Part shown: positions 1-64,000 of the stretch, piece by piece
How the letters are laid out: each line of letters begins with the position of its first letter
How positions within the stretch are numbered: position 1 is the first letter of the stretch
Source of the DNA: a virus
Virus record (IMG/VR): IMGVR_UViG_3300045988_101454
Coordinates: 1-64,000 of that record
Length of the DNA stretch: 64,000 nucleotides
Reading direction: 5' to 3' (one strand)
Notes under the pieces: generated by a model
The model's database searches: none
Seen by the model: the letters and a program-made list of their open reading frames with translations, nothing else
Told to the model about the DNA's origin: nothing
Made by a program: the position numbers and the translations under genes

Positions 1-338
1 TCTATAATATTCGTCTCATACCACACTGCCGCCTGTGCCATCGTGTCCTTCAGTTCCTCTATTATCTGCTTGTAATTGCTCTGAGTGACGGCAATGTGCC
101 GTTCCGGGTGTTTCCCGTCATGGTCGCCGCTTGCCAGGTGGATGATGCAGAATGTGCGGTCCGTATCGTGATGAGCTACCATACCTCGCTCCTTGAGAGC
201 TGCCACTGTGCGGTCGAAGTCTGCCGGAGTGGTCGGTATCACCTGCAACACGCTCCAGGGACGCTCCTGAGCCGTGAGGAGTGTTTGTCCTTCCTGCTCA
301 CTAAGCAGGAAGGAGTGAATTGTTTTAGATGTCTTCAT
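1..338 (-). CDS. hypothetical protein, N-terminal part (gene runs off the left edge)
   Basis: ATG at 338-336 overlaps the TGA of the upstream ORF (ATGA). Hand translation of the minus strand (MKTSKTIHSFLLSEQEGQTLL...) stays open to base 1. It is missing from the ORF track only because no stop lies in the window. Confidence 0.5.
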   Translation of the reverse strand, partial: MKTSKTIHSFLLSEQEGQTLLTAQERPWSVLQVIPTTPADFDRTVAALKERGMVAHHDTDRTFCIIHLASGDHDGKHPERHIAVTQSNYKQIIEELKDTMAQAAVWYETNII

Positions 339-757
339 ACTGCAAAATTAAACGAAAGTTGGCGTATGTCGATTTCTTGACGACAATTTTTTCTTCTGCT
401 CACCTTATTTCTCACTTCTCGCATAATGGCATCCAGGCGTTGCTGTTCTGCCTCGATGTGCTGTCGCTCCTCGTCAGTCAACGGAGGCAAAACAAACGAC
501 TCAAGGACTTTCTTGAAGCGATATTCGCTTACAAGTTCATCGCCAATCAAGCAGTCAACACTCTGGTATGATCCATGACGAAGACGCACCTTGCCGCCTT
601 TCCACGTCAAATTACCGATGGTGTAGCTCTTATAATACCACAGCAGACAGTGATAAGTCAAACCCCATGATTTAGCCCAATGCGCAGCGGCATTTTCGCT
701 GTTATCGTAATAGTTTCCTCTTCTTTGCGCCTCGCGCTTAAACTCCTGTAAAGTCAT
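335..757 (-). CDS. hypothetical protein
   Basis: 140-aa ORF in the minus-strand gene series. A TTATAGAA leader motif lies about 24 nt upstream of the ATG. Confidence 0.6.
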   Translation of the reverse strand: MTLQEFKREAQRRGNYYDNSENAAAHWAKSWGLTYHCLLWYYKSYTIGNLTWKGGKVRLRHGSYQSVDCLIGDELVSEYRFKKVLESFVLPPLTDEERQHIEAEQQRLDAIMREVRNKVSRRKNCRQEIDIRQLSFNFAV

Positions 758-812
758 AATCCTTAGTATTTTTTAATGTTCTATAATAGGAATATTTAAT
801 CCCCGTGATACC

Positions 813-1496
813 TTATTTCTGATTTTTCGCTAATACCGTTCTCACGCTATAATAAGGCGTGTTAAACGGATATTTCACTTCGTTAATGACATATACTACG
901 GTCGGCTCCGTCATACGCAATGTGTCGCGACACTCCACACGGCCATACATACCATGTACCATAAAGTTCAGGGCGCACATCTTGCAAGCAATAGGATCGC
1001 TGTCCTGTGCCACATACTCGAAGCGACGGCCGGCAGAATGGTCCAGTTTGCTTTTCTCCATGTAGTGAGCCAGGAGCAAACGTCCGCTACCTGCTGCGCA
1101 GTCGTTCACCTTGCCATGGTCTCCGGCTCCCAGGGTACTAATCCGTGCCATAAAGTCCGAAATGCTCTGAGGCGTGAAGAACTGCCCCGTCTTCGATGCC
1201 TTGCCACGGCTCAGATACATTTCCTCGTAAAGTATGCCGAATACGTCCAGCCACTCGCCACGATCCATCGCTTTTGCCACATCGTCGAGCCACTGAAGGG
1301 CGAGAACGGCAAAGTCAGGATTCTGCTCCGTGCAGTTCAAAATGTGTTGACTATATTCAGCGGTGCCAGCCTTGAAAGCGTCAACGCTGAAGAACTCTAT
1401 AAGATAGTCGCAGAAGTCGCTGAGAGCCATTTCCTGCGGTCTGCTGTGCTTGTCGGCCTGTTCGGTCAATACGTCGAGATACTTCTTTTTATCCAT
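813..1496 (-). CDS. short N6-adenine DNA methylase-like (HsdM-type SAM-binding fold) protein
   Basis: GQFFTPQSISDFM and NDCAAGSGRLLL match motifs X and I of N6_Mtase-type enzymes. The protein is only 227 aa and I see no canonical (D/N)PP(Y/F/W) tetrapeptide. Confidence 0.55.
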   Translation of the reverse strand: MDKKKYLDVLTEQADKHSRPQEMALSDFCDYLIEFFSVDAFKAGTAEYSQHILNCTEQNPDFAVLALQWLDDVAKAMDRGEWLDVFGILYEEMYLSRGKASKTGQFFTPQSISDFMARISTLGAGDHGKVNDCAAGSGRLLLAHYMEKSKLDHSAGRRFEYVAQDSDPIACKMCALNFMVHGMYGRVECRDTLRMTEPTVVYVINEVKYPFNTPYYSVRTVLAKNQK

Positions 1497-1567
1497 GATT
1501 TTCTCAAAAATTTATGTGTTCTATAATAGGGGAGCTGCCCTGCTGCCAGGTGCAGCCCCGTGAATGA
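1497..1567 (-). repeat. intergenic hairpin-plus-leader cassette, copy a
   Basis: ATGTGTTCTATAATAGG(G)GCTGCCCTGCTGCCAGGTGCAGCCCCGTGAATGA occurs three times (1497-1567, 2386-2454, 3247-3314). It contains a GGGCTGC/GCAGCCC stem and sits between a stop codon and the next ATG. Confidence 0.75.
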
Positions 1568-1571
1568 TAGC

Positions 1572-2385
1572 TTAATAAGATAGCCACAAGTTGGAGAGGC
1601 ATTGGTACTTGCTTAGTGCGTGAGTTCTGGCGAACTCTCGAATCTCGTTATTATACTGTTGCATGTCCTTAAATATCTGTTCTGCTTTTCGTGCCAGACG
1701 CAGGTATGCCGCATACTTCCTTTTTGATGCCTTGATGTTCTCAATCGTCTCCAGACGGTCGTTTTTATACTTTTCTATAACGGCAACGGCTTTTTCTGCT
1801 TCTAAACGGTCGCCAGTATTCCACTGCCATTCGTTCGGATTCACTTCTTTCTCATTGCCAATATAGCGGCGGTAGCCATTGCCCCAACTAACATAGATAG
1901 TGATGTTAGGATAATCTATCCAGTCATTGTATCTGTAGACGTCGTAACATTTTCAGGTTAAAACAATATTCGTCGAACGAGCTATAAAAGCCAGTTTCCT
2001 TCTTCACCGCATCGTGGAAGCGTTTATTCAGCGCCTTGCCATCAAACTTTCGGCATACCTGAATAAGTCCGTCTAGGGCCTTGATTTCAAGTTTTCGGCG
2101 CTCTATCAATGCGTCCGCGTGCTTGCAATACTCCTTCACCTCGTTGGTCTTCTTGTCGGATTCATACTTTTTAGCAGCCGCCATAAAGTCGTCCTCCGTG
2201 CCGATACTGTAGGCTTTTTCCTCGCTGCCATTCTCGCGGCTAAACTGATGATGCAGGTCTATATACTTTTGTGCATCCTCCTTTGTGGCAAAGTGGCGCA
2301 CGCCATCCAGGCTTTCAGACTTCCACAGCCACACCTCGCCATCGCTGCAAATAAGATTCTGTGCTTCTACAAATATCTGTCTCAT
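1572..2385 (-). pseudogene. frameshifted paralog of 2458..3246 (split into a 153-aa and a 90-aa ORF)
   Basis: ORF 1924..2385 aligns with the N-terminal two-thirds of the 262-aa protein, and ORF 1572..1844 aligns with its C-terminus. The frames join if one base of the T4 run at 1950-1953 (A4 on the coding strand) is removed: ...FNLK|CYDVYRYNDWIDYP...NEWQWNTGDRLEAEK. Confidence 0.6.
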
Positions 2386-2454
2386 AATATTCTCAATTTT
2401 TTATATGTTCTATAATAGGGCTGCCCTGCTGCCAGGTGCAGCCCCGTGAATGAT
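2386..2454 (-). repeat. intergenic hairpin-plus-leader cassette, copy b
   Basis: Near-identical to 1497-1567 and 3247-3314. Confidence 0.75.
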
Positions 2455-2457
2455 GAA

Positions 2458-3246
2458 TTAATAACCCTTCCAGAAGTAGGAGTGATGGCTATACTGGCTT
2501 AACGCCTTCTTTTTGGCAAACTCACGGATAGTGTAGTCGTAACCTTCCATCTTTTTCATGATAGCCTCCGCTTTTCGTGCCAGTCGCAGATAGGCTGCAT
2601 AACTCTTCTTGGTAGCCTTGAGATTTTCAATAGCCGCCAAACGGTCGTTTTTGTAAAACTCTATAACAGCAACCGCTTTTTCGGCTTCCAGGCGCTCGCC
2701 CGTATTCCACTGCCACTGTAAAGCAGGATATGATGTTTTTTTCCCGTGGCTCCAGTCTGCCGAGATCATTACGGATGGTCGATACTCTACATAACAGTTA
2801 CGGCTGTAACTTTCAAGCTCGAAGCTATATTGAGAGAACGAGTTATAGAAGCCTGTCGCCTCCTTCACGGCATCATGGAAGCGTTTATTCAGCACCTTGC
2901 CATCGAATCGTCGGCATACCTGAATAAGTCCGTCCAGGGCCTTGATTTCAAGTTTTCGGCGCTCTATCAATGCGTCCGCGTGCTTGCAATACTCCTTAAC
3001 CTCGTTGGCCTTCTTGTCGGCTTCATGCTTTTTTGCAGCCGCCATAAAGTCCGCCTCCGTACCAATGCTGTAAGCTTTTTCTTCCATACCATGCTCACGG
3101 CTAAACTGGTGAAACAAATCTATATACCTCTGCGCATCCTCCTTTGTGGCGAAGATGTTTACGAACTCTATGTTATCAGAAATCCACAGCCATACGTTGC
3201 CATCGCTGCATACCAATTTTTTTGCTTCTTCAAATATCTGGTTCAT
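2458..3246 (-). CDS. hypothetical protein (intact copy of the duplicated gene)
   Basis: 262-aa ORF. Long identical DNA stretches are shared with 1924..2385, for example around 2070-2135 versus 2940-3000. Confidence 0.7.
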   Translation of the reverse strand: MNQIFEEAKKLVCSDGNVWLWISDNIEFVNIFATKEDAQRYIDLFHQFSREHGMEEKAYSIGTEADFMAAAKKHEADKKANEVKEYCKHADALIERRKLEIKALDGLIQVCRRFDGKVLNKRFHDAVKEATGFYNSFSQYSFELESYSRNCYVEYRPSVMISADWSHGKKTSYPALQWQWNTGERLEAEKAVAVIEFYKNDRLAAIENLKATKKSYAAYLRLARKAEAIMKKMEGYDYTIREFAKKKALSQYSHHSYFWKGY

Positions 3247-3314
3247 GATTCCTCTATTTTTTATGTGTTCTATAATAGGGCTGCCCTGCTGTCAGGTGCA
3301 GCCCCGTGAATGAA
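3247..3314 (-). repeat. intergenic hairpin-plus-leader cassette, copy c
   Basis: Near-identical to copies a and b, with one C-to-T change in the loop. Confidence 0.75.
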
Positions 3315-3316
3315 GA

Positions 3317-3709
3317 TTAGTAAGACAATACCGCTATACGATAGTATTCTGTTTCTCCTTCTTCCGGAATGTTGGCAATACACATATCGCCTGTAGGTGC
3401 CTCATAAACATACGAGCTGCCTATAATATCGTACACCGTGAACTCGCCTCGCTGTTGGCTATGCTCGCCGCCGTTGGCAATACATGTGATGCCGTTGTGA
3501 TAGCCTCCTGAAGGTACGGGGAAGTCCCCACCTACCATTCTATCCTGGAGGAAGCGCGACGAATATCGGCCCGCCTCCTTGCTTGTCAGTTTTAGGGCCT
3601 GTGCCAGGAGTCGCTTTGCCTCCTTCCATCGTGACTCGTTGAATATGTCTCGACGCTGTGGAAAATATTGTGTATCGTTAGTTACGTTGAATAATGCTAT
3701 CTGTGCCAT
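3317..3709 (-). CDS. hypothetical protein
   Basis: 130-aa ORF. Two TTATAGA-type motifs lie in its upstream leader (3712-3760). Confidence 0.6.
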   Translation of the reverse strand: MAQIALFNVTNDTQYFPQRRDIFNESRWKEAKRLLAQALKLTSKEAGRYSSRFLQDRMVGGDFPVPSGGYHNGITCIANGGEHSQQRGEFTVYDIIGSSYVYEAPTGDMCIANIPEEGETEYYRIAVLSY

Positions 3710-3764
3710 AATTCTATAAAATCTTAAAATGTTGTGCTATTGGAATGTGCCTATAATAAGGCGG

Positions 3765-4022
3765 TTAATACTCGATACAGAGCAATATTGCTACTACCGC
3801 TGCAATGATGTTGTAGCCTACGAACTGCCAGCCGGTGCACTTGATGGGATCGCCGTTCTGGCCATAAAAGCTGTGCTGCGACTGGAGCCACTGGCGAGCC
3901 GTTTTTAAGGCTGCCAGGGCGTTTTCAACCGTGCGACTGACGAGTAACACGATAACGGCAAATAAAGCCGTCAGAAGGGCACGTGTGCCCGTTGTGCGTG
4001 ATATTGTGATATTCTGTGCCAT
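3765..4022 (-). CDS. small membrane protein (2 predicted TM helices)
   Basis: 85-aa ORF with two hydrophobic stretches: LLTALFAVIVLLV and YNIIAAVVAILLCI. Confidence 0.55.
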   Translation of the reverse strand: MAQNITISRTTGTRALLTALFAVIVLLVSRTVENALAALKTARQWLQSQHSFYGQNGDPIKCTGWQFVGYNIIAAVVAILLCIEY

Positions 4023-4035
4023 GATGATATATTGT

Positions 4036-4710
4036 TTAAGCGGTTTTCTTATTCTGTTCTTCTACTTCTTGCCAGAGACGTTTACCCGCTGTGCTGTAGC
4101 CGGCTTCACCATTGAAGGCCTGCCAGGCACAGAACATCTCCTCGTCACAATATTTCGAAAAGGCAAGCTCGGCATCGTTTTTCAGGCCGTCTATAATAGA
4201 CTCTATTTTGCGGATGATGTGTGCAGCGTGAATCTTGCTGAGTCCTTTGTTCTCGTACCAGTCGTCGCGGATCACGTCGTCGGCTGTCAAGTCGTTGTAA
4301 TCATAATCACACGTCTCGTAGTAATAGTCTACCTTTCTGTAGGTCTTGATATTTACAAACCAGTCAAAGTTGGCTGCCTGATAATAACCAGACGTGCAGC
4401 CGGCTTGAATGGTGATGTCGATGGTATTGTCGCCGCACATGATAGATACGGTTTTCGCTGAGAATAGAGTAGTAGTGTAGCTTCTATCGCCGTCGCACTC
4501 CTCTATATCGTGCCAGCCCTTCGCCTTTAGTTCGTAGGCAACATTATCTTTGTCGGCATCATAATTAAATTCTGTGCCTAACTCGTCAATTTCGCCTAAA
4601 AGGTCCTGGTCGAGTTCGCGCTCGTCAATTTCTTCCTGTGTATAATAAACAGGCATACCAAAAACGAAATAGCGTGAAGCGTTTTTTAATGCAAAATTCG
4701 GTGTACTCAT
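4036..4710 (-). CDS. hypothetical acidic protein
   Basis: 224-aa ORF with a very D/E-rich N-terminal half (EEIDERELDQDLLGEIDELGTEFNYDADKDN). Function not recognised. Confidence 0.65.
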   Translation of the reverse strand: MSTPNFALKNASRYFVFGMPVYYTQEEIDERELDQDLLGEIDELGTEFNYDADKDNVAYELKAKGWHDIEECDGDRSYTTTLFSAKTVSIMCGDNTIDITIQAGCTSGYYQAANFDWFVNIKTYRKVDYYYETCDYDYNDLTADDVIRDDWYENKGLSKIHAAHIIRKIESIIDGLKNDAELAFSKYCDEEMFCAWQAFNGEAGYSTAGKRLWQEVEEQNKKTA

Positions 4711-4769
4711 AATCTATAAAGTATTTAAAATGTTGGTGATTTTAGATGTAGTCTATAAAAGGGAATATC

Positions 4770-4994
4770 TTATATTGCATAAGACTTCACCGTGACGGCC
4801 TTGTCAGCGCAGAACTCCACTGGATCCGTCTTCAGTATATAAGCCTTTTCGCTTCTATCATATTGATAGCCCTGATTTTTCACAGACTTCATAACAAGGT
4901 TTTTCTCGCGATAGTCAACACGCGAATAACCTGTAAGCGACCATACACCGTTTTTTCGGTTTATGGCGTAATCTATTAGATACATTGTTTTCAT
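4770..4994 (-). CDS. hypothetical protein
   Basis: 74-aa ORF, 33 nt downstream of a TACCTTTG -7 box. Confidence 0.5.
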   Translation of the reverse strand: MKTMYLIDYAINRKNGVWSLTGYSRVDYREKNLVMKSVKNQGYQYDRSEKAYILKTDPVEFCADKAVTVKSYAI

Positions 4995-5027
4995 AATCGT
5001 AAAGTATTGGTTTCTTGTTTACGTTTG

Positions 5028-5035
5028 CAAAGGTA
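5028..5035 (-). promoter_or_regulatory. Bacteroidota-type -7 promoter box (TACCTTTG)
   Basis: The reverse complement of caaaggta matches the TAnnTTTG consensus. It lies 33 nt upstream of the ATG at 4994. Confidence 0.5.
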
Positions 5036-5075
5036 TTGCATAAATTTGATACAACCAAACTTTTCGATTAAAAAA

Positions 5076-5095
5076 TTATCAAATACATTTATTTT
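5076..5095 (-). promoter_or_regulatory. 20-bp conserved upstream element, copy 1 of 3
   Basis: TTATCAAATACATTTATTTT. It has the same sequence, spacing (about 40 nt upstream of the -7 box) and orientation relative to transcription as 6311-6330 and 6874-6893. Confidence 0.45.
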
Positions 5096-5261
5096 AACGT
5101 TTATGCACAATTACATATATTTATAATATGTATTATTTACATTTGTTTACAATTCCCTAATATCTGTAATACTCTATAAGATCTATAACGAGCCCAGTGA
5201 GCACCGCTGCAAAAACTCTAAAATCTGTGATTTACTATAAGTGTATAACGTAACAAAGTGG

Positions 5262-5389
5262 GCACCAGGACGGGCGCAAATGGCACACGGGCGTAATACT
5301 CCATCCGTGCCAGCATAGAGGCACCAGACGGGCGCAAATGGCACACGGGCGTAATACTCCATCCGTGCCAGCATGGAGACACCAGGACG
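5262..5389. repeat. tandem direct repeat, about 59 bp x 2.2
   Basis: GCACCAG(G)ACGGGCGCAAATGGCACACGGGCGTAATACTCCATCCGTGCCAGCAT(A/G)GAG occurs at 5262-5320 and 5321-5378, with a partial third copy up to 5389. The region is non-coding. Confidence 0.85.
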
Positions 5390-5391
5390 AC

Positions 5392-5422
5392 AAAAAACGG
5401 GCTGCAAACAAATTGCAGCCCG
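5392..5422 (-). terminator. rho-independent terminator after 5430..5780
   Basis: A 10-bp stem CGGGCTGCAA/TTGCAGCCCG with a 5-nt loop, followed on the minus strand by T6. Confidence 0.75.
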
Positions 5423-5429
5423 TGAATAG

Positions 5430-5780
5430 TTAAAACATTCTGTATAATCCATTATACATATTATAAGCCGGATCTTTTGTAAGATATTCGGTAAATTCGG
5501 CCGCACGTTTTTTTGTCATAACTTTGTAGTTATGCAGCGCCTTAAATGCTTTCTTTGCAGCCGCTTTAATTTTCGAGAGTACGTCAATAATAACGTTTTT
5601 TATTGCGCTTTGGTACAAATAACTTTCCCACGTTCTGTTATAATAACGTATCTTTGTGTAGCCAACTTTAAACGTGTCGTTTTTATACAACGTTACTTCG
5701 TGTCCCCAACTGTTACGAGTTTTCCAAGACTCGCAAACAAAAGTAAATTTAACGCCGTTAATTTCTTTGTTATATATCAT
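5430..5780 (-). CDS. hypothetical protein
   Basis: 116-aa ORF followed by a strong terminator. Confidence 0.6.
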   Translation of the reverse strand: MIYNKEINGVKFTFVCESWKTRNSWGHEVTLYKNDTFKVGYTKIRYYNRTWESYLYQSAIKNVIIDVLSKIKAAAKKAFKALHNYKVMTKKRAAEFTEYLTKDPAYNMYNGLYRMF

Positions 5781-5840
5781 AATATAAGTATTTTGTTATT
5801 GTTAGATGTAAGGACCGGCGCCGCCGGTCCTGGTTCTTGT

Positions 5841-6194
5841 TTAAAGTTTTATTTCTTTAATATTCGCCAGATCAAAAATAGCTATCTGGTTGTTATAACG
5901 TCCAATATCTTTGGCGGTTTGCAAATCGTCTACAATTACGGTTGCGTCAAAATAAAATTGATTATTGTCGCTATTGTACCAGCCGCCGAAAGCGTTAATG
6001 TTTGGATGTTCTGTAACATATTTAACAACGTTTGCAAGACCTTCCAAGCCGAAAGAGTTTTGAGTATCTGCAACGGCTACAGCATAACCGCTTGACACCG
6101 GCCGCAAGTTGGCAGCTCCCACGGTAAAGCCTTCTTTGTTAGCTATTGCGATCGCTGCAAGTGCGATCAAAATTTTTGTTTGTTGCTTATTCAT
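5841..6194 (-). CDS. hypothetical protein
   Basis: 117-aa ORF with a hydrophobic N-terminus (KILIALAAIAIA) and its own TACTTTTG -7 box. Confidence 0.6.
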   Translation of the reverse strand: MNKQQTKILIALAAIAIANKEGFTVGAANLRPVSSGYAVAVADTQNSFGLEGLANVVKYVTEHPNINAFGGWYNSDNNQFYFDATVIVDDLQTAKDIGRYNNQIAIFDLANIKEIKL

Positions 6195-6263
6195 TGTTTT
6201 AATACGGAATTTTTAGCGGTTGCCCCCCGATTTAAATTTTTATTTGTTTCTTATTTACAGTTG

Positions 6264-6271
6264 CAAAAGTA
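6264..6271 (-). promoter_or_regulatory. -7 promoter box (TACTTTTG)
   Basis: Matches TAnnTTTG and lies 69 nt upstream of the ATG at 6194. The surrounding ~80 bp is homologous to 5021-5100. Confidence 0.5.
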
Positions 6272-6310
6272 CTACATATAATTATAATAGCCAAATTTTC
6301 GACCAAAAAG

Positions 6311-6330
6311 TTATCAAATACATTTATTTT
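6311..6330 (-). promoter_or_regulatory. 20-bp conserved upstream element, copy 2 of 3
   Basis: TTATCAAATACATTTATTTT, identical to 5076-5095. Confidence 0.45.
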
Positions 6331-6418
6331 TAACCTCCTTAAACAAATATATATGATTTGTTTACATTTATTTGCAAATAGATATAATTGCATACCTTAT
6401 TATATATATGTCCGTTGT

Positions 6419-6560
6419 GTGGTGTCCTCCCTGGTGGTTCTCGTGGTGGCTGCCATCGGTGGAGTGGTTCTCGGTGGCTGGTGGTGTCCTCCCTGGTGGT
6501 TCTCGTGGTGGCTGCCATCGGTGGAGTGGTCCTCGGTGGCTGGTGGTGTCCTCCCTGGTG
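6419..6560. repeat. 62-bp tandem repeat x 2.3 in a GC-rich island
   Basis: 6419-6480 and 6481-6542 differ at one base, and a third partial copy runs 6543-6560. The unit is full of GGTGG submotifs. The period is not a multiple of 3. Confidence 0.85.
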
Positions 6561-6873
6561 TGCGTCCGCATATTCACAGCCGGACACGTAGGCGGGTGCA
6601 CGCAAGACTCTCCAGTGCGGCGGCGCTCTTGTGTGTGAATCGAAGTTGCAAGGAAAGTTTGCTGGATGCGATTGCTCTAATTATCAATTATTTATGTGTC
6701 CCTCTTGGGTTAGCTTTTACAGGTTAGTATATCGGTTAAAGTGTTGATTATTAACTATTTGTAGGGGTAAAAGAAAAATTCAAACACAATAAAAGCAGAT
6801 TATATATCCCTCTTTTTTTCACCAATAATACATAAAAACACTGTTAATAGATAAAAATATACTCTTATGAACA

Positions 6874-6893
6874 AAAATAAATGTATATGATAA
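6874..6893 (+). promoter_or_regulatory. 20-bp conserved upstream element, copy 3 of 3 (serves the plus-strand HTH gene)
   Basis: AAAATAAATGTATATGATAA is the reverse complement of the 5076/6311 element with one mismatch. It lies 41 nt upstream of the TAACTTTG box. Confidence 0.45.
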
Positions 6894-6933
6894 CTATTTC
6901 TAAGAAAAACTTGTAGAATACAAATATATGTAT

Positions 6934-6941
6934 TAACTTTG
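6934..6941 (+). promoter_or_regulatory. -7 promoter box (TAACTTTG)
   Basis: Matches TAnnTTTG and lies 25 nt upstream of the ATG at 6967. Confidence 0.5.
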
Positions 6942-6966
6942 CAACCAAAATAATACAAATATATAC

Positions 6967-7371
6967 ATGAAAACAAAAATCGACATCCGTCGCGCCATAA
7001 CAGAGCGCGGTTACACCATTACGTCTTTCTGTCAGAAGTTCGACCTAAAGACGCAGAACATCATTCAGAATTACATCAAAGGCAACCCTACAATAAAACG
7101 TTTGGAAGACCTTTGCGAGAAACTGGATTGCGACATCACTGATTTATTCTATCCAATAGGTGATTCAGACGATGCTAAGAAAAACGTTCTTTTATTCAAC
7201 AAAGAAAAAGAAGAGAAAAAAGATTCCGATTCAATCGATACTGAAGTTCTCGGCATCAAAGATACCGCTGTTCATATTCCCGAACCACAGCCGATAGTCA
7301 ATACTACCACCTTCTGCCCTCATTGTGGCGAAAAGGTTCGTGTCGGTGTGGTGCTCCTTCCCGAAGAATAA
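6967..7371 (+). CDS. Cro/CI-type helix-turn-helix transcriptional regulator with C-terminal CxxC
   Basis: The N-terminus RRAITERGYTITSFCQKFDLKTQNIIQNYIKG...LEDLCEKLDCDITDLF fits the XRE-family HTH pattern. The C-terminus has FCPHCGEK. The gene is divergent from the minus-strand early genes. Confidence 0.75.
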   Translation: MKTKIDIRRAITERGYTITSFCQKFDLKTQNIIQNYIKGNPTIKRLEDLCEKLDCDITDLFYPIGDSDDAKKNVLLFNKEKEEKKDSDSIDTEVLGIKDTAVHIPEPQPIVNTTTFCPHCGEKVRVGVVLLPEE

Positions 7372-7750
7372 GATAATCCCACGGCAAGCCGTGTGCCTAC
7401 CGTGGAAAATAGCGAAGACTTCTGGCTTGGGCGACCTTTAAATCTCCATCTCGCCGCCAGGCTTCTGACCGCCGCCACATTCAGTGGTGGAGCCGCCGGG
7501 CTTCACGCCACCCGTGAGGTCGTTGCTGGCAAGCATGACCTTGAGGTCGTCGGTGACGAGGGAACGCATATAACTGTTGCCCGACATCTCGAGTTTTCCG
7601 ATTGTAAAGGTACAAAAAAGGCGCGTGAAACATCGAAAATAGTAGGGAGTGAGGGCAACATCGGACGAAACTAACGGTTCGTGATATTCGTGTCATTGGA
7701 TGATGAAAATATAAATCTACGAAAGTATTAATGTATAAAAATATCAATGT

Positions 7751-8320
7751 ATGAAGAAACTTTTTAGAATGACAATGCTGTTGGCGATGATGACGGCAGC
7801 ATGTGTAAGTATGGGCAGTTGCAGCGGCGACGACAACGAGGAACCGGAGTATGTGCCGGTGGAGTCGGCTTTTTCAAAACTTCTTAAGGAGAAGCCAGTG
7901 TATCAGTTGAATTACGGTCAGAATCACGGCAAGGGATTTTTTGCCCTATGGAGCGACGCACAGGTAGGCAATTACAAGACCGACTACTACACTATAGACA
8001 TAGTGGTCTACAATGCTCCTGCTGATGATATGTACGACGGCCGTTATCTGGTTGCAGAAGTAGGCGCTGCGGTATGGGGATGGAAAGAGCAGTGGCAGCC
8101 CGAATACAAGAAGCACGAACTAAGCACTTGGAAGAACAACCAACCCGTAAAAGGAGCCTGGGCGGAGATAAAGACTCTTGATAAGGGCGACGAATATGGA
8201 TATAAGACGTTCCGCGTAAAGCTACACGTTGACGAAATGACGGAAAAGAACGGCGATTATGCCCGCGACATCAACATTTCGTTTACAGGCCGCGATACAG
8301 GACCAATGCTTGTCAATTAA
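7751..8320 (+). CDS. lipoprotein (signal peptide plus lipobox Cys)
   Basis: MKKLFRMTMLLAMMTAACVSMGSCSGDD looks like a signal peptide with a cysteine lipobox. This is one of only two confident plus-strand genes. Confidence 0.7.
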   Translation: MKKLFRMTMLLAMMTAACVSMGSCSGDDNEEPEYVPVESAFSKLLKEKPVYQLNYGQNHGKGFFALWSDAQVGNYKTDYYTIDIVVYNAPADDMYDGRYLVAEVGAAVWGWKEQWQPEYKKHELSTWKNNQPVKGAWAEIKTLDKGDEYGYKTFRVKLHVDEMTEKNGDYARDINISFTGRDTGPMLVN

Positions 8321-8419
8321 TGCAAGCTGTCTTGCAGGAGAAAGAAAAAATATGTACCTTTGCAAAAGTATTTTATTAGAATTTCATATTCTATAAAGTA
8401 TTTAAAATGTTAAAACTTA

Positions 8420-8456
8420 AAGGCTGCTATCCGTGAGGACAGCAGCCTTATTTTTT
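8420..8456. terminator. bidirectional terminator hairpin between convergent genes
   Basis: A 9-bp stem AAGGCTGCT/AGCAGCCTT, with T6 after it on the plus strand and TAAGTTTT after it on the minus strand. Confidence 0.7.
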
Positions 8457-8468
8457 ACCTTTTTACTT

Positions 8469-8711
8469 TTAAATGCTTGCTCCAATTACCGCTCCCACAG
8501 CATCCGCAACTACGTCCTTCCAGTCAAACTCTTCTCCCGTAGCCACATCATACAGCTCCTTAAGCAGTCCTACACCCAGTGCAACAGCAGCCCCTATCAC
8601 CACACTGCCCGAGCATCGTTTCGCCACTACAGCAATGAGCGCACACGTCTCAACGTGCATCACCTTGTCCGTACCCACCTTGTCTACAATCTTTGTTACT
8701 AAATTCTCCAT
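8469..8711 (-). CDS. small membrane protein, holin candidate
   Basis: 80-aa ORF with hydrophobic segments, immediately downstream of the endolysin gene in the same operon. The function is assigned by position only. Confidence 0.5.
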   Translation of the reverse strand: MENLVTKIVDKVGTDKVMHVETCALIAVVAKRCSGSVVIGAAVALGVGLLKELYDVATGEEFDWKDVVADAVGAVIGASI

Positions 8712-8791
8712 AATTCAAAAAATGCAATTCACAATTCAAAAATCAATAACTCCTAATCGCCAAAGGCGACCAATTCCTAACTCCTAATTCG

Positions 8792-9220
8792 TCACTCCGC
8801 AAAGCGGCTTGCTTCCCACCGTCTGCGACTCTTCAGTCCTTCCAACGGTCTGCCACCTGCGTAAATCCACTTCAAGAACTCCGCCTGGATAGCAGCCACC
8901 GAAGCCTTCTTCTGAATCAGCTTAAAGAGCGTAGACCCCTTGAACGCACCCGTACCAAGGTTAAAGCAGAAATCCACACACGCATCAAAGCGTCCTTGCG
9001 ACTTACACACCTCCGGCACGGCAGACAAGAAGCTCTCAATCGGCGCAAGGTCAGCCCTCAGCCACTTCTCAGCCTTTGCCTTGTCGCACACCGTGCGAGC
9101 CGTCACACCCTTGGTATGCCCATACCCACACGTCCACACCCCAGCAGGGCATCGGTAAGCCTTAGCCCGATACCCCTCAAACTGCTTCAGTTTGTCAATC
9201 AATACGTCACTTGCTTTCAT
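8792..9220 (-). CDS. endolysin, glycoside hydrolase family 24 (phage lysozyme)
   Basis: FEGYRAKAYRCPAGVWTCGYGHT, then FCFNLGTGAFKGSTLFKL and LEGLKSRRRWE, match the GH24 lysozyme signature. Confidence 0.9.
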   Translation of the reverse strand: MKASDVLIDKLKQFEGYRAKAYRCPAGVWTCGYGHTKGVTARTVCDKAKAEKWLRADLAPIESFLSAVPEVCKSQGRFDACVDFCFNLGTGAFKGSTLFKLIQKKASVAAIQAEFLKWIYAGGRPLEGLKSRRRWEASRFAE

Positions 9221-9239
9221 AATTCAAAAATGCTTATTA

Positions 9240-9911
9240 CTAACTCCTAATAACTATCGCCCCTCGCTCCTCGTCGTAATCCACGCTAATTGCTTCGCAT
9301 CTCTCCGCTGCCTTGTTAGCTCTCTCCGTTGCCGTGTCCGCATCAGCCTTAGCCTTAACAGCGTTATCGGTAGCAGTATTAGCCTTAGCAGCAGCAGCGT
9401 CAGCCTTATCAGCCGAAGCGTTAGCCCTCTCCGTAGCCACATTCGCCTTCTCGATAGCCTCGTTTGCCCCCGTTATCAGGTTGCCAAGTTCTACGGTAGG
9501 AGGCAGCACCACAACAGCCGTGTCCATCTCCACGCTGTCCTCACCTTCTTGCGGTTCGAACACCGTATCACCCTGGGCATTGTTGTCAACAAGCATTATC
9601 TGTTCATACTCATTGCTTCGCCACGAGGAACCGAACAGCTTGCCCTTCACCTCAAGGGCATACGCGCCAAGAGCCATTTCCGAGCTTTGCACCCTCACCT
9701 CAAGCAGCGAGTCATCCTCCACGCCTATCGTATGCGCCATTCTTCTTCGGCGGAACGCATTAACAAGATTTACCTCCACCTCCTCGCAAGCAGGCAATGG
9801 AAACTTCTCCGCCTCTCCGCCCACAATCTTCCTTACCGGCACTCGCAACGTAAAATCGTTACCTCTTACTATCTTCTTCATAAAAGTCTGTTTTTTTAAT
9901 TCAAAACTCAA
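9240..9911 (-). CDS. tail-fibre-associated protein with Ala/Asn-rich coiled-coil segment
   Basis: 223-aa ORF; the start may instead be the ATG at 9881 (MKKIVRG). It has an ANEAIEKANVATERANASADKADAAAAKANTATDNAVKAKADADTATERANKAAE segment like the N-terminus of the DGR target. It ends GAIVIRS with a TAG-TAA tandem stop. Confidence 0.65.
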   Translation of the reverse strand: MSFELKKQTFMKKIVRGNDFTLRVPVRKIVGGEAEKFPLPACEEVEVNLVNAFRRRRMAHTIGVEDDSLLEVRVQSSEMALGAYALEVKGKLFGSSWRSNEYEQIMLVDNNAQGDTVFEPQEGEDSVEMDTAVVVLPPTVELGNLITGANEAIEKANVATERANASADKADAAAAKANTATDNAVKAKADADTATERANKAAERCEAISVDYDEERGAIVIRS

Positions 9912-9970
9912 AATTCAAAAAACTCAAAATTGAATAATTTCTAATCGGCACCGCCGACAATTCCTAATTC

Positions 9971-10246
9971 CTAACTCCTAATTACTATTGCTCCTTTCTC
10001 CTCGTCAAACCCAATGTCAACCATACTCACCTTCTGTATCTGTGCCACCCACTCGTCACGAGTACCCGTATATCCACCAGCCTTCGCCACGTCATACGCG
10101 TCCTCGCCACGGAAGTCAGCACCCTCAACACGATAGCACTCCTGCGAGCCATCCTCCTTCGGACGGATAAGCAGCAGCGTGTCACCCGTCAGCACCTTGT
10201 CAGCCTTCGGCAGACTCAGCACATCAATAGTCTCAATACTTGCCAT
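9971..10246 (-). CDS. hypothetical protein sharing a C-terminal motif with 9240..9911
   Basis: 91-aa ORF ending DEEKGAIVIRS-TAG, compared with DEERGAIVIRS-TAG in the neighbouring gene. Confidence 0.55.
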   Translation of the reverse strand: MASIETIDVLSLPKADKVLTGDTLLLIRPKEDGSQECYRVEGADFRGEDAYDVAKAGGYTGTRDEWVAQIQKVSMVDIGFDEEKGAIVIRS

Positions 10247-10262
10247 AATCTTAATCGTTTTA

Positions 10263-10736
10263 TTAGATGTTACACCAATAAGTACACAATACCAACAAAA
10301 TGGCTGTCATCTCCGCCACAAACCAAGGCTTGTCGTCCTTGTCTCTGCAAACCCAATACACACCGTAAAGGCCCATAGCAGCCATCGTCAGCTTAATATC
10401 TACCGTCAAGCACCAACTTACACTCGCAACGGCACTAACAACAGCTGCTCCCTTATGAAGTCTCCGCTCGCTCTCGTCCAAGAACCTTGGCGCAGAGCCT
10501 ACGAACATCAGTCCGGCACAGGCAATGAACGCAAGACATTGCTCGCCTAATCCACTGTCAAGCAAGCACATCATCATGGTTGCGCCAAACGCAATCATCA
10601 ACAACTGGAATACCCAACCTCTCTTGCCAAGCAAGTAGTATATGCTGCTCACCATCTCAGGCACTCCATACTTGTAAGTCACTACGCAAAGCATCGCAAA
10701 GAACAGCAATGCCGCAATAAAGCTCAATGCTATCAT
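10263..10736 (-). CDS. integral membrane protein (4-5 TM)
   Basis: 157-aa ORF that is hydrophobic throughout. Confidence 0.6.
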   Translation of the reverse strand: MIALSFIAALLFFAMLCVVTYKYGVPEMVSSIYYLLGKRGWVFQLLMIAFGATMMMCLLDSGLGEQCLAFIACAGLMFVGSAPRFLDESERRLHKGAAVVSAVASVSWCLTVDIKLTMAAMGLYGVYWVCRDKDDKPWFVAEMTAILLVLCTYWCNI

Positions 10737-10750
10737 AATCTTTTACTTTT

Positions 10751-11335
10751 TCAAACGTTCATCATCAGCACATCCGGGTACCCCTCCTTATAGTCGTACC
10801 CTAACACACTCTCCACCGTACTCATTTCGCTTACAGCTTTCTTATGTGCCGCCGTGACGTTGAAACACTCCAGGGCATACATCTCCAATGCCGACAGCAG
10901 CTGTATCGCCTTGTCGCACTCCACTACCAACTTCACATCGCCAAGCCACAGCGTAGTAGTCGGCTGTCCCATCGCCTTTGCGATTGTTGTAGAGTTCATC
11001 AGACCTACACGTGTCGCCTTGTCGAGCCACACACGCTGTCCGTTGAGGATAAAGCCATTAACGGCAGATGAAGTGTCGTGCTTATCAATCTCTGCAAGCA
11101 CCATCTTCTGTGCCGCAGCAGTAAGCGCAGCCTCCGAAGTCATGCCGCCCGTCTCCAGGCGCACACCGTCATACACCCACACCTTGCGCACCACCGCTTC
11201 GGTAGTCGCCAATCCGTTCTCGCCAGGCATACCACCCGAAATCTCCGTCTCCTCCTTGCCGTTGATAAGCAACAGTACAACACCATCGCCAACAGTCAGT
11301 CTTGGCTGTGCCTCGTCAAAATAATACTTCTCCAT
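10751..11335 (-). CDS. hypothetical protein downstream of the RT
   Basis: 194-aa ORF. There is a weak impression of a tail-fibre-accessory type protein, and it does not look like Avd. Confidence 0.55.
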   Translation of the reverse strand: MEKYYFDEAQPRLTVGDGVVLLLINGKEETEISGGMPGENGLATTEAVVRKVWVYDGVRLETGGMTSEAALTAAAQKMVLAEIDKHDTSSAVNGFILNGQRVWLDKATRVGLMNSTTIAKAMGQPTTTLWLGDVKLVVECDKAIQLLSALEMYALECFNVTAAHKKAVSEMSTVESVLGYDYKEGYPDVLMMNV

Positions 11336-11388
11336 AATCTTTAAATTTTAAGAATTTATCCATTTTTACTCTTTTACCTTTTTACTTT

Positions 11389-12768
11389 TCAAATGTACTT
11401 CATCTGATTCGTTGAGCCCTCAAAGATATATCCGCACTCGTCCACAATCCTCACGTCCTCCAACGGCAGCAAGTTCTTCTTGCCATACTCCTGCTCCGCC
11501 GTCACCATCCAAGCCACGATACCCATCATGCCGCCGTGTACCTCCCTTGCCACAGTCTTGCCTGTCAGTTCTCCGTCGTCGGTCACTTCCGGCATACCTA
11601 TCAGCATCTTTATCCAGTTAGGCTCACCCGTCTTCTCGCTCTTGCGTATCTCGTAGTCAAAGACAGTAAACACCTGTCCGCTACGTGCCAGTTCCAGTGG
11701 CTTGATATTCGGAGCGTCCATCTTGCGGTCTATGCGTATCTTCTTTGTCAGTTCTCGTAGCTTCATATCTTTCTCAATTTTTACCATCTCTCCGAATCCG
11801 TCCGTATGGCGCATTAGTCCAAAGTAACTGCCCCAGGAATTGTCGTTGTCGCACATCCTCGCTCTCAGCAACGTATCTTTGCGTATAAGGCAAAATCCTT
11901 TGTTCGGGTCTGTCACGCTCTTGTCGGCGTTGCGTATAACTCTGTAGCCGCAGAAGTCAAGCCCTCGCTTGTCGTTGAGACTCGTCACCCTCGTGTCGCC
12001 ACGCTTAGCCCTTATGTCAAGTTCATACCACCAATATTGTCTTATCCGCCACTTCATCTGCTGTGCTTCTGCTCTCGTCCTACAAGCCACCATGCAGTTA
12101 TCGGCATAGCACAGCCGCCATTCAGTGTTTTGGCATAGCCATTCGTGAAATCTCAGCATCAGTATATGGTGAGCAAGCGGACTCGTCGGTGTGCCTACAG
12201 GCAGTTGTCCGTCAACAAAGCACAGCTCTACGGCAAAGTCTATCAGCCACTTGTCGCCAATAAGATATTTCAGTTCCTTACGCAGCATGCTCGGCTTCAC
12301 GTGCATATAGCATTGTCGTTGGTCGGCTGTAACTATCCAGTCCATCTCCCGCAGGTCGTAGAATAGATGTTTCACTCTCGGCAGCACATAGTTGCTTTTC
12401 AGTTCCTTGTGCTTCGCCGATGGTGTTATGCCACACCCTTCCTTGCAGTTGAGCGACACCAATGGGTCACGTCTACGATATATCGGCTCCAGTTTGTTCT
12501 TCAGCAAGTGTTCATACACTAAAGTTCTAAACGAAGGAGCGTCGATGTGCCTCACCTTCTTGTTGTTGTTCACCTTGGTCAGCTTACGATATTCGATGTC
12601 CTTACGCCAACTTCCATCTTTGAGATGTTGTTTAATACTTGCGCATAGCCCGTCTACATCCTTCAATGCCTCCTTCACCTCGGGTCGTTTCTTTCTGCCT
12701 TTTGCGGCACTCCACACAGCCTTTTCGTAATCGCCGGCAGTGAATGGTATGTAATTGGGTCTATGCAC
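11389..12768 (-). CDS. reverse transcriptase of a diversity-generating retroelement (atypical)
   Basis: RT motifs are visible in order: RHIDAPSFRTLVYEHLL, SLNCKEGCG, TADQRQCYMHV, LPVGTPTSPLAHH, LCYADNCMV and GLDFCGYRV. The gene lies directly 3' of a TR/VR pair. It apparently uses a GTG start and encodes 459 aa. Confidence 0.85.
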   Translation of the reverse strand: MHRPNYIPFTAGDYEKAVWSAAKGRKKRPEVKEALKDVDGLCASIKQHLKDGSWRKDIEYRKLTKVNNNKKVRHIDAPSFRTLVYEHLLKNKLEPIYRRRDPLVSLNCKEGCGITPSAKHKELKSNYVLPRVKHLFYDLREMDWIVTADQRQCYMHVKPSMLRKELKYLIGDKWLIDFAVELCFVDGQLPVGTPTSPLAHHILMLRFHEWLCQNTEWRLCYADNCMVACRTRAEAQQMKWRIRQYWWYELDIRAKRGDTRVTSLNDKRGLDFCGYRVIRNADKSVTDPNKGFCLIRKDTLLRARMCDNDNSWGSYFGLMRHTDGFGEMVKIEKDMKLRELTKKIRIDRKMDAPNIKPLELARSGQVFTVFDYEIRKSEKTGEPNWIKMLIGMPEVTDDGELTGKTVAREVHGGMMGIVAWMVTAEQEYGKKNLLPLEDVRIVDECGYIFEGSTNQMKYI

Positions 12769-12951
12769 GTTTGTTATATATGTTTTTATGCGGATTTCTC
12801 CGCTGTTGATATTCAGTGTCGGGCTAAAAAGTTGACGGAACTGTCTGTCCGTCAGAATGTCTCTCGGTCACGTCCGCTGCATCACGTACAGCCATCGTGC
12901 TACGCTCACATCCCTTGTCTTTGATAATCTCTGCTTCTCCTGAGCGAGAGT

Positions 12952-13115
12952 GGTGTTCCCGTGTTCTTAGTTCTGCATCTTTTATGATGCCCGACGTTGG
13001 GCAGAACCGCCATTATTCACGTTCGAGTTATTGACCGCATTGTTCGCATTGAGGTAGCGAGCTGAACAATTCGCATTATTCGCATTGCCACGAAAACGCA
13101 AGGCTCGGGAACACC
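12952..13115 (-). promoter_or_regulatory. 10-bp perfect inverted repeat bracketing the TR
   Basis: GGTGTTCCCG at 12952-12961 is the reverse complement of CGGGAACACC at 13106-13115. The latter starts at the first base after the TR/VR homology ends. Confidence 0.6.
12998..13105 (-). repeat. DGR template repeat (TR)
   Basis: 108 bp matching 13348-13455 at an offset of +350. All 12 differences are T on the plus strand, which is A on the coding strand. In the target frame the TR reads ALRFRGNANNANCSARYLNANNAVNNSNVNNGGSAQ. Confidence 0.9.
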
Positions 13116-13274
13116 AACCTCTTTAGCCATCATCTATATGGATGGCATCACCTCTCATGCAGGCTTCAGAGGCTTCGGCCCTCATGCCGAGCTTGTCCTG
13201 GTTTTGAGGAAATAGATTGTCTTTCTTCATCTTTCCTAATTCTTAACTTTTAACTCCTAACGTAACTCCAAAAT

Positions 13275-13298
13275 GGGCCCCGGTTGCACCGGGTGCCC
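13275..13298 (-). promoter_or_regulatory. GC-rich hairpin downstream of the VR (DGR target-recognition hairpin and/or terminator)
   Basis: GGGCC-CCGG-TTGCA-CCGG-GTGCCC forms a 9-bp stem with a 1-nt bulge. On the minus strand it is followed by ATTTTGG. It lies about 30 nt after the target stop codon. Confidence 0.5.
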
Positions 13299-13328
13299 AC
13301 GTTGCACGAAGTTGCACTTGGCTGCGCC

Positions 13329-15743
13329 CTATTGCACGATGCGACACTGGGCAGAACCGCCACTAGACACGCCCGAGTTATTGACCGCATGGTCCGCATC
13401 GAGGTAGCGAGCTGAACAATACGCATTAAGCGCATCGCCACGAAAACGCAAGGCTATGCGGGCACGCTGGTCAATGGTAGACGACCAGTAAGGGTATATG
13501 TCACCATAGTAGCACTGCCAGTTGGCGAGGTTGCCTCCTATCTCCACAGGCCACGGAGTAAAGCCTTTTCGGTTCTTTATGTAGCTGTTTGTCAACATAG
13601 GCGGACCGAAGGTACCAATCTTGCTGTATGCCTTTTCAAAGCCGAAGGTGCCGAGGTTGTTTCTTGTCGAGTCTGTCTCGTATGCCCACTTCTTCTGCTC
13701 AGGCTCAAGGTATATGTCGGAGAAGTTTACCTTCGCACGGTCAACAACGCTCGATGCGTTCGACTTGCAGGTGCCTACAATCTCACAGCCGCCGCCCCAA
13801 TAGGCCAAAATGTCTCCAACGATGTTCATACCTTGAATAAGGCTCATTCTCAGACTTAGCTCAAGGTCGTAGGTAGCCAATGTCTCGGCATCCTTATAGC
13901 CCTTGCAAGTGCCTGTCTTTTTACGGTATACTTTGCAGTTCATCAAGCCGTCTGCCAAGCCCTTCACACCTGTTATGTTCTTGTAGTGGTACATCACGCC
14001 GTACGCCTCGTATTCTGTGTCCTCGGCTATGCCAAACTCCGCTGCCCACGATGCCGCCATCTGACTCTCCATGCACTGTTCCTTCGGGCGGTAAAGGTTT
14101 ATGAAGTACGAGAAGTTCTGCTTCTCCATCTTGGCGTTGCAACCAAATGGCGTTGTCTGGTTAAACGGACGGTAAACCCAATCCTCGGTGCCTTGCTCCC
14201 TTGTCCTCACACCGCCATTGTTCAACCACGTGTCCTCATTGCTACAGCTGTCGTTAGACGATATGCCAGAGCCAAACAATCGGTTGTCGTGCAAATACTT
14301 TGTACCGTACAGCAGCTCCATACACATGATAAAGGTGTTGATAATATGATAACCGCCCTCTGCAAACGGCAGCGGCATTTTCGGGTCTGTATTATTGGCA
14401 CGGGCGTACTTCATGGTTGATATTTGGCTCATATCAGATACGCGAGGATATGTTCTGCCGTCGTTCACGTATATAGCGCACATCTCCTCTCCGTAGGCGC
14501 TTGCTCCGTTCGTGGTGTTTGGGTCTTTTACCGCATACGCAAAGAAGAAGTTGCGTGTCTTGTTGCCAACGGTCGTCACTGGGCATGGCGCCAGGGCTGT
14601 GCCAAGCAACGGAAACTTGCCAGTGTTGATGCCGTCATACTTCATCGGACGCTTGAACACTCCCGACAACACCTTGCCGCTCTCGCCAGTCTGACGGTCT
14701 ACGGGATAGATAGTGTCGTAGCGACCAATCAGCACCGAATACTTGGTATCTGTAGTCTCCCAAGGCAGCAACTGACGCACCTTGTTACCCTCTCCGTCGT
14801 ACAAGTCCACCAAGCCGAGCGAGTTGTACACCTCGGCAGCGTCATACGGATGCGCACCTGTCTTGTCCGTTACAACCACGCCGTTCTTCAATGTCAGCAT
14901 CTGTGTATGCTCCGCATCGGTATAGAGTTGTATATCACAAGCGGTACGCATCTCCTCAGTAATGCCCACGGTAGGAGCAAACGCACCCGTCACAAAGCGG
15001 AAGTGATTGTTGTCCATCAACTGACCTACAGGGTGTGTACCCTCGCCCGTGTTGTCGGTATGGTCGATAAGGAACGGATGCCAGTCGCCCAACACCTCCT
15101 TGTTGCCCTTGCCGTTCTTAAACTTAGGGCCGCCCGTCACCTCGTCGTTCTCGGCAACGTAGTAGTCCTTAACGTTCTCCTTCAGCTCCGCAATCTCCGC
15201 CGTGTTCTGCTCCACCTGCTTCGCCATCTCTGTTGCCGCAGCCTGCGACACCAGCTCCAACGATTTCTCGGCTCCAGTTCTGTCCGTCACCTTCAGAATA
15301 TTGTCGTCACCAAGCACAGCGTTCACCTTCTCGGCGGCAGCGGTAGCGTCGTTAGCCGCAGTCGTTGCAGCCTGTGCCGCCGATGTAGCGGCGTTGGCAG
15401 CCTTCGTAGCCTGGTTTGCCTCGCCAACAGCCGCCACCGTCGCCGTCTTGGCATCCATTGCCGCTTGAGCCGCTTTGTTGGCGGTAGTCGCAGCAGCATT
15501 AGCAGCCACCGTCGCAGCAGCCGCCAGGCTCTCCGCCTCGCTAAGGTCGATGCACTTGTTCCACCACGCAGTGTCCGTAAGCTGATGTCCCACGTTCTTG
15601 CCCGTCGCAGCGTCCACCTTAACGCTCACCCACACTGCCTTGCCGTCGCTAATGTAGTCAAGCCTCTCATACTCCCTCTCTGCCGACCATTCCGACCCTG
15701 CCGGAGTCAGCACAACCTTAATTACTTGCTCGTTGTTTGCCAT
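13329..15743 (-). CDS. DGR target protein; putative receptor-binding tail fibre with a variable C-terminal domain
   Basis: 804-aa ORF with an Ala/Thr/Asn-rich coiled-coil N-terminal region typical of fibres. The VR is at its extreme C-terminus. The stop codon is TAG at 13329-13331. Confidence 0.85.
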   Translation of the reverse strand: MANNEQVIKVVLTPAGSEWSAEREYERLDYISDGKAVWVSVKVDAATGKNVGHQLTDTAWWNKCIDLSEAESLAAAATVAANAAATTANKAAQAAMDAKTATVAAVGEANQATKAANAATSAAQAATTAANDATAAAEKVNAVLGDDNILKVTDRTGAEKSLELVSQAAATEMAKQVEQNTAEIAELKENVKDYYVAENDEVTGGPKFKNGKGNKEVLGDWHPFLIDHTDNTGEGTHPVGQLMDNNHFRFVTGAFAPTVGITEEMRTACDIQLYTDAEHTQMLTLKNGVVVTDKTGAHPYDAAEVYNSLGLVDLYDGEGNKVRQLLPWETTDTKYSVLIGRYDTIYPVDRQTGESGKVLSGVFKRPMKYDGINTGKFPLLGTALAPCPVTTVGNKTRNFFFAYAVKDPNTTNGASAYGEEMCAIYVNDGRTYPRVSDMSQISTMKYARANNTDPKMPLPFAEGGYHIINTFIMCMELLYGTKYLHDNRLFGSGISSNDSCSNEDTWLNNGGVRTREQGTEDWVYRPFNQTTPFGCNAKMEKQNFSYFINLYRPKEQCMESQMAASWAAEFGIAEDTEYEAYGVMYHYKNITGVKGLADGLMNCKVYRKKTGTCKGYKDAETLATYDLELSLRMSLIQGMNIVGDILAYWGGGCEIVGTCKSNASSVVDRAKVNFSDIYLEPEQKKWAYETDSTRNNLGTFGFEKAYSKIGTFGPPMLTNSYIKNRKGFTPWPVEIGGNLANWQCYYGDIYPYWSSTIDQRARIALRFRGDALNAYCSARYLDADHAVNNSGVSSGGSAQCRIVQ
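13348..13455 (-). repeat. DGR variable repeat (VR), 3' end of the target gene
   Basis: Encodes ALRFRGDALNAYCSARYLDADHAVNNSGVSSGGSAQ, which is residues -41 to -6 from the C-terminus of the 804-aa ORF. Confidence 0.9.
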
Positions 15744-15845
15744 ATCATTAAGTTTTTAAAAATTTATTCCCTAAAAAGCTATAGGATTTTTCACTTTTCA
15801 CTTTTCACTTTTTCACTTTCTACTTTTTACCTTTTTACCTTTTCC

Positions 15846-18800
15846 TTAATCAACAAGACTATGCCGCAAGCATCGCCACAACTCTCCGTCGAAAAACAGT
15901 TCAGAGTCTTGTACGAATTGGTCAAGGATACACGACCCATCGGTTTTATATACCACACCAATATTCTTTACGCCATAAGTGATATTTTTCCCGTTACCAT
16001 TTATTGTCACGGCAGATGCCCCTTTTATTATCTTATAGTATTGCCCAATCTCTGGGTCAGACGGCAGCGTCAGCGTCACACCAGCACGGCACACCACTAC
16101 ACACTCCATCTTGCTCAATGCTCTGTTGGCGGTAGCCACCGTCAGCATAGGGCGCATACCAGCAATGTCGCCCTTCGAGATAAACAGAGCATGGTTGCCG
16201 TTAGGCAAACTACTGCCTGCTATGTTTTGCAGCTCCCTGTGCTCAAGGTTCATCTTGCCCGATACACTCAGCATCATGCCGAGATTTACCTGCTGATAGT
16301 CGTAGGCGTCATTCCAGTTTTTTACCAAGTTCAAAAGCACACCACCTTGCTCATTCATTCCTCCAACACCGCTAAAGATGCCGTTGCCCATAACAAGGTC
16401 AAAGTTGTTGTCTCTACTTCTGAACACGATGTCAGAGCTGTTCAGGCACATATAGTCGGTCTCGCCAAGCGTGCCGTGCTTAAGGTAACTGGCGTCAATC
16501 TCAAAGCAGCCTATATAACCCTTTACCGCCTTCATCGCACCCGTGCTCGTAACATAGAACGGAGCATCCTTGGCAGTAGACGTACCCACAAACAGCGGAG
16601 CATACTCGCTGCCCACCTTGCAGGCATCCATCTCGTAGTTGCCAAAGTAGCCCACTTTATTCGTGCCGTCCTTGTTCACAGCCCATAGATGCTTCACGTT
16701 TATTAGGTCTGCGTTTAGTCCGTCCTCGTCAAACACCGCAACCTTCTTTCCCGTCCTCGTCCTGAACTTCGTCCTTTCCGCCGTCAAGGTCATCTCCTTG
16801 CTGTTGATGTCGATGCCAACTTCAAGCAAGGAAGCCAACATGCTTCTGTCTTCCACATAGTCGCTGCTCTCGGCAGTCCATTCCGTAGCCGTGGCACCCA
16901 CCTCAAGCTTTATTTGCGATACTAACAGCCTGCTGCCGGTAAACGTGCGCAACACAACAGCCTGTGGGAGCGAGTCGCCTATCACACGCCAATGAACGTA
17001 GTACATTTGCCATTTGCCCGAAACACTCATAAGTGCCTCGCCGTCTGGAGTTGAGGTGTTTATCACGTGTCCGCATATCTCCACCGCCACGTCAGGTGTA
17101 CCGTCGTTGTGCAAATAAGCGGCTATATGCGCATAGGCATCCGCATCGCTGTCACCCTTAGCCATAAACGACAGCATATAGTCCTGTCCCTGCTTTATCA
17201 CACCCTTGCCCGAGAGGTCCCAGGTCACGGTGTCAATCCTGCCGACAGCACCGCTTCTTATGTCCGTACACAGCGTAGCATAGCTGCCGTATCTGTCCGC
17301 ATCGCCCTCGCTCAAGAGCTTGGTAAAACTGCTGTTTACCGTCAGCCCGTCGCCGCTTGTCAAAGTGTCCGCCCTCGCAAGCAAGTTGCCGCCACGATAG
17401 TTGCAGTCCTCCTCCGACAGCGACCATCCTAAAAACTCGCTGCCCTCTGTCAGCATAGGCAAGGCAATGCGTGCGGTGTGCGCACCCGAGTAGATAAAGA
17501 CACAATCAGCATACACCGTCCTTGCGTCAAGCTCAAAGGTCTCGGTCATAAGGTTCCACCCCGTACTCATTTTCTTCGCCACCTCGCAGTATATGCTAAG
17601 ATTGTTGCCTATGTCGTTCATCTGTGCGTCCTTCTGCACGATATACACGCCAAAGTCACGATAAGCCACATCCCCGTCACACGCCAACATTGCGCTTACC
17701 GTATGTGTACGGTTTCTGCCAACCTTAACACGCAAGAAGTCAACACCTCTGTTCTTTCCCGTCGCTCCTTCTATCACCACAGCGTTAATGCCGTCATACT
17801 GATATACGGTCGTAATCCAAGGCTCATACGTGTCGTTGCCAGTCCACGATGCCTCCTTGCGCTTAAATGCAGTACCCGTAAGCAGGTTGAATCTGCCCTC
17901 GCTGCGCTGCCCAACCTTCAAGCTAAACTCCTTCGACGTCTGCTTGAAGGTGGTAAGGTCTGACTTCACTTCGCCAACAAGATTATTCGTCTCCTCTACC
18001 TTGCTCGTGACGCCATCCACGCTCACCTTAATGTCCGTAAATTTTTTCGACAACGTCATGCTGTTCCCGATGTCACCCGTGAACAGCATAAATTTGTCCG
18101 AGTTCACATACGTCATGGCAGGGCTCGCCAAGAACGTCAGGTCTCTCCACATATACACCTTGCTCAAGTCCTGTCTGTCGTTCACAATATCGTATCTGCC
18201 AATGCCATAATACATCGCAATCGCAGGAGCCGTGCCCGAAGCGTCGTCCTCCGTAGACGTCGACAACTTAATAGCGTTGCCCCTCGACAACCACTTCACC
18301 TGGTCGCCCACTTGCACAATCACGTCACCAGCCATAGGCGCACCAGGCTCGCCGCCACCCTTGACAGGCTCATAGCCAGCATAGTTGCGTCTGCTTACAG
18401 AGTTTTTCTTGTCGTCCATCTTTATGCCGTCCTGTTCAAGTACCGCCCCGAAGCTCGTCAGCCCACTCGCAGCAGCCACAGCCACGGCAGCACCGCCAAA
18501 GGTCAGCACCTTGCCCGTACCGTCGGCAAGCAGCTTCAAGCCATAGCTCGGAACAACTTCGTCCGTGCCGTTGAACCGCTCCACGTTGCTCAACACCACA
18601 TAGTCGTACAGCCTTCCGTCCTCAAGCGTCTCTTGACCCACAGCCACCACCAATCGCCAGTAGTAGCGGTTGGCAAGCTCGCCCTCTGTCTGCGCCTTAA
18701 CGTTAAAGGTCTGGCACATCGCCATCATGCCCGGTCGCCACCAGTTCATCGTCCTCGTCGTGCCGTCGTCGGCGGCAGCATAACACTTGTACGCAATCAC

Positions 18801-19880
18801 CTTCTCACCATTGGCGTCCATCACATAAGCCACCTTAACAATCGTAGAGCCTGCATTGCTAAAGATAGTCGTGCCGCCCGAATAGCTTACCTTGCGTATC
18901 TCAGCACCTGCCGCAAACATCTTAACGCGAGTCGTCAGATAGTCAATGTACATGTGGCTCTTTCCGTCCACACCCATATACAGGTCGAAACCCTGCGCAC
19001 CGATAATGGTTCGGTCCGCCTCGGTAGAGTGATGGTCATGCGCCCTGTCCACAACCACGTCGCCAAGCACAGCGTTGCCCTCGCCAGTAAGCCCCTTCTT
19101 CCCGTCCTTGCCCAGCTTCAAGCCTTCCATAAAGGTTATCGCCTTCTGCGCCGTGTCCTCGTGAACGCTCGACAGCGCATTGTCGTCAAGAAACTTAGGT
19201 GTAACGATGCGGTCGACAGACGACAGAGGGGTGTTATCATTAACGATGCCGTTCAAAGAGCCCTGTCCTTCGAACGTCAAGCTGCCACCCGACACGATAG
19301 TAAAAGTCTTGGCAAAAAACTCACGAAACTTCGTGCCTGCCTTCATCGTGAGGTCTTTTAGGAAGGTAACGATACTATCGACAGAAGAATATTTGTACCA
19401 TTCGCTTTCGGTTGTACTTGCGTCTAACGCCTCGTCGGACGACAGATAACCCGTGAAAACACGTGTATCCCAATCGCGATCTGTGGTGCCGTTGTCACCC
19501 GAAGACGTTATCTTGCCCTGCATAAAGATGTAATAGTACCGCTCGTCGCCAATCTGTTCTTCCTTCTCGTTTTTGCCGTAAATGTCAATCAGCTCAGACG
19601 GAAAAACAACCCATGCCGAAGCCGTAGAATTTAAACTACGCGGAATGGCGGCATAGACGTATTTTTCGGTGTGCGAATTGAAGACTGTAGGCGAAGCCAG
19701 CAAAGGCCAACGGCGATAATTGTGACCGGCATCGTAGCCAATGATATCCTTGACGTACACAAGTATCTGGGCACCGCTCACGCACGATGCCTGGATATAG
19801 TCGGGATTGCCCAAAGCGTTTAGTTCGATGTGCAGCGCCGAGGATGAAATCCAATAGTCTTTGGTTGTTGCTTGTGTCAT
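15846..19880 (-). CDS. very large virion structural protein (tail fibre / host-specificity-like)
   Basis: 1344-aa uninterrupted ORF in the late operon, directly upstream of the DGR-diversified fibre. The function is assigned by size and position only. Confidence 0.7.
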   Translation of the reverse strand: MTQATTKDYWISSSALHIELNALGNPDYIQASCVSGAQILVYVKDIIGYDAGHNYRRWPLLASPTVFNSHTEKYVYAAIPRSLNSTASAWVVFPSELIDIYGKNEKEEQIGDERYYYIFMQGKITSSGDNGTTDRDWDTRVFTGYLSSDEALDASTTESEWYKYSSVDSIVTFLKDLTMKAGTKFREFFAKTFTIVSGGSLTFEGQGSLNGIVNDNTPLSSVDRIVTPKFLDDNALSSVHEDTAQKAITFMEGLKLGKDGKKGLTGEGNAVLGDVVVDRAHDHHSTEADRTIIGAQGFDLYMGVDGKSHMYIDYLTTRVKMFAAGAEIRKVSYSGGTTIFSNAGSTIVKVAYVMDANGEKVIAYKCYAAADDGTTRTMNWWRPGMMAMCQTFNVKAQTEGELANRYYWRLVVAVGQETLEDGRLYDYVVLSNVERFNGTDEVVPSYGLKLLADGTGKVLTFGGAAVAVAAASGLTSFGAVLEQDGIKMDDKKNSVSRRNYAGYEPVKGGGEPGAPMAGDVIVQVGDQVKWLSRGNAIKLSTSTEDDASGTAPAIAMYYGIGRYDIVNDRQDLSKVYMWRDLTFLASPAMTYVNSDKFMLFTGDIGNSMTLSKKFTDIKVSVDGVTSKVEETNNLVGEVKSDLTTFKQTSKEFSLKVGQRSEGRFNLLTGTAFKRKEASWTGNDTYEPWITTVYQYDGINAVVIEGATGKNRGVDFLRVKVGRNRTHTVSAMLACDGDVAYRDFGVYIVQKDAQMNDIGNNLSIYCEVAKKMSTGWNLMTETFELDARTVYADCVFIYSGAHTARIALPMLTEGSEFLGWSLSEEDCNYRGGNLLARADTLTSGDGLTVNSSFTKLLSEGDADRYGSYATLCTDIRSGAVGRIDTVTWDLSGKGVIKQGQDYMLSFMAKGDSDADAYAHIAAYLHNDGTPDVAVEICGHVINTSTPDGEALMSVSGKWQMYYVHWRVIGDSLPQAVVLRTFTGSRLLVSQIKLEVGATATEWTAESSDYVEDRSMLASLLEVGIDINSKEMTLTAERTKFRTRTGKKVAVFDEDGLNADLINVKHLWAVNKDGTNKVGYFGNYEMDACKVGSEYAPLFVGTSTAKDAPFYVTSTGAMKAVKGYIGCFEIDASYLKHGTLGETDYMCLNSSDIVFRSRDNNFDLVMGNGIFSGVGGMNEQGGVLLNLVKNWNDAYDYQQVNLGMMLSVSGKMNLEHRELQNIAGSSLPNGNHALFISKGDIAGMRPMLTVATANRALSKMECVVVCRAGVTLTLPSDPEIGQYYKIIKGASAVTINGNGKNITYGVKNIGVVYKTDGSCILDQFVQDSELFFDGELWRCLRHSLVD

Positions 19881-19951
19881 ATATTAGTTTAATTTTCTAT
19901 TGCGAATTTAGAAAAAAGCGTTAGCATGATGCGGACATATCCTAACGCAAA

Positions 19952-19983
19952 CGACCCCAAGAGCATGGTGTCTCTTGAGGTCG
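19952..19983 (-). terminator. strong intercistronic hairpin (attenuator or terminator candidate)
   Basis: A 12-bp stem, CGACCCCAAGAG/CTCTTGAGGTCG, that pairs perfectly with one G-U in minus-sense RNA. It is followed by UUUGCGUU. Confidence 0.45.
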
Positions 19984-20028
19984 TAAATCGGCTGCAAGCC
20001 GACCATTCCCTAATTTGTAATTCCTAAT

Positions 20029-21066
20029 TCAAATCAGACTGCTTCCCCTAAAGTCGAGTTTCGCCGTGAACGACACGCTGTGCATCGTTTCCTTAGTATT
20101 GTCGTCAAACGTGATTTCGTCTTCAGCAGTGATGGTGCAAGGCAGATATTTGCCGTTGATGTTTATCCATGCGTGTTCTGCCATCAGGAACTCATGCAGA
20201 TACCATGCGAGCCATGCTTCATCGAGAGGATCGGTCTGGAAGTTCCACTCCTCTTGATTGTTCTGCTTACGAGCGGTTGCACGAGAGAACGAGCGCATCG
20301 TTTCTTTCCGTGTCACGATGTAGTTGTTTACCGTCATACCGAACTTCTTGCTATACACTCTCGGCACACTGACGCTCTCCAACACACCAAACGAATTGAT
20401 GAAGCGGAACTCCGTGCGACGGCTGGCTTCCGACTGCGGCATGGCATAAACACTGATGTCACCAATGGTCTGCTGTCCCTCCCTGGTAATAGTGAAAGCT
20501 TTGGCTTCGGGTGCATCCCATGTGGCTGTGGTGAAGTCGATGGCAGGAGAATAGGGGTCTACGTAGATGATGGTTTCGCCTACACACGCCAACTGCGGTA
20601 TGGTGGTGGGCTTGCGAGTCATTCGGCTAACAGCCATTATGTTTTCAGAACTTATTAGGCGCTCGTAGTCGGAGAAGCCACCGAACATGGTCTGTTTTAC
20701 CTCATCTCCTGGCAAATAAGACACGGGTGCCTCCTTATGCACCTCGCCGTCAATCATGTACTCGTCGTATGCCGACACATTGAACTTCACTACGGGCATA
20801 ACACCCGGCTCGGGAGTATACTTATAAGAGTCGCGGAACGAGCGTAGAGCCGACGATATATCAGCATCAACATAGCCACCGCTTTTGCCCGTGATAGGCT
20901 CTGACATCTTTATTATCTCGTAATCGCCGCCGCTTATGCCACACTTTACCTCAAATATCATACGATGAAACGAGGGTGTGCCACTAAGAGCGACTGACTT
21001 GACTGCTACCGTTATAGGATTGCCATTAAACACAGAACCCGTAACTATTTTTATACGACTTGCCAT
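20029..21066 (-). CDS. virion structural protein (tail/baseplate, by position)
   Basis: 345-aa ORF between two very large structural ORFs. Confidence 0.6.
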   Translation of the reverse strand: MASRIKIVTGSVFNGNPITVAVKSVALSGTPSFHRMIFEVKCGISGGDYEIIKMSEPITGKSGGYVDADISSALRSFRDSYKYTPEPGVMPVVKFNVSAYDEYMIDGEVHKEAPVSYLPGDEVKQTMFGGFSDYERLISSENIMAVSRMTRKPTTIPQLACVGETIIYVDPYSPAIDFTTATWDAPEAKAFTITREGQQTIGDISVYAMPQSEASRRTEFRFINSFGVLESVSVPRVYSKKFGMTVNNYIVTRKETMRSFSRATARKQNNQEEWNFQTDPLDEAWLAWYLHEFLMAEHAWININGKYLPCTITAEDEITFDDNTKETMHSVSFTAKLDFRGSSLI

Positions 21067-21095
21067 TGTTTCAGTTATTAATTGGTAATTATTAA

Positions 21096-23933
21096 TTAAA
21101 TGCTGTAGATCTCAAGCTCTACTTCGCCTATTCCTTCCTTTGCCGATACGTCAGCATTTACTTTGTTGATTAAGCATTTCTTGCCGTCGATGTTCCACCA
21201 CTCTTTCCAATGGTTCTGAATGTCGGCTATCTGTGCTACAGAGGCAAGACACTTGACGTAATACTTCTTGCGATGTAGGAGAAAATAGATGTAATCGACG
21301 AGGAACACGTCTACGTAGCCACGGTTCTTGACTGACGGGGTGTTTACCACAAGCGGAGCATCTGCCCATTCGGGCTGCACCCAAGCACGAGGCTTCAGGG
21401 AGAAACGCTCCTCATTGCCGATGCCCGGCTCTACACCGTTGTAATCATACTCATAGCCGTATGGGTCGATGGAGTCGGTAGTCAGGGCATACTCGCCAGC
21501 CTTGGTGCGCCATTTGGAGTTACCGAACCCGTCGTAGTTGTAGTCATAGGCTTCATGTGTTGAGTCCACGCCGCCACCTCGCATGATAGCCACCGACAAT
21601 CCCCAGTCGTATGACTGAAGGGGCGAGTTGCCGTCATCGGTGGAAGAAGGATCATAGCTCTCACGCAACGAGAGTTCTTCGGTAACGTAGAAGTCAGCCA
21701 CCATCGACGACATAGTGTTCTTGATGTACTGCTTCACAAATTCATGCTCCATGTCTTCGTCAACGAGAGCTGCCATCTGAGTCTTGGCGTAAGATCCGTT
21801 TATTTCGACAAACTCATATCCAGGGTATTCCTTGCCTACCTCAGCAGGTTGCTTGGTGTTGTCGGTAGCACATTTGCTGCCCGTACTGGAAGCAAGAGCT
21901 TTGCGATAGTTGGCATCCACCATGCCGACGGGAACGAACGATGACTTAAATTCCTGAATGAAGTCTTCGTTTATTGTCGAACAATCACCTTCCTCCACTC
22001 CCTTCATTGCTGCCACCTCAAACAGTCGCGGCTCCATATCACCAGCATTGGTGAAGTCTTTGTCTATCTTCACGCGATATTTATTGCCCGTCTGAAGGTC
22101 AACGAATACGCTCATTTCAGTATTCTTGACACGATGAATGATGTCCTTATATGTAAGGCTCGTCACGGTGCGGTCCTTGGGATATTCTATATAGTCGTAA
22201 TCGGTGTTAAAATCCTTTACTTGGTTCTTCACGTTGTCTTTCTGCTCCTTGGCTTCACTCTCGGCTGCATATCCAGCACGCACACCGGTTATCTTCTCCG
22301 TCATTGGCACCATAGACAGCACTTCGGCATGGAAGGTGCGAGGGTCGGGATTCTGCTTGCGGAACACGTCACGGATAAGATAAGCAGTTACCTTCTTCTG
22401 CTCGTAGTCGTAATGAAACTTAATGCCGAACTGCTGCTCAAGCGAGTCAATAACATCTGATACCGACTCGGCAGGGAAGTTCTGCTCATTGGCATACATA
22501 CGGAAGATGCTTGCACTCATCTGTGCCTCCTCGATAGTACTCTTGCAAGTGATGCTTGCCACCTTGTCTATGCCTACAGTTACGGTAGTGAAACCACTAT
22601 CCAGCACCGTCACAACCTCGGTGTCCTTGAATACGCCCTGATCGAAGAAGCTGCCGTCATACGGTTTCTCTACTACCTTATACGTAACCTTGCGATACTT
22701 CACCTCCTGAACGCTCTTGTCTTTCGGATTTTCAAGTTTTAATTTGCCGCCACAACCGCGCGAACTGAGCCATGCGTTTACATCATCGAACAGATTAGCA
22801 ACATCCTTTTCGCTGTTGGCTTGTTTTTGGAAAAAGCCAACCTTCACGTCGCCCTTCTTTTTCAGTCCGGCAATAACCTCTTTGTCGTTCTCTTTGTAGA
22901 TTTCCTTGGCATAAAGCGGTTCGATATTGTAGGCGCATTTTGTGGTGAAGAAGCAGAGACGGTTCAAGTCACCGATGGCTGTAAGAGCCGAATTGTCGAA
23001 CTGTACGCCAAGATGCTCAAAGAGGCAGTCGAGGAAGAACAGCACATAGAAACAAATGCCCGATTGTGGACGGTCGGCATCCAATACCCAGATAGGACCA
23101 CGGTCTTCATACATTTCCTGTTCCTTTGTGCTCAAGCTGTCCTCGTTGTTGCGACCGTGAATGCTCTTCACAACGCTGTCGGATGTCGTTCCGTCTTCGG
23201 CAAGGTCGTAATGCTTATAACAAACACGGGCATTGCAGTATGGCTTCAGAGGATAAGGATCGCTTACGTTGATATATGATTTCAGCACTTCGGGCACCTT
23301 CACCTCGTTGCCGTTAGGATAAGTGTAAGTCTTCTTCAGCTTGGCTTCGTGATTGTTGCCTTCCTCCACACATTGTGCCGGGTAAGAGAAGCCGAGAGCT
23401 TGCGGAGAAAAAGACGCTTCGGTCTTGTCTTTGCCCACCGAACCATAACTTTTATCGCCTTTCTTGCCCTCGTATTTAATTACAACGCTCGTATTGTAGG
23501 TCACGCTCACATCCACCTTGTCAATCTTCTCGCCTATCAAGAGTTGGTCGTGATATTTCTGTGGTATAGGCACCTCGTTGCACTTGAGGTCGCTAATGAG
23601 GTCGGAGAACGACTGTGTAGATGCGTCGATGTTGAGCGAGAGGGAGTCTTCCAGTCGTTCGTCTTCCTGGATGATGGCTGTGCCGGAGGCGAAGGGTACG
23701 CCGTCGGCGATGATCTGCATCGGCGTGTGCTCGTAGCTCACGGGTCGGATGTCGCTACTGACATCATCCACGTTTTTGAGAAAATGTCGGTTGCCTTCGA
23801 TAGGCAGGTCCACGGGATAGGAGAACATCTCGGTGTCGTTGAACAATGGGTTGCTCAACTCGATGCTGATGGATGTGTCTTCCTTTAGGGCGAGCGGCTT
23901 GCCGTCGGCAAGAATGGTGAGTTTGCTGTTCAT
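21096..23933 (-). CDS. large virion structural protein (baseplate / tail hub-like, by position)
   Basis: 945-aa uninterrupted ORF in the late operon. Confidence 0.65.
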   Translation of the reverse strand: MNSKLTILADGKPLALKEDTSISIELSNPLFNDTEMFSYPVDLPIEGNRHFLKNVDDVSSDIRPVSYEHTPMQIIADGVPFASGTAIIQEDERLEDSLSLNIDASTQSFSDLISDLKCNEVPIPQKYHDQLLIGEKIDKVDVSVTYNTSVVIKYEGKKGDKSYGSVGKDKTEASFSPQALGFSYPAQCVEEGNNHEAKLKKTYTYPNGNEVKVPEVLKSYINVSDPYPLKPYCNARVCYKHYDLAEDGTTSDSVVKSIHGRNNEDSLSTKEQEMYEDRGPIWVLDADRPQSGICFYVLFFLDCLFEHLGVQFDNSALTAIGDLNRLCFFTTKCAYNIEPLYAKEIYKENDKEVIAGLKKKGDVKVGFFQKQANSEKDVANLFDDVNAWLSSRGCGGKLKLENPKDKSVQEVKYRKVTYKVVEKPYDGSFFDQGVFKDTEVVTVLDSGFTTVTVGIDKVASITCKSTIEEAQMSASIFRMYANEQNFPAESVSDVIDSLEQQFGIKFHYDYEQKKVTAYLIRDVFRKQNPDPRTFHAEVLSMVPMTEKITGVRAGYAAESEAKEQKDNVKNQVKDFNTDYDYIEYPKDRTVTSLTYKDIIHRVKNTEMSVFVDLQTGNKYRVKIDKDFTNAGDMEPRLFEVAAMKGVEEGDCSTINEDFIQEFKSSFVPVGMVDANYRKALASSTGSKCATDNTKQPAEVGKEYPGYEFVEINGSYAKTQMAALVDEDMEHEFVKQYIKNTMSSMVADFYVTEELSLRESYDPSSTDDGNSPLQSYDWGLSVAIMRGGGVDSTHEAYDYNYDGFGNSKWRTKAGEYALTTDSIDPYGYEYDYNGVEPGIGNEERFSLKPRAWVQPEWADAPLVVNTPSVKNRGYVDVFLVDYIYFLLHRKKYYVKCLASVAQIADIQNHWKEWWNIDGKKCLINKVNADVSAKEGIGEVELEIYSI

Positions 23934-24020
23934 GTTGGTTGTTATTTAATGAGCCTTTTGAGCCTTACTGAGTCTTTCTAAGCCTTGGAGAAATATTAGA
24001 GAGTGCTGAGCCTTGGATTG

Positions 24021-24662
24021 TTATACTATGAATTTGGCGTTGCCGTAGAGCGTGATGTTACGTTCTGATGTGGCATATACTTTTGTGTCGCCGTAGGCTT
24101 CGATCTTACGGTAGGAGAGAGCCTTTACGGTACCTCCGTGTGCCTCGCACGTTACGCTGCCATTGAGAGAGGCATCGGTGGAGGTCCATAGGCGGGAGTG
24201 GCCGAAGGCTACCGTATTGCCCTTGCTGACGTGACCGTAGGAGTAATCGTAGAGATTTATGATGGCTCTATCGTTCTTTTCGCTATACACCTGGGCGTGG
24301 TCCCAGGCGCGAACCCTTGCCTTGCCAAGGACGTAACACTTGGCGTAGTCGTTTATCTCAACGATGTGGTCATAGTCGGTAACAATAACAAGGACGTACT
24401 CGGGGGCTGTCTGAGGACATTCGTTGACGTAGATGCCGGCTGCGTTCATTTCTTCCTTTAGTGAGGGGTAGAGAGCAGGAAGCAGATCGTTGATGATGTC
24501 GGCGTATTTGCTCTCAACGATGTCTTCCAAGTTGGCTCGCCACACAGCCATGAGCTGACTGATGTTTTCGGTGGCGAGCATGGCACGATAGCCTTCGGCG
24601 CAAGCATGGCGGTCGTGGCAGGCATGGGTGCAGATTTGTTTGAGTTGATCGAATGAGGTCAT
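24021..24662 (-). CDS. hypothetical late-operon protein
   Basis: 213-aa ORF. Confidence 0.6.
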   Translation of the reverse strand: MTSFDQLKQICTHACHDRHACAEGYRAMLATENISQLMAVWRANLEDIVESKYADIINDLLPALYPSLKEEMNAAGIYVNECPQTAPEYVLVIVTDYDHIVEINDYAKCYVLGKARVRAWDHAQVYSEKNDRAIINLYDYSYGHVSKGNTVAFGHSRLWTSTDASLNGSVTCEAHGGTVKALSYRKIEAYGDTKVYATSERNITLYGNAKFIV

Positions 24663-24683
24663 GGGTCTTGTTTTTAAGCCTTA

Positions 24684-25745
24684 CTAAGCCTTTGGTGAAA
24701 CTTCGCTTTTGGTTTTCTCCAATATTGCCTCGAAGCCTTTTATCTCATCTTCGGTCACGATGTCGGCGTAGTCTTTGCGGAGTTGGGCGATGCGGTCGGT
24801 AAGGCCCTTTATGCGGGCTTTGGTCGATGGCTTGTCCTTTCGCATGATGTACTTAATGAGAGCATCGGCTTCGGCTTTGTGCTTGGCTGCTGCATCGCGG
24901 GCGGCTTTCACCTCGGGGCGGTCGTTGGCTATCTTGTCGGCTACCGACTGGGCGAAGAGAGGATCGCGGGCGAGTGCCTTGTCGTAGAAGGGACGGAACT
25001 GGGCGCGTAGGTTCTGCGGTGGGACGTTGCACGCTTTCTCTATTCGGGCGATGTATTCGGGGTCGCCGGTGCGTGGGGATAGGCGAAGGTATGCCTCGCC
25101 AATTTCGCGGTCAACGTTGATGTAGATTCGAGGGAGGATGTCGCTTTCTATCTTTACGGCACGGGTGGCGAGAAGGGCAATCTCTTCTTCGGTGTAGATA
25201 GGTCTGCCTGCCTTCTCATTGGCTTCGGCCATGGTCTTGGCTTGCTCAGCCTTTGCTGCCATCTCGTTGCGCAAGGAGCGCACGGTGTTGACTTGCTCTT
25301 GCAGACGTTCGGAGAGGAACGGTCGGAGCTGCATGAGGTTGGGCATGGTGGACGCGATGGTCTCGCCGTTGGGGTTGGCTACGATGCCGCCGTAGGTGAG
25401 AGGCTGCAAGGTGAGGTCGGGCTTTAGGTCGGGGAAGAGCGAGCGACGCGCTTCCTCAAGAGCTTTCTCCTTCTGCTGCTCGGCATAGAGAGCCTGCTCC
25501 TCACGGGTAGGGCGACCGACGTGACGCTTTATCTCCGTGCGAGAGGTCTGCATGGTTTGCAGATAGGTGAGGAGCTGACGCACACGACGATGGTAGTCGC
25601 GGAATCGTCGGCTCTCCTTAACGAACGACATTGCCCGTGGATTCTGCTCAAGAAGAGTAAGACCGCGCTCGAAGGCTTCACGCTGGTCGGAGGTGAGCAT
25701 ACGGGCGGAGAGGGCAGGGGTCAAAATGCGGATTATTTCTTCCAT
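24684..25745 (-). CDS. hypothetical late-operon protein (helical, charged)
   Basis: 353-aa ORF. Confidence 0.6.
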   Translation of the reverse strand: MEEIIRILTPALSARMLTSDQREAFERGLTLLEQNPRAMSFVKESRRFRDYHRRVRQLLTYLQTMQTSRTEIKRHVGRPTREEQALYAEQQKEKALEEARRSLFPDLKPDLTLQPLTYGGIVANPNGETIASTMPNLMQLRPFLSERLQEQVNTVRSLRNEMAAKAEQAKTMAEANEKAGRPIYTEEEIALLATRAVKIESDILPRIYINVDREIGEAYLRLSPRTGDPEYIARIEKACNVPPQNLRAQFRPFYDKALARDPLFAQSVADKIANDRPEVKAARDAAAKHKAEADALIKYIMRKDKPSTKARIKGLTDRIAQLRKDYADIVTEDEIKGFEAILEKTKSEVSPKA

Positions 25746-25804
25746 AATTTTTTCTTTTTAAGTCTTACTGGGCCTTTTGGGGCCTTTCTAAGTCTTTGGG
25801 GAAA

Positions 25805-26839
25805 CTAATACAGCAGTGGCGATACGAATATCTTGCTGTCTGGCTGATTGTTCTCGTAGCCTTTGCTTGTTGAGTCGGTGGTGTTGGTTGAGGGCTTGTC
25901 TGGGGTGGTGTTGGCAACGTCCGCTGCCTTGCGCATTTCCATGAGCCGGAGCACCGAGGTGCGTAGGGCGATGGCCTCGTTGTGGGCAGCTGCTCGGCGT
26001 GCCTTGTCAATAGTGAGTATTGTTGTGCGCTCTTCGAGGTGGGCCACCATCAAGCGACGTACCTTGCGAAGGAGTGGCTTGTCGTTAGGATCGTAGGTGT
26101 GGAGAAGACGCTGCACCGTGTCTTCGCCAATAGCCTCGCTGATGTATTCGTCTTGAATGAAGTGGAGGTCGGGCAGAAGACGGATGAACTTCTCACGGCT
26201 CTCGTAGATGTCGAGGTAGTGCTGAAGGTCGGCACATGTGGCAATGAGGAGGTCGTGGTGGAGATAGTAGTACTGGCTCTCCTGCCACAATAGGCTTATC
26301 TCCTCAATGGCCTTGTGCTGCTCATCCTTTGGCTCGGTGGTCGGCGGCTCGGTGGAGTCGGCATCGGCGATGGCTGCGGGGGTAGCCATCTTGCGTGCCC
26401 AACCTTCGAGCATTACGAGCATCTGATTGAGCGACACCATAGCCTCGCGCTTATAGCCCTGCACTCCCTTGTCGAGTAGGTCTTTTGATGCCGTGCCGTA
26501 GTCGTCGCTTGAAGCCACGTTGATGCCGGTGCCGTTGATAGAGAGAGCCTGTGCGTAGACGAAGCGCGACATGGCATCGTATGTCACCATGCGCTGTGCC
26601 ATAAGCAGGAGTTGCATCCAAGGTTGCTGAGTGTGCTCACCGTTGCTGACTGCCATGTAGAAGTCGTCGGGCGAAACGGTCTGATAATACTCGCACAACC
26701 GATTGTAGAGCGAGTCGCCCAACTTGTCGCGCAGAAAATCTTTCTCGCTGTTGTCGAGTATGCCTTGAAGAGAACTTATCTCGTCAATGGCGTTGCTGGG
26801 GATGTGGAGCCGAAGCTCCTTGGTGGTTGATAAAATCAT
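25805..26839 (-). CDS. hypothetical late-operon protein
   Basis: 344-aa ORF preceded by an (AATTCAAA)n low-complexity leader. Confidence 0.6.
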   Translation of the reverse strand: MILSTTKELRLHIPSNAIDEISSLQGILDNSEKDFLRDKLGDSLYNRLCEYYQTVSPDDFYMAVSNGEHTQQPWMQLLLMAQRMVTYDAMSRFVYAQALSINGTGINVASSDDYGTASKDLLDKGVQGYKREAMVSLNQMLVMLEGWARKMATPAAIADADSTEPPTTEPKDEQHKAIEEISLLWQESQYYYLHHDLLIATCADLQHYLDIYESREKFIRLLPDLHFIQDEYISEAIGEDTVQRLLHTYDPNDKPLLRKVRRLMVAHLEERTTILTIDKARRAAAHNEAIALRTSVLRLMEMRKAADVANTTPDKPSTNTTDSTSKGYENNQPDSKIFVSPLLY

Positions 26840-26929
26840 ACGCTATGCGAATTTTGAATTTTGAGTTTTGAATTTTGAATTGTCGGCAAGCCGATTAGGA
26901 ATTACTCAATTTTGAATTATCCATGTCTT

Positions 26930-27259
26930 TTACATTCCAAACTGTTTTTTCAAGAAACTATTTTTTTTGATAAGCCCTTCCATCTCCTGCTCCGAATGAT
27001 AGCCTTCCCAAAACAAATTGGTATGCGAACCTAAGCGATGGTCGTCAAGCGACGTTGGAATAGAATAGGCCGTATATATCAAATCGTAATGACGGACATA
27101 ACGAGTGCGCTTTTCTGGCTCGCTATACAGTTTATTTATCCAACCGTCGTTGTCACACTCACACCACTTGTTGTATTCGTCGTCTTTCAGATTTGCGTCA
27201 ATACCTATTGCTGTATGACCGCTACAGCCATTCGTTCCAAAATAAACAATCTTTGCCAT
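26930..27259 (-). CDS. hypothetical protein
   Basis: The tracked ORF 26930..27364 overlaps the methylase gene. The internal start MAKIVYFGTNGCSGH at 27259 removes the overlap. Confidence 0.5.
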   Translation of the reverse strand: MAKIVYFGTNGCSGHTAIGIDANLKDDEYNKWCECDNDGWINKLYSEPEKRTRYVRHYDLIYTAYSIPTSLDDHRLGSHTNLFWEGYHSEQEMEGLIKKNSFLKKQFGM

Positions 27260-27287
27260 AAGAATCACTTTATATAGTTTTTCTGAA

Positions 27288-28058
27288 TCAGAACATCTTA
27301 AGCTGCGCTTGCTCCAACTTGATGCGCTTACAAGCCTTGTCGTAATACTCCTTGTTGAGTTCAAATCCGATGAAGTTGCGCTTCTCTTTTATACAAGCAA
27401 TGGCGGTGGTGCCGCTGCCCATACAGTTGTCTAAGATGGTGTCGCCCTCGTTGGAATAGGTGCGAATGAGGTACTGAATAAGAGCTACGGGCTTTTGAGT
27501 AGGGTGCATATCAAGATTCTTTTCTTTGTCGAAGAACAGTACAGATATGGGATATTTCTCTGTTGTTACTTCTTTTGAGTTGGGCTCAATATTATAATTG
27601 CCATAACAGACATTACCCTTTGCTTTTCCGTATTTATGCCCTCGTGAGTGAGAGGGGAAACCTTGTCTCATCTGCGGATTGTATGTAGGTAGCGCACGAT
27701 AGAACACAGCAATATCCTCATGGCTCCGCATAGGCATGCGCTTCGCATTGAGAAATCCTGTTGGTCGGTTTTTTTGCCAAATTAGATTATATCGCCATGT
27801 GTCAGGTTCTGCCATCATTAGCTGTGCCGTAAACATTCCTTGACCGAAGAGAATAATAGGAGCGTTAGTTTTTGCTATTCGCCAGTATTCCTTGAATAGA
27901 GGCTCCATCGGGATAATGTTATCCCATCGTGCCTTTTCATTGCCTTTGTTCAGAACTTCATACGGCAAATCGCACACAATGCAATCCACGCTCCCGTTTG
28001 GAATCCTTTTCATTCCTTCGAGGCAGTCTTCATTATATATCTTATTCAGTTCAATCAT
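27288..28058 (-). CDS. DNA methyltransferase, N6-adenine/N4-cytosine (beta-class, DPPY-type)
   Basis: DCIVCDLPYEV is a DPPY-like catalytic motif at the N-terminus. DNCMGSGTTAIACIKEKRNFIGFELNKEYY is the SAM-binding FxGxG-type motif at the C-terminus. Confidence 0.85.
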   Translation of the reverse strand: MIELNKIYNEDCLEGMKRIPNGSVDCIVCDLPYEVLNKGNEKARWDNIIPMEPLFKEYWRIAKTNAPIILFGQGMFTAQLMMAEPDTWRYNLIWQKNRPTGFLNAKRMPMRSHEDIAVFYRALPTYNPQMRQGFPSHSRGHKYGKAKGNVCYGNYNIEPNSKEVTTEKYPISVLFFDKEKNLDMHPTQKPVALIQYLIRTYSNEGDTILDNCMGSGTTAIACIKEKRNFIGFELNKEYYDKACKRIKLEQAQLKMF

Positions 28059-28080
28059 TCTCTATATCATTTGTTCGTTA

Positions 28081-29841
28081 CTATTCCTGCATTGTCACCC
28101 CCGTTTTCGAGTTATCCAGCGTGGTGAGCACTTCGCGGTCAATCTGCCACACCAGGTGCGAGTCCCACTTATTGAACTTGCTTATCACCTCCAATGGTCG
28201 GAGCATGAGCTGCTGCAATGGGGCGAACTGTATCTGCTTTACGAGGAAACGCTCGCGGAGGTCGGTGCCACCCGATGATGTAGCGTCGCCTGGGGTGTTG
28301 CCAATGAGCTTTGAGTCGAGACCCATGGCGAAGAAGATAATGGAAGAAATTTCCTGGAGCTCGGTCTTCTCGGCTTGCGCTTGCGAGTTGGCCTTGCTCT
28401 CAATCTCCACAATCTCCCAAGCCTTGTGCTCCTTGCCGTCCAATCCGGTGAACACGGCAGAGATAAGAGCCTGACCTGCATTGTCGGGATTGGAGAGCCA
28501 ACGGTTGATGTCGGTGAACACCTCCTGCTGAATCTGCGCCATCGTCTTGCTCTTGTTCTCGCCCTGCTGGGTGTAGAGCTGCTTGAGATATTCCTGATGA
28601 ATGTAGATTACGCGACCGATGATGTTGCTGTTGCGCTTGCGAGTGAGACGGTCGTCAACGATGGTGAAGGCATACTCGAAGATGCTTCCGGCAAAGATGC
28701 TGTGCCAAAGAGCGTCGGCATAGTAAGGCCCGCCGAAGTCGCGTGGCGACATAATGAAGCGTGTGGGTCGGTTCTTGCGGCTCACTCGCTGCTGACGAGC
28801 CTCACGCACATGGCGGTTGAGGTCGGAGACGGCTGTGTCGGCAGCGAGATAAGGCACGGCAGCAATGCGACGGTCGGTTTCGGTGAGCGTCTGAGTGGAG
28901 TCAAGCCACTGGTTAGAGAGGTAGGCATAGTTGATGCGATATTGACTATCCATACGCTCCAGTCGGGTGGTGAACACCGAGCGTGGCTTGATGCCGACAA
29001 TCTTCGGGGTCCACTGCGACGTGGGCACGGGGCGACCTTCAGAGTCCAACTGGCGTTGGTTGAGCTGCAACTCGCAGAAGCATTGCGACATGAGCGACAT
29101 ATCGCCTGCCATCTCAAGGTAGGTCTTGTGGAGGTCGTTGTTCTCGATGAATGCTTGCAACTCCTCATTGGTGCGCTTCCATTCTTTCAATGCTGCCTTG
29201 AGCAACTTCATATCTTCGCTGTCCTCACTCTCAGAATTGTTCGCCGATTGCGAGAATTGATTATTCGACTCTGACGATTGATTTACCGAACGTGACGTTT
29301 GGTTTTCCGATTCTGATATTTGCTTTTCCTTAGCTTTGAGGTCGGCTATCTGTCCGCGGAGCAGGGTGCCAGCCGAGGAGTAGAGGATAGAATTCTCGGT
29401 GATATTGCCACCGACATACTGCGTATAGTGATACTTGGGCGAAGGACCACGGCCTACGAGAATTTTCTTCACGAAATCCACTCCCGCTGCCGGAAAGGGC
29501 GACATCTTGGAGAGCAGATATACAAGGTTGGGCAGATTGTTGCCCACGCCCCATTCCATAAAGCCCAATCCCTTAGTGCCTACACCTTCGGGTTTGGCTT
29601 TGTTCTCGCCGCCCGACGAACCGAACACGGCGGAAATCTTCTGTCGTGCCGCATTGCCTTCCGCTCCGGTCATGGTAGCCGAAGCCGTGAGCTTCTGGTG
29701 AACGTACTCGCCCCACGAAAACACGTTGCTGCCTCCCTGCTTGGACGCACAGAACGCACCAGGCAGAACGGCCTCGTAGCCTTGCGACTGGAGCTCCTCA
29801 CTACGTTGTTGGAGCTCACTTAAGTTGCTAACTGTTGTCAT
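28081..29841 (-). CDS. portal protein candidate
   Basis: 586-aa first gene of the late operon, with its own TATATTTG promoter. The general portal-like size and composition is a by-eye call only. Confidence 0.5.
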   Translation of the reverse strand: MTTVSNLSELQQRSEELQSQGYEAVLPGAFCASKQGGSNVFSWGEYVHQKLTASATMTGAEGNAARQKISAVFGSSGGENKAKPEGVGTKGLGFMEWGVGNNLPNLVYLLSKMSPFPAAGVDFVKKILVGRGPSPKYHYTQYVGGNITENSILYSSAGTLLRGQIADLKAKEKQISESENQTSRSVNQSSESNNQFSQSANNSESEDSEDMKLLKAALKEWKRTNEELQAFIENNDLHKTYLEMAGDMSLMSQCFCELQLNQRQLDSEGRPVPTSQWTPKIVGIKPRSVFTTRLERMDSQYRINYAYLSNQWLDSTQTLTETDRRIAAVPYLAADTAVSDLNRHVREARQQRVSRKNRPTRFIMSPRDFGGPYYADALWHSIFAGSIFEYAFTIVDDRLTRKRNSNIIGRVIYIHQEYLKQLYTQQGENKSKTMAQIQQEVFTDINRWLSNPDNAGQALISAVFTGLDGKEHKAWEIVEIESKANSQAQAEKTELQEISSIIFFAMGLDSKLIGNTPGDATSSGGTDLRERFLVKQIQFAPLQQLMLRPLEVISKFNKWDSHLVWQIDREVLTTLDNSKTGVTMQE

Positions 29842-29878
29842 TGTGTTAAATATGTGTTTTGTTGAATGTTTTATAATG

Positions 29879-29886
29879 CAAATATA
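29879..29886 (-). promoter_or_regulatory. -7 promoter box (TATATTTG) of the late operon
   Basis: Matches TAnnTTTG and lies 37 nt upstream of the ATG at 29841, just downstream of a terminator. Confidence 0.5.
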
Positions 29887-29934
29887 GGGAAAGACGGGGA
29901 GAAGGGGCGGACATGGTTAGGGAAGGGGATAAAC

Positions 29935-29967
29935 AAAAAGCCCTGCTATCCTCACGGACAACAGGGC
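29935..29967 (-). terminator. rho-independent terminator after 30030..30422
   Basis: GCCCTG/CAGGGC stem, followed on the minus strand by TTTTTG. Confidence 0.6.
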
Positions 29968-30029
29968 CATACCTAAGTCAAATTTGCGAATGAAGCATCC
30001 AGTCAAAATATATTGTTAGTTGCGTCCGC

Positions 30030-30422
30030 TTACATGTCGAAGTCTGCCATCTTATTTGCAGCCTGTATCTTGTAGCTCTCCACGTCGTCAATCACCATAT
30101 CCTCGCCGTTGAATAGCTTAATTATCAGTCGGCAGTTCTCAGCATCGGGATGCACCGAACAGATGTTGTTGTTTGAGATCCAGATAGGATAGCCCTGCGT
30201 CGTCTTATAGACCACGAGATACCACGGACCAGTCTTGTATTCCTCTATCATCCTAAACAGTTTGGACGTGGAATGTACGCAAATCTTGTCAATGGCCTTC
30301 TCAACGGTCTTGTAAGTAGAAACCTCCTTACGCTTTGCGCCGAAGCTGTCAATCCATGCCGCAAAGATGGTAAACAGTAGGATAAGCAGGATAATGATTA
30401 ACGCTGAAATAATTGATACCAT
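30030..30422 (-). CDS. membrane-anchored protein (N-terminal TM)
   Basis: 130-aa ORF beginning MVSIISALIIILLILLFTIFAAWI. Confidence 0.6.
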   Translation of the reverse strand: MVSIISALIIILLILLFTIFAAWIDSFGAKRKEVSTYKTVEKAIDKICVHSTSKLFRMIEEYKTGPWYLVVYKTTQGYPIWISNNNICSVHPDAENCRLIIKLFNGEDMVIDDVESYKIQAANKMADFDM

Positions 30423-30452
30423 AATTGTTGTTTTGTTTAATTGTTGTTTATA

Positions 30453-31091
30453 TTATTTGTTCTTATCTCGTTTCTTGATGTCTCCATCCAAGTCAAAGCT
30501 TTCGTTGCCAAGAGGTGTTTCTTCTCGATTGAAAGTAAATTCATAGCCGAGCTTTGTCATGCAATGGTAAAACTGCTCGAAATCGTCACCATCAACGAAC
30601 GGGATCAGATTGTAGTCGTTTTGCAGGGTTACGCCTACATGTCCCGATAGTTTGTTGAAGAAACCGGTAGAAGGCAAGCAGCCACCATCGGGATAGTCGG
30701 CATCTGCAACGTACATTTCGCATTTGCCGTTCTTGTCAATCAGCATAAACGCATAACATTCAAGAATGTCTCCGTCCAGACTCCGAGCACAACAGATAGT
30801 CTTCTCTTTCTGTCGCTCTGAGTCGTCGGGATAAGTCAGTTCATAGAAATGTTTCGGGTCAATCTTTCGTGACTCATAAACCTGAGAAGGTTTCTTTTCC
30901 ACATTATTGCCGGGCGAACCAGACTTGTGGTTTGCGCATGGATGTTTTTTCAACTCCTCGAACTTGTCGTTCCGTTGGGCCACTTGATAGCTCAAGTCGT
31001 CCAGTCTATGGCCATGTCCCGTGACAACCGCTTTTACTTCGGCAATCTCTGACATCAGAGTGCCCAAAATTGACATTACATTTGAATCCAT
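30453..31091 (-). CDS. hypothetical protein, paralog of the 31105..31746 C-terminal domain
   Basis: TICCARSLDGDILECYAFMLIDKNGKCEMYVAD aligns with CILCAKRYDAEEGQLYCYAYLWISGNGHYNLHVID, and FVDGDDFEQFYHCMTKLGYEF aligns with YIEDRDYNTFVQSLQAAGFDW. Confidence 0.6.
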   Translation of the reverse strand: MDSNVMSILGTLMSEIAEVKAVVTGHGHRLDDLSYQVAQRNDKFEELKKHPCANHKSGSPGNNVEKKPSQVYESRKIDPKHFYELTYPDDSERQKEKTICCARSLDGDILECYAFMLIDKNGKCEMYVADADYPDGGCLPSTGFFNKLSGHVGVTLQNDYNLIPFVDGDDFEQFYHCMTKLGYEFTFNREETPLGNESFDLDGDIKKRDKNK

Positions 31092-31104
31092 ATTTCTTTG
31101 CTTG

Positions 31105-31746
31105 TTATTTTGTTCTTGTTTCTTTTAAGAGATATGTGTAAGAGCCAAGTATGTTATCTTCGCCCTTCTCAATCTTCCAGTCGAACCCAGCCGCTTGCAA
31201 ACTCTGCACGAAAGTGTTATAGTCTCTATCTTCGATATACGGAGAAATGTTTTCTTCTTCAAAGACAACGCAGCGAGGGTTGATGTCAAAGTCAATGCGC
31301 AATGACTTGCCACCAAGAAATTTGCATGACTGGGACGTGTCGCGAGGGTCGATGACGTGTAGATTATAATGCCCATTTCCGCTTATCCAAAGGTAGGCAT
31401 AGCAATATAGCTGTCCTTCTTCGGCATCGTATCGCTTGGCGCATAAAATGCAAGTCTCGGAGTTGCGGAGCGAGGATATTGCATAAAAACGTCCGTCCTC
31501 GATATGGTTGAGCATATATTCGCGACGCTCTTTCGGAGAGAGAAGCACAGGCGGCTCCGGCAGCCATATACGTTTTTCCTGCTGTTGGCATTCCTCCTTT
31601 TGCTTTGCCTTCTTCTCTCTCCAGTTAAGATATAATTCGCGCAACAGTAAAATGAGATAGTAGACCAAAACGACTATCCCTATCACGCCCATCATGCACT
31701 GGAAGAATAAAGACACGCTGTAGTATTTCAATAAAAATGTTTCCAT
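31105..31746 (-). CDS. membrane-anchored paralog of 30453..31091
   Basis: 213-aa ORF with a TM segment (MMGVIGIVVLVYYLILLL) plus the shared C-terminal domain. Confidence 0.6.
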   Translation of the reverse strand: METFLLKYYSVSLFFQCMMGVIGIVVLVYYLILLLRELYLNWREKKAKQKEECQQQEKRIWLPEPPVLLSPKERREYMLNHIEDGRFYAISSLRNSETCILCAKRYDAEEGQLYCYAYLWISGNGHYNLHVIDPRDTSQSCKFLGGKSLRIDFDINPRCVVFEEENISPYIEDRDYNTFVQSLQAAGFDWKIEKGEDNILGSYTYLLKETRTK

Positions 31747-31766
31747 TGTTCTCTATTTTGTTATTA

Positions 31767-32864
31767 CTAATTTCTAAAACCATTCCTCACTACCCACACG
31801 CTCAGTCCTATGTTGAGTAAGAGCATGATGATAATGATGGCCCAATACTCCTTATTGCTCAGTTCTACCGAAAGATACTTGAAGTCGGAAAACTCCTTGC
31901 GTTTCCACTCCTTCTGCACAATCGGTTCGATGTACGAGGCGAAGGCGCAGAGGTCAAGCCGGTGCGACATAAACCAGTCGCGGCTCTTCACGGCAAGCAC
32001 AGGCGAGTCACACCAAGAGAAGGCATCGCTCCACATTACGCGGTTACGGCTGTCAAGACCTACGCACACCACAAGCTCGTTCTTGTTGCCTCCCTGCCAA
32101 TAGGAGCGTTGTTGGTCGGCAATGGATAGCGGCTTGTTGCGATAGAATAGCAGATAGATGCGAAACTCCTTCTTCGGTCCGTACTGGGCATTGAACACAC
32201 GGATGGCTCGTTCCTGACATGCAGAAAACTTTGCTCCGATGATAGGGCATTGGTCACGCAGACGTATGTCGGGATAGTCGTATAGCCCGATGCGGCGAGC
32301 CTCCTTCTTGCTGATGTCCTCAAACTTGAACACCGAGCGCGAAGCCTTCACCTTGTTCTCGTATTCATGTTCACGAGTAACGGTATAGAGCGTAGTGGGT
32401 TGACCGTTCCATCGGTATTCATACGCATCGCCATCACGAGTGTAATAGTGGCGGTGCATATCCACGAACACCGAAGCCACCGACAAGCGACGCTTCATAG
32501 CCGAAAACTCCTCATTGGAACACTCTCGTTCACGTCCCGAATGGTCGTAATAGGTCCAATATTCGGGATGGTTCTCCGTGACATAGTAGGTTCGAGTGTG
32601 CCGATGCCCTTTCGAGTCGGTATAGGAGCGAGTCTTCCTCACAAGCTCATTCCACGGCTCGTAATAGCGTATCTTCGTGACATAGCTGCCTAAGTATTCC
32701 GTGTCGCTTGACTCTACGCGCTCAAACGCCCATATCATCGCTGCGCCCACAAGGAGCGAGGGGATGATAAGCACGGCGTGCTCCCACCATGTGGTCTGCT
32801 TGCGGAAGAACAGTAGCAACACAGCCGACACAAAGAAGGGGATAAGGAAAACGAGTAGTTCCAT
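31767..32864 (-). CDS. membrane protein (two N-terminal TM, one C-terminal TM)
   Basis: 365-aa ORF directly downstream of the LemA-like gene. Confidence 0.6.
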   Translation of the reverse strand: MELLVFLIPFFVSAVLLLFFRKQTTWWEHAVLIIPSLLVGAAMIWAFERVESSDTEYLGSYVTKIRYYEPWNELVRKTRSYTDSKGHRHTRTYYVTENHPEYWTYYDHSGRERECSNEEFSAMKRRLSVASVFVDMHRHYYTRDGDAYEYRWNGQPTTLYTVTREHEYENKVKASRSVFKFEDISKKEARRIGLYDYPDIRLRDQCPIIGAKFSACQERAIRVFNAQYGPKKEFRIYLLFYRNKPLSIADQQRSYWQGGNKNELVVCVGLDSRNRVMWSDAFSWCDSPVLAVKSRDWFMSHRLDLCAFASYIEPIVQKEWKRKEFSDFKYLSVELSNKEYWAIIIIMLLLNIGLSVWVVRNGFRN

Positions 32865-32870
32865 ACGCCT

Positions 32871-33422
32871 TTATTGTTTCTTGCCGAACAGATCCACGTC
32901 GTTGTCTTCGCCTATATCCATCACCTCCTTGGAGCGCGACGACGAAATAACCTTATACTCGATAGGCATGGTGTTCGAGACAAACCATCGGGCAGGGTAG
33001 GTGCGAGTAAGCGTTTCGTGTTCGCGGATGATGTCAAGCATACGTTCCTGCGAGGTCTGAAACTCGGTGCGCTGTATCTCGATGGCTTGCATGAGGTCGC
33101 GGTAGAGCGACACATCAAAGTTGGGGTTGCTCTCCTTGATCCATTTCATCATCGTACCCTGGTCGTTCTGATAGCGTCCGGCAATAAGCTGCGGATAAAT
33201 CTTCTCGAAGGTCTGCTTATACTCGTCAGTAACCTGCGCCTTCTGCTGAATGATTTTCCACATCTTGTCGTGAACGCCCTCAATCTTTCCACGCTGCGCT
33301 TCGGCTTGCTGGCGAAGCGCAATCTCACGGTTGTTGTAACTGAAGTAGGTGGCTACCAATGAGCCGATAACGATGGCTACCACAAGCAGTATGGATGCCA
33401 TAACGATGTTTTTTGTTTTCAT
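32871..33422 (-). CDS. lemA: LemA family membrane protein
   Basis: 183 aa with an N-terminal TM followed by a helical region. Architecture and length fit LemA. This is recognised by eye and was not searched. Confidence 0.6.
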   Translation of the reverse strand: MKTKNIVMASILLVVAIVIGSLVATYFSYNNREIALRQQAEAQRGKIEGVHDKMWKIIQQKAQVTDEYKQTFEKIYPQLIAGRYQNDQGTMMKWIKESNPNFDVSLYRDLMQAIEIQRTEFQTSQERMLDIIREHETLTRTYPARWFVSNTMPIEYKVISSSRSKEVMDIGEDNDVDLFGKKQ

Positions 33423-33454
33423 TGTTTTGTTGTTTTATAAATTTGTTATTTGTT

Positions 33455-34630
33455 TTACTTAGCCTTAAAATTATATATCGGCTTGATGCGCTTCACGATG
33501 TTCACAGTGTCGCCTATCAGTTCTTCAATCTCCTCTGCCGACTTGTACGCCATTGGTGCTTCGTCGATGGTGGACTCGCATACCGATGTGGAGTAGATGT
33601 CGTGCATCTGTTGGCGGTATTCTTCCATGCTGAGCTGCTTCTTTGCTGCCGAGCGCGACATCAGTCTGCCTGCACCGTGCGGAGCCGACTGAAGCCAGTC
33701 GTCGTTGCCCTTGCCAGTACACAGCAGCGAACCGTCGCGCATGTTCAGAGGGATAATCAGAGGCTCGCCCTTCTTTGCGCTCACAGCTCCCTTGCGGATA
33801 ATGCCGAAGGTGTCGATGTAGTTGTGCATGGTGGTGAACACACGACCTGTAGACTTTAGTTCAAGACCTTTGATTATGGTTTGCGCCATAAGAAAACGGT
33901 TCAAGTCGGCATAATGCTGACACAAGCGCATGGCATCATAGTAATCGCCAAGCGTGGGACCGCTAATGTAGGCCATGTCTTTAGAAACGGGTTTCAACCG
34001 GCGCAGCGCATCGTTTATCTCGCTCTGTCTGCCCTGAGCTTTCAGTTCGGAAATGATACGTCCACGTTCCTCACTGTTGTTGCATTGTCTTGATGCCAAC
34101 TGCTGAAAATGTCGGCATATCTTTACGCCTAAATTGCGGCTACCCGAATGTACTACAAGATACTTGCGTCCTTCGTCGTCCACGTCCACCTCAATAAAGT
34201 GGTTGCCACCGCCAAGGGTGCCGAGCGAACGCAGTACATAGTCGAGGTCAAAATATTGCTTCCACGGAGGCAAAAAACACCATATTTCATTGTGCATAAG
34301 GGAAACCATCTCTGACGACAAACGCTTCTCATGCACATTGAATCCGCTTGGAATGTTGTCGTTGATGATACGGTCGAGAATCTCCATATCAATGTTGGCA
34401 AAGCCTAAATCCCACACGAGCATACCACAGCCGATGTCTACGCCCATGGTGTTGGGCACCACTTTGCCGCGGGTCTCAATCACGGTGCCTACGGTGCATC
34501 CCTTTCCGGCATGGCAATCGGGCATAATGCGAATCTTACAGTTGCGGTAAGCCTCGCTCTCTGCCATCTGCCTTACTTGCTCCTGGGCTTCAGGTTCAAT
34601 GGTCTTTGCAAAAATCTTTAAGTCACTCAT
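33455..34630 (-). CDS. rtcB: RtcB-family RNA 3'-phosphate ligase
   Basis: Characteristic RtcB metal and GTP ligand motifs are present: MPDCHAGKGCTVG, GVDIGCGM, GGGNHFIEV, VHSGSRNLG and APHGAGR. Confidence 0.9.
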   Translation of the reverse strand: MSDLKIFAKTIEPEAQEQVRQMAESEAYRNCKIRIMPDCHAGKGCTVGTVIETRGKVVPNTMGVDIGCGMLVWDLGFANIDMEILDRIINDNIPSGFNVHEKRLSSEMVSLMHNEIWCFLPPWKQYFDLDYVLRSLGTLGGGNHFIEVDVDDEGRKYLVVHSGSRNLGVKICRHFQQLASRQCNNSEERGRIISELKAQGRQSEINDALRRLKPVSKDMAYISGPTLGDYYDAMRLCQHYADLNRFLMAQTIIKGLELKSTGRVFTTMHNYIDTFGIIRKGAVSAKKGEPLIIPLNMRDGSLLCTGKGNDDWLQSAPHGAGRLMSRSAAKKQLSMEEYRQQMHDIYSTSVCESTIDEAPMAYKSAEEIEELIGDTVNIVKRIKPIYNFKAK

Positions 34631-34823
34631 TGTTCGTTGTTACTCTATAAATCCGTTAATAAAAAGAAATGTGCAGTGGTTGAGTTTTCCTTCTCCTCGC
34701 TCGTCTGCACCAAAGCCCGTTAATTACGTTTTACGGAGTGGTGACATGCGACACACTGAGTACGGTCCCTTGGCCTTCGGGATGAGTCTCTTTTATTGAA
34801 ACGCCTTTCTGCGGTTGCGTACC

Positions 34824-35195
34824 TTACAGCCGTTTGAGCAGCGTGCTGCATTTATGGCCTGATGCCTTTTCTTCGTAACCCAACCTTTCGTACCAATGCA
34901 ACACCCATGGAGGAGAATCGCGTCCGTCCCACGAGATTGCGACGGTCTCTACGCCGCAATACTTCAGCTCTTTTTCTACTGCCTCCATCAGTTTTTTTGC
35001 CACCTCACGGCCGCGGTGAGCTTCGTCAACCCACAGCGAGTAGATGAGAGCATCCGCTGCGCCATCCAAAGGTTTGTCTTCGGAATGATTAGGAATGAAC
35101 GCTTGTATGCTGCCATGATGCTGCTCGTCGGTGACGAGTATGCGAATAGAGTCTTCCCAATGTTGATGTTGTATCATAGTTGAAATGTTACGCAA
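34824..35195 (-). CDS. GNAT family N-acetyltransferase
   Basis: LWVDEAHRGREVAKKLMEAVEKELKYCGVETV...WYERLGYEE matches the acetyl-CoA-binding motif A (R/Q-x-x-G-x-A/G) and the following beta strands. Confidence 0.8.
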   Translation of the reverse strand: MRNISTMIQHQHWEDSIRILVTDEQHHGSIQAFIPNHSEDKPLDGAADALIYSLWVDEAHRGREVAKKLMEAVEKELKYCGVETVAISWDGRDSPPWVLHWYERLGYEEKASGHKCSTLLKRL

Positions 35196-35230
35196 TTTTG
35201 TTTAGTCAGTCGACTGTCTGTATGCTTGTG

Positions 35231-35238
35231 CAAAGGTA
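35231..35238 (-). promoter_or_regulatory. -7 promoter box (TACCTTTG)
   Basis: 35 nt upstream of the GNAT ATG at 35195. Confidence 0.45.
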
Positions 35239-35249
35239 GATTATCCCTT

Positions 35250-35618
35250 TTACTCGATACGGACATTCTCCTCGAAGTCGTATCTCACGTCTCGGCTTTG
35301 CGAAAAAGCCACAGGCGTTTGGGAGAAGATGTCTGCCTCACAGTCGGCAACGGCTCGCACGAACGCCTCGTACATCTTCTGTTCGTCATATTCTTCCAGA
35401 AAGCCCTGGCTTGTCTGCTGCCATAGCAGATCAGGGCGTTTGCCGTCCTTCTTGTTTCCTTTAACAATCAGCATGACACTTACGGAGTTTTCACCCTCGC
35501 GCACATCCGCACGAAGTATGCCGTAGCCAAGCGGTTTGCCAAAAGTGTAGCAACCACGATGATTCCCAAGAAAGCGGTAGCCGTAGTTTCGCAATGCCTT
35601 TATCACAAATTTTCTCAT
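35250..35618 (-). CDS. hypothetical protein
   Basis: The tracked ORF starts at a TTG (35624). The first ATG is at 35618 (MRKFVIKAL). Confidence 0.55.
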   Translation of the reverse strand: MRKFVIKALRNYGYRFLGNHRGCYTFGKPLGYGILRADVREGENSVSVMLIVKGNKKDGKRPDLLWQQTSQGFLEEYDEQKMYEAFVRAVADCEADIFSQTPVAFSQSRDVRYDFEENVRIE

Positions 35619-35630
35619 ATTCAATTTTTT

Positions 35631-35800
35631 TTATAGTTCTACTAATACTTTTATCTCTGTATGCCCCCCTCCTGCGTATGCAGCGTGGGCGATATTCCTT
35701 TAGCGGAATACACGCGGCGGTTCTGCTCAAATATACGGTCGTAGGGTGGTGTCTGCATCATGCCGACTACGAGGGTGTGTGCGGTGTCAGTCATCGACAT
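35631..35800 (-). CDS. C5-methyltransferase TRD-like mini-ORF (dispersed copy J), -1 shift at G6
   Basis: MSMTDTAHTLVVGMMQTPPYDRIFEQNRRVYSAKGISPTLHTQEGG is followed by a G6 tract (plus-strand C6 at 35664-35669). The family-typical tail HTEIKVLVEL* is in the -1 frame. The frame as sequenced stops at 35651. The ATG overlaps the end of the upstream ORF. Confidence 0.45.
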
Positions 35801-36485
35801 CGATAAATCGGACCTTTGCTTCTGCAAACTTTTTCTCGCAAATAACACCAAGACCTTCAATGATGCCCAGGCATGATTTACATTCCAGACAGAATGTGGA
35901 GCATACATGAGGACCATCTTGATAGTACGGGCAGTTCGCCCCCTTTGCCATATAGAGTTTCTTGTCCTTCACAAAGGAATGAATTGCCTTTGCAAAACGC
36001 TCCAATTCCTTGTTCATCATTTCCACCGTGTCGCAATGATAGCGCAACTGGTTCATGTCGAAAGAAGTCTGCTTTGGCGTTTTTTCGTCATGCTGCTTCT
36101 CCGTTTCGTTCAACTGGCGTACCACGTCGTTGTAGTCGTCCATGAGCTGATGCACGCGCTGCTCAAGCTCCACGTTCTCTGCCTTCAAATCGGCGATGAT
36201 GTAGGCAAGCACCTCCATTCGGTTGTTCTTAGGTAGGTCTATATACTCGCATACAGCCAGATGTCTTTCCATATACTTGCGTTGCTCGTCAGTAGCGGGG
36301 TCGTAGGCATCGGCTGTTCGTGTGCCTACGCGATAGGGTGGAGGTGGGGTCTGAAAAATTCTTCGCATATCGGTAATTGCCGAATACTTCACCACTCCAT
36401 CTTCGTCTACTCGCGCTACCTTTACCAACATCTTTCGCTCTTTGTCGTAAAGGATGTCGCCAGGGGTGATTTCTTCTGTTTTCAT
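35787..36485 (-). CDS. hypothetical coiled-coil protein with Cys-rich C-terminus
   Basis: 232-aa ORF with the leader AAACAATAGAGACAATG. Confidence 0.6.
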   Translation of the reverse strand: MKTEEITPGDILYDKERKMLVKVARVDEDGVVKYSAITDMRRIFQTPPPPYRVGTRTADAYDPATDEQRKYMERHLAVCEYIDLPKNNRMEVLAYIIADLKAENVELEQRVHQLMDDYNDVVRQLNETEKQHDEKTPKQTSFDMNQLRYHCDTVEMMNKELERFAKAIHSFVKDKKLYMAKGANCPYYQDGPHVCSTFCLECKSCLGIIEGLGVICEKKFAEAKVRFIDVDD

Positions 36486-36509
36486 TGTCTCTATTGTTTT
36501 TATTACATA

Positions 36510-37073
36510 TTATACAACAGCGAAATTATTGTCTTGCTGCTTCCGTTTTTGTCCTTCCTTGCAAACTATCTTGCCTCTGTCCTTCAGTCGGAGGCAGAAA
36601 TATTCACAATTCCAACACGCACAGCTATCCACTCTTACTGTTTCGAAATTTTCTTTGCAGAATGGGTCTCCAGTCTCCACCATATCGTGAGGACATTCTG
36701 TGTTTTTTACGAGAGCGAACCCTTTTTCCTCAAGCAGGTCGATAAGGGTGCTGCGCTCTCTCTTTAAGTTCACGTTCTCGCTTCGCAAGTTGGCAAGCGC
36801 GTTTCTGAGGTTGTCAGTCTCACGTCCTTGCGCTATGTTAGCGTTGCAGACGTTGGTGTAACCCTTATACAATTCCTTGAGATTGGCCTCCGTATTTTCC
36901 AGTTCCGCCACCACATCCTCATGCTTGTTTTCCAGATTGCGGAGATTCTTTACTACTCTTTTATAGCCTCTGGAAAAACGACGTATTTTTAGTTTCATAG
37001 CCTCGTTTTCGGCTACCAACTCTCCATAACGCCTCGCATCTGCAACACGCTTTTTCCATTCCTGATGTTTCAT
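36510..37073 (-). CDS. hypothetical coiled-coil protein with Cys-rich C-terminus
   Basis: 187-aa ORF with the same leader motif as 35787..36485. Confidence 0.6.
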   Translation of the reverse strand: MKHQEWKKRVADARRYGELVAENEAMKLKIRRFSRGYKRVVKNLRNLENKHEDVVAELENTEANLKELYKGYTNVCNANIAQGRETDNLRNALANLRSENVNLKRERSTLIDLLEEKGFALVKNTECPHDMVETGDPFCKENFETVRVDSCACWNCEYFCLRLKDRGKIVCKEGQKRKQQDNNFAVV

Positions 37074-37096
37074 TGTCTCTATTGTTTATGTTTTTT

Positions 37097-37264
37097 TTAA
37101 TTATACAACATACTCATTAATGCCGCAGCCCTTCTCTTGTCGGTAAATCCTTTGATGTTTACCCACTTGCCGAAGATGCAGTCTCCGACTCTTTTCTGAA
37201 CCATCCAGACGGTCACGGGTATGCAACCGTTGTAGGCATCCATCGGAACAATTCTTAGTTTCAT
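37097..37264 (-). CDS. small hypothetical protein (55 aa)
   Basis: Hand-translated as MKLRIVPMDAYNGCIPVTVWMVQKRVGDCIFGKWVNIKGFTDKRRAAALMSMLYN*. It fills the gap between two genes and is below the track's size cutoff. Confidence 0.4.
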   Translation of the reverse strand: MKLRIVPMDAYNGCIPVTVWMVQKRVGDCIFGKWVNIKGFTDKRRAAALMSMLYN

Positions 37265-37267
37265 ATC

Positions 37268-37447
37268 TTATTCAAATTTATATACTATATGCGGTGTGGT
37301 GTTGCCCAGTCCGTCGCGAGGGTCGGCAAAGCAGCCAGGCGGTGAGGTTGTCACGGCATTGGCTATCTGCTTGCGCGGTCGGCTCTTTACGAGGCCCTTA
37401 CCGTCCTTGCCGCTGCGTACCCATCCGATGTAATACTTATCAGTCAT
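37268..37447 (-). CDS. C5-methyltransferase TRD-like mini-ORF (dispersed copy K)
   Basis: Hand-translated as MTDKYYIGWVRSGKDGKGLVKSRPRKQIANAVTTSPPGCFADPRDGLGNTTPHIVYKFE*. It has an ATGA overlap with the stop of 37444..38250. Confidence 0.45.
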   Translation of the reverse strand: MTDKYYIGWVRSGKDGKGLVKSRPRKQIANAVTTSPPGCFADPRDGLGNTTPHIVYKFE

Positions 37448-38250
37448 CGGTCTGCGTTTTGCCCTGTCCCCAATCGTTCAATAGACTGGCATAATATCCC
37501 TTGTATTCTACCTGCCTCTTGCTCTGCCCTCTTTAGAGCTTCGTCACGCTCATGCTCCAGCTTTATGCAATATTCAGTCAAGCGATTGTATTCTTTCTGC
37601 AAGGCATTGAAATCCTCGCGCAGCTGCTCCAAATTGGGGTTTTCAGAATCCAATAACACAAGACGTTGCTTTTCCTTGTCCCATCTTTTCCCGATTTTCT
37701 CCACGGAATTGTTGAGAAGTTTTTCTTCCGTAGGCGTAGCGTATCTCAGTTCGATGCTTTTTTCTTCTTCGCGTGTACCGCGAAGGTCAAGCTGAGCGTT
37801 AAAAGTAAGCACGTCGCTGTTTTTGCATAAGCAGGCGTATGTCCTTATCTTGGGATAATCAGTAGATTCCACTCCGCTGAAAATCACAATGTAGGTCAGA
37901 ATGTTGCCATCTTCATACTTAATATCCATTGCCACGATGTCACCCGGCTGGAATTTGAGCACATTCCAACTTCGGTAAAGATGCGAGAGAAACAGCATAC
38001 ACTCTCCTTTGTCAAAACGCGCTATACGCCCGTTGTAAAGAAAAAAATGGTCGTATGCTTCATTCTCGTCAGGATGATGGAGGCCCAGCACAACACCCGA
38101 GGCGTTGAAATTATGCACCTCCATATAACCTAACAGAGGCGAATAAAGCATAGCGTCTACAGGCAAACTGTGGAGAAAAGCTGATAGTTTCTCATTCTCG
38201 AAAGTTTTTGCTCCCGTTTTAGGGATGCTTCTTGTTTCTTTTTGACTCAT
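37444..38250 (-). CDS. hypothetical protein
   Basis: 268-aa ORF. Confidence 0.6.
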   Translation of the reverse strand: MSQKETRSIPKTGAKTFENEKLSAFLHSLPVDAMLYSPLLGYMEVHNFNASGVVLGLHHPDENEAYDHFFLYNGRIARFDKGECMLFLSHLYRSWNVLKFQPGDIVAMDIKYEDGNILTYIVIFSGVESTDYPKIRTYACLCKNSDVLTFNAQLDLRGTREEEKSIELRYATPTEEKLLNNSVEKIGKRWDKEKQRLVLLDSENPNLEQLREDFNALQKEYNRLTEYCIKLEHERDEALKRAEQEAGRIQGILCQSIERLGTGQNADR

Positions 38251-38270
38251 AATGTCTCTATTTTAAATTG

Positions 38271-38422
38271 TTATTCATATTCTATCAATACAATGGTGTG
38301 CTGTCCGTGTTCATCGTAGAGCCCTGCCCATCCGTCGTAGCGGGCGGACAATGCCGTGGAATACCCCCCCGACGTGGGCAGAGCTGGGATGTGCGTTGTA
38401 CGAAAGGGATTTGTTTAATCAT
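38271..38422 (-). CDS. TRD-like mini-ORF I, -1 shift at G7
   Basis: MIKQIPFVQRTSQLCPRRGG is followed by a G7 tract (C7 at 38364-38370). The conserved tail YSTALSARYDGWAGLYDEHGQHTIVLIEYE* is in the -1 frame. The frame as sequenced stops at 38285. Confidence 0.45.
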
Positions 38423-38590
38423 ACGTTATCAATACCATATTGTCTTTGCCTACTGATGTGAGGGTGTTGGTTGTCCCCCCCCCCCGTTTATCTCCATTCG
38501 CTGAAAGAAGCGTCCGTTGGAGGGATGCTTGCGGTTGGACGGATTATCGGGGGCACGGCCTCGGAAGGCTGCTATGCGAAAGTCAATCAT
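38415..38590 (-). CDS. TRD-like mini-ORF H, -1 shift at G11
   Basis: MIDFRIAAFRGRAPDNPSNRKHPSNGRFFQRMEINGGGG is followed by a G11 tract (C11 at 38475-38485). The -1 frame continues TTNTLTSVGKDNMVLITYD*. The frame as sequenced stops at 38450. Confidence 0.5.
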
Positions 38591-38876
38591 CCCCATTCCA
38601 TTTTTCATCATCCACAGTTCGTGCTATGAATATGCGATATGGGTTCTTCTTGTCTGTACTGGTTAGCTCTATTGCTTTTTCGATACTCTCCCTCGATACA
38701 AAGTCGCGTATCATCAACACTGCAAGGGCATCGAACTCGTCGTCCGACAAACAAACAGTATCTTCTCCTCGGCGGATAGTAACAAAGTCGCAAATAGTGT
38801 TGTGCCCGAAAGCCACATCAACATCTTCATTACGTTCGAGGTCTCTGACTATTATTTTTTCTGCGTAAAGACTCAT
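38583..38876 (-). CDS. hypothetical protein embedded in the mini-ORF array
   Basis: 97-aa tracked ORF with no obvious TRD-like motif. Its stop overlaps the start of the next module (ATGATTGA). Confidence 0.55.
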   Translation of the reverse strand: MSLYAEKIIVRDLERNEDVDVAFGHNTICDFVTIRRGEDTVCLSDDEFDALAVLMIRDFVSRESIEKAIELTSTDKKNPYRIFIARTVDDEKWNGDD

Positions 38877-38903
38877 ATTTCTTTTTGTTTATTATTTGTA
38901 CTA

Positions 38904-39080
38904 TTAATCGTAACATATTGCAATCAGATTGTCAGTGGTGAGGGAAGTACCTATACATTGCATCCAACATCCTTGTCGCAGATGCCATTCCTTATCACGG
39001 AAGTCGTTAGTGCCGATTAAGCGACGCACGGCTTTCGCGTGTTCGGTTCTGGCTTCGTGTATCAGATGAATGTTAAGCAT
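38904..39080 (-). CDS. TRD-like mini-ORF G
   Basis: MLNIHLIHEARTEHAKAVRRLIGTNDFRDKEWHLRQGCWMQCIGTSLTTDNLIAICYD*. This uses an internal ATG of the tracked ORF 38904..39128. Confidence 0.45.
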   Translation of the reverse strand: MLNIHLIHEARTEHAKAVRRLIGTNDFRDKEWHLRQGCWMQCIGTSLTTDNLIAICYD

Positions 39081-39244
39081 AATAGGTTGTCTTTTGTTAC
39101 AGTTGTTATCGAATTGCTCCACGGCCACGGACTGGGGCGGTGATACTTTTCGCCGTATTTACACCCTCCGCGGTCGCCATGCTCACGACGGAAGGCTTTG
39201 GCTTCCTCGGTGCGGTAGTGGACGAGGACGGAACGGTCAATCAT
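39062..39244 (-). CDS. TRD-like mini-ORF F
   Basis: Tracked 60-aa ORF MIDRSVLVHYRTEEAKAFRREHGDRGGCKYGEKYHRPSPWPWSNSITTVTKDNLLCLTFI*. Confidence 0.5.
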   Translation of the reverse strand: MIDRSVLVHYRTEEAKAFRREHGDRGGCKYGEKYHRPSPWPWSNSITTVTKDNLLCLTFI

Positions 39245-39386
39245 ACTCTATCAATATTTTCGGTTTATCCACGTCGTGACCCTTACCTCCCCCGGCTATG
39301 CACAAGGCTATGCCGTGTGGTGACACGATGATGCCGTTCTGCGAGGGGCTGTAGGAGCCAAGGATGATGGGGCGAGGGTTGTTCAT
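39237..39386 (-). CDS. TRD-like mini-ORF E (intact)
   Basis: MNNPRPIILGSYSPSQNGIIVSPHGIALCIAGGGKGHDVDKPKILIEYD*. It has ATGA and ATGATTGA overlaps at its two ends. Confidence 0.5.
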   Translation of the reverse strand: MNNPRPIILGSYSPSQNGIIVSPHGIALCIAGGGKGHDVDKPKILIEYD

Positions 39387-39550
39387 AATTCTACTGCTAC
39401 ATAATAGTGGTTACGACTGCTCACTCCAGCTTGAATGGTGTAGATGATACCCCTCCCGAATTGCTTGTTCTAGGTGTCTATCCATACGGCATGAGAGGGG
39501 CGGAAACCACGTTTGTACATTATTTCTAAGCGAGCGTTCTTGTTAAGCAT
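39383..39550 (-). CDS. TRD-like mini-ORF D with an in-frame TAG
   Basis: MLNKNARLEIMYKRGFRPSHAVWIDT, then TAG (39470-39472), then NKQFGRGIIYTIQAGVSSRNHYYVAVEL*. Confidence 0.35.
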
Positions 39551-39679
39551 ATTCAATCAGTACCCCTCCAGTTTTGTTGACAAGGTTAGGGTGGGGTATA
39601 TTCCTTTAGTACCGCAGATGTTGCCATCAAAACCGGACTTCCACTTGTCGTAATAAATGTTGCCAATCTTTTCAATCAT
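39543..39679 (-). CDS. TRD-like mini-ORF C, -1 shift at G4
   Basis: MIEKIGNIYYDKWKSGFDGNICGTKGIYPTLTLSTKLEG is followed by a G4 tract (39563-39566), with VLIEYA* in the -1 frame. The frame as sequenced stops at 39557. Confidence 0.4.
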
Positions 39680-39827
39680 ATTCTACTATTACTGCCGTTG
39701 CTGCCCTGCCTCCCGTTGGCTTAATGAAATTCACCAAAGAATTGCGTTGGTACTGCGACTTAACGCATCGACATAACGCGGGAGAGGTAGAGACACTATC
39801 AGGGTTTAATGCTTTTATAAAAACCAT
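39672..39827 (-). CDS. TRD-like mini-ORF B
   Basis: MVFIKALNPDSVSTSPALCRCVKSQYQRNSLVNFIKPTGGRAATAVIVEYD*. Its start overlaps the previous stop (TAATG). Confidence 0.45.
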   Translation of the reverse strand: MVFIKALNPDSVSTSPALCRCVKSQYQRNSLVNFIKPTGGRAATAVIVEYD

Positions 39828-40453
39828 TATTCAAACTCATACAATACTACTGCCATTGGGTAATGGGCGAGCGTGAGGATGTTGGTAGGTCCGATAGCCT
39901 CGTAGCGTGTGGTTATGGTTGCCGCACAACATCCGTCAGTAACATTCACCATCAGTCCGCTACCCCATTCAGACGGAATGGAGGTGCGACGTGGGTCAGC
40001 TTACACTCCATCCTTCTTCCTCTCCATATTTTCTTTGAACAATTCCTCAAATCCCTCGAATGGGAACGTGTGGTAATTGCAGAACGATTTCCAATAGCTA
40101 TCAAACACGAGTCGCATACCCTCTATACTATCCGCCAATTCGTCAAGCTCCATATCCCATCCGTTGATGGTGTTTATGAGGTTTTGTAGCCACGTCTTGA
40201 GGAACATTGCCGCCTCGTGTGTCGGTGGCAGGTCGAACTGAAGGAATAGGGCGTTGTCAGAGTCGTTGGTCGTGAGGAACTTGCTCACGGCATCGTCCTT
40301 GAGGAAATAGCGGCCGGACACTTCCTCTTCGAGCACGTCTTCCAGTCGGGTAAGTAGCTCGAAGGGTTCGGGAAACTGGTAGTCGAAGGCCACGTCACGG
40401 CGCATGGAGAGGCAGAACACCCTGTCGCGGTTTTGTGGCACGCCGTAGTTCTA
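39827..40453 (-). pseudogene. 5'-truncated C5-cytosine DNA methyltransferase remnant (motif VIII onward)
   Basis: ...THYND-TAG(40451-40453)-NYGVPQNRDRVFCLSMRRDVAFDYQFPEPFELLTRLEDVLEEEV matches the C5 methyltransferase motif VIII (QxRxR) and the following segment. Motifs I-VI are absent because ORF 40514..41149 abuts it. There is an in-frame TAA at 40001-40003, followed by ...GCCAATITTRYEAIGPTNILTLAHYPMAVVLYEFE*. Confidence 0.6.
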
Positions 40454-40513
40454 GTCGTTGTAGTGGGTTTGTGGGGAGTCTTGGTTTTGTTAAAGTTCAT
40501 GGGGGTTGGTGTT

Positions 40514-41149
40514 TTATCGTCTTACTTCCAGCCATGTGTTACAGCGACCGATCCCAAACTTTGCAGCCACCGCACAAAAACTCTTGTCGTGATGACCAGA
40601 CCGACAAGTCCCTAAGTCAGCACAGGTATCACAGCCGAAATCCATATAATCTGGATGATACCATACCTTGTCGCCAATCTCACGGATATAGCCTCTCTTT
40701 GTATCTACCACCAAGGTTCTTCCGACGGAATTTCTTTTGGGTTTATTCACAACAACCTTATACCGATTGTTTTTCTTCCTTACGACATGACATTCATTAC
40801 GCATCGACCATCTCGGGTCAAAAACACGGAAGTCAATGCGCCACTTTTTGGGAAAATGGAACTTCTTCGGGTCGCAATAGTTGGAAAGTACTTTGCGGTC
40901 AGTAGAAACAATCTCTTCCCAGTTGTCACAACAACGAAGTACGTCAACCCTCCATCCTATGCGACGCTGTACTATATCTAACAGCGATGGATAATTACGC
41001 GGCTTCTCCCAGATTCCTCTAAAGTAAAGATTGTATCTGTCAAGCAGCACCTTGTTTCTTGCTTTCATAGTCTTTATAAATTCTTTTATATTGTTAATGT
41101 TTTCGCATTGAGCTGAAATCTTTGTTTCACCAATATGCTCTTTGAGCAA
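40514..41149 (-). CDS. hypothetical protein with Cys/His-rich C-terminus
   Basis: 211-aa ORF ending CDTCADLGTCRSGHHDKSFCAVAAKFGIGRCNTW. It occupies the place where the methyltransferase 5' half would be. Confidence 0.6.
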   Translation of the reverse strand: MLKEHIGETKISAQCENINNIKEFIKTMKARNKVLLDRYNLYFRGIWEKPRNYPSLLDIVQRRIGWRVDVLRCCDNWEEIVSTDRKVLSNYCDPKKFHFPKKWRIDFRVFDPRWSMRNECHVVRKKNNRYKVVVNKPKRNSVGRTLVVDTKRGYIREIGDKVWYHPDYMDFGCDTCADLGTCRSGHHDKSFCAVAAKFGIGRCNTWLEVRR

Positions 41150-41210
41150 AATACTCTTTTAAGGATAGATAACTACGCTTGTGAAAACGCATTTTCATCT
41201 GACTGGGATT

Positions 41211-41348
41211 TTAGTGTCTATGCTGACGTTTTCTTGCCAAACGAATACTTGCACCAAAGACACAATATCCTCCATTCACTTTCACTAAATTTTCCGAATC
41301 AAACGAAATTGTGTACTCGTAAGTACGTTCTTTTATATTTGCTGCCAT
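41211..41348 (-). CDS. small hypothetical protein (45 aa)
   Basis: Hand-translated as MAANIKERTYEYTISFDSENLVKVNGGYCVFGASIRLARKRQHRH*. It only fills a gap. Confidence 0.3.
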   Translation of the reverse strand: MAANIKERTYEYTISFDSENLVKVNGGYCVFGASIRLARKRQHRH

Positions 41349-41351
41349 ACG

Positions 41352-41819
41352 CTATTCATCTTTGAGGTTCAACTTCTCTTGCCATTCTGGGTCGTGTATA
41401 TCACCGACAATCTCAAAGTCCTCAAGTTTCTGTTGCGTGATTCCGTCAGAGATGCCATCAGAGATGCCACGCACAGCGGATTTCGGGTTTTTGACACAGG
41501 TGAGAAAAAACATCGCCTCTTCATCACTCCACCCTATAATGCCAAAGTAATTGTCACGCGCACCATCCTCCATGCGACTGAATGGGTATTCGTCCGAGCG
41601 AAGAAGATCGCCCTCATAAATCTCCTTACCGTTCTTGTCGAGGTAGCCGGTGAACTGGCAGACGGTGCGAGGGTCAACCTTGTAGGGGATGTTTCTATTC
41701 AACATACTTTCCTTTTGCCTATCCTCGATAATGTATGTGTTATCATTCTCCTCGTAGAAGTAACCACAAGTCCATTCTTTATTATCAAGGCGTTTAGCCT
41801 TAAACTTGATTGTTCTCAT
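41352..41819 (-). CDS. YopX family phage protein
   Basis: IKFKAKRLDNKEW...VDPRTVCQFTGYLDKNGKEIYEGDLL is the typical YopX N-terminal pattern. Confidence 0.8.
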   Translation of the reverse strand: MRTIKFKAKRLDNKEWTCGYFYEENDNTYIIEDRQKESMLNRNIPYKVDPRTVCQFTGYLDKNGKEIYEGDLLRSDEYPFSRMEDGARDNYFGIIGWSDEEAMFFLTCVKNPKSAVRGISDGISDGITQQKLEDFEIVGDIHDPEWQEKLNLKDE

Positions 41820-41822
41820 AAC

Positions 41823-42350
41823 TTATTCCTTCCCAATTAATTGTTCATATTCTGACCTTGTGATTTCTACAAGGTCTGGATTATCCTTGTCAGCTCGAAC
41901 ATTGTCGCCTAAACGGATAAAACAATGTCCATTTGTGTAGCAAAGTTGGGGTAATGTTATACGATTTCCGCTTCCTTCATTCAGTCCTAACTCTTTGAGA
42001 ATTTGGAAACAGTTTGCGACCGCGTTATATGAGGACAAGACAGCACTGATAGCTTTGCCTTGCTTGGTTCTTTTGATGGGTATTATTCGTATATAATCTT
42101 TGATAACCTCTTCCTTTTTCCACAACTTCTTGTCAAGCTGCTCCCATTTTTCCTTGTCTACGAGGATAGAAGTGACTTTGCAGATTCGGGTTAGCGTGGA
42201 GTCTGGCATGTAGCCACCAAATTTATCTAACTCAAATCCGACAGCTTCTTCTACTCTCTTGACATAAGCCTTACACTCTTTGTCTTCGGCTTCACAAATG
42301 CTCTTAATGTACTCGTAAACCTTGCTTCCTTCTTTTGCTTTGTATACCAT
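41823..42350 (-). CDS. hypothetical protein
   Basis: 175-aa ORF. Confidence 0.6.
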   Translation of the reverse strand: MVYKAKEGSKVYEYIKSICEAEDKECKAYVKRVEEAVGFELDKFGGYMPDSTLTRICKVTSILVDKEKWEQLDKKLWKKEEVIKDYIRIIPIKRTKQGKAISAVLSSYNAVANCFQILKELGLNEGSGNRITLPQLCYTNGHCFIRLGDNVRADKDNPDLVEITRSEYEQLIGKE

Positions 42351-42352
42351 GA

Positions 42353-42787
42353 TTATTCCTCCTTAATACCAAATGGTGTTCCGTCAGCAAATGTATATTG
42401 CTTAAACGTTTCATTATAATTATAAAATGTCACTTCCTCGCATACTTCTATCATTGAAATTCTACTATCCGTAATTTTTAGAATGTGGTAATTTTCTTTT
42501 TCTTCTTTAAGTTTTAACCAACCGAACGGTTGGTGCTTCAGCATTTCCTGCCAACATTCTTCTGCGTTCTTAAACGAACGATACTTGGGCTCGGGCTTGA
42601 TACGGTAGTTGTACAAATCAGGTCTAAAAAGATGTTCTTCATCCACATCTACCCATTTATTGTTGAAATTAGGCTCTCCTGGATGTTCAATCTTAAAGCT
42701 AAGGTCTACGTCGTAACACTGGATAGTTTTGCCATTTACATACGCCTGCATAACATCCACCAACTGCTTTATTTTTTCTTTTCTCAT
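42353..42787 (-). CDS. hypothetical protein
   Basis: 144-aa ORF with the leader TTAACGAAAATATAGAGAACAATG. Confidence 0.6.
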   Translation of the reverse strand: MRKEKIKQLVDVMQAYVNGKTIQCYDVDLSFKIEHPGEPNFNNKWVDVDEEHLFRPDLYNYRIKPEPKYRSFKNAEECWQEMLKHQPFGWLKLKEEKENYHILKITDSRISMIEVCEEVTFYNYNETFKQYTFADGTPFGIKEE

Positions 42788-42821
42788 TGTTCTCTATATT
42801 TTCGTTAATACTCACATCGTT

Positions 42822-43085
42822 TTATCTCTTTCTTCGCTTCGCCTTGCGTCGTTCTTGCAGGTTATGCTGCACAAGTTGCGTAATGGTGAACGATGGCGAC
42901 CCGTCGGGCAAAATGAATCGGATTATCCTCTTCGCCTTGCCTTCAATGAACTTGTCAATACACTCCAATACTTCCTGCAAAATCTGCTGCTGCGATTTAT
43001 TCTTGTCGGTCTACTGCTCATACAACTGGCGGATGTATGCCGGATTGACGGTAACGATGTATTGTCTTTCTTTATGTATCTTCAT
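42822..43085 (-). CDS. hypothetical protein interrupted by an in-frame TAG
   Basis: The conserved leader and ATG at 43085 give MKIHKERQYIVTVNPAYIRQLYEQ. TAG (43011-43013) follows, then 62 more in-frame codons (TDKNKSQQQILQEVLECIDKFIEGKAKRIIRFILPDGSPSFTITQLVQHNLQERRKAKRRKR*). These end just before the next gene's leader. Confidence 0.4.
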
Positions 43086-43120
43086 TGTTCTCTGTATTTT
43101 CGTTAATACGTTATCGCTTG

Positions 43121-43504
43121 CTATGATTTAAGAATATTGAAGCAATCCTGTAATTCCTCATCACATTCGGGTGGCCAAAGTGTGCGTACCTTCATGCCGT
43201 TGTTGTCGATAAGAGGTTGGGCTAACGGCAGGATTGCGTGCGGCTCTTTGTGCCACTCTATAACTGTTCCGTCGTTGTATATTGTAGGATTGTAATCAGA
43301 TCCATACTTTAGCAAAGAGATAAGTTTTTGCTGCATACAATACTTCAAATCAGACCATGACTTGCTACGTCCCAAATAGCCATTCACGACATACCCTCCG
43401 GCACAATACTGATAGGAGACACCATCGAGCCGATGAGAGTAGAGCGTGATGCCGGCTTGGGCGCAATAATACCTTAATGTCACCATTGTTGCATATTTAC
43501 CCAT
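43121..43504 (-). CDS. hypothetical protein
   Basis: 127-aa ORF with the same conserved leader. Confidence 0.6.
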   Translation of the reverse strand: MGKYATMVTLRYYCAQAGITLYSHRLDGVSYQYCAGGYVVNGYLGRSKSWSDLKYCMQQKLISLLKYGSDYNPTIYNDGTVIEWHKEPHAILPLAQPLIDNNGMKVRTLWPPECDEELQDCFNILKS

Positions 43505-43528
43505 GATTCTCTGTATTTTCGTTAATAC

Positions 43529-43885
43529 TTACGTCGTTTCACTTAAATCCTTACAAATCAAATCAGATAGAAGATTGTCCTTTTCCTCCACCTCCTTCAA
43601 CGACTGTTCTATCATTGCCCTGCATACAGACGGGTCGAGTGCCGGAAGTTTATGGTCTATTGCATTTGCGGTTTTTGGTGGAGCGAATGGATCCTTTATT
43701 AGTGAAAAGCAGACAACATCCGCACGACTCATTATGTTGGCAATGGCATCCTCGATGGAGTCGAATTTGCCCATAAAGACTTGTCCAGGGGAGAGTTCCA
43801 CTAAAAAACATTTCTCTGTGGTGCGGTCCTTGCCGAGCATTACGATGCAGTCGGGACGATTGCGACGATTTACTTTTATATACAT
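43529..43885 (-). CDS. hypothetical protein
   Basis: 118-aa ORF. Confidence 0.6.
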   Translation of the reverse strand: MYIKVNRRNRPDCIVMLGKDRTTEKCFLVELSPGQVFMGKFDSIEDAIANIMSRADVVCFSLIKDPFAPPKTANAIDHKLPALDPSVCRAMIEQSLKEVEEKDNLLSDLICKDLSETT

Positions 43886-43888
43886 AAG

Positions 43889-44494
43889 CTAATCTATTAA
43901 TTCAAAATCATAAACGAATACATAAGGGTTGCTCTCCCAAGTGCCTTTGCCAGAGATGCGGTCGATGAGGGATGCGTAGGCATCCTGCGGAGTGCGAAAC
44001 CAGGAATTGGCAAGACCGTGATACCAATAAGTCGTACCTTCAAGTCCTACGTCTCCAGCCATCCAGAGACCTTCCTTTAAGCAATCCTCGCTTTTTATGT
44101 CTTGCAAACGCTCAATACGAATATTGGTTATACGGATATGATGGGGCATATCTTCGGCACGAACAAACATTTTGTTATTCCAACCTATTTCCTCTTTGCG
44201 AGCCATACAGTTTGCCCAATCTACTTGAGGCGTAATGTCGGCATACGATTGCGCAATAGCTACGATCTCGTTCTTTTGATAGCGCATCACACTGCGATTG
44301 TAGATGAATCGCTCTCTTAAATCAGGATTTAATAAAAATCGAAAGTAAATAGTAAAGAGCGCCCCCAACGTATCGAACTTCTTGATGACTTTAAGCATCT
44401 CCTGGTTGGTGATAATTCGCCTTGTCTGCGTCTTTCGCTTTGCAAGCACGGCATCAGTCAGTCCGTACTTGTCGTTGAACATAATCTTTTGCAT
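43889..44494 (-). CDS. ASCH-domain-like protein
   Basis: AKRKTQTRR...IRITNIRIERLQDIKSEDCLKEG...NPYVFVYDFELI resembles the ASCH fold pattern. This is a by-eye call. Confidence 0.45.
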   Translation of the reverse strand: MQKIMFNDKYGLTDAVLAKRKTQTRRIITNQEMLKVIKKFDTLGALFTIYFRFLLNPDLRERFIYNRSVMRYQKNEIVAIAQSYADITPQVDWANCMARKEEIGWNNKMFVRAEDMPHHIRITNIRIERLQDIKSEDCLKEGLWMAGDVGLEGTTYWYHGLANSWFRTPQDAYASLIDRISGKGTWESNPYVFVYDFELID

Positions 44495-44542
44495 ACTCTA
44501 TATTTTCGTTAATAAGCCATTGGATTTTTAGCTTTTCCCTTT

Positions 44543-45619
44543 TCACTTCGCGTTGCGAATCTTCTCCGTTTCCTCATTCTCCTTCGAGATTCGCTCCAGA
44601 TGCTCCAATACAAGCGAATACGACTGATTGTTCACCTGGTCTTCGGTGAGCGAGGCGTATTTCTGCATAGTGGCGATGGTGGCGGTGTATATCTCAAGTG
44701 GGGTGGATGGTGGTTGCGTGCGGTCGATCTTCTGCACCTTGAACACATGAGGATAACGCCGTGAGAGGGTTTGCATCATGCCGGTCCACCAGAAGAGAAT
44801 GGGTTGCCACTGGTGGTCGGGGAAGTGGCGGAAGAGTGGAGCTTGGGTGTCGAACTGACGCACGTCGTAATGGAAATCATGTACCTTCAGGTTGGTGTTG
44901 GTGTCGATGAAGTCGATGCGACGGTTGAAGATTGTGGCAAGGAACATAGAGCGTGCCTGGTCTACGCTGTCGGCTTGCTGCGCTATCTGTTCGGCTGTGA
45001 ACTTGCCCATCTTCTTCATCTTGACAAGGTTGTTGTCGAGCGAGGTGTTTTGTCCCATGAGATCATGGGCAAAGCGAAACTGCTGCCATGAGAAGCCGTC
45101 CATATCCTGCGCAGGACCTTCAAACTCAATCTTGCGACGTAGCAGACCACGCTTGTTGCGAAGGCGAAGGGTGGGGTAGGGAAAGCGAGTGAGGTGAGCA
45201 CCACGCTCGTTGTCGAGCCAGTCGAGCAGTCCGGCACCAGAGGCAAGATACTCAGCCGAGTTACGGTCGTCGGTCTTCGGCTTTGGCGTTAGCCAGTAGT
45301 TGAGTTGCCATAGGTAGACGGGGAAAGTTTCGTCCTTCTGCTGCTTGCGGCGGAAGAAACGGTTGCGACGGATTGTGGTGGAGAGTCGGCAAGTGTAGTG
45401 TTGCTCTTCGAGAGGTTTCGAATCGTCTATGCCTTCCACTATCTCTATGCCCGACAGGACAAAGAAGCACGCTATCTTGACATTGCGCATGTCGAAGCGG
45501 TGATAACGGTCGGCTCGCTGTATCTGTTCAAGCATTATGCGAGAGACGAGCTCCAACTGCTCTGTGCTGCACTCGTTCCATGAGCGGGGCAGCGTAAGGT
45601 TGATTTTCTGTTGTGACAT
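44543..45619 (-). CDS. hypothetical protein (358 aa)
   Basis: The tracked ORF starts at 45775, but a TACATTTG -7 box lies inside that extension (45760-45767). The start was therefore moved to MSQQKINL at 45619. Confidence 0.55.
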   Translation of the reverse strand: MSQQKINLTLPRSWNECSTEQLELVSRIMLEQIQRADRYHRFDMRNVKIACFFVLSGIEIVEGIDDSKPLEEQHYTCRLSTTIRRNRFFRRKQQKDETFPVYLWQLNYWLTPKPKTDDRNSAEYLASGAGLLDWLDNERGAHLTRFPYPTLRLRNKRGLLRRKIEFEGPAQDMDGFSWQQFRFAHDLMGQNTSLDNNLVKMKKMGKFTAEQIAQQADSVDQARSMFLATIFNRRIDFIDTNTNLKVHDFHYDVRQFDTQAPLFRHFPDHQWQPILFWWTGMMQTLSRRYPHVFKVQKIDRTQPPSTPLEIYTATIATMQKYASLTEDQVNNQSYSLVLEHLERISKENEETEKIRNAK

Positions 45620-45778
45620 AATTTTCGGGTTTCTTTCATGAGCAAAGATAGACGTTTTTAATTTGCCGGAGCGGACATGGTAGGGGAGCGTATAAGGCGA
45701 AGATACAAATGAAGCCACTCTGCGATTTGTGTAATTGGCGCAAAGTGGCTTGAAAAAAACAAATGTAAAATTCAAAAT

Positions 45779-46282
45779 TTAGAGGGTGGCGTGTAGGGCA
45801 TTATAGTCCCATACCTTAGTGCAGTCGTCTTCGCATGGCTGCCAGTCGTCATCGCAGAAGTAGAAGGCATAGGCTGCCTTGATTATCTCCTCTTCGTTCA
45901 TCCAAGCGCAAAGGTCGGCATACATAGAATTGAAAGCGACGTATTTGTCCCATGCGTTGACGTTGGCGTGAAACTTCATGCCCTTAGTCAGCTCGTCTAC
46001 CTTGATACGAGTCCAATGTGCGCCGCCGTCGGTTGGCATACCCTCTTCATCGTACATGCCGCTATAGACAAGAGCATTCACATCGTGGTTGGCCATCTTC
46101 TCAGAATAGTGCCGTCCGTAGAGAACGGCGTGCTGACGGCGCAGGATGTGCCAATAGAGCTTAGGATCGGTCTGCTCCAGCGCAAGAAGGTCGGTAGAGA
46201 GAGTTTCTACTGCTGCCCACATCTTCTTCTCGGTAGCCATACCATTGGCACGAGCCTGTTCAATCATCTGTTTGTAATTCAT
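45779..46282 (-). CDS. hypothetical protein
   Basis: 167-aa ORF. Confidence 0.6.
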   Translation of the reverse strand: MNYKQMIEQARANGMATEKKMWAAVETLSTDLLALEQTDPKLYWHILRRQHAVLYGRHYSEKMANHDVNALVYSGMYDEEGMPTDGGAHWTRIKVDELTKGMKFHANVNAWDKYVAFNSMYADLCAWMNEEEIIKAAYAFYFCDDDWQPCEDDCTKVWDYNALHATL

Positions 46283-46414
46283 TTTATTTATACTTTATAT
46301 GTTTAACATGTAGGGCAAATGCCCCGAAAATGTGGGACAATCAGGCTTTTTTGCACAGAGACATGCAATATAGGAAAGAATGTCTGCGCCTCGGGCTTGC
46401 TTTCTGCCTTTGCC

Positions 46415-46714
46415 TCAGTGGTCGAGGCGGTCGGTGGTGTGTCTTTCTTTTTCATATAGCTTTGTGAATTTACGTTGAAGGATAAGCAACAACAACACAA
46501 ACCAGTTTGACAGATACGCCACCACAATAGCCGCCAGTGCCGATGCGTAGACATCGTGGCCGAGGTAGAGCAATGCCGACATTGTAACCCAAAAAGTGAA
46601 ACACTGAGGGCATGATGCCACCTTGTCAACAACATGGGCAATGGCTTCGGCCAGTCCGAGGTGTTGGGCGAGCGTGGCGGCTATCATGGTGGCTATAGCT
46701 ATCAGAACTATCAT
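46415..46714 (-). CDS. small membrane protein (3 TM)
   Basis: 99-aa hydrophobic ORF. Confidence 0.55.
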   Translation of the reverse strand: MIVLIAIATMIAATLAQHLGLAEAIAHVVDKVASCPQCFTFWVTMSALLYLGHDVYASALAAIVVAYLSNWFVLLLLILQRKFTKLYEKERHTTDRLDH

Positions 46715-46718
46715 GGCT

Positions 46719-47147
46719 TTATGTAGTTACAAGGGTGAGCGTTACGGGGCAGTCGGAAACGAAAGTCTTGGAACAGCTGCAACACGACATGCGTGCTATG
46801 CCGTTCTGGACGGTTCCCACTGCTATTGTTGCCGAATTGATGGCGGTGGCGCTGAACACAGGAATGGTGAAGTCTTGCGACACCACTTGTGAGCGTGTGC
46901 AGCACGAGCCGCAGTTGCAAGGGATGTAGTTTATTACGCCCTCGACATGAATGACGATGATATACTGTGAGGTGCCTACGTTGGCAATGCTCTTGACGGA
47001 GAACTTCGGAGCGAACACGGGTGTCTCGTCTACACAAGCCGGTGTGCAGAGCTGCTGTGTGATGTTGACATCATAATAGGGTGCGGCGGCGGTTGCACCT
47101 GCCGCAAGTGTGGCTATGATGATAGCCGGAATGGTACGTTTGTTCAT
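46719..47147 (-). CDS. secreted Cys-rich protein
   Basis: A signal-peptide-like N-terminus (MNKRTIPAIIIATLAAGATAAA) and clustered Cys residues (CNCGSCCTRS, MSCCSCSK). Confidence 0.55.
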   Translation of the reverse strand: MNKRTIPAIIIATLAAGATAAAPYYDVNITQQLCTPACVDETPVFAPKFSVKSIANVGTSQYIIVIHVEGVINYIPCNCGSCCTRSQVVSQDFTIPVFSATAINSATIAVGTVQNGIARMSCCSCSKTFVSDCPVTLTLVTT

Positions 47148-47205
47148 AATCGTTTCTGTTTTATTATAGCGACGATGCTTGCCGCCGCTGGTGTTGTTAC
47201 TCTGT

Positions 47206-47628
47206 TTAATGTTTTACATGATAGCCTTGCGTCTGCTCTACCGGAAGGTTCTTGTCAAGAAGATCGGCAAGCTCGTTGAGGTCTTCTTCTTCAAACGTCA
47301 CCATACCTTCGAGCACAGACAGCGGTCCGTTACCGCGCATCTTCTCCACTATGTCGTGTGCCATCTGCGGTATACTCTCTTCGGGTATCTGACCGAAATA
47401 TCGCGCAAGCATAGGTGCGACGAGCGAGTTGACGATGGGTTGGATAAGCGGCTCAATGTCTTTCTGTAGGGCATAGTTGCCACTGACAATGCCTAACGAG
47501 CTGATGGTGGCTTGCAGAGACTGAAGCATGGGTAGGCGCATGAGGTTGCCTGCGGCTATCTGCGAAATGGCGGGTCGTGCCCATTCGGACACGACTGCCG
47601 CCAAGATTTGTGAATTTTTGTATTCCAT
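47206..47628 (-). CDS. hypothetical protein
   Basis: 140-aa ORF. Confidence 0.55.
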   Translation of the reverse strand: MEYKNSQILAAVVSEWARPAISQIAAGNLMRLPMLQSLQATISSLGIVSGNYALQKDIEPLIQPIVNSLVAPMLARYFGQIPEESIPQMAHDIVEKMRGNGPLSVLEGMVTFEEEDLNELADLLDKNLPVEQTQGYHVKH

Positions 47629-47654
47629 ATATATAACAGGATTACATCATTCTC

Positions 47655-48191
47655 CTACTGATTGCATCCGCAACCGCAACCGGTCTGGCATACGTTGGTT
47701 GAAGGGATGAACAACTTGGTTACGCTCGACAACGATGCCACCTGCGACTTGAGCACGTCGATGCTGGCGTTAGCTGCCGCATTGTAAGCCATCTGCTGTG
47801 CGTTGACGGCTTGCTGCGCATCCTTGTTTGCATCCACTTTGTCTTCTACACGGCGCAACTTCGTGTCGAGATACTGTGTCACTTCAATAAGCTTCTTGTC
47901 GGTGTAGTTCTCGCTCTTCTGAATGGCGAGTTCGGTCTTCAGAGTGCTGTTCTCCTGGATAAGGTTAGTCTCACTCTTAGTTACGAAACGCGCGTCAGGG
48001 TCGGACGGATTGGCGGTCATACCGTTGTTTTTTCCCATTCCCATGAGCGACACGCCACCTCCAAGCAAGCTGGTGGCCAATCCTGCGATGCCGAGACCCA
48101 AGGCTGTGTTGCCAAGGCCTTTGCTGGCAACATCATAGTTGCCGTCGTTAGTTTTAATCTGCATAGTTTTTTTGTGTTTGGTTTCGTTCAT
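47655..48191 (-). CDS. membrane-anchored coiled-coil protein ending CQTGCGCGCNQ
   Basis: 178-aa ORF with a Gly-rich TM segment (ALGLGIAGLATSLLGGGVSLMGMG), a coiled coil and a terminal Cys-Gly repeat. Confidence 0.55.
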   Translation of the reverse strand: MNETKHKKTMQIKTNDGNYDVASKGLGNTALGLGIAGLATSLLGGGVSLMGMGKNNGMTANPSDPDARFVTKSETNLIQENSTLKTELAIQKSENYTDKKLIEVTQYLDTKLRRVEDKVDANKDAQQAVNAQQMAYNAAANASIDVLKSQVASLSSVTKLFIPSTNVCQTGCGCGCNQ

Positions 48192-48205
48192 TATTGAACT
48201 TATTG

Positions 48206-48213
48206 CAAAGGTA
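48206..48213 (-). promoter_or_regulatory. -7 promoter box (TACCTTTG)
   Basis: 14 nt upstream of the ATG at 48191, immediately downstream of the LysR terminator. Confidence 0.45.
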
Positions 48214-48296
48214 TGGGAGAAAGTGGTGGGAGCGAAGTGTTTCTTATTAAGTGTTCTTGAGGTGATATAACGTATAATTTCGACTAATACTTAAAT

Positions 48297-48325
48297 AAAA
48301 AAGCCTCACGCTGCTAACGTGAGGC
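48297..48325 (-). terminator. rho-independent terminator of the LysR gene
   Basis: An 8-bp stem GCCTCACG/CGTGAGGC, followed on the minus strand by T6. Confidence 0.75.
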
Positions 48326-48355
48326 TCGGTTCGGTATAAGAAAATCTAATGACTA

Positions 48356-49282
48356 TCAAGGTGGCGGTGTGAACTTCCCTTGCGACTCTTCGGCTACGGA
48401 AATGTATGGCACCACTTCGTCGCGAATGATGTCGAGGAAGATTTGTGCGGCTCGCTTCTTTGGTACGTCCTGCATACAGTGGGCGTTGCTCATCAACTGC
48501 TGTTCGAGTCCGACGATGGGACGCGCTACAAGGGTAGGGTGGTTGCGCAGGTAGAGCTTAGGCATGAAGGTTATATACTTGGTTTCTTCCACCGAAGCAA
48601 GAGCTTCGTCAGGGTCGCTGATGATGCACTTGATGTTGAGCTTATATAGGTCGCGCTGTATGTATTGCTGAAAAGTCTCAATGGCACGCTCGCCTACGTC
48701 GGGCATGATGATGGGGTGCTTCAGAATGTCCTCATACGACACCTTTGAGAGCGAGGCAAGCGGATGGGTGTCGCGCATGATAGCATACACATTAAAAGGT
48801 ATGCAGGGTCTCGACTCTATTCCTTCGTGGCGGTATGCCATATTCATAGTGAAAGCGAGGTCTAACATGTGCGCCCTTAGCGATTGATTAAGAAGGTATG
48901 CTTTGGTGAAGTCGGCATTGATACGCACGTTGGGGTATCTCTCTATGAATATCAATGCTGCCATACGGACGTACGGAGCAATAAACGAACCTACGCCTAT
49001 ACGCAATTCGCCGGTCATGCAGTTGTTGAGGGCGTTGATTTGCTCCTTACAGTCCTCGGTCTGCTTCAGTATTTCTTTGGCGCGAGGCAACAGGGCTTCG
49101 CCACTTTCGGTGAGCATAATGCCGTGTGATGTGCGGATAAGCAGTTTGCAGCCCAACTCGTCCTCCAGGGCACGAATGTGCTGGCTTACCGCCGACTGGG
49201 TGACGCAACAACGTGTGGCAGCCGTACTAAACGACTTTGTTTCGGCGACATAAACAAAGGAGCGTAAATGTCTTAGTTCCAT
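48356..49282 (-). CDS. LysR-family transcriptional regulator
   Basis: The N-terminal winged HTH MELRHLRSFVYVAETKSFSTAATRCCVTQSAVSQHIRALEDELGCKLLIRT is the canonical LysR signature. A ~200-aa substrate-binding-like domain follows. Confidence 0.9.
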   Translation of the reverse strand: MELRHLRSFVYVAETKSFSTAATRCCVTQSAVSQHIRALEDELGCKLLIRTSHGIMLTESGEALLPRAKEILKQTEDCKEQINALNNCMTGELRIGVGSFIAPYVRMAALIFIERYPNVRINADFTKAYLLNQSLRAHMLDLAFTMNMAYRHEGIESRPCIPFNVYAIMRDTHPLASLSKVSYEDILKHPIIMPDVGERAIETFQQYIQRDLYKLNIKCIISDPDEALASVEETKYITFMPKLYLRNHPTLVARPIVGLEQQLMSNAHCMQDVPKKRAAQIFLDIIRDEVVPYISVAEESQGKFTPPP

Positions 49283-49345
49283 AAACTCTATATTTTTAGT
49301 TATTCTACGTTTACAACAATGTAATTAAAAAGGCTTTTCTAATTA

Positions 49346-49353
49346 CAAAATTA
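49346..49353 (-). promoter_or_regulatory. -7 promoter box (TAATTTTG) of the LysR gene
   Basis: Matches TAnnTTTG and lies 63 nt upstream of the ATG at 49282. Confidence 0.45.
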
Positions 49354-49439
49354 ACAACAATTATTCCATTTAGTTTGCATTTGATATTAAAAACACTAAT
49401 TTTAGTATTATTTTGTCAGAATACTAATATGTATATAAT

Positions 49440-49490
49440 AAAAAATCCCTGCATCTATACCTTTTATATATAAAGGATAGATGCAGGGAT
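49440..49490 (-). terminator. rho-independent terminator after the capsid-module operon
   Basis: A 14-bp perfect stem ATCCCTGCATCTAT/ATAGATGCAGGGAT, followed on the minus strand by T6. Confidence 0.8.
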
Positions 49491-49649
49491 TTGTCGTATG
49501 ACAAAAAAATCTTTCTCGTATGAGCGATTATTTCTTGATCTTCTTTGCCGTTGTTCCTTCATCTTCGTCACTTGTGCTGAAGAAAGAAGAATCGGCATCG
49601 TCGAGCACTTCTTTTGCGATATTGTCCTCGCTCTGTGCGTCAATATCGC

Positions 49650-50213
49650 TTACTCTTTTTTTGAAGCGAGAAGCGAGTCCCAACCGCCAGTTTCAGGCTC
49701 TGCAATCTCATAGCGTCCGTATGCTGTGGGCTGGAGAGTTCCGCTACAAACAACGCTACGTTCATCGTCAGATTTTTTGCCCGTGTCGCCCTTAATGCCA
49801 CCGGAAGCGTACTCTACCTTATGCTGAGAATCGTACACGATGATGCTCTTTTCACCATCCTGGAAGATGTAGCCAAGGTCGAGGTTGTTCAGAGCACGCG
49901 CCACTTCTGCCGACTCTGCATTTACGCTTTCGAGTACATAGTCAATCTGCTGTTTATAACCGCCTCTTCTACCAAGTGACTCAAAAGAGTGTCCCTGGCT
50001 ACTCTCCTTACACTCGAATTTGTAAAGACCCTTACCAGTGTTGAACGACTCAGAGGTCAATGCAGGGTAGATGTTCTTTTCGGCCTTCAAGGGAGCTTTA
50101 AGGTCAGCCTTATTGAAGACGTAGACATTGACACCAAGACCGCCAAAATTCTCTAAGCATTCATTAGCTGCGAGGACGTCCTTAATCTCAGGACATATTG
50201 CTGTTACTGCCAT
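49650..50213 (-). CDS. virion structural protein candidate (tail-tube-like or head accessory), possible -1 frameshift extension to 49528
   Basis: 187-aa ORF directly after the capsid gene. It ends TCA AAA AAA GAG TAA, and the -1 frame stays open for 42 more codons. Confidence 0.6.
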   Translation of the reverse strand: MAVTAICPEIKDVLAANECLENFGGLGVNVYVFNKADLKAPLKAEKNIYPALTSESFNTGKGLYKFECKESSQGHSFESLGRRGGYKQQIDYVLESVNAESAEVARALNNLDLGYIFQDGEKSIIVYDSQHKVEYASGGIKGDTGKKSDDERSVVCSGTLQPTAYGRYEIAEPETGGWDSLLASKKE

Positions 50214-50331
50214 ATTCTTATTAGTTTTTGTGTTGTTGTTTGGAAAAGAAGGGCGACGGGTTAGCGTGTTCCGTTAGGTCAGCCACGACCGTCGCCCAGA
50301 AAATATAGAGTGAAAGAAACTCCGTTAAGGA

Positions 50332-51621
50332 TTAGCCGTTCTTCTTGAAGAAGGCTGTCAAGCCCATGTTCATACCGGAAGCGGTAAGCTGGATTGTCTT
50401 ATCGGTCTTGCCGTTGCTCCATGACACGAACTTGTAAGTTGTGCTGTCTTCAGCTACGAGAGAGATAATCTGGTTGGGAGTCGTCTCAATCGGAGTCTTG
50501 TATTCTACGCCGTCCACCTTAACCTTTGCGTCAATATTGCCTGTGTCTGAGTCAGAATGAGCAAGAGTAACAACGAGGTTAGAGTTGGTGTAGTCGCCCG
50601 ACTGGAAGTCTGTGCTCTGAAGGGGACCGTCTGTGACGGCAAACGAATGAGACAGGGTTGACGCTACCATTGCTCCCTGAATTGACTGACACTGGAAAAC
50701 AATGTCTCTCAAATCGTTGTCAGAGCCAAGATGCACTTCAACGAAAGTCTGGTTGCTCTCGGTGTCAACAGCATAAATAAGGTTGCCCTCTACTGAGAAG
50801 ATGATGCGGTCGCCAACACCCATGCCTTCAACAGGCGCGATGGTGAGCTTTGGCAGCTCGGGGATGATGTAGTTGCCACCATCCACAACGTCGAGCTTGT
50901 GTGTGCCGTATGACTGAAGAGCATAACCGTCAGCAATGTTGATGGCTGTCTCGGGAGTCATATAGGCGTAAACCTTCTGACGACGCAGACGTGGATCAAG
51001 GCTCATATAAGCATCACGGAAGTTCTTGTAAGCCGATGAGTCGGTAGCGTCGGCAGGAGCCGAGATTGCCTCACAGTGAATGAGGTTGTGGTTAGCCTCG
51101 CTGATGACGCCGTCCTCGATGTCGTGCTTGATGCAAGTGATGAAACCGTCGTAAAGGCCCATTGCCTTCTTCTCCTCCGATGCACCTGGCACGTCGTTGT
51201 CGATGTCACCCCACCAGAGGTTGTTATAAAGGTCGTCGGCGTGAGTCTTGATTACTGCTTCCACTGCCACCGTAGAGAGAGGATAGGCACCCTGCGCGTC
51301 TACGCCGAATACCGTCTCACAGTAGTGGTCGATATTGTCAGTGCCCTTAAACCAGGCGAGTTTAGCTGTCAAAACACGCTCCTTGAGGAATCCGATTGTG
51401 CCGTTCATGGTCGGGTTCATGTCCTTACGGCGAGTAGTGCCACCCTTGCGGACGAACACGTTCATTGTGCGCTTGTACTGGACTCCGCTAATAGTCTTGA
51501 TGCCGAGTCGCTTCATCTCCTCGGGATTAGCAAAAGCAGGACCCTGTACTACACTTGCGAATACTTGATTAGCCACTTCCTGAAGTGCGCTGATACCAAT
51601 AAAGTCTTTAGGTGTTGCCAT
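50332..51621 (-). CDS. major capsid protein candidate
   Basis: 429-aa ORF immediately downstream of the protease-scaffold gene. Assigned by position and size only. Confidence 0.55.
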   Translation of the reverse strand: MATPKDFIGISALQEVANQVFASVVQGPAFANPEEMKRLGIKTISGVQYKRTMNVFVRKGGTTRRKDMNPTMNGTIGFLKERVLTAKLAWFKGTDNIDHYCETVFGVDAQGAYPLSTVAVEAVIKTHADDLYNNLWWGDIDNDVPGASEEKKAMGLYDGFITCIKHDIEDGVISEANHNLIHCEAISAPADATDSSAYKNFRDAYMSLDPRLRRQKVYAYMTPETAINIADGYALQSYGTHKLDVVDGGNYIIPELPKLTIAPVEGMGVGDRIIFSVEGNLIYAVDTESNQTFVEVHLGSDNDLRDIVFQCQSIQGAMVASTLSHSFAVTDGPLQSTDFQSGDYTNSNLVVTLAHSDSDTGNIDAKVKVDGVEYKTPIETTPNQIISLVAEDSTTYKFVSWSNGKTDKTIQLTASGMNMGLTAFFKKNG

Positions 51622-51679
51622 AGTCTTGTTTAATTTTTGTGTTGGTTGTGTTTTGTAATTGTCTTGTGTTGTTGTGTTG

Positions 51680-53386
51680 TTAGAGGATGCCGTTCTTACG
51701 CTTGTATTCCTCGATGGCTTTCTTAGAGCCTACGGGGTCGGCTTGGTTCCATTTGGGATAGCCGGTCTGAACATGTTGGATGTTAGCTCCCTCGCCATTG
51801 TTCTCAGGAGCCTCGCCAGCGTTCTGCTCAGTGCCAGCATCGTGGGTCAGCTCGTCAATCTGAGCCTGCTTGTCGGCAATGGTCTGCTCGGCTGTAGCAA
51901 GTGCGTCCTTAGCAGTCTGAAGGTTTGCCTCGGCATCAGTCTTGTCGACTGTGAGCTGGGCAATCTCCTTTTTCTTTGCCTCGGCGAGAGCATTCAACTC
52001 GTCGCCCTTTTTAGCAATGGCATCGGCGTGCCGTGCGTTAAGGTCGCTCAGTTCTTTACTGTGAGCCACCTTGGCTTGGGCGAGTGCGGTCTCCGCGACT
52101 TTCTTAGCTTCGTTGGCTGCGTTTACTTGAGCGGAGAGGTCATCAAACTTGCCCTGCAATTTTGCGAGAGCGTTCTCCGCTGTGGTGGCTTTCTGCTCGG
52201 CATCAGTCACCTTCTGCTCGGCCTCCTTCATGTGGGCTTCGAGAGAGTCAAGAAGAGAGGCGTTCATATACGCGCCCTCTTCCGTAACGGCAATCTCGCC
52301 AGCCTGCAGTCCGCAAGCAGAGCAAATCAATGGGTAATTCTCCATGTTTATATTTGTGTTTGTGTTGGTTGCTGTCTGTTCCGGCTCGACTGTAGGCTCG
52401 GCTTCGGGGGTCTGCTCTGGGTCACCATTAGGCTCGGCTGTCTGCTCACGGTTGATAAGTTCGGCTCTGCCGTCATAAAGTTCAAAGGCGTGTTGCACCA
52501 CTTCCATAAATGATGACTGACCATCCATCAAAATGCCCTTCACGTCCTCGGCATTGAACACCTTGCCATGCAGGTGCTCGTCGGTAGCATTGGGGCAAGC
52601 TTTCTTTACGTCGGCACGAAACTCAACGCCAAGATCGGCAAGCTCCTTGATAAGTTCCTTGTCATCATCCTTATTAGCAATGTCGCGGTAAGCCTTGTTC
52701 TTGTCAAACGACTTCGGATCATAAAGCTCGTGATAAGTTTCATCGGTAAATTGGTCTACTGTGCCATCAGCAAGAGTATAGAACGCTGCCATTACGCCGA
52801 TGCAACCAACCTGGTCTTTCGGATTCATGTAATAGCGTTCGTCGCAAAGCGAAGCGAGGTACATTCCAGCCGAAGCACAAAGACCATCAACCAAGGCAAT
52901 GACCTTCTGACCCTTTGAGTGGGCATAGTCGATAGCAAGAGCATAATCGTTCTTTGCCCAAGCAGAACCGCCAGGAGTGTTGATGATGAAAACATGACCA
53001 CGACAAAGAGGATGATCGGCTGCTCGCATCATCATGTCGCGATGGTCGATAGAGCCATACGAACAATAGCCGCCGTTGCGTGTGATAGGGCCGTCAACAG
53101 TAAGAACCGAAACGAAAGGAAACGTCTGCGCATCCTCGTCATCAGCAGGGAGGGTAAGACACCAGTTGCCTCTCACCTGTGTACCATCCTCTGAAACCTG
53201 ATATTCCTCTGGATAATAGATGTTGCCATCCTTATCCTTAGCTGTGACATAGCCACAAGTCTTCTCCGGCTTGCTGAAAGTCGCATGAGTATTCAGATTA
53301 TGCTCAAGCGACTTGCGAATACCATGCACAAAGTCGGGACTGACCATCCACTTCTTTTCGGTAAGTATTTCAAATAAGCCTTTCAT
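51680..53386 (-). CDS. head maturation protease (S49/ClpP-like) fused to a coiled-coil scaffold domain
   Basis: FIINTPGGSAWAKNDYALAIDYAHSKGQKVIALVDGLCASAGMYLASLCDERYYMNPKDQVGCIGV matches the S49 serine protease core. The C-terminal ~200 aa is an Ala/Glu/Lys coiled coil. Confidence 0.8.
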   Translation of the reverse strand: MKGLFEILTEKKWMVSPDFVHGIRKSLEHNLNTHATFSKPEKTCGYVTAKDKDGNIYYPEEYQVSEDGTQVRGNWCLTLPADDEDAQTFPFVSVLTVDGPITRNGGYCSYGSIDHRDMMMRAADHPLCRGHVFIINTPGGSAWAKNDYALAIDYAHSKGQKVIALVDGLCASAGMYLASLCDERYYMNPKDQVGCIGVMAAFYTLADGTVDQFTDETYHELYDPKSFDKNKAYRDIANKDDDKELIKELADLGVEFRADVKKACPNATDEHLHGKVFNAEDVKGILMDGQSSFMEVVQHAFELYDGRAELINREQTAEPNGDPEQTPEAEPTVEPEQTATNTNTNINMENYPLICSACGLQAGEIAVTEEGAYMNASLLDSLEAHMKEAEQKVTDAEQKATTAENALAKLQGKFDDLSAQVNAANEAKKVAETALAQAKVAHSKELSDLNARHADAIAKKGDELNALAEAKKKEIAQLTVDKTDAEANLQTAKDALATAEQTIADKQAQIDELTHDAGTEQNAGEAPENNGEGANIQHVQTGYPKWNQADPVGSKKAIEEYKRKNGIL

Positions 53387-53460
53387 TAGTAAAATCTGTG
53401 TTTTGTGTTGTGTTATCCTGAATACAACCCTTTTACCTGGTTGCCTGTGTTATCCGTATG

Positions 53461-53468
53461 CAAAATTA
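53461..53468 (-). promoter_or_regulatory. -7 promoter box (TAATTTTG) of the capsid operon
   Basis: Matches TAnnTTTG and lies 74 nt upstream of the ATG at 53386, downstream of a terminator. Confidence 0.45.
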
Positions 53469-53494
53469 AAGACCAAGGTTTTTAACATTAGGAC

Positions 53495-53526
53495 AAAAAA
53501 AGCCGCCATTCTCACGAATAGCGGCT
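53495..53526 (-). terminator. rho-independent terminator after 53570..54061
   Basis: AGCCGC/GCGGCT stem, followed on the minus strand by T7. Confidence 0.65.
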
Positions 53527-53569
53527 CAAACATTATATTATAAGGTATCAAAAAAATGGCTCACATCTT

Positions 53570-54061
53570 TTATTCTCGAAGCGTGATAGGTATTGGCTCC
53601 GACAAGGCTTGTGTGGTGGCTGGGAAGGTTCGCGCCAACTCAGTCTGGCTATTATCCGAGGTGCCACCAATACCGAATGTATGGGGTAGGGTGTAGCATA
53701 ACTGCAACGAACCGTCCAGCTTGCGCAACACCACATAATACTCCTTATCGCGCATATTTCTGTAGGCTTCACGCACATTTTCGCCTCCATTTACCACATT
53801 AGCACTAATATCATAGGTATATATAGTGCCATTGCCCTGTTTGGCGAGCGTCATCTTCACTTTAAGATTCTCTACAATAACGTAGTTTTCGCCACTCGTA
53901 GCCAAGCGCAAAGCAGGCTCGGCAGGCAAACTACAATTATTGATATATAACACTTGTGCCATATTGAACGGCACAGGGATTACACACTCTTCCATTGGAT
54001 AAAACATTACATCGGTAATGCCATCAAGGAACAATTCTTTGCATTTATTGGGTAGTTGCAT
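53570..54061 (-). CDS. hypothetical protein
   Basis: 163-aa ORF. Confidence 0.6.
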   Translation of the reverse strand: MQLPNKCKELFLDGITDVMFYPMEECVIPVPFNMAQVLYINNCSLPAEPALRLATSGENYVIVENLKVKMTLAKQGNGTIYTYDISANVVNGGENVREAYRNMRDKEYYVVLRKLDGSLQLCYTLPHTFGIGGTSDNSQTELARTFPATTQALSEPIPITLRE

Positions 54062-54130
54062 TTTTGTACACCTAAAATGGTTGTTTTTTAAATTGTTTTA
54101 AACTTCAATTTAACTCTTGTTTACATTGCC

Positions 54131-54865
54131 CTAATCATCGAACAATACATCATCTACAAAGTAAACCTTCTCGCTGTCATCTATGTACTGCATATCAGCG
54201 CATGAATAGGCTTTGAAATTGCTATGATCCGAGCTTAGCCATCGATTGATGATGCGACGCAGGGTGTCTTTTTCGTTCTCGTTCTGGTCTATGCCATAGC
54301 GCATCAAGAAACGCTCAAGCATGGCTGTCTGACGACGGCAAATTATACGCTTGTTGGATGTGCAATAGTCGAATGTGGCTAAAGCCCATTCTACGACACT
54401 ACGCTTAAAATCGTCGTTCAGCATGATAAGCAACTGACGGATGCCGCGCGTACTCAGATTCCATGCCGGCGTGACCTGACGAACCACGTCTATCACCTCT
54501 ACCTCCGAAGGTAGCTTTATACACAAATAGTCTTCTTTGTCGCTCTTAGAATATTCCTGTATTCCATTAAACCGTTGCACCTCGTCAAAAGACAGGTATT
54601 CATGCGAATCGCGCTTTGTGACAATCTCGCCACCGTTGGGGTGTTTGCCTTGCATCATGTTACGCCATTGTTGATGTGAGAAGCATTGCGGATTCACCTT
54701 TTGTGCAACGGCAGGAATGTTGGTTATATACTTGCGCAGTACGAAGTGGTGAGGCATATACGGACTAAACACCAACGGCTCGTCCTTGGCAAGCACGTGC
54801 TTGGAGTCGCGATTGCGAAAAAACTGGCAGCGACTGGTAGGTAGGCGAAGGTAAATGTTAGGCAT
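54131..54865 (-). CDS. hypothetical protein
   Basis: 244-aa ORF. Confidence 0.6.
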   Translation of the reverse strand: MPNIYLRLPTSRCQFFRNRDSKHVLAKDEPLVFSPYMPHHFVLRKYITNIPAVAQKVNPQCFSHQQWRNMMQGKHPNGGEIVTKRDSHEYLSFDEVQRFNGIQEYSKSDKEDYLCIKLPSEVEVIDVVRQVTPAWNLSTRGIRQLLIMLNDDFKRSVVEWALATFDYCTSNKRIICRRQTAMLERFLMRYGIDQNENEKDTLRRIINRWLSSDHSNFKAYSCADMQYIDDSEKVYFVDDVLFDD

Positions 54866-54873
54866 AACGTTTA

Positions 54874-55827
54874 TTATTTTGGTTTGGGCCGTTTGTATTG
54901 GCTCATAATTAAATCGGTGGCATTGAAGCTGTAGCGCAATGCGGTATCGGTCATGCTGTTCGACTGCATGTTGCCAACCACTTTTTCTACCTTCTCGATG
55001 TCGTTACGACTAAGACGGAGACAGAGCTGCGCCATGTCAATATAGCAACCTCCCGACTCGGTATGACCGATAACGCTCATGTCAAACTTCTCGTTACGGG
55101 CAAAGAATTGGTTAAGGCCTTCTATGAGGTCGGCTTCAGTGTAAATGGGCGAGGCTGGGTGCATCTTACGATACTTAGTAGAATACGTCTTCAAACGTTT
55201 TTCGACATAGCTGTAGATGGAGTCGGCATATTCGTAGAACAAATCTCCCTCACAAGAATCTACATCTTTCGGTCCCGCCGACCGGAAATAGCCACGTAGT
55301 TGATGAAGCACCTGCGAGACAGTATCAAACTGATTGAACTCTATATGACCCTTGAAAATGTCAAGCATATCGCCACGAATGTCAGTGGCTATACGGTCAA
55401 GACACTCTGCAAGAAATGTCAGTCGGTCGAGTCGGGAAGCAAGCAAGTCAACCTTCTCCTTCATACCTGGCTTTGAATAGTCAACATAATACTTTAGCAA
55501 GGTAGAGAAATTCATAAAGTCGTAACTGACATCAGAGCGCAAATTAGTTAGCACCATCGTAGCATACATTATGTCTGCCAAACGACGGTCATGCTGTTGG
55601 ATGGTGCGCAACAGATTACTCATTTCGCTTGTGCCAATACGCATACGTTTGCTTGTCTCAACAAGTCGGTTACGTTTTTCCACAGCGTCCAGATAATCGG
55701 GGTTATGGAAAAGAGCATCAAGCGACTTGGCATATTGCGTTGACGGAACATCCTTGAAATGGAATTGATAGACCGTAGGTTGCTGGCGCACAAATTCCTC
55801 TCGGTCGGGAAGCGGTTTTTTACTCAT
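54874..55827 (-). CDS. hypothetical protein
   Basis: 317-aa ORF. Confidence 0.6.
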   Translation of the reverse strand: MSKKPLPDREEFVRQQPTVYQFHFKDVPSTQYAKSLDALFHNPDYLDAVEKRNRLVETSKRMRIGTSEMSNLLRTIQQHDRRLADIMYATMVLTNLRSDVSYDFMNFSTLLKYYVDYSKPGMKEKVDLLASRLDRLTFLAECLDRIATDIRGDMLDIFKGHIEFNQFDTVSQVLHQLRGYFRSAGPKDVDSCEGDLFYEYADSIYSYVEKRLKTYSTKYRKMHPASPIYTEADLIEGLNQFFARNEKFDMSVIGHTESGGCYIDMAQLCLRLSRNDIEKVEKVVGNMQSNSMTDTALRYSFNATDLIMSQYKRPKPK

Positions 55828-55870
55828 AATTTCTCCTATTTATCATAAGGTCGATTACCGGATGAAATTA

Positions 55871-56260
55871 CTAACGTTCGTCACCGTCGCCAGCAATGAC
55901 ATTTCGTTGCTTGCGTGAGGCAAGTTTTGCGAGGTTTTCTTCAGCCACTTCTTCGAGCGTGACACCCATCACCTTGGCAAGTCCGGCAGTCTGCCAGAGA
56001 ATATCGCCGATTTCAGAGAGCATAAGATGACGTTCCTCGTCAGATACGTTCCACACCTGCGTATGAAGGATTTTGCCTTCCTCGTCGCGTTGTGTTGTGG
56101 TTATATGCAGCTTGCCTTTACGCATGTGCTTGCCGGCTTTGCTTGCAAACTCGCCAACCTCACCTACGAGATTGGCAAGCATATAGAAAAGATTGTCGCT
56201 CTCAGGCATACAAGTACTCATAGCCTTGTCCTGATATTCGTTTAATGTTAAATTTGCCAT
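55871..56260 (-). CDS. mazG: MazG-like nucleotide pyrophosphohydrolase
   Basis: LNEYQDKAM...LVGEVGEFASK...EIGDILWQTAGLAKVMGVTLEEVAEENLAKL matches the all-alpha NTP-PPase EExxE/D motifs. Confidence 0.85.
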   Translation of the reverse strand: MANLTLNEYQDKAMSTCMPESDNLFYMLANLVGEVGEFASKAGKHMRKGKLHITTTQRDEEGKILHTQVWNVSDEERHLMLSEIGDILWQTAGLAKVMGVTLEEVAEENLAKLASRKQRNVIAGDGDER

Positions 56261-56284
56261 GATATATATTGTTTGAATTGTTAA

Positions 56285-57181
56285 TTAAATTTCAAAACTC
56301 GGAATATACTGCTGCATTCTATCATTAATGATTCTACTGATTTGTTTTGCTACGATAGAAGCGTCAGGATGTGCGATTCCAGTTTTATTGCGTAAGCGCA
56401 TATCCAAAATATGCTTCCACTCACTAAGAGTGTATGTATAACCACAAATGGTATAGGTATTAAAAGTTAGGTTCCCCCTTGCATCTTCAGGTTTTAGACC
56501 TGTAAATATCAAGAACTTATAAACCTTCTCTGCCACCCAATAGCCAAAATGAGAAGCCCAAAGTTGATAACACTTAGCTTGTTCCTCCCAATGTGGGCGA
56601 CAAATTTGTACGCCACCTTTCCGTGAAAGGTTTACATAACGTGTACTTTGTTCAGCTATACAATTTGGTGATTTTCGATTATACGACTCTCCTTGTATGC
56701 GTTGCGTTGTCACTACCAGCGTCATGCGGATAATGGAGAATGCCTCCTCACACTTATACTTCTGAGCCTTCTCGATAAACTCGTCTTCGCTGACACCATA
56801 TTGACTAAGCGCGTCCATCAGTTTCTTGTTCTCAAGCAAGAACTGCATATTAGTGCTGATCCATACTTTGTGGTTCTTTGTGGCATAGTCGATGTAGGGC
56901 GAAGCATTCAGATACGCCCAAATGTAGTTAGGGAGACCCTTTTCATTGGGCATGAAGAAGTAGACGGTGCCGTGGCGATACATCGAGCGATGTCCGCTTT
57001 CCCAGAAGCCCTTGCAGCGTTCTTCGTCGCGATTCTGAATGAACGCTTCCACTTCCTCTTCGGTCATTCCTTCTTCGGGCTGCTTGCCCTTAGCCTTGTA
57101 GCATATTCTGCCCACTCTTGCTATATGTTGTGCAAGAGAGGTCTGCTGCCACCATTCTACTTGTGGCTCGGTGAATTTCAT
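56285..57181 (-). CDS. thyX: ThyX-like FAD-dependent thymidylate synthase family protein (divergent)
   Basis: ESGHRSMYRHGTVYF, AEQSTRYV and the C-terminal RGNL...LSEWKHILDMRLRNKTGIAHPD resemble ThyX blocks. The RHR motif is not clearly conserved. Confidence 0.55.
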   Translation of the reverse strand: MKFTEPQVEWWQQTSLAQHIARVGRICYKAKGKQPEEGMTEEEVEAFIQNRDEERCKGFWESGHRSMYRHGTVYFFMPNEKGLPNYIWAYLNASPYIDYATKNHKVWISTNMQFLLENKKLMDALSQYGVSEDEFIEKAQKYKCEEAFSIIRMTLVVTTQRIQGESYNRKSPNCIAEQSTRYVNLSRKGGVQICRPHWEEQAKCYQLWASHFGYWVAEKVYKFLIFTGLKPEDARGNLTFNTYTICGYTYTLSEWKHILDMRLRNKTGIAHPDASIVAKQISRIINDRMQQYIPSFEI

Positions 57182-57236
57182 TGCTTATGAATTTTAGTTG
57201 ATTATTTAATAGATAGTGCATTCTCATTCTCGATGC

Positions 57237-57734
57237 TTACACAATCATGTATCTCACACGCTGCACTTCTTCCAGCAAGTCGCTTGGCGAATCGTTGTTG
57301 AAGATTACCGCGTTGAAGAACGACAACGGCAGACGCTTGCGCTGCTTGTCACGTGCCATGCGCTCAGGAGTAACGCCTCGGCGAAGACGTGTGCGCTCTT
57401 TAGCCGACACGCAAATATTGAACAGCTCGATGTCGGGGAATTTCTTGCACAAGGCTTTCAGACCGTCTTCGTCAATGACGTAAATAGCCTTGTCACCCAC
57501 CTGCTCAACGGTGGTCCAATATTCATAGCCGCCATACTGCGTATATGCCAGCATCTTGTCATGCGGCACATCACACTTCTCCACAAAGTGATGTTCCACG
57601 CCATCAATCTCGCCTTCACGCTTCGGACGGGTGGTATAAGAACATATCACTTTATAGCCACCCAAGTCGGACAGCATCCGAGCCACAGTGTCCTTTCCTG
57701 CACCACTCGGACCGGTAATTGTTATTAGTTTCAT
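57237..57734 (-). CDS. guanylate/dNMP kinase
   Basis: A P-loop (ITGPSGAGKDT) and YTTRPKREGEIDGVEHHFV match the guanylate kinase signature. The start was moved from 57824 to the MKLITITG ATG at 57734. Confidence 0.75.
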   Translation of the reverse strand: MKLITITGPSGAGKDTVARMLSDLGGYKVICSYTTRPKREGEIDGVEHHFVEKCDVPHDKMLAYTQYGGYEYWTTVEQVGDKAIYVIDEDGLKALCKKFPDIELFNICVSAKERTRLRRGVTPERMARDKQRKRLPLSFFNAVIFNNDSPSDLLEEVQRVRYMIV

Positions 57735-57901
57735 ATCTCGTTTTTGTTTGAATTTTAACATTTGAGGAGTCATAGGACAATCATAGAACAACCGTAAGAC
57801 AACCGTAAGACACGCATAGAACACGTTTTAGCCCTCTTTTGCCCTGTTTTCGAGATTTTGATTTAACACTTGTAAAAAGTGTTTATGCCAAATACACTGT
57901 T

Positions 57902-58975
57902 TTACCCTTTCATTTCACTCCAAACTCGCCTGCATATCTGCCGATAAAAATCCTCACCAAGTTCCACCTTGCAAGCATGGATAAGATAATTGTAAGAGAC
58001 GGTCTGACTATTGCCCAACTGCTGCCATTTCAGGTTTGTCTGTGCTTCATTATATTTGGAGCTGCATCTTGATAGTTGGTGGAAGAGGTCAAGACCATAC
58101 GGATGTGAGCGCAATGCCCATCCTGCTTTCACCCAGTCGTCATAACTCTCGGTAATGTTCCGATGGTTGCCCACAAGTTCCTGCACGATAATCTCAATCA
58201 GTCTGTCTTGCACACGCTTCTGTTCCCAGAAGTTAGAATTGCCTTCTACTTTATACCCTACATTCGCATTGTACGAGCGATACGCTTGACGTGAAGCCAA
58301 GGAAACGAGCTGAACTTGCTCACCTTCCAATCCCTTATAGGGTACCACATTTTCATTGATATATATATGCTCAGGATCATCCCATGAGGCGAAGCGCACA
58401 CGTCCGATGTTGCTACAAGCCTTGTCAAGCGTGATGCCGATAGCGGCATAATCTTTGAGTAGAGCTTTGAACTGGTCCTTGTGCCGTTCAGGGTACGCCA
58501 ACTTAACCAAACCGAAATATCCGCTGCCGGAGCACGACCGCATCAGCAAGGCTATCTCCGGACGAAAACGGCAAATCATGCGCACATTCTCAAAATTGCT
58601 CATTTGCATATTGTCCGCAAGGTCTATGTCGATGGCGAGCCAGCCGGTATGTTGCTTTAGGTGGGTCTCCCGACGGCTCACCATTACCCGCTGCCCTGGA
58701 TGTGTTAGGCTGTCATCTTCATATAGAGCGAACAAGCCGCTAAGAGTGGCACCAGGTAACTTTTTCTTTGTTTCGATATACTCCGGCATCTGCTTCGCCT
58801 TACTGCCGTACTCCTTGCGCATAGCGCGAAGATGCTGCACATAGGGCTTCCATCTATCCGTCAAGCAGAACTCACGGATAGACATCTGCGTGATGCACTC
58901 GCCAGTTTCTTGGTCAACAAACTTTCCCTTGGCATCATGCGCATCTTGATATATGGAGCATATCTCGTCGAACAT
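57902..58975 (-). CDS. primase-like replication protein (BT4734/VirE-like N-domain plus PriCT-2-like C-domain)
   Basis: WLAIDIDL and TESYDDWVKAGWALRSHPYGLDLFHQLSRCSSKYNEAQTNLKW resemble primase-associated domains. This is a by-eye call. Confidence 0.45.
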   Translation of the reverse strand: MFDEICSIYQDAHDAKGKFVDQETGECITQMSIREFCLTDRWKPYVQHLRAMRKEYGSKAKQMPEYIETKKKLPGATLSGLFALYEDDSLTHPGQRVMVSRRETHLKQHTGWLAIDIDLADNMQMSNFENVRMICRFRPEIALLMRSCSGSGYFGLVKLAYPERHKDQFKALLKDYAAIGITLDKACSNIGRVRFASWDDPEHIYINENVVPYKGLEGEQVQLVSLASRQAYRSYNANVGYKVEGNSNFWEQKRVQDRLIEIIVQELVGNHRNITESYDDWVKAGWALRSHPYGLDLFHQLSRCSSKYNEAQTNLKWQQLGNSQTVSYNYLIHACKVELGEDFYRQICRRVWSEMKG

Positions 58976-59012
58976 ATTTTATATGATTAGTAACCATTGT
59001 ATTTTACCGTTG

Positions 59013-59020
59013 CAAATTTA
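59013..59020 (-). promoter_or_regulatory. -7 promoter box (TAAATTTG)
   Basis: Matches TAnnTTTG and lies 37 nt upstream of the ATG at 58975. Confidence 0.45.
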
Positions 59021-59760
59021 ATAATTATAATTGATAAAAACAATTCTTACTATTGTTATTAACTTTTATTTTATTTATCAACAATTCTTACCGTTGTTTA
59101 ACTGTACAAAGTCTGAAGTTTAGTTTTGAACTTTACAGCCTCCAAAAGTCCAAATTTTAAACTTTGAGTCCATTTTCCAAAAAAACGCCGAAAACTGAAA
59201 AGTTCGTAATTTTGAAAAACGCTTCTGCTGTCCACCCAAAATCCACATCGTGACCCCCCAATGAATTTTTCAAAAAGTGATTTAACTTTCTGATTTTCCG
59301 CTATTTATCTATTAAAAGTTTAAAAACGGGGTAATTTTTATATACTTATACGAGCGCAAAGAACAAAAAATATATAAAGAATAGTAGAAATAAGGCCATT
59401 TTTATAGTGTTTCTCTCGCTTAGTTGCCTTTTCTCATACCCCTTAACTTATTAAATGTCAACTATTTACGCCATAGGCGTTAATGCTACTAACTATATTG
59501 TTAGGGTTGGGGAGTTTTGAAAATAGGAAAGAAAGAAAATTGGCGAAATTTATATAAGGTAGTAGCCTTGATTAGTAGATTTCTGGACTTTTGAAGAGTA
59601 GACTTTAGATAAAGTCCATGATTGTTAGGTAGTTACGAAAATTTGTTGTTTTGGACTTTGGGGGACGTAAGTTTATTCTTAAACAAGAAAGAAAACGGAA
59701 GAAAAGGCGAGCGAAGCGCAAAAGAAAAGGCCGCCTCGCCTAACGGCGCGACGACCTGAT

Positions 59761-59858
59761 AAATGCTTCGCTAATTGCGAAAGATAGCGCAAGATAAATG
59801 CTTTGCCGCTTGCGAAAAGCGTAGCGCAAGGAAATGCTTTGCTGCTTGCGAAAGACTA
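59761..59858. repeat. ~35-bp tandem repeat x 2.7 with internal hairpins, abutting the tape-measure stop codon
   Basis: AAATGCTT(C/T)GC...TTGCGAAAG...GCGCAAG units start at 59761, 59796 and 59832. Each of the first two forms a (C)TTGCG/CGCAA(G) stem. Confidence 0.75.
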
Positions 59859-62800
59859 TTTGTTCTTCATAAACTGATTAGCCCTTGTCATGCTGTCATA
59901 GAGCTTGCCACGTCCATACATATCAATCTTTGCCTCGATAGGTTGCTCCAGGCGTTGCAAGAGCGTGTTTACGGCTTGCAGGAGCGCAATATTTGTGTTG
60001 GCTTGTGCAATAGTCAGTTCATCGCTTACAGAAGCTCCTGTAGATACTGTGGGGCTTGTTTCGGCTATATTGCCAGCGTCGTAGGCGCGACGGCCTGAAT
60101 AGTTGCGATCGTAATTTACAAGAGCCTTCAACAGTTGCGGATTGTTCATCATCATTGCCTGGGTTGTCTCTCGACCGATTACCAACTCGGGACCATTTTC
60201 GGCTACCAGGGACGGATGACCGTTGATGGTGGTGGCGGTTGGATGCGTAAGGAGCGACACGCCGTTGTGCGGCTTGTTATCCTCGGTTGCCCAATAGAGA
60301 CTACCATCGTTACCGACGAACGGACGGAGGTCTTGCACGTTGCCGGAATCGTAGGTAAGCATACCGGAAACAACCTTAGTATTCTTACCCTTGGCTGTCT
60401 CGTTTTTAGACTTGTCGCTGCCACCAACCTTGCTGATAGCAAAGTTGAGTAATCCCATGAGGATTGCCATCATTGCGCTGTAAGCGATTGGACCGGCAAT
60501 AGGTCCGAGAGTACTGACACACCAACCAAATATACCCGCAGAACGAAGAGCTGCCATTACCTTTTGGTGAGCAACCTCAAGCTGTTCCTCTGTCTGGTTA
60601 TTTACCGTCTTTGCCATAAGCAAAGCCGCTCCAGTGGCAGCCTCCCCTTCTACCTTTGCTGTACCGAACGCCTGCTGCATGAGAAGCAACTGCGTATAGT
60701 GAGCCGTGGTCTGCGCACGGTCTATCTGCTGCTGACTTATCATCTGCAAGGTGTTAGTGGCAAACGATTTTATCATCTGCTTTAAGGCTGTCTTCAATGC
60801 CTTGCGTCCTTCCGCTGCGTTCTCGGTCATAGTGGCAAAAGCATCGCCCACCGACTCGCCAAAGGTTTGCAACGGTCCCATGAAAGTAAGAAGAGAATTG
60901 TACTGCTCAAACATATCTCCCGTGAGCTTCTTGGCATAGTTAGCCTGTTCCGCCATTATTGACTTTCGGGCATCAGCAAGTTGCTGCTCGGTGGCGTTGT
61001 GCTCTTCGAGGAACGTATAATACTGCCGAGCAAACTCCATGCGAGCCTTCATAAGTTCAAGCTCAGGGTCGGAAGCTGACACCGACTCCATACCCATACG
61101 CTGACCGGCATTGCGATAACTGACATTAATGGAAGACTCCTGTTCCATTCCTGGTAGTTTACTTTGGTAATCTTTATAGAAATCAGTCTTAGACCAACCG
61201 TAATCATTCAGCTTCTTGCGCTCGTCATCGCCCTTTTTGTTTGCCGACTCGTATTCGTCGTTGTATTGAATGAGTTTCAGAAAGAAGGCTTGCCATTCGG
61301 CTGCACTTGAGCCGAGAGTTTCGGAGATACGTTTGCCCATTCCGTCAGGATCTTCACCAAAGAGCGTTTTCATAAGTAGTCCCCTACCCTCTTCGGTAGA
61401 TACGTCGGCGGCAAATATCTGAGAAATCTCCTCACGAGCCCTCTCAAACATGGCAATGATTTTTGTCTTGCGCGTATCAAAAGCCGCCTTATCTTTAACC
61501 TCAGCATCAGTAGGATTGGCATAGCCGAGAGTATTAAAGGTATCGTATGCGCTTTGCTTCACCACACCCGTGTAATCATGCTCTTGCATCGCCTTGCGAC
61601 GAGCCTCCTGCTGTTGTGTTTCGAGTTTTAGATTAGCTTGTGCGTTCTTGGTGGCCTTGGCAAATACCTCGGCGAGAATGGAGTTAAGAGAACGGTTGAG
61701 ATTACTGCCCAATTCGTTCAGTTTCTTACGCAAAGCGTCTATATTGTTAGACGTAATACCTTTGAGCAATCCTTCAGAAAGATTTACACCGGTCTCGTCG
61801 GTTTGCTCGATAAGGTCGTCCTTCATGGTGAGCTTGAACTGCTCCCATGTGTTAGTCTGTCCTGCGATAGCAAGGCGAACCTGCTCAAGAGCCTCGTTCA
61901 TGCGTCGCTTTACTGGCTCCACAAACAAGTCTTGCTCGGTTTTATCCATACCCAAGCCGATGGCCTCCTGCATCTTGGCGTTTATCTGACGCTCATAGAA
62001 GTTGCGTACGTTATCCATGATAGCGTTCGCGTCGTCCTGCTTCTGCTTCAGTTCCTCACGCCAAGCACGCTCTAGGGCGCGCCTGTCTCGCTTTTCCTGT
62101 GCGATAGCGTCGTTGTCGGGAACATCGTTTTCAAGCGTGCCAGGTGTTTCTTCGGGGTACGGGGTGTAGCCTTCAGGAAACCACTTACGGTAATTGTCTT
62201 CAATATCCTTTTCTTTCTTCCTTCTTCTACCCGTAGAATTGGCATACCAACGAGCAGCGAACAACAAGTCTCGGAGCTTGTACTGCATCTGACTATCATC
62301 AGAATTAATACCCGCCTTTCCTCCGTCATAAGTATCTCTATAAATAAAGCCACCTTTACTAAGTTTCCAATTAAAGCCGTCTATCAAGCCCGACTTGTTC
62401 TTAGGCATCTTTTTAACCAAATTCCAAAAAACAGCGTTACCGTTAGCACCCTTACTCACCCATCGGTCTATATCAGTGAAAGAAACCCCGAGTTTGTCAA
62501 TGCCCAATTTTTGAATCTGAGCCAACAAAGCGTTTGCAGCAGAATCCCTATCCGCATCGAGTTTCGGCAGAGCTTGTTGCTTCGCTTTCTCCATCATACG
62601 ATAATAAGTAGCCCTCTGGGCCTCTTGCGCCAACTCTGAATAGTGGTCGCGCAAATCCTTTACACTCTTAATTTCAATGCCGAGGTTTGAGATATACGAG
62701 CGGAAATCCTTGTTGAATCGCGATATGAGACCTTGACGTTCCTTTTGCGAAAGGTTCGTCTCATTCATCATCCGCTTGTAGTTCTCGAGTTTCTTGTTAA

Positions 62801-63986
62801 GAGTTGCTGTCTCTACAGCAGCCTGACCAAGAGTAGATTTCCATGCGTTTGCCTGACGTTCTGCTTCTTTTTGAGCTTTTGCCGCTTCTTTTGTCTGCTG
62901 TGCATAACCATACACAACTCCAGCAACAGCAACTATAACGCTTGCAAGAGCCACCCAAGGATTCACCTTCATTACAGAGTTAAGTCCCGTTTGAGCTGCG
63001 GTGGCTGTGCGCGTGGCCGTAACATACGCATACAGTTGGCTTACAGCCGAGCCAATGGCTGCTCCGAAATTCTTAATAAGAATCAATCCGGAATATATAC
63101 CCTGTGAAGCCATATAGCCAATGATGACTGGCAGAAGGGTCGCTACGGCTTTCAATGCCATAAGAACCATCTGAAGAGAAACAAGCAATGTGCCTTTCAG
63201 CAACGGACTGTTTGTCATCGTTGCCGACATCTCATACCACCATTCCGCCATACTCTTTACAGCATCCACACCGTCGGGATTTACAAACGCCTTCTCCCAA
63301 AGATTGTTGGCTCTTTCGAGAATACCTATGGCCGACTGTTGCTGCATCGAGTATTCATTACCTACGGCAGTGGCTTCACGGAAAGCCTCTTCCGACTCGT
63401 AGAGATGATCCTTCAGCATATCCACGTTCTTCGACATGGTAACCATAGCGGTAACGAGTCGCTGACCGTCTGAACCGAGGTCTTTAAAAATGCCACCCAA
63501 GGCGTTCATGTTGCCCTTGTCGCGCATTTTTTCGAGCACAAGCACAATAGCATCCATAGCGTGACCCGACGCATAGAGATTCTTGATTGTCTCGTCGGGT
63601 ATGCCGAGTTCCTTTGCAATAAGGTTGTGGTTTTTCTGCAAAGCTACGATAAACTTACCCATAGCGGTAGAGGCCACCTCCGGCATAAGCATCATCGAAG
63701 AACTTGCAGAACCGAGGGCAAGCAACTGGTCGGTGGTGATACCCGCGGTACGAGCAACACCCGTCAGCCGCTTTGAAAATTCTACAATGTCGTTGGAAGT
63801 TGAAGTGCTCGTAGAAGACAACTTAAACAGGGCAGAACCCGTAGCCTCCATTGCCTTGTCGATACCCATCTTCGGGATAAGACCCATCACCTCCACCATC
63901 TTAGAGAGTGCCGGCAACGCTTCCTCGCCCATTTCCTCACCAATGGCAACATTTATCTTGTCGGCTGCTTTTACGAACTGAGCCAT
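59856..63986 (-). CDS. tail tape measure protein-like (at least 1376 aa)
   Basis: The N-terminal region (GEEALPALSKMVEVMG...TAGITTDQLLALGSASS...) resembles the TP901-type tape-measure core. The protein also has long helical regions, hydrophobic segments and a Gly-rich C-terminus. The frame is still open upstream of the ATG to the window edge, so the true start may lie outside the window. The stop codon is TAG. Confidence 0.7.
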   Translation of the reverse strand: MAQFVKAADKINVAIGEEMGEEALPALSKMVEVMGLIPKMGIDKAMEATGSALFKLSSTSTSTSNDIVEFSKRLTGVARTAGITTDQLLALGSASSSMMLMPEVASTAMGKFIVALQKNHNLIAKELGIPDETIKNLYASGHAMDAIVLVLEKMRDKGNMNALGGIFKDLGSDGQRLVTAMVTMSKNVDMLKDHLYESEEAFREATAVGNEYSMQQQSAIGILERANNLWEKAFVNPDGVDAVKSMAEWWYEMSATMTNSPLLKGTLLVSLQMVLMALKAVATLLPVIIGYMASQGIYSGLILIKNFGAAIGSAVSQLYAYVTATRTATAAQTGLNSVMKVNPWVALASVIVAVAGVVYGYAQQTKEAAKAQKEAERQANAWKSTLGQAAVETATLNKKLENYKRMMNETNLSQKERQGLISRFNKDFRSYISNLGIEIKSVKDLRDHYSELAQEAQRATYYRMMEKAKQQALPKLDADRDSAANALLAQIQKLGIDKLGVSFTDIDRWVSKGANGNAVFWNLVKKMPKNKSGLIDGFNWKLSKGGFIYRDTYDGGKAGINSDDSQMQYKLRDLLFAARWYANSTGRRRKKEKDIEDNYRKWFPEGYTPYPEETPGTLENDVPDNDAIAQEKRDRRALERAWREELKQKQDDANAIMDNVRNFYERQINAKMQEAIGLGMDKTEQDLFVEPVKRRMNEALEQVRLAIAGQTNTWEQFKLTMKDDLIEQTDETGVNLSEGLLKGITSNNIDALRKKLNELGSNLNRSLNSILAEVFAKATKNAQANLKLETQQQEARRKAMQEHDYTGVVKQSAYDTFNTLGYANPTDAEVKDKAAFDTRKTKIIAMFERAREEISQIFAADVSTEEGRGLLMKTLFGEDPDGMGKRISETLGSSAAEWQAFFLKLIQYNDEYESANKKGDDERKKLNDYGWSKTDFYKDYQSKLPGMEQESSINVSYRNAGQRMGMESVSASDPELELMKARMEFARQYYTFLEEHNATEQQLADARKSIMAEQANYAKKLTGDMFEQYNSLLTFMGPLQTFGESVGDAFATMTENAAEGRKALKTALKQMIKSFATNTLQMISQQQIDRAQTTAHYTQLLLMQQAFGTAKVEGEAATGAALLMAKTVNNQTEEQLEVAHQKVMAALRSAGIFGWCVSTLGPIAGPIAYSAMMAILMGLLNFAISKVGGSDKSKNETAKGKNTKVVSGMLTYDSGNVQDLRPFVGNDGSLYWATEDNKPHNGVSLLTHPTATTINGHPSLVAENGPELVIGRETTQAMMMNNPQLLKALVNYDRNYSGRRAYDAGNIAETSPTVSTGASVSDELTIAQANTNIALLQAVNTLLQRLEQPIEAKIDMYGRGKLYDSMTRANQFMKNK

Positions 63987-64000
63987 ACCCTCAACGCCGT

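Follow-up and report, generated by a model that had tools for sequence, protein, structure and literature searches.

In the DGR of the Bordetella phage BPP-1, a bRT–Avd–RNA system (PDB 8ub7), sequence is transferred from TR to VR with adenine-specific changes at about 50% of the adenines, the VR forms the 3′ end of a receptor-binding gene, the repeats have IMH and IMH* ends, and the avd gene, located between the target gene and the TR, is required. The 'cPRT Stop' duplex arises by pairing of sequences on either side of the TR, and in bRT, a protein of 328 residues, Mg2+ is found at 2.2 Å from D138 and 2.3 Å from D215 (10.1101/2023.10.23.563531). DGRs without avd have also been described: according to the main text of Wu et al. 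2018 (PMC5758913), they account for 26% of DGRs; classed as Architecture A and as Lineage 3, they are found in Bacteroides and relatives. In the DGR of the epsilon crAss-like phage crAssE-Sib (OR575929), the RT has a GxxxSP motif that makes myDGR miss the element, and the receptor-binding protein (RBP) was reported to have a C-type-lectin fold; the paper is silent on the C-terminal domain of the RT, the lack of Avd and RNA structure (Viruses 2024, PMC11054128).

The cassette described here lies in a 64-kb window (the whole stretch of phage DNA analysed, 64,000 nucleotides). With BPP-1 it shares the adenine-specific transfer, the proportion of adenines substituted, the position of the VR, candidate IMH/IMH*-like ends and a duplex made from sequences on both sides of the TR. 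It differs in having no avd and in its RT, which has 459 residues, a GTPTSP finger, YADN and an extra acidic domain, where bRT has IGxxxSQ and YMDD. The Architecture A, Lineage 3 and Lineage 3A DGRs can be likened to it from their description in the main text of Wu et al. (PMC5758913), as they too consist of a TR–RT core without avd; the present cassette belongs to a Bacteroidales phage. The crAssE-Sib RT is 44.6% identical to the present one over 99% of its length, C-terminal domain included. The two elements are also alike in their GxxxSP finger motif, in the order RBP/VR-IMH, TR-IMH*, RT with no avd annotated, and in having a TR-flanking duplex. Residues 206–802 of the target show 43% identity to the crAssE-Sib RBP (603 aa; BLASTP E = 2e-150; L001 5359–7413). 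In contrast, crAssE-Sib has YADD where our RT has YADN, and the phage backbone is different: with the cassette as query, megablast gave no match among 50,697 phage records.

Anatomy of the cassette

The target gene, TR, VR and RT all lie on the minus strand. They follow one another in the order target gene with the VR as its 3′ end, a 236-nt gap, TR, a 223-nt spacer and RT (Table 1). The two 114-nt repeats differ at 14 positions, of which 13 are TR adenines; by a binomial estimate for a TR with this adenine content, at least 13 of 14 mismatches would fall on A by chance with a probability of ~2e-7. Such confinement of the differences to TR adenines recurs in nearly all related cassettes with enough upstream DNA. 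At the extreme 3′ end, both VR alleles discussed below carry the same two differences (A>G and C>T), which thus represent fixed IMH/IMH* differences, not mutagenesis.

Table 1. Positions of the cassette features and neighbouring elements in the window
Feature	Position	Strand	Basis or remark
DGR target, 804-aa receptor-binding/tail-fibre protein	13329..15743	-	homology to crAssE-Sib RBP
VR	13342..13455	-	encodes last ~40 aa of target; 13 adenine sites and 1 other site differ from TR
Candidate IMH, G+C-rich VR 3′ end GGCGGTTCTGCCCAGTGTCG	13342..13361	-	analogy with BPP-1 and crAssE-Sib
G+C-rich hairpin, 11-bp stem, 3-nt loop, one bulge	13274..13299	-	43 nt downstream of VR; DNA fold
35-aa ORF between VR and TR	13123..13230	-	too small and acidic for Avd
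RNA hairpin GCCAUC…GAUGGC	13126..13146	-	just upstream of TR-flanking duplex
Duplex 5′ strand UGGUGUUCCCG	13106..13116	-	pairs with 12951-12961; encloses TR
TR	12992..13105	-	114 nt, 29 adenines (25% A)
Candidate IMH* counterpart in TR, …CCCAACGTCG	12992-13011	-	analogy with BPP-1 and crAssE-Sib
TR–RT spacer, presumed 'Sp'-like structured DGR RNA	12769..12991	-	RNA fold z = -2.08
Duplex 3′ strand CGGGAACACCA	12951..12961	-	30 nt downstream of TR; pairs with 13106-13116
DGR reverse transcriptase, 459 aa, GTG start	11389..12768	-	Pfam RVT_1; best solved relative bRT 8ub7_A
Finger motif PVGTPTSP (GxxxSP)	12178..12201	-	aligns with bRT PIGSLTSQ; family-wide
Motif C YADN, Y221 A222 D223 N224, TAT GCC GAT AAC	12097..12108	-	aligns with bRT YMDD
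C-terminal domain of RT, residues ~347-459	11392..11730	-	AF2 alpha-beta-beta-beta-alpha plus beta-hairpin; acidic
194-aa acidic DUF4376/tail-fibre-like protein	10751..11335	-	Pfam DUF4376; PHROG tail fibre; pI 4.7

The stop codon of the target gene occupies 13329-13331, close to the VR, and the 560 nt from there to the RT were held in the earlier note to contain nothing but the TR. Indeed, no coding-strand ORF in this interval exceeds 39 aa, which also agrees with the note's statement that the cassette has no Avd-sized ORF. The 35-aa ORF that the note took to be the largest there does exist, but a TTG-initiated ORF of 39 aa overlapping the TR is marginally longer. We collected 96 related loci, and those with enough upstream DNA show the same succession of VR, 137–364 nt, TR, about 90–225 nt and RT, a layout that leaves no room for avd.

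The RBP–TR–RT arrangement, the GTPxSP finger and a C-terminal domain ending in CGYIFxGSTNQ place the cassette in the GxxxSP family of the crAssE-Sib type. Judged from its sequence and those of its relatives, it is very probably a functional, currently active DGR of a Bacteroidales phage, belonging to a distinct RT family with a GTPxSP finger, an acidic ~115-aa C-terminal domain and no avd.

Homology to the crAssE-Sib RBP suggests a C-type-lectin variable domain in the target. A Pfam search of the target returned no C-type-lectin or Ig-fold match, and its last 323 residues found no match among PDB sequences; its N-terminus has a weak PHROG tail-fibre match. The G+C-rich hairpin predicted downstream of the VR may serve as a target-recognition hairpin, the DNA fold around it having z = −2.16 for a 91-nt stretch of the query cassette alone.

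The YADN reverse transcriptase

The GTG start noticed earlier is backed by homologues that have ATG there and an N-terminus reading MHRP, and the exact 459-aa product is on record in five metagenome assemblies. In a PDB profile search, residues 3–329 of the RT aligned to residues 4–322 of the 328 of bRT with E = 5.8e-11, and an AF2 model of the RT (mean pLDDT 89.6) matched bRT with a Foldseek TM score of 0.79, normalised to bRT. The RT belongs to the DGR clade, with bRT as its best PDB sequence match and closest solved relative. In the profile alignment, YAD[D/N] falls on bRT YMDD, so that YADN is the genuine motif C and not a decoy for a YxDD elsewhere in the protein, and PIGTPTSP falls on PIGSLTSQ. 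As the alignment ends near residue 329, ~130 residues extend past the bRT thumb. These were the three peculiarities that the earlier note had read from the letters: YADN in place of YxDD, GTPTSP in place of [I/L/V]GxxxSQ, and a C-terminal extension of ~130 residues; all three hold.

The [I/L/V]GxxxSQ motif of RT domain 4, which myDGR uses as a criterion, is absent from the RT and replaced by GxxxSP; GxxxSQ is a diagnostic motif, not a mechanistic requirement. The catalytic YxDD box is likewise absent, with N224 replacing the second catalytic Asp (bRT D216). In the family alignment, D223 and the motif A residue D149, which correspond to bRT D215 and D138, are invariant, and position 224 is either D or N.

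Retroviral RTs lose their activity when the second Asp of YxDD is mutated, which makes an active YADN enzyme unexpected. The earlier note had allowed that the RT was recently inactivated by a D-to-N change (D224N) after the VR had been diversified, so that the VR differences would be relics of past activity. The Asn codon AAC is only one transition from GAC, and the second Asp is generally held to be catalytic. The comparison with relatives makes this reading exceedingly improbable. Both YADD and YADN occur among homologous RTs, and all close relatives, from 57% to 100% RT identity, keep Asn at 224, encoded by AAC as well as AAT. The RT ORF is intact and obviously constrained. At least six clades of the family have acquired Asn at motif C, and it is present in 5 of 16 top representatives after clustering at 50% identity.

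The VRs themselves argue most directly against inactivation. The YADN RT is identical in all five assemblies. Four of them cover the upstream region and have an identical TR and two VR alleles; these come from different samples and carry 13 and 16 adenine substitutions together with the same fixed IMH differences. A YADN RT with 67% identity (P0005) is likewise associated with two VR alleles (L002 and L003), and in an independent, unrelated YADN clade (P0110), three different VRs occur, whose changes fall on A in 9/9, 12/12 and 16/16 cases. VR alleles that vary at TR-adenine sites while RT and TR stay constant are the mark of ongoing mutagenic retrohoming, and because the VRs differ in this way between samples, we regard the RT as active. 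All 13 VRs of close-clade IMG/VR cassettes with a TR/VR pair carry 8–21 adenine substitutions; one cassette (L029) yielded no pair. The density of substitution equals that of YADD relatives: TR adenines are substituted at 51.0% in YADN and 47.5% in YADD cassettes, and non-A bases at 1.3% and 1.55%, respectively. By these comparisons, Asn224 is a tolerated natural variant, not a lesion, and the note's proposal of a recently inactivated enzyme is refuted.

An Asn at the second acidic position of motif C occurs naturally in the GDNQ motif of the L proteins of non-segmented negative-strand RNA viruses, which are active polymerases. Such GDN-type enzymes, which are RNA-dependent RNA polymerases, share neither sequence ancestry nor biology with the DGR RT, and the likeness shows plausible chemistry only. 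An active YADN enzyme might depend on other metal conditions. A literature search on YADN yielded no paper on an RT motif of this kind, and the main text of Wu et al. (PMC5758913), as searched, mentions neither the YxDN variant nor the GxxxSP motif; for DGR RTs, a catalytic motif of the YxDN form that is active in nature looks new. Such an enzyme would challenge the textbook essentiality of both motif C aspartates and would offer a natural experiment linking the palm active site to selective infidelity at adenines. For detection, the consequence is practical: an abundant gut-phage family would be missed, or called dead, by DGR finders built around GxxxSQ and by annotators looking for YxDD, and the failure of myDGR on the GxxxSP family was already shown by the crAssE-Sib authors (PMC11054128).

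Lack of avd and the C-terminal domain

An avd gene of the BPP-1 type (Architecture B), encoding a basic four-helix bundle of ~110–130 aa that matches 23S_rRNA_IVP, is absent from the cassette. The profile search for Avd and HRDC suggested in the earlier note was run on the ORFs of the window. For 65 ORFs of 70–400 aa, neither 23S_rRNA_IVP/Avd nor HRDC was among the 25 families listed at E < 1e-3. Ten small ORFs, including basic soluble ones, gave no Avd or HRDC match at E ≤ 1, nor did ten more ORFs of 344–1376 aa, which include all those above 400 aa except the RT and the target. We found no Avd-like gene and no HRDC adjoining related RTs, and no second RT either among the window ORFs scanned or beside related RTs. 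The two genes after the RT are, as the note had judged, unlike Avd. The first encodes the acidic DUF4376/tail-fibre-like protein and probably does not belong to the DGR; the second encodes a multi-TM protein. In relatives, the RT is directly followed by a different acidic protein of 137–148 aa; we considered this gene as a conserved accessory and rejected it, as it is missing in the window and has no family match. Together with the layout of the related loci, the lack of an Avd-like gene in the window supports the note's suggestion of an Avd-independent lineage. Lineages of this kind are not new.

A factor acting in trans, be it a divergent Avd or another protein, could in principle come from the rest of the phage genome or from the Bacteroidales host. 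The window covers 64 kb of the phage, contigs of relatives can be as long as about 100–150 kb, and chromosomal DGRs of Bacteroides encode Avd-like proteins (PMC11601372). Moreover, the conserved acidic 137–148-aa gene is translationally coupled to the RT in some relatives, and in charge its product is reminiscent of 'CH1', an acidic accessory gene found in Bacteroides DGRs that lack Avd. However, this gene is missing from the window, where the ORFs scanned gave no Avd or HRDC signal, and according to the main text of Wu et al. (PMC5758913), no remote avd occurs in genomes with Avd-less DGRs. The RBP–TR–RT module is furthermore shared by unrelated backbones, namely an epsilon crAss-like phage, integrase prophages and the present phage, and as the neighbouring genes differ at each location, the module can be argued to be self-contained. 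We therefore consider dependence on a factor in trans improbable.

The C-terminal domain of the RT, present in essentially every full-length member of the family, contains the invariant motifs NWIK, EFHG and CGYIFxGSTNQ. With 16 invariant columns and a mean majority frequency of 0.69, it is conserved like the catalytic core. Its pI is 4.9 ± 0.2 and its net charge −5, which argues against simple nucleic-acid binding. Structure prediction, another step proposed in the note, gave an alpha/beta fold. A Pfam search of the domain returned no match, and Foldseek against the PDB gave insignificant SSB/OB-like matches alone (best E = 0.066, TM ≤ 0.33). A dsRBD-like alpha-beta-beta-beta-alpha fold, which we considered, is unsupported by these Foldseek results. 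Similar folds were found in BFVD at the C-termini of other phage RTs. A 158-aa protein (P0155) at first taken for a stand-alone copy of the domain proved to be the end portion of an RT from a close relative, in which an in-frame stop divides the reading frame.

The domain could supply whatever makes Avd unnecessary. In its most specific form, this would mean a fused replacement for Avd that holds the DGR RNA, stabilises the N-terminal extension of the RT, or both. The domain is near-universal in an RT family that uniformly lacks avd, it is conserved to the same degree as the catalytic core, similar folds lie C-terminally in other phage RTs, and bRT, which has no such domain, depends on Avd. 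Yet Avd acts through RNA binding as a pentamer of basic four-helix bundles, and its pI is given as 9.5 ± 0.7 in the main text of Wu et al. (PMC5758913), whereas the domain is an acidic alpha/beta fold with no sequence or structural relative of known function in Pfam or the PDB. Long C-terminal tails also occur in some RTs outside the family, so that a tail does not necessarily go with the loss of Avd; for about 20% of DGR RTs, the same text (PMC5758913) states C-terminal extensions that measure up to ~150 aa and lack any recognisable motif. Replacement of Avd by the domain in this form is therefore less likely than not. We also considered that the domain might be CH1, the acidic accessory gene described by Wu et al., in fused form.

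We tentatively entertain, as a possibility short of an even chance, that the second Asp is dispensable in DGR RTs, with Asn in its place sustaining normal adenine-specific mutagenic retrohoming in vivo and being fixed repeatedly in Bacteroidales phage DGRs and now and then in IGxxxSQ-type RTs too, and that the acidic C-terminal fold makes the Avd pentamer unnecessary. If this were true, the Asn at motif C may alter metal or dNTP handling, the fold would be previously undescribed in this RT family, and the element would be a self-contained two-component DGR, of RNA and one protein, that common detection tools miss. Such a one-protein DGR, if real, would be a simpler hypermutation chassis than the bRT–Avd system used in E. 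coli.

RNA structure around the TR

An 8–16-bp duplex enclosing the TR is found at the same position in most of 49 non-redundant cassettes, formed by ~17 different sequence pairs, and in 39 of the 49, its score was matched by 0–1 of 100 shuffles. In the query it is formed by UGGUGUUCCCG and CGGGAACACCA. The duplex resembles 'cPRT Stop' of BPP-1, and this analogy suggests a similar RNA-guided cis-priming. The start/stop logic of BPP-1 would then persist without Avd, which would narrow what Avd is needed for.

In the mechanism we propose, the transcript of ~13230–12769 would fold such that the covarying 11-bp duplex encloses the TR. The RT would copy the TR to cDNA, misincorporating opposite adenines, and the cDNA would take the place of the VR in the 3′-terminal part of the receptor-binding-protein gene. 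Cis-priming, and with it the priming nucleotide, is here inferred by analogy with BPP-1.

In the query clade, the spacer segment GCAGAAC (12966–12972) can pair with the 3′ end of the TR, GGUUCUGC. This pairing, GGUUCUGC/GCAGAACU, becomes GGCUCUGC/GCAGAGCU in L004. As a general priming duplex it was set aside, being convincing in the query clade alone. An Rfam search of 12500–13600 gave no family match.

The RNA hairpin that immediately precedes the TR-flanking duplex has different complementary arms in relatives, GUUGCC/GGCAAC in L002 and GCCGAU/AUCGGC in L004, and its pairing thus covaries. It lies within the 35-aa ORF, which is open in all close-clade variants, truncated in L002 and lost in L004, with the nucleotides still conserved. 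We therefore rejected this ORF as a mini-accessory gene: it is open in the closest clade only and its conservation looks RNA-level, and the region is probably contained in the DGR RNA, towards its 5′ end.

Cassette and reverse transcriptase

The DGR cassette comprises a target ORF ending in the VR, the TR and the RT. Of the 14 mismatches between TR and VR, 13 are at adenines of the TR, although only 25% of it is A; by our own binomial estimate, at least 13 of 14 would hit an A by chance with a probability of about 2e-7. The fourteenth difference, a C>T, adjoins the last A>G; both lie at the far 3' end and are common to all VR alleles seen, and are thus fixed IMH/IMH* differences rather than products of mutagenesis. 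Between target and RT, the coding strand has no ORF above 39 aa. The GTG start read for the RT is supported, as relatives have an ATG and the peptide MHRP at the homologous codon and the exact 459-aa product is recorded in five assemblies. The G+C-rich hairpin downstream of the VR may, by analogy, be the counterpart of the BPP-1 target-recognition hairpin. An unusually long ORF of 754 aa, antisense to the target and to the neighbouring 1344-aa gene, is almost certainly a spurious shadow ORF.

Features of the DGR cassette and of selected neighbouring genes
Feature	Position	Strand	Remarks
DGR target ORF, 804 aa	13329-15743	-	3' end is the VR
VR, 114 nt	13342-13455	-	End of target ORF
G+C-rich hairpin	13274-13299	-	11-bp stem, 3-nt loop; 43 nt 3' of VR
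35-aa ORF	13123-13230	-	Between VR and TR
Covarying RNA hairpin	13126-13146	-	Just 5' of TR-flanking duplex
Duplex 5' strand, UGGUGUUCCCG	13106-13116	-	Directly 5' of TR; pairs with 12951-12961
TR, 114 nt	12992-13105	-	236 nt after VR
Duplex 3' strand, CGGGAACACCA	12951-12961	-	30 nt 3' of TR; 11-bp duplex
RT, 459 aa	11389-12768	-	GTG start; 223 nt beyond TR
GTPTSP finger motif	12178-12201	-	Within RT
YADN, motif C	12097-12108	-	Within RT
Antisense ORF, 754 aa	14424-16688	+	
Small tail-like protein, 223 aa	9240-9911	-	
Small tail-like protein, 91 aa	9971-10246	-	

A profile built from 73 family members was searched against the PDB, and the best solved relative was the RT of Bordetella phage BPP-1 (bRT; 8ub7_A, E = 5.8e-11); the alignment spans profile positions 3-329 and residues 4-322 of the 328-aa bRT. 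In this alignment PIGTPTSP pairs with PIGSLTSQ of bRT and YAD(D/N) with YMDD, and the AlphaFold model of the RT (mean pLDDT 89.6) superposes on bRT with a TM of 0.79, normalised to bRT. Alignment and superposition therefore establish that YADN is truly motif C, that GTPTSP truly replaces GxxxSQ, and that the approximately 130 residues past the end of a complete DGR RT, where the bRT match stops at profile position 329, are a real extension. The atypical architecture described in the earlier note (cassette, motifs and extension) was accurate throughout.

Among annotated elements, the nearest relative belongs to crAssE-Sib, an epsilon crAss-like phage (L001, OR575929). Its RT shares 44.6% identity across 99% of the protein, and the record annotates VR, IMH, TR, IMH* and RT but no avd. 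The authors of the crAssE-Sib paper call GxxxSP unexpected, show that it makes myDGR miss the element, and describe the catalytic motif as a normal YxDD, in contrast to YADN in the window; text searches of the paper found no mention of Avd and no discussion of a C-terminal domain. Residues 206-802 of the target protein (13332-15131) are 43% identical over 603 aa to the crAssE-Sib receptor-binding protein (RBP; L001 5359-7413), whereas the N-terminal ~200 aa are unrelated to it. Because the target proteins are homologous as well, RBP head, TR and RT form a single module that passes between unrelated phage backbones. The family has Bacteroidales hosts, among them Parabacteroides, Bacteroides, Phocaeicola and Prevotella as well as a Caecibacteroides isolate scaffold. 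Overall, we read the element as a live DGR from an Avd-less family of the GxxxSP type that has been described in part.

Asparagine in motif C and adenine mutagenesis

The earlier note had left two alternatives, an Avd-independent lineage or a recent inactivation of the RT by a D-to-N change. The five assemblies encoding the exact RT are independent metagenomes, and the TR is identical in the four that cover the upstream region. Next to identical RT and TR, two VR alleles occur, one with 13 adenine substitutions (the window, L006 and L007) and one with 16 (L008 and L009) that uses partly different adenines. For P0005, a 67%-identical YADN RT, one TR accompanies two VRs in two samples, with 14 of 14 and 15 of 16 changes at A; for P0110, a YADN RT on a separate branch of the family tree, one TR accompanies three VRs, with all changes at A (9/9, 12/12 and 16/16). 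YADN is found in all 14 query-clade IMG/VR contigs (83-96% RT identity), 13 of which have a TR/VR pair with 8-21 substituted adenine positions; no pair was found in the other, L029. The Asn codon is AAC in some members of this clade and AAT in others, and neighbouring codons show synonymous changes. Pooled over non-redundant TR/VR pairs, 51.0% of TR adenines are substituted and 1.3% of other TR bases differ for YADN RTs, versus 47.5% and 1.55% for YADD RTs; the substitution spectra are alike, and the density matches the ~50% of Bordetella and Bacteroides DGRs (PMC11601372). Recent inactivation is thus refuted by the VR alleles, the conservation of Asn and the YADD-like outcome of mutagenesis, activity being read here from VR differences between samples.

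The cryo-EM structure of bRT places bound Mg2+ 2.2 and 2.3 Å from D138, the motif A Asp, and D215, the first motif C Asp (10.1101/2023.10.23.563531). The family shows no variation at their counterparts, D149 and D223; by analogy, the second motif C Asp would be less critical than these, a plausible structural reason for the tolerance of Asn. A possible precedent for Asn in motif C is the GDN motif that some viral RNA polymerases carry.

A neighbour-joining tree was built from 120 homologues, 24 with YADN, one with FADN and 92 with YADD; YADN or FADN appears in at least six separate clades among the YADD sequences. Among the 16 best full-length family members (representatives at 50% identity), five have YADN. 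A literature search found no paper tying YADN to an RT, and the sequences point to a recurrent, selectively maintained, functional YxDN active-site variant that appears to be new. YxDN is also seen outside the family, in P0198, P0223, P0232, P0241, P0246 and P0262 (e.g. FRYMDNIV), RTs with a GxxxSQ-type finger motif, which in two of the six reads SH or LGxxxSQ; long C-terminal extensions (440-488 aa) occur in several of these RTs.

Absence of Avd and the C-terminal domain

Neither Avd (Pfam 23S_rRNA_IVP) nor HRDC was among the 25 families listed at E < 1e-3 for 65 window ORFs of 70-400 aa, nor was either found at E <= 1 in ten small window ORFs, basic soluble ones included. Ten further ORFs of 344-1376 aa, including every window ORF above 400 aa except RT and target, contained no Avd, HRDC or second RT. 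With the ORFs between target and RT being so short, the claim that the cassette has no Avd-sized ORF stands. Downstream of the RT lie an acidic DUF4376/tail-fibre-like protein, a multi-TM protein, small tail-like proteins and a lysozyme; in relatives, an unrelated acidic 137-148-aa protein is followed by a holin-like protein and an endolysin. Across related cassettes with both repeats found, the VR-TR gap is 137-364 nt, below or barely avd length, and its longest ORF is 59 aa. Window scans, RT neighbours and short gaps together indicate that the whole RT family is Avd-less. The Avd-independent lineage is thus the right reading, yet one already known in outline: according to Wu et al. (PMC5758913), avd is missing from 26% of DGRs, the TR-RT-only 'Architecture A' makes up 29%, Lineage 3 lacks avd, with its sub-lineage 3A limited to Bacteroides and relatives, and no remote avd was found in genomes with avd-less DGRs. 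As a category, the Avd-less DGR is not new.

The acidic protein of several relatives (L002 7394-7840, L004 7377-7793, L005 1746-2159; pI ~4.8) is conserved directly 3' of the RT, its start codon overlapping the RT stop, and is missing from the window. It had no family match; in charge and size it recalls 'CH1', an accessory gene in Bacteroides DGRs that lack Avd.

In the AlphaFold model, the C-terminal domain of the RT (residues ~347-459) comes after a long helix at 325-343 and a short linker modelled with low confidence, and is predicted to fold as alpha-beta-beta-beta-alpha plus a beta-hairpin. It is found in essentially all full-length family members, holds 16 of the 52 invariant columns, including the motifs NWIK, EFHG and CGYIFxGSTNQ, and is acidic throughout the family (pI 4.9 ± 0.2, net charge about -5), next to a basic RT core (pI about 9.5-9.7). 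It matched nothing in Pfam and no PDB fold significantly (best E = 0.066, TM <= 0.33); in BFVD, only other phage RTs matched it convincingly, at their C-termini (E = 1.2e-5 and 1.2e-3). Its presence, invariance, acidity and lack of known relatives argue that it is an essential, uncharacterised module. Wu et al. (PMC5758913) found ~20% of DGR RTs to have C-terminal extensions, up to ~150 aa long and unexplained; the delineation of a conserved acidic domain in this family is apparently new. The Avd of BPP-1, a basic protein, binds an RNA stem-loop and touches the N-terminal extension of bRT. Being acidic and not helical, the C-terminal domain is no simple Avd mimic. The idea that it is nonetheless what makes Avd unnecessary is hypothetical, and in its simplest form has some evidence against it. 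In L097, a close relative, an in-frame stop divides the RT gene (995-2383) into ORFs of 301 and 158 aa, through decay of this copy or through an error in the assembly; a database entry for a free-standing 'C-terminal domain' protein can thus be a mere fragment.

RNA elements around the TR and other genes

Duplexes flanking the TR were surveyed as the best ungapped pairing between two zones in 49 non-redundant cassettes, with 100 shuffles each. The duplex is usually 11-16 bp long, constant in relative position and strongly covarying, with ~17 different sequence pairs, and in 39 of these cassettes 0-1 of 100 shuffles reached its score. Its counterpart in the DGR RNA of BPP-1 is the 'cPRT Stop' duplex, present in 207 Avd-containing DGRs (Handa et al.), but here the duplex is retained without Avd; its description in this family is apparently new. 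In the query clade only, the TR 3' end (GGUUCUGC) could pair with the spacer GCAGAAC, recalling the TR:Sp template-primer duplex. On the strength of these analogies, we propose RNA-scaffolded, cis-primed reverse transcription as the mechanism. The 35-aa ORF is open in 16 of 16 close-clade sequence variants, with a conserved core (MRAEASEACMRGDA); at ~65% RT identity it is lost or truncated, whereas the nucleotides CUGAAGCCUGCAUGAGAGGUGAUG and the covarying hairpin persist, so this segment more likely acts as RNA than as a peptide.

The two small tail-like proteins share the C-terminal peptide E(E/R)(K/G)GAIVIRS, which suggests a common docking or assembly motif. The window also encodes, at 48356-49282, at 33455-34630 and in other genes, a full LysR-family regulator (HTH_1 and LysR_substrate), an RtcB RNA ligase and ThyX, in addition to a guanylate kinase, a MazG-like pyrophosphatase, a GNAT acetyltransferase and two DNA methylases. 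Two adjacent minus-strand genes, 1924-2385 and 2458-3246, are, judging by their near-identical N-termini (MRQIFVEAQNLICSDGEVWLWKSE and MNQIFEEAKKLVCSDGNVWLWISD), a tandem paralogue pair.

Follow-up and report, generated by a model that had tools for sequence, protein, structure and literature searches.

The diversity-generating retroelement (DGR) of Bordetella phage BPP-1 has the order mtd-avd-TR-brt, and its reverse transcriptase, bRT, requires Avd, a basic four-helix-bundle protein. Residues R74 and I181 of bRT promote adenine mutagenesis, and the bRT(Q187P)-Avd variant was described as 'unaltered' (PMC7826257). Avd is missing in 26% of curated DGRs; target/TR/RT cassettes without an accessory gene make up 29% of them, an Avd-less layout called Architecture A, and in about 20% of DGR reverse transcriptases (RTs) the thumb is followed by an extension, at most ~150 aa long (Wu et al. 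2018, PMC5758913). Handa et al. (bioRxiv 10.1101/2023.10.23.563531) described, in 207 of 278 DGRs, a duplex that joins sequences on either side of the TR. In 2024, an RT family with a GxxxSP motif, a published exception to GxxxSQ, was described in the epsilon crAss-like phage crAssE-Sib (OR575929; Viruses 2024, 16:513, PMC11054128). myDGR misses this family because of the GxxxSP motif, and the receptor-binding protein of crAssE-Sib was modelled as a C-type lectin (PMC11054128).

The locus described here lies in a 64-kb stretch, hereafter the window, which covers positions 1 to 64,000 of the IMG/VR virus record IMGVR_UViG_3300045988_101454; all elements discussed are on the minus strand. An earlier note on this DNA had proposed a complete, adenine-specific DGR with an adjoining RT. 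The locus is a member of the divergent GxxxSP family described in 2024 and not a new kind of system, and it is very probably a functional or very recently functional DGR with the Avd-less layout target, VR, TR, RT.

Results

The repeat pair differs only at template adenines

The earlier note had placed the TR at 12998-13105 and the VR at 13348-13455, each of 108 nt with an offset of +350, and these coordinates and counts proved exact; the gap between the two repeats is 242 nt. The 12 mismatches lie precisely where they had been reported, at TR positions 13013, 13016, 13017, 13022, 13023, 13041, 13044, 13050, 13071, 13079, 13080 and 13086. At every one of them the TR has a T on the plus strand, that is an A on the coding (minus) strand, and there are zero non-adenine differences. 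The VR carries G at six of these adenines, C at three and T at three. As the TR contains 28 adenines, the hypergeometric probability that 12 of 12 mismatches land on them is 1.1e-8. A 13th adenine difference, claimed at 12997, was not retained: this position falls outside the stretch where TR and VR are homologous, has a non-adenine mismatch beside it at 12996, and therefore does not count as adenine mutagenesis. No second VR for this TR was found in the 64-kb window, where the TR pattern with A->N matches only the TR and the VR (0 matches expected by chance).

The VR forms the C-terminus of an 804-aa ORF (13329-15743), of which it encodes residues ~764-799, and the translations quoted earlier for both repeats are correct. 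Read in the frame of the target, the TR is indeed a string of AAY codons (12 AAY codons plus TAC). Since these 12 AAY codons hold 24 of the 28 TR adenines, a codon computation gives up to 5.2e14 peptide variants by adenine substitution, with no stop codon reachable.

Sequence flows from TR to VR in related genomes

Sorting of between-genome VR variation by template base showed that it is confined to TR adenines. In 16 close relatives, mismatches occur at 207 of 426 TR adenines, compared with 5 of 1302 other positions, and in 72 loci of the RT family the corresponding figures are 862 of 1799 and 29 of 5757. The TR is kept between genomes with different VRs: in four genomes whose TRs are identical, the VRs differ at 12-15 adenine sites and at 0-1 other sites. 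For the 26 non-adenine TR columns with variation among genomes, 412 of 416 cells have a VR identical to its own TR, and identity to a differing TR occurs in 19 of 2008. Across 120 target homologues, a column entropy of ~3 bits was reached solely at codons that are AAY-templated in the TR. The identical-TR genomes, the matching of each VR to its own TR and the entropy peaks together reveal a one-way flow of sequence from TR to VR. The claim of an adenine-specific DGR with an adjoining RT is upheld by this adenine-confined variation and by the RT gene that follows the TR.

The genomes compared are non-clonal, with flanks 83-99% identical, and the activity recorded is therefore on an evolutionary time scale and not in the present population. 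A megablast search of 11300-15800 against 50,697 phage records returned no near-identical DNA. The RT family is found in gut metagenomes, with 218 IMG/VR loci and one RT cluster of 1,353 member sequences.

The target gene and the 3' boundary of the VR

The ORF list, the translation, a match to phrog_13173 and homology to WOZ57270.1 identify the target gene (13329..15743, 804 aa) as tail-fibre-like. Its N-terminal ~200 aa are Ala-rich and helical, and its C-terminal ~600 aa are homologous to the receptor-binding protein of crAssE-Sib. The alignment with WOZ57270.1 has 43% identity over 603 aligned positions (E 2e-150); the match to phrog_13173 'tail fiber protein' is weak (E 9e-4). We found 903 target homologues. 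The neighbourhood holds genes with tail-protein similarity, and a lysozyme gene is close by. On the basis of the phrog_13173 match, the neighbouring genes and the homology to the crAssE-Sib protein, the target can reasonably be taken for a receptor-binding fibre. By sequence, it had no Pfam or PDB match: a phmmer search of the PDB with its C-terminal 423 aa gave no match, and a profile of 19 diverse target C-termini gave noise only against PDB and Pfam. AlphaFold2, run on the 804-aa target from 18 sequences at least 77% identical, gave no usable model (mean pLDDT 28.7). The phage of the window also encodes a tape-measure-like protein and a protease that resemble those of Flavobacterium phages.

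An IMH-like 3' boundary (13329..13361) was delimited from the TR/VR flanks of 4 loci and from an alignment of 16 loci. The G+C-rich block GGCGGTTCTGCCCA (13361-13348) is common to VR and TR; it is followed by the VR-specific GTGTCGCATCGTGCAATAG, where the TR instead has ACGTCGGGCATCATAAAAG. Beyond the shared block, GTGTCGCATCG in the VR as against ACGTCGGGCATC in the TR is kept in relatives and constitutes a putative IMH/IMH* pair; sites with like features are annotated IMH and IMH* in OR575929. Further 3' of the VR, the DNA fold and stem covariation in 16 loci define two hairpins (13274..13319), each with a T-GCA-A loop. The first is AAGT-GCA-ACTT at 13319-13309, and the second, which is G+C-rich, spans 13299-13274 and is followed by ATTTTGG. 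Over the 16 loci the hairpin stem covaries (CCCGGT/ACCGGG, CGCGGT/ACCGCG, CCCAGT/ACTGGG, CACGGT/ACCGTG) around an invariant loop. These hairpins are candidates for a target-site hairpin/cruciform and for the terminator of the target gene. They differ from the hairpins of PMC3240598 in having GCA triloops instead of GRNA tetraloops, and in lying farther from the VR than the reported 4-34 bp.

A reverse transcriptase with unusual motifs and a private domain

The RT gene (11389..12768, GTG start) encodes 459 aa and begins 229 nt past the TR. The protein matches Pfam RVT_1 (E 6.9e-9; 36.1 bits for a cutoff of 29.6) and phrog_1423, and the Asp of its motif A is residue 149. Two canonical motifs are absent. 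Instead of [I/V/L]GxxxSQ the protein has VGTPTSP (aa 191-197, 12198-12178), the first position of which is DGR-like (V, or I in relatives) while the last is P and not Q. Instead of YxDD, the window and 17 of 17 close relatives have YADN (aa 221-224, 12108-12097 in the window). Among 85 sequences of the RT family, motif C reads YADD in 63 and FADD in 1, and the YADN clade has 18 members. The Asp missing from YADN is the equivalent of bRT D216, one of the three catalytic aspartates, while the equivalents of R74 and I181 are kept as R72 and V191. A literature search found no YADN or YxDN in a reverse transcriptase.

The best solved-structure match of the RT family profile was 8ub7_A, a 328-aa reverse transcriptase that we take to be Bordetella bRT (E 6.7e-11, full length), with a score, 44.9 bits, barely apart from that of group II intron RTs, 42.7 bits. 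The best NCBIfam matches of the RT were group II intron RT/maturase and then retron St85 models, both far under cutoff. Beyond members of its own family, the RT matched nothing but RT genes in the 50,697 phage records; all three that we inspected have [I/V/L]GxxxSQ and YxDD, and two also have adenine-only repeat pairs.

The RT ORF is intact and conserved at full length, including a C-terminal domain private to the RT family (aa 322-459, 11392..11805). This domain is acidic (pI 5.3) and has no counterpart in the 328-aa 8ub7_A. It was predicted by AlphaFold2 with a mean pLDDT of 81.5; Foldseek against the PDB found nothing under E 0.05, the weak matches being OB-fold or ssDNA-binding-protein-like with TM <=0.33. 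Among 1.84 billion representatives it had 101 matches; those of full RT length carry the domain C-terminally, and the others are short and may be fragments. The idea that this domain is a built-in substitute for Avd found no support, the domain being acidic whereas Avd is basic.

When 128 ORFs of 85-230 aa from the 64-kb window were scanned, Avd (PF05635) was absent among the best 25 of 29 families, and the 4 remaining families were all weaker than E 0.006. The description of the locus as a complete DGR holds in that target, VR, TR and RT are all present; Avd was not found, so the DGR is complete in the Avd-less sense only.

A covarying RNA is predicted to enclose the TR

An RNAalifold consensus predicted a structured 5' domain of helices 1-5 (13126..13209), with compensatory changes in helices 1, 2, 4 and 5. 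Next to the TR, the strand GAGGTTGGTGTTCCCG (13106..13121) would form 15 pairs with CGGGAACACCACTCTC (12961-12946) in the spacer and close the TR into a loop. The spacer RNA (12825..12997) was delimited from the consensus fold, the pair counts and a terminator-like site. It comprises two small hairpins that begin within the TR (13001-12976); CAGAACT (12975-12969), predicted to form a TR:spacer duplex of 7 pairs with GGTTCTG of the TR (13008-13002); the strand that pairs upstream; a short stem-loop (12945-12933); an A-rich single strand (12932-12915); a long interrupted stem-loop (12914-12854); and a terminator-like hairpin (12853-12834) with a T run (12833-12825).

The consensus RNA has 85 pairs, and these are 98.5% paired. 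Compensatory changes were observed at 16 pairs, where shuffling gave 5.9±1.6 and the slid controls 2-4, and they affect 4 of the 15 pairs of the long-range upstream:spacer helix. In every clade of the RT family an upstream:spacer duplex of 11-21 pairs occurs in the same place but with different sequences. This covariation supports a layout similar to that of the Bordetella DGR RNA, with the upstream:spacer duplex corresponding to the avd:Sp 'cPRT stop' duplex of Bordetella. Rfam and ARAGORN searches revealed no known RNA family, intron and retron RNAs included, and no tRNA; a sigma-70 promoter scan, with a model unsuited to Bacteroidota promoters, gave none.

A 35-codon ORF between VR and TR (13228-13121), which overlaps the structured 5' domain, stays open in 17 of 17 relatives and was considered as a mini accessory protein. 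It was rejected, and is probably untranslated, because its variable columns favour no codon position (14/15/15) and its non-conservative changes preserve the RNA helices.

Discussion

The window abounds in short direct repeats (12 families), and the repeat pair might therefore be seen as an ordinary 108-bp duplication or gene-conversion tract with which the RT is unconnected. Gene conversion, however, would copy adenines too, and other repeats in RT-family loci have unbiased mismatches, whereas the adenine-only pattern, already improbable by chance in the window alone, adjoins the same RT family in 72 loci; an ordinary duplication is effectively refuted. It is also highly improbable that the RT comes from another retroelement or defence system (group II intron, retron or defence-associated RT) and merely lies beside the repeats. 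The TR, spacer and RT are always contiguous, the RNA covaries, and some homologue ORF calls run through the TR into the RT. What speaks for such an origin is that GxxxSP typifies the RTs of group II introns and retroviruses (PMC7826257), that the best NCBIfam matches, far below cutoffs as they are, are to group II intron RT/maturase and retron St85 models, and that a GenBank label of the crAssE-Sib homologue reads 'retron-type'. Here, nevertheless, V or I replaces the Q of QGxxxSP, as it does in DGR RTs, Rfam revealed neither intron nor retron RNAs, and the nearest phage RTs outside the family, as far as we inspected them, have the canonical DGR motifs and, in two cases, adenine-only repeat pairs.

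Replacement of the second catalytic Asp of motif C in 18 of 18 clade members raises another alternative, that of a fossil DGR in which the clade's RT is catalytically dead and the TR/VR pattern was inherited from an ancestor with a YADD enzyme. The failure to find Avd in the window would fit this explanation, as would the fragmented or deleted RT genes of many related epsilon crAss-like phages (PMC11054128). We nevertheless consider it unlikely. A neighbour-joining tree built from the RT alignment recovers the YADN clade as monophyletic, and it is within this clade that the TRs have diverged at the 26 non-adenine columns; since the VRs follow their own diverged TRs, TR-to-VR copying continued after the D-to-N change. 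YADN and YADD loci have similar spectra, with 50% and 47% of adenines changed and 0.26% and 0.59% of other bases, respectively, and the full-length conservation of an intact RT ORF also argues against a fossil. The YADN enzyme would be catalytically active. From these comparisons, an RT of the YADN clade with the same mutagenesis footprint as its YADD relatives appears to be a previously unreported detail.

If the locus is a functional or very recently functional DGR, an RNA of ~400 nt would be transcribed on the minus strand from about 13230 to 12825. Its spacer would form two duplexes, one with the 3' end of the TR (GGUUCUG/CAGAACU) and the other with the 16 nt directly upstream of the TR, which would be looped out between them. 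We infer cis-priming, a cDNA start site and homing, in which the cDNA would replace the 3'-terminal VR of the tail-fibre-like gene. This replacement would be guided by the shared G+C-rich IMH-like end and by the hairpins downstream of the VR.

The chances seem to us about even that adenine mutagenesis is performed here by a DGR RT lineage that has one motif C Asp (YADN), a private acidic C-terminal domain and no Avd. If this is true, mutagenic reverse transcription needs neither the second catalytic aspartate nor Avd, and the module of target tip, RNA and RT would moreover be self-sufficient and mobile between unrelated gut phages. The YADN clade offers a natural experiment on the minimal polymerase active site for adenine mutagenesis, and the covarying RNA a ready map for rebuilding a compact Avd-less system of one protein and one RNA, such as is wanted as a part for DGR-based directed evolution. 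As myDGR misses a family that is common in gut metagenomes, hypervariable receptor-binding proteins of abundant gut phages are therefore under-annotated. The same cassette is carried by a phage of ~100 kb that encodes a tape-measure-like protein and by epsilon crAss-like phages of 150 kb, which points to a portable module for changing host range.

Comparison with known systems

The closest described system is that of crAssE-Sib. Its RT is 44.6% identical to ours over 99% of the query, C-terminal domain included, and shares both the LP[IV]GTPTSP motif and the ~135-aa C-terminal domain. The targets are homologous (43% identity over ~600 aa) with the VR at the C-terminus in both, the order target-VR, TR, RT is the same, no Avd is annotated, and the same upstream:spacer duplex is present, with 16 pairs in crAssE-Sib. 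The two loci differ in the spacer (~110 nt in crAssE-Sib, ~230 nt in the window), in motif C (YADD there, YADN in the window clade) and in the N-terminal ~200 aa of the target, which are unlike. The host phages are otherwise unrelated: a comparison of 166 window ORFs with 150 kb of the crAssE-Sib genome matched the RT, the target and, weakly, one fibre-like protein, and no others.

Accessory-less Architecture A cassettes and DGR RTs with a C-terminal extension are both known from the survey of Wu et al. 2018 (PMC5758913). The RTs of that survey, however, were defined by the canonical motif set, and the C-terminal domain of the window RT occurs only in its own family.

The BPP-1 DGR differs from the locus in several respects. 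bRT has SQ and YMDD where the window RT has SP, YADN and ~135 additional C-terminal residues. BPP-1 has Avd, together with an Avd-binding stem-loop of 9-11 bp directly after the TR, where the window has two hairpins of 3 and 4 bp; and upstream of the TR lies the avd coding sequence, where the window has a structured RNA domain of ~85 nt. The two systems have in common adenine-specific TR-to-VR mismatches, a VR that contains AAY codons and forms the C-terminus of a tail-fibre-type gene, a G+C-rich 3' end common to both repeats with divergent IMH/IMH* beyond it, and a hairpin 3' of the VR. The elements of their RNAs also come in the same order: the TR:Sp and upstream:Sp duplexes, then a stem-loop, then a single strand and finally a long stem-loop (bioRxiv 10.1101/2023.10.23.563531).

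Template and variable repeats

The earlier note had placed a template repeat (TR) at 12998-13105 and a variable repeat (VR) at 13348-13455, with an offset of +350. Reading of the sequence and pairwise comparison confirmed this pair exactly: the two copies are 108 nt long, separated by a gap of 242 nt, and differ at 12 positions (TR coordinates 13013, 13016, 13017, 13022, 13023, 13041, 13044, 13050, 13071, 13079, 13080 and 13086). At all 12 sites the TR has a T on the plus strand, that is an A on the minus (coding) strand, in agreement with the claim of adenine-only mismatches, and the VR has G (six sites), C (three) or T (three). Since adenines make up 28 of the 108 TR bases, the probability that 12 random mismatches would all fall on them is 1.1e-8. 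A thirteenth difference claimed at 12997 should not be counted, because the homology has already ended there and the adjoining position, 12996, is a non-adenine mismatch. When the TR with every A replaced by N was searched in the 64 kb, the TR and VR copies were the only matches (0 expected by chance). The VR was correctly assigned to the end of the 804-aa tail-fibre-like ORF (the target, 13329-15743, minus strand), as was the in-frame translation of the TR, ALRFRGNANNANCSARYLNANNAVNNSNVNNGGSA. The element is a real, well-formed diversity-generating retroelement (DGR) acting on a tail-fibre-like gene.

Mutagenesis footprint in related loci

Homologues of the reverse transcriptase (RT) ORF (11389-12768, minus strand) numbered 366 in the protein collection, and 218 loci were collected from IMG/VR. 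The close relatives (RT 83-96% identical, contigs up to ~102 kb, one record named gut metagenome) all had a common layout, in which a ~108-nt VR ends the upstream gene and is followed by a TR 345-381 nt downstream and then by the RT gene. The between-genome comparisons advised in the earlier note bore out its expectation that VR variation falls at TR adenines: in 16 pooled close-relative genomes, mismatches were found at 207 of 426 TR adenines and at 5 of 1302 other positions. Over 72 loci of the RT family the counts were 862 of 1799 adenines versus 29 of 5757 other positions, with a substitution spectrum of A>T 395, A>C 339 and A>G 128. In four genomes with identical TRs, any two VRs showed 12-15 differences at adenine sites and 0-1 elsewhere; the genomes compared are non-clonal, their flanking DNA being only 83-99% identical. 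Twenty-six adenine-free TR columns vary among genomes. At these columns the VR base was that of its own TR in 412 of 416 cells and that of a differing TR in 19 of 2008 cells, indicating a continued flow of sequence from TR to VR. Judged from these alignments, the adenine-site pattern in the relatives is the outcome of a process and not an accident.

The same signature was seen in the target protein. Among 903 target homologues, the best 120 were 76-94% identical, and the column entropy of their C-terminus was near zero except at the AAY-templated codons, which reached ~3 bits with 11-15 residue types. Substitution of the TR adenines allows 15^12 x 4 = 5.2e14 peptides and never creates a stop codon.

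Reverse transcriptase and YADN active site

An RVT_1 domain was found in the 459-aa RT ORF, which also hit the reverse-transcriptase family of PHROG. With a profile of 31 family RTs, the best solved structure was 8ub7_A (residues 7-322, E 6.7e-11), group II intron RTs following barely behind at 3e-10. From its length (328 aa) and its IPIGSLTSQ and YMDD motifs, we take 8ub7_A to be the Bordetella RT (bRT). In a search of 50,697 phage records, all matches outside the RT's own family were RT genes. Three of these were inspected (Pseudomonas phage Bise, Butyrivibrio phage Arawn and crAssphage cr52_1), and all have [I/V/L]GxxxSQ and YxDD motifs; adenine-only repeat pairs are present in Bise and Arawn, and a four-helix-bundle gene adjoins the Bise RT. 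The proposed class membership of the window RT draws on its motifs, on profile scores that are almost tied and on these nearest phage RTs, which have canonical DGR motifs.

Domain 4 of the RT reads LPVGTPTSP. The motif opens with V (I in most relatives), like that of DGR RTs; the bRT counterpart of this residue, I181, promotes misincorporation at adenines (PMC7826257). The residue equivalent to bRT R74 does not vary. The motif ends in SP, versus SQ in the canonical motif; bRT(Q187P)-Avd, Avd being the accessory protein of the Bordetella DGR, was described as 'unaltered' (PMC7826257). The protein continues for ~135 residues after the thumb, where 8ub7_A ends. This acidic C-terminal domain gave a confident model without significant structural neighbour in a structure search, and it was found in just 101 of 1.84 billion representative proteins. 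It is C-terminal in those matches that have full RT length, and the remaining matches are short proteins that may be fragments.

Motif C is YADN and not YxDD (12097-12108, minus strand; RT aa 221-224). This motif is present in 18 of 18 members of the window's clade (the window and loci L001-L017) and in three other loci (L047, L048 and L072), the remaining family members having YADD or FADD. The window's clade was monophyletic by neighbour joining, and three separate branches of the tree also carry YADN. A literature search found no report of a YADN-type motif in a reverse transcriptase. The residue replaced corresponds to bRT D216, one of three catalytic aspartates. In the cryo-EM structure of bRT, the modelled Mg2+ adjoins D138 and D215. 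The TR/VR tracking (412 of 416 cells) was measured wholly inside the YADN clade, and the footprints of YADN and YADD loci are similar (adenines changed, 50% versus 47%; other bases, 0.26% versus 0.59%). That YADN enzymes work would be the simplest reading. A helper RT outside the 64-kb window is possible.

DGR RNA and target site

For the RNA we aligned 17 loci over the region that begins 130 nt upstream of the TR and ends where the RT starts (491 columns, 90% identity per column). RNAalifold and pair counting gave 85 pairs outside the TR core, 98.5% paired. Compensatory changes were found in 16 pairs, as compared with 5.9±1.6 in shuffled alignments (500 shuffles, none reaching 16) and 2-4 in slid controls. 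From 5' to 3' on the minus strand, a covariation-supported five-helix 5' domain (13209-13126) is followed by an upstream strand, GAGGUUGGUGUUCCCG (13121-13106), the TR (13105-12998), two small hairpins (13001-12976) and the sequence CAGAACU (12975-12969), which pairs with GGUUCUG of the TR (13008-13002). Next come CGGGAACACCACUCUC (12961-12946), which pairs with the upstream strand at 15 of 16 positions, a short stem-loop (12945-12933), an A-rich single strand (12932-12915), a long interrupted stem-loop (12914-12854) and a terminator-like hairpin with a T run (12853-12825). Every clade of the RT family has a duplex of upstream strand and spacer (11-21 pairs) in this position, formed by sequences unrelated between clades.

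In the window RNA the TR is not followed directly by the 9-11-bp Avd-binding stem-loop, which fits the absence of Avd; no four-helix-bundle family was among the families reported for 128 window ORFs of 85-230 aa. By analogy, cDNA synthesis would start near 13009, in keeping with 13013 being the last mutated adenine and with the adenine at 12998 being unchanged. The terminator-like hairpin and T run (12825-12854, minus strand) belong to the spacer; ~60 nt separate them from the start codon of the RT downstream, and the stem covaries. The DGR RNA may thus stop short of the RT gene, and this prompts the question of how the RT is expressed.

A 35-codon ORF between VR and TR (13121-13228, minus strand), MKKDNLFPQNQDKLGMRAEASEACMRGDAIHIDDG, overlaps the 5' domain of the RNA. 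It is open in 17 of 17 relatives, and two public assemblies annotate it as a gene. As a protein it was rejected: the variable columns are spread 14/15/15 over the codon positions, without third-position bias, and non-conservative changes preserve covarying RNA helices, which suggests that the region is probably RNA and not protein.

At the target site, VR and TR share GGCGGTTCTGCCCA at their ends. The flanks beyond it are related but different, and by analogy they resemble IMH and IMH*, the sequences at the 3' ends of VR and TR. Hairpins with an invariant T-GCA-A loop and covarying stems lie 3' of the target stop codon; the last of them is G+C-rich and followed by ATTTTGG. Bordetella phage BPP-1 needs a target-site hairpin/cruciform (PMC3240598), for which these hairpins would be natural candidates. 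In place of GRNA tetraloops they have triloops, and their distance from the VR is greater; it may be that they do no more than terminate the target gene.

Other sequence features

Repeated A/T-rich motifs (11339-11387, 15762-15810, 26826-26874 and 44500-44548; also 9228-9275, 9959-10006 and 42779-43539), reading AAGTGAAAAGTGAAAAGTGAAAAA or TTAGGAGTTA on the minus strand, lie immediately upstream of minus-strand genes, the target gene included. Comparable motifs stand ahead of the DGR RNA, both in the window and in relatives. For all of these a role as phage promoters or regulatory sites is possible. Between 1506 and 3316, three tandem units (~860-886 nt, 71-86% identical) hold paralogous minus-strand ORFs, and after each comes a conserved 65-nt element containing a G+C-rich hairpin; this arrangement looks like a small tandem gene family. 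Near-perfect tandem duplications within ORFs at 5269-5384 (58 nt x 2, 97%) and 6419-6542 (62 nt x 2, 98%), whose unit lengths are not multiples of three, could be recent duplications or assembly artefacts. An RtcB-type RNA ligase (PHROG E 1.5e-128) and a DNA methyltransferase are encoded (33455-34630 and 27288-28058, both minus strand, and others), and small ORFs of the window carry MazG, guanylate kinase, GNAT and YopX Pfam domains. The 64-kb window gave no tRNA genes and no Rfam matches.

Host phage and comparison with known DGRs

The best annotated relative is phage csAssE-Sib/crAssE-Sib (OR575929), an epsilon crAss-like phage, which the window's phage is not. When 166 window ORFs of at least 80 aa were compared with 150 kb of crAssE-Sib, only three genes matched: those for the RT, for the target (together with shadow ORFs antisense to it) and, at a weak level, for a fibre-like protein with DUF4376. 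A TTG-initiated ORF of 754 aa (14424-16688, plus strand), antisense to the target gene and to the gene for a 1344-aa protein, matches crAssE-Sib only as a shadow of the target gene and is therefore almost certainly not a gene. Between crAssE-Sib (loci L084/L088, 151 kb) and the window, the N-terminal ~200 aa of the target, presumed to be the docking part, differ, whereas the C-terminal ~600 aa and the RT are common, consistent with modular transfer of the cassette. The window encodes a tape-measure-like protein, a prohead protease, RtcB and a lysozyme; a protease resembles those of Flavobacterium, Cellulophaga and Porphyromonas phages, and the 1344-aa protein has stretches like tail proteins of Bacteroides phages. 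Since the host genomes are otherwise unlike, the cassette (target C-terminal ~600 aa, RNA and RT) appears to have moved between unrelated Bacteroidota phages, and we infer horizontal transfer from this sequence comparison.

In the GenBank annotation of OR575929, VR, IMH, TR and IMH* lie between a 'putative tail fiber protein' and a 'retron-type reverse transcriptase'. The paper on crAssE-Sib calls its GxxxSP motif unexpected, reports that myDGR fails on this DGR until the motif is edited, and models the target as a C-type lectin near TaqVP (5VF4) (PMC11054128); a later paper repeats the GxxxSP point (PMC12386605). Both Avd-less cassettes and C-terminal RT extensions were on record since Wu et al., who found the former in 29% of curated DGRs and the latter in ~20% of DGR RTs (PMC5758913). 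The window RT is 44.6% identical to that of crAssE-Sib and the window target 43% identical over ~600 aa. The window DGR is a member of this GxxxSP RT family, published in 2024, here in a different phage lineage. Its further points of interest are the YADN active site, Avd independence combined with a C-terminal domain private to the family, an RNA map backed by covariation, and evidence for the cassette as a travelling module.

Follow-up and report, generated by a model that had tools for sequence, protein, structure and literature searches.

A putative split multispecific C5-cytosine DNA methyltransferase of gut phages and its orphaned remainder in one viral genome

Multispecific C5-cytosine DNA methyltransferases are described from Bacillus phages, with M.SPRI, M.Phi3TI, M.Rho11sI, M.H2I, and M.phiBssHII as examples (Trautner and colleagues, cited in PMC8936443 and PMC12707154). 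As these enzymes are presented in the citing passages, the locus reported here resembles them in pairing one phage core with several interchangeable target-recognition domains (TRDs) of ~40-50 aa, and it likely shares their role in protection against many restriction systems. It departs from that description in its architecture: in the Bacillus-phage enzymes the TRDs lie in one polypeptide between motifs VIII and IX, whereas here each TRD has its own open reading frame (ORF), the core is TRD-less, and as many as ~17 modules flank it on both sides or are placed at a distance of kilobases. Several TRDs homologous to those of other enzymes appear to serve one core, but neither within a single polypeptide nor in the canonical motif order.

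Natural circular permutants (M.BssHII, M.Alw26I, M2.Eco31I, M.Esp3I, and M2.BsaI; PMC5944983) likewise place motifs IX-X before I-VIII, with the break within the variable region. Most of those known are of "type H", in which the TRD is still N-terminal (PMC5944983), whereas the phage core lacks a TRD and the rare fused variant, P0001, has it at the C-terminus. The permuted order, IX-X N-terminal to I-VIII, is found in the cores of the relatives, the segment being deleted in the DNA studied here; only the helical domain follows motif VIII, with P0001 as the single exception to the rule that no TRD shares the polypeptide. Two-subunit C5-methyltransferases, M.AquI and M.EcoHK31I, are also assembled from polypeptides translated separately, with the split inside or close to the variable region, but each of their subunits holds catalytic motifs and has one fixed partner (PMC3404938), whereas the small phage partners are TRD-only and many alternatives exist. 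Two proteins encountered in our searches, P0002 and P0149, resemble M.AquI-beta-type subunits in combining TRDs with motifs IX-X.

A likeness of mechanism only, not of homology, exists with the HsdS subunits of type I restriction-modification systems and with the bacterial phasevarions, in which specificity resides in a separate subunit and coding simple-sequence repeats switch specificity or activity on and off (PMC7383803; bioRxiv 10.1101/2020.06.18.137471). HsdM/HsdS systems are N6-adenine methyltransferases of bacteria (same sources), whereas the present system is of the C5 class and phage-borne, with many alternative subunits coexisting, each with its own homopolymer run. Our literature search, which covered few subscription-journal papers, found nothing on stand-alone TRD genes or on phase-variable phage C5 enzymes. 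To our knowledge, every described C5-methyltransferase has a built-in target-reading domain or is split between two fixed subunits at most.

In this study, we analyze a 64,000-nucleotide stretch of viral DNA, hereafter the window, together with related phage loci. We propose, with a probability of about 0.6, that the locus encodes a split multispecific C5-cytosine DNA methyltransferase, composed of one TRD-less permuted core and trans-acting TRD mini-proteins, and that the window holds its downstream part, the core having been deleted.

The array and the core remnant in the window

The minus strand of 38271-40453 consists of a chain of 40-60-aa ORFs behind a C5-methyltransferase remnant, as an earlier sequence-only reading had recognized. 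The mini-ORFs end in hydrophobic-IEY(D/E)-stop, overlapped by the next ATG. The conserved stop/start junction described in that reading corresponds to a 24-nt repeat family present in five copies (38268-38291, 38412-38435, 39234-39257, 39540-39563, and 39669-39692), and the pattern TTGATAGARTATGA has 5 matches against 0.77 expected. The plain chain of ORFs A-I drawn at that time needs revision: H, I, and A are frameshifted, C has a 1-nt deletion, D an in-frame TAG, and a 97-aa ORF interrupts the series. The array also extends past 38271-40453, where modules J and L were found, and 6 of its 11 modules are disrupted, leaving five intact. The features are as follows.

40461..40513, minus strand: deletion junction, a short spacer after a 211-aa gene joined to core codon ~285
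40001..40477, minus strand: remnant of the permuted C5-methyltransferase core, core residues 288-446, the last ~150 codons; stop TAA at 40001-40003
39827..40011, minus strand: module A, TRD mini-ORF of the ...AATITTRYEA... type
39672..39827, minus strand: module B, intact 51-aa mini-ORF ending AVIVEYD-stop
39543..39679, minus strand: module C, ...GIYPTLTLST...; 1-nt deletion, tail GVLIEYA out of frame
39383..39550, minus strand: module D, in-frame TAG at codon 27; tail YYVAVEL-stop
39237..39386, minus strand: module E, intact 49-aa TRD mini-ORF, the best conserved module; dN/dS 0.09
39062..39244, minus strand: module F, intact; RTEEAK...NSITTVTKDNLL type; dN/dS 0.16
38904..39080, minus strand: module G, intact, 58 aa; RTEHAK...TSLTTDNLI type
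38583..38876, minus strand: unrelated 97-aa ORF between modules G and H, outside the methyltransferase system
38415..38590, minus strand: module H, IAAFRGR...TNTLTSVGKDNMV type; out of frame at a G11 run, 38475-38485
38271..38422, minus strand: module I, ...STALSARYDG...; out of frame at a G7 run, 38364-38370
37268..37447, minus strand: module J, intact 59-aa mini-ORF beyond a 268-aa gene; dN/dS 0.17
35631..35800, minus strand: module L, M.HhaI-like TRD (RRVYSAKGISPTLHTQ.GG...EIKVLVEL); out of frame at a G6 run, 35664-35669

In its long form, module A has its ATG at 40011, in an overlap with the stop of the core, and loses frame in a short run of G; an ORF of 41 aa (39827-39952) is still open, and the equivalent in two related loci, L004 and L020, is one continuous ORF. 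By tblastn, module A reached 95% identity. Module B is 88-100% identical to the copies in L004, L020, and L021, the counterparts of module C in L016, L021, and L026 are intact ORFs of 44-45 aa, and module J finds a match of 90% over its 59 aa (tblastn). The stop of module D overlaps the ATG of module E (ATGA). In relatives, the G run of module I occurs as in-frame G5 or G8 and as out-of-frame G6 or G7. Pfam and PHROG searches with the 97-aa ORF were without a match, and this ORF occupies other positions in relatives.

The methyltransferase fragment had been read as beheaded, with sequence from motif VIII onward, and Pfam agrees: ORF 40001-40441 matches PF00145 at positions 146-217 only (E 2.8e-6). 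The fragment contains motif VIII (QNRDR), the post-VIII segment, and the C-terminal helical domain, and is 65% identical over 159 aa to the core of L021 (tblastn). The reported absence of the other motifs also held, since neither regular expressions nor tblastn with three full enzymes found motifs I-VI, IX, or X anywhere in the 64 kb. Set against the ten motifs of C5-cytosine DNA methyltransferases (PF00145), the window copy lacks PCQ (IV), ENV (VI), and the AdoMet motif I among others, and by this content it is a remnant.

Gene 40514-41149 adjoins the fragment, as first noted, and nucleotide homology to the methyltransferase of relatives begins at ~40460 (blastn against 29 relatives). In those relatives the core begins 1.0-2.8 kb downstream of the 211-aa gene. 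Missing at the window junction is ~2.4 kb of their sequence, which holds the TRD modules upstream of the core along with core motifs I-VI, IX, and X; judged from this alignment, a single deletion took IX-X together with I-VI. The deletion fused the 211-aa gene region to core codon ~285, with loss of the catalytic motifs and upstream modules. An exact search of IMG/VR with the junction returned no second instance. The window array is orphaned, with no core within 64 kb, and partly decayed, although another core may lie beyond the 64 kb, in which case the array would not be orphaned. In the core-less genomes (the window and L023), 9 of 15 modules are disrupted, whereas genomes with an intact core show disruption in 26 of 173 (Fisher p = 2e-4), a comparison in which the core-less genomes number two and related genomes are non-independent samples.

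The permuted core and the TRD modules of related phages

Approximately 40 related phage loci carry an intact core of 432-446 aa that is circularly permuted and has no recognition domain of its own. It starts ~15 residues before motif IX and proceeds through motifs IX-X, then I-VIII, then the helical C-terminal domain. The core of L021 has RKLTPKEC (IX), GNSIVV (X), SPCQDIS (IV), ENV (VI), and QNRDR (VIII). Its motif I is FSGYDS, a variant of the usual FxGxG, and for this reason catalytic activity of the core is assumed. The relatives' core carries the motifs of C5-cytosine DNA methyltransferases (PF00145), and Pfam places two PF00145 stretches in it (E 2e-52). The sequence-only reading, in remarking that no module is followed by IX or X, had implied a canonical I-X parent; the parent is instead the permuted, TRD-less core with IX-X at its N-terminus, so that the lack of these motifs after the modules is the normal state.

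Full-length, single-HSP core matches occur in ~19 of the 29 IMG/VR loci, and 7961 proteins are core homologues at E<=1e-10. Among the best 120 of these 7961, all but five are unfused cores of 431-445 aa, many on ~100-kb contigs. The locus type is typical for a large group of ~90-105-kb uncultured gut phages. GenBank phages contained no relative by blastn with the window region and no full-length permuted core by tblastn with the core, whose sole matches there were tandem genes for canonical methyltransferases in Bacillus Herelleviridae. The MAG labels of contigs, consulted for the phage host, were contradictory. An AlphaFold2 model of the fused P0001 (core plus module E; 22-row alignment) has a mean pLDDT of 62, with ~25 in the TRD, and Foldseek matched it to M.MpeI, M.HhaI, and M.HaeIII at probability 1.0, confirming the core fold.

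Each locus has 8-17 mini-ORFs, which precede the core, follow it, or lie as far as 3 kb away; in intact relatives these are tightly packed mini-genes for peptides of 40-108 aa. Relatives hold differing subsets of modules with order preserved, and a module type that lies upstream of the core in one phage can be downstream of it in the next. L038 has a second array 3.2 kb from the core, with six unrelated genes between. Because modules flank the core on both sides, swap sides between phages, and lie at such a distance in L038, we infer that they would act in trans. Association as subunits is likewise suggested by the combination of a TRD-less core, its co-occurrence with modules, and selection on the modules.

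By alignment, the modules are TRD homologues, as their signatures had suggested. Concatenated modules match three proteins, P0001-P0003, all of them PF00145. Alignments to the variable regions of these three were obtained with modules D, E, F, G, H, P, and U3, and modules also map onto variable regions of further canonical enzymes. Module E is 86% identical to residues 439-482 of P0001, a core that continues in frame into this module at its C-terminus. Between motifs VIII and IX, P0003 carries a tandem series of U3-, H-, and G-type TRDs; module G is 43% identical to its residues 388-441, module F aligns with residues 388-437, between the same motifs, and module H with residues 354-395 and with residues 201-225 of P0002. 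P0002 has D-, F-, U3-, and P-type TRDs ahead of motif IX, and module D resembles its N-terminal TRD (44% over 52 aa). The G-type TRD is also present in P0149, P0151, and P0153, and a search with module G found 10 stand-alone homologues of 43-113 aa plus canonical enzymes bearing the same TRD. Canonical enzymes, P0003 and P0151 among them, likewise contain TRDs of the U3, H, F/G, and HhaI-like types in tandem. The tail of the modules aligns with the strand of M.HhaI (262-269) immediately before motif IX.

Profile searches had been proposed earlier as a check. Module by module, Pfam at E<=10 matched PF00145 in the core remnant only, which we attribute to TRDs being too variable for the profile. 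A phmmer search of PDB sequences with single modules (L-type, HhaI-like) gave no methyltransferase match.

Separate translation, selection, and poly-G runs

The comparison with related phage loci points to selection on separate genes. Pooled over 18 module families, dN/dS is 0.15 in the ORF frame versus 1.57 and 1.67 in the other frames, and to judge from this substitution pattern the modules are translated and under purifying selection. Stop and start overlap in 107 of 119 distinct junctions, in four geometries and with all three stop codons in use. Overlaps measure 19, 14, 8, 4, or 1 nt, or are replaced by small gaps, and the frame shift between consecutive modules is not constant. Every module starts from an ATG of its own, coupled to the stop before it, and the stops and overlapping ATGs are kept in lineages whose module proteins are only ~60-70% identical (L030, L032, and L050). 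More than 60 loci, taken from many samples and from SPAdes, MEGAHIT, and Logan assemblies, share identical ORF boundaries.

Poly-G runs, which are absent from the first description of the array, lie at Gly-Gly codons in many modules and in the core. Modules have 1.65 sense-strand runs of G>=6 per kb, compared with 0.44/kb for the core and 0.04/kb for other sequence, a 45-fold, strand-specific enrichment in modules, and the two longest G:C runs of the 64-kb window are both within modules. In five groups of independent Illumina assemblies with identical core protein, changes in the length of G/C runs (lengths 7-12) account for 7 of 10 indel events between near-identical assemblies, whereas all nine A/T>=6 runs kept their length. 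In-frame cores have a run of G7; on 24 contigs the run is G8, and the gene is split into 269 + 172 aa. One hallmark of phase-variable genes is present, namely a coding repeat whose length differs between near-identical genomes and alters the frame. Some of the length variation may stem from assembly or sequencing error, and the G8 cores could be a single inherited clade rather than repeated switching.

In the proposed mechanism, a mini-protein would dock on the core in trans and supply sequence specificity, its tail providing the hydrophobic strand that directly precedes motif IX in ordinary enzymes. The phage would make a mixture of methyltransferases, and its DNA would be protected against many restriction systems. 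The TRD mini-proteins are probably individually switchable, as the repeats suggest: poly-G slippage would toggle individual specificities as well as the whole enzyme, and such independent switching would be a reason for keeping TRDs as separate genes. The full form of this idea, combinatorial phase-variable methylation in which a TRD-less core is programmed in trans by up to ~17 mini-proteins, each gene and the core having a poly-G switch, is more tentative, and we rate it somewhat below an even chance.

Alternative explanations and significance

The sequence-only reading had offered three interpretations, namely decay, stand-alone TRD peptides acting as specificity subunits, and a cassette reservoir, and the comparative data favor the second. 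Its argument that a conserved junction speaks against simple decay is upheld by the relatives. Decay applies locally, where the array has no partner in 64 kb and an excess of lesions. Pseudogene debris is a fair description for the window copy alone, with its deleted core and its lesions in 6 of 11 modules, and canonical single-polypeptide enzymes with the same TRD types do exist (P0003 and P0151). It is nevertheless very unlikely that the modules are functionless fragments of a once-continuous multispecific methyltransferase in all these phages, given a dN/dS of 0.15 against ~1.6 in other frames, stops and ATGs kept across diverged lineages, core homologues that are mostly intact among the matches listed, and lesions that are significantly rarer where the core is intact. 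That a normal long gene merely seems fragmented through homopolymer errors is scarcely credible; several lesions are located in G runs and most close relatives come from a single metagenome of unspecified sequencing technology, but the recurrence of ORF boundaries across samples and assemblers, junction stops mostly outside homopolymers, and the uninterrupted long genes of the window all oppose it. Joining of modules and core into one long protein by frameshifting, hopping, or stop-codon reassignment is highly improbable. Its appeal lies in the conserved junction sequence and in precedent, as stop-codon reassignment is known in some gut phages, but junction geometry and module-to-module frame change vary, and arrays lie up to 3 kb from the core with unrelated genes between. 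Reassignment itself is ruled out by TAA, TGA, and TAG all terminating modules, and a uniform programmed frameshift by the variation in overlap geometry and frame order.

The remaining alternatives accept the modules as TRDs but give them other roles. In a silent cassette reservoir, unexpressed donors would recombine at the conserved junction into a core-fused expression site and change specificity. Conserved junctions of ~20 nt, different module subsets in constant order, and the fusion of module E to the core in P0001 are all compatible with this. It is distinctly unlikely, however: the expression site is usually empty, all but five of the best 120 of 7961 core homologues being without a fused TRD; the modules all bring their own start codons, coupled to the stop ahead of each; the repeats are all direct, and casual inspection noticed no recombinase beside arrays; and poly-G on/off states are sensible only in expressed genes. 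One expressed copy with promoter-less or start-less donors, the mark of silent cassettes, is not the arrangement found. Unlikely too are core-independent TRD peptides serving as site-binding decoys or as inhibitors of host restriction-modification or methylation-dependent defence, an idea that the sequence-only reading had put forward. The window array does persist without a core, with five modules intact, but elsewhere modules co-occur with a TRD-less core in ~40 loci, lesions are enriched after core loss, the conserved tail matches the strand abutting motif IX in whole enzymes, and a 45-aa TRD by itself would be unlikely to bind DNA specifically.

The split-methyltransferase reading would make the puzzling "gene-less" 2-5 kb stretch of the window the orphaned remainder of such a locus. 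If combinatorial phase-variable methylation proves true, no earlier C5-methyltransferase would have had specificity subunits that detach, and bacterial phasevarions would have an equivalent in phages. A phage population would continuously sample methylation patterns and would escape restriction of both the methylation-blocked and the methylation-dependent kind. A core open to many alternative recognition peptides of 45-60 aa would alter the view of C5-methyltransferase specificity and would be a natural toolkit for programmable cytosine methylation. Such a core would account for the ability of very abundant gut phages to withstand diverse restriction systems, and the poly-G runs would add phage-side bet-hedging to the restriction-modification arms race.

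Core remnant and module array of the window

The minus strand of positions 38100-41300 bears out the sequence-only reading in its claim that a methyltransferase fragment is followed by a chain of mini-ORFs. Positions 40001-40441 (-) code for ...NYGVPQNRDRVF..., with a Pfam PF00145 match limited to profile positions 146-217 (E 2.8e-6). The ORFs chained behind this remnant are 40-60 aa long and terminate in a run of hydrophobic residues followed by E-Y/L/F-D/E-stop; the ATG of each next ORF lies within or close to the preceding stop. The conserved junction that had been proposed is a true repeat, a 24-nt family with five copies in the window, where its core pattern has 5 matches against 0.77 expected. 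The motifs said to be missing from the fragment are absent across the 64 kb: a regex search of all six frames found no further methyltransferase motifs, and tblastn with three queries (permuted core, canonical enzyme, beta-type protein) found none outside the remnant. The module list stands as a chain, but H, I, C, D and the long form of A are not intact; the intact modules are B, E, F, G and J, and J and L lie beyond the stretch first described.

Modules and unrelated genes of the array
Minus strand: module H, frameshift inside a G11 run
Minus strand: module I, frameshift inside a G7 run
Minus strand: module C, 1-nt deletion
Minus strand: module D, TAG in frame
Minus strand: module A, long form, frameshifted
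37268-37447, minus strand: module J, intact
35631-35800, minus strand: module L, frame lost at a G6 run
38583-38876, minus strand: 97-aa gene between G and H, unrelated to the modules, no Pfam/PHROG match
37444-38250, minus strand: 268-aa gene inside the array, function unassigned, no Pfam/PHROG match

Homologues of the 97-aa gene occupy varying positions within the arrays of relatives. The 211-aa protein encoded beside the remnant (40514-41149, -) is conserved, has a Cys/His-rich C-terminus (CDTCADLGTCRSGHHDKSFC) and could be matched to no family; two related loci, L011 and L027, have a weak paralogue close by. YopX-family genes occur at 41352-41819 and in relatives, most of which carry one to three diverged copies beside the methyltransferase locus. 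Elsewhere, the window holds an RtcB-type tRNA/RNA-splicing ligase gene (33455-34630, -; PHROG 1075, E 1.5e-128), with no tRNA genes found in the 64 kb, and a tandem duplication (1950-2249 and 2811-3110) in which two adjacent minus-strand genes have a 300-nt segment in common (86% identity), as well as a 65-nt element upstream (2392-2456 and 3252-3316; 94% identity).

A permuted core and TRD-homologous modules

The two genes flanking the window array were used to retrieve 29 related IMG/VR loci. In one of these, L021, the window fragment corresponds to the C-terminus of a 446-aa ORF with the motif order IX (RKLTPKEC), X (GNSIVV), I (FSGYDS), IV (SPCQDIS), VI (ENV) and VIII (QNRDR), then a helical domain; this order makes it a C5-methyltransferase that is circularly permuted, and it has no target-recognition domain (TRD). 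About 6 TRD-sized mini-ORFs lie upstream of it and about 11 downstream. Of the 29 loci, about 19 have the core at full length, and the window retains only residues 288-446, a short spacer behind the 211-aa gene being fused onto the core at a breakpoint near 40460. A second, independent deletion, in L023, leaves 82 aa (motifs IX-X; L023:9906-10154), with all three upstream modules (U1-U3) out of frame.

A database search for core homologues gave 7961 proteins (E<=1e-10); with five exceptions, the 120 best listed are unfused cores of 431-445 aa, many from ~100-kb contigs. None of the GenBank phages has a full-length homologue of the permuted core. Source labels include 'Caudoviricetes sp.' and Prevotella MAGs, with Hadza gut metagenomes among the samples, and since the MAG labels are inconsistent the host is uncertain.

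The concatenated window modules matched three proteins, all PF00145. P0003 has the canonical order (I-VIII align to M.HhaI 18-208, IX-X to 266-318), and its 220-aa variable region holds tandem U3-, H- and F/G-type segments; P0002 has D-, F-, U3- and P-type segments, then motifs IX-X only; P0001 is a permuted core with an in-frame C-terminal module E, ending ILLEYE. Pairwise BLASTP placed seven module types in these variable regions, as the proposed resemblance to such regions had it, and the module tail matches the strand directly preceding motif IX (M.HhaI 262-269). An exhaustive library search with module G returned 10 stand-alone proteins of 43-113 aa and additional canonical or beta-type enzymes with a G-type TRD. 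On these alignments, the modules are TRD homologues.

Pooled over 18 module families, dN/dS (Nei-Gojobori) was 0.15 in the ORF frame versus 1.57 and 1.67 when the same nucleotides were read in the other two frames. Window modules recur in relatives at 85-100% amino-acid identity (tblastn), in constant order with a different subset per phage, and the organisation is kept in L030, L032 and L050, whose module proteins share only ~60-70% identity. Among 119 distinct module-module junctions, the overlap was 8 nt (ATGAnTrA) in 78, 19 nt in 13, 4 nt in 10 and 1 nt in 2, the remainder being gaps of at most 40 nt, a pattern that fits termination-reinitiation coupling. Such varied geometry is at odds with a single recoding event, and stop-codon reassignment is rejected because TAA, TGA and TAG all terminate modules. 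By these comparisons, the mini-ORFs are conserved, coupled and under selection.

Proposed action in trans, and poly-G runs

The core is strongly conserved although it lacks a TRD. Modules lie on either side of it, and a type found upstream in one phage can be downstream in the next; in L038 a single module precedes the core while a second array, 3.2 kb off, is separated from it by six genes, YopX among them. Among the matches listed, P0001 is the only fused form of its kind; AlphaFold2 gave it a usable core, for which Foldseek returned M.MpeI, M.HhaI and M.HaeIII at probability 1.0, but a TRD pLDDT of about 25. Modules were disrupted in 9/15 cases in the two core-deleted genomes (window and L023) versus 26/173 in core-intact ones (Fisher p = 2e-4), and lesions outside poly-G runs numbered 3/15 versus 8/173 (p = 0.046). 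We infer that the mini-protein associates physically with the core, and hold a trans-subunit mechanism with moderate confidence (about 0.6). Stand-alone specificity peptides, one reading offered from the sequence, are best supported for the family; the window itself displays local decay.

Module frameshifts in relatives fall almost entirely in G5-G11 runs, and the window's only G:C homopolymers of at least 7 are those in H and I, with the run of 6 in L the third. Counted over 70 loci, the density of sense-strand runs of at least six G was 1.65/kb for modules, 0.44/kb for the core and 0.04/kb for other phage DNA; the same count gave no C-run enrichment. The runs sit at Gly-Gly codons, and in-frame and out-of-frame modules differ between genomes. 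In five groups of independent assemblies (SPAdes, MEGAHIT and Logan; 33 loci), each group sharing one core protein sequence, G/C-run length changes made up 7 of 10 indel events (for example 12/8/7/7, 9/8/9/11/9/9/8 and 8/10/9/9/9). Errors in sequencing, or a single variant passed on by descent, may account for the differences; altered length was seen in 0/9 A/T runs of at least six, and one group had zero substitutions over 3.7 kb, yet two run changes. One lineage (L031-L036, L041-L049, L050-L066, L075-L082) has a G7 run in the core shortly before motif IV (core nt 588), which is G8 on 24 contigs from many samples, where the gene is broken into two ORFs (269 and 172 aa); the run could be a master on/off switch. 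Across the genomes compared, the poly-G pattern is a signature of contingency loci, and we regard genuine phase variation as somewhat less probable than the trans-subunit mechanism. A distant canonical-order C5-methyltransferase on a rabbit-gut phage-like contig (L074:5043-6181) is split at a G7 in its variable region, so that poly-G in TRDs may be more widespread.

Known systems and a proposed mechanism

Multispecific Bacillus-phage C5-methyltransferases carry TRDs in tandem on a single chain (cited in PMC8936443, PMC12707154), whereas here the TRDs are stand-alone genes and the core is TRD-less. M.AquI and M.EcoHK31I have two subunits with conserved motifs on both (PMC3404938), unlike many TRD-only genes plus a TRD-less core; natural circular permutants all have their break in the variable region and for the most part retain a TRD at the N-terminus (PMC5944983), which the present core lacks; and in bacterial phasevarions repeats switch Type I and Type III enzymes (PMC7383803; bioRxiv 10.1101/2020.06.18.137471) rather than such a combination, which is absent from all four systems. 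A literature search, with most subscription-journal papers outside its coverage, found no description of it. Bacillus Herelleviridae have two or three canonical C5-methyltransferase genes in tandem, and in phage Deep Blue (L083, NC_031056.1, 74203-76485) and similar phages motifs IX-X of one gene abut I-VIII of the next, with the frame unchanged across the stop; fusion of such genes is a plausible origin of the permuted core.

We propose that each mini-protein would dock beside motif IX through its terminal strand(s), conferring one specificity. With its partner core gone, intact B, E, F, G and J of the window may be functionless or serve a core encoded beyond the 64 kb. Separate TRD genes would let recombination at junction repeats add or remove modules, and slippage silence one specificity while the enzyme survives, which would pay off where a particular methylation draws methylation-dependent nucleases. 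The phage would thereby produce mixed methylation specificities for anti-restriction.
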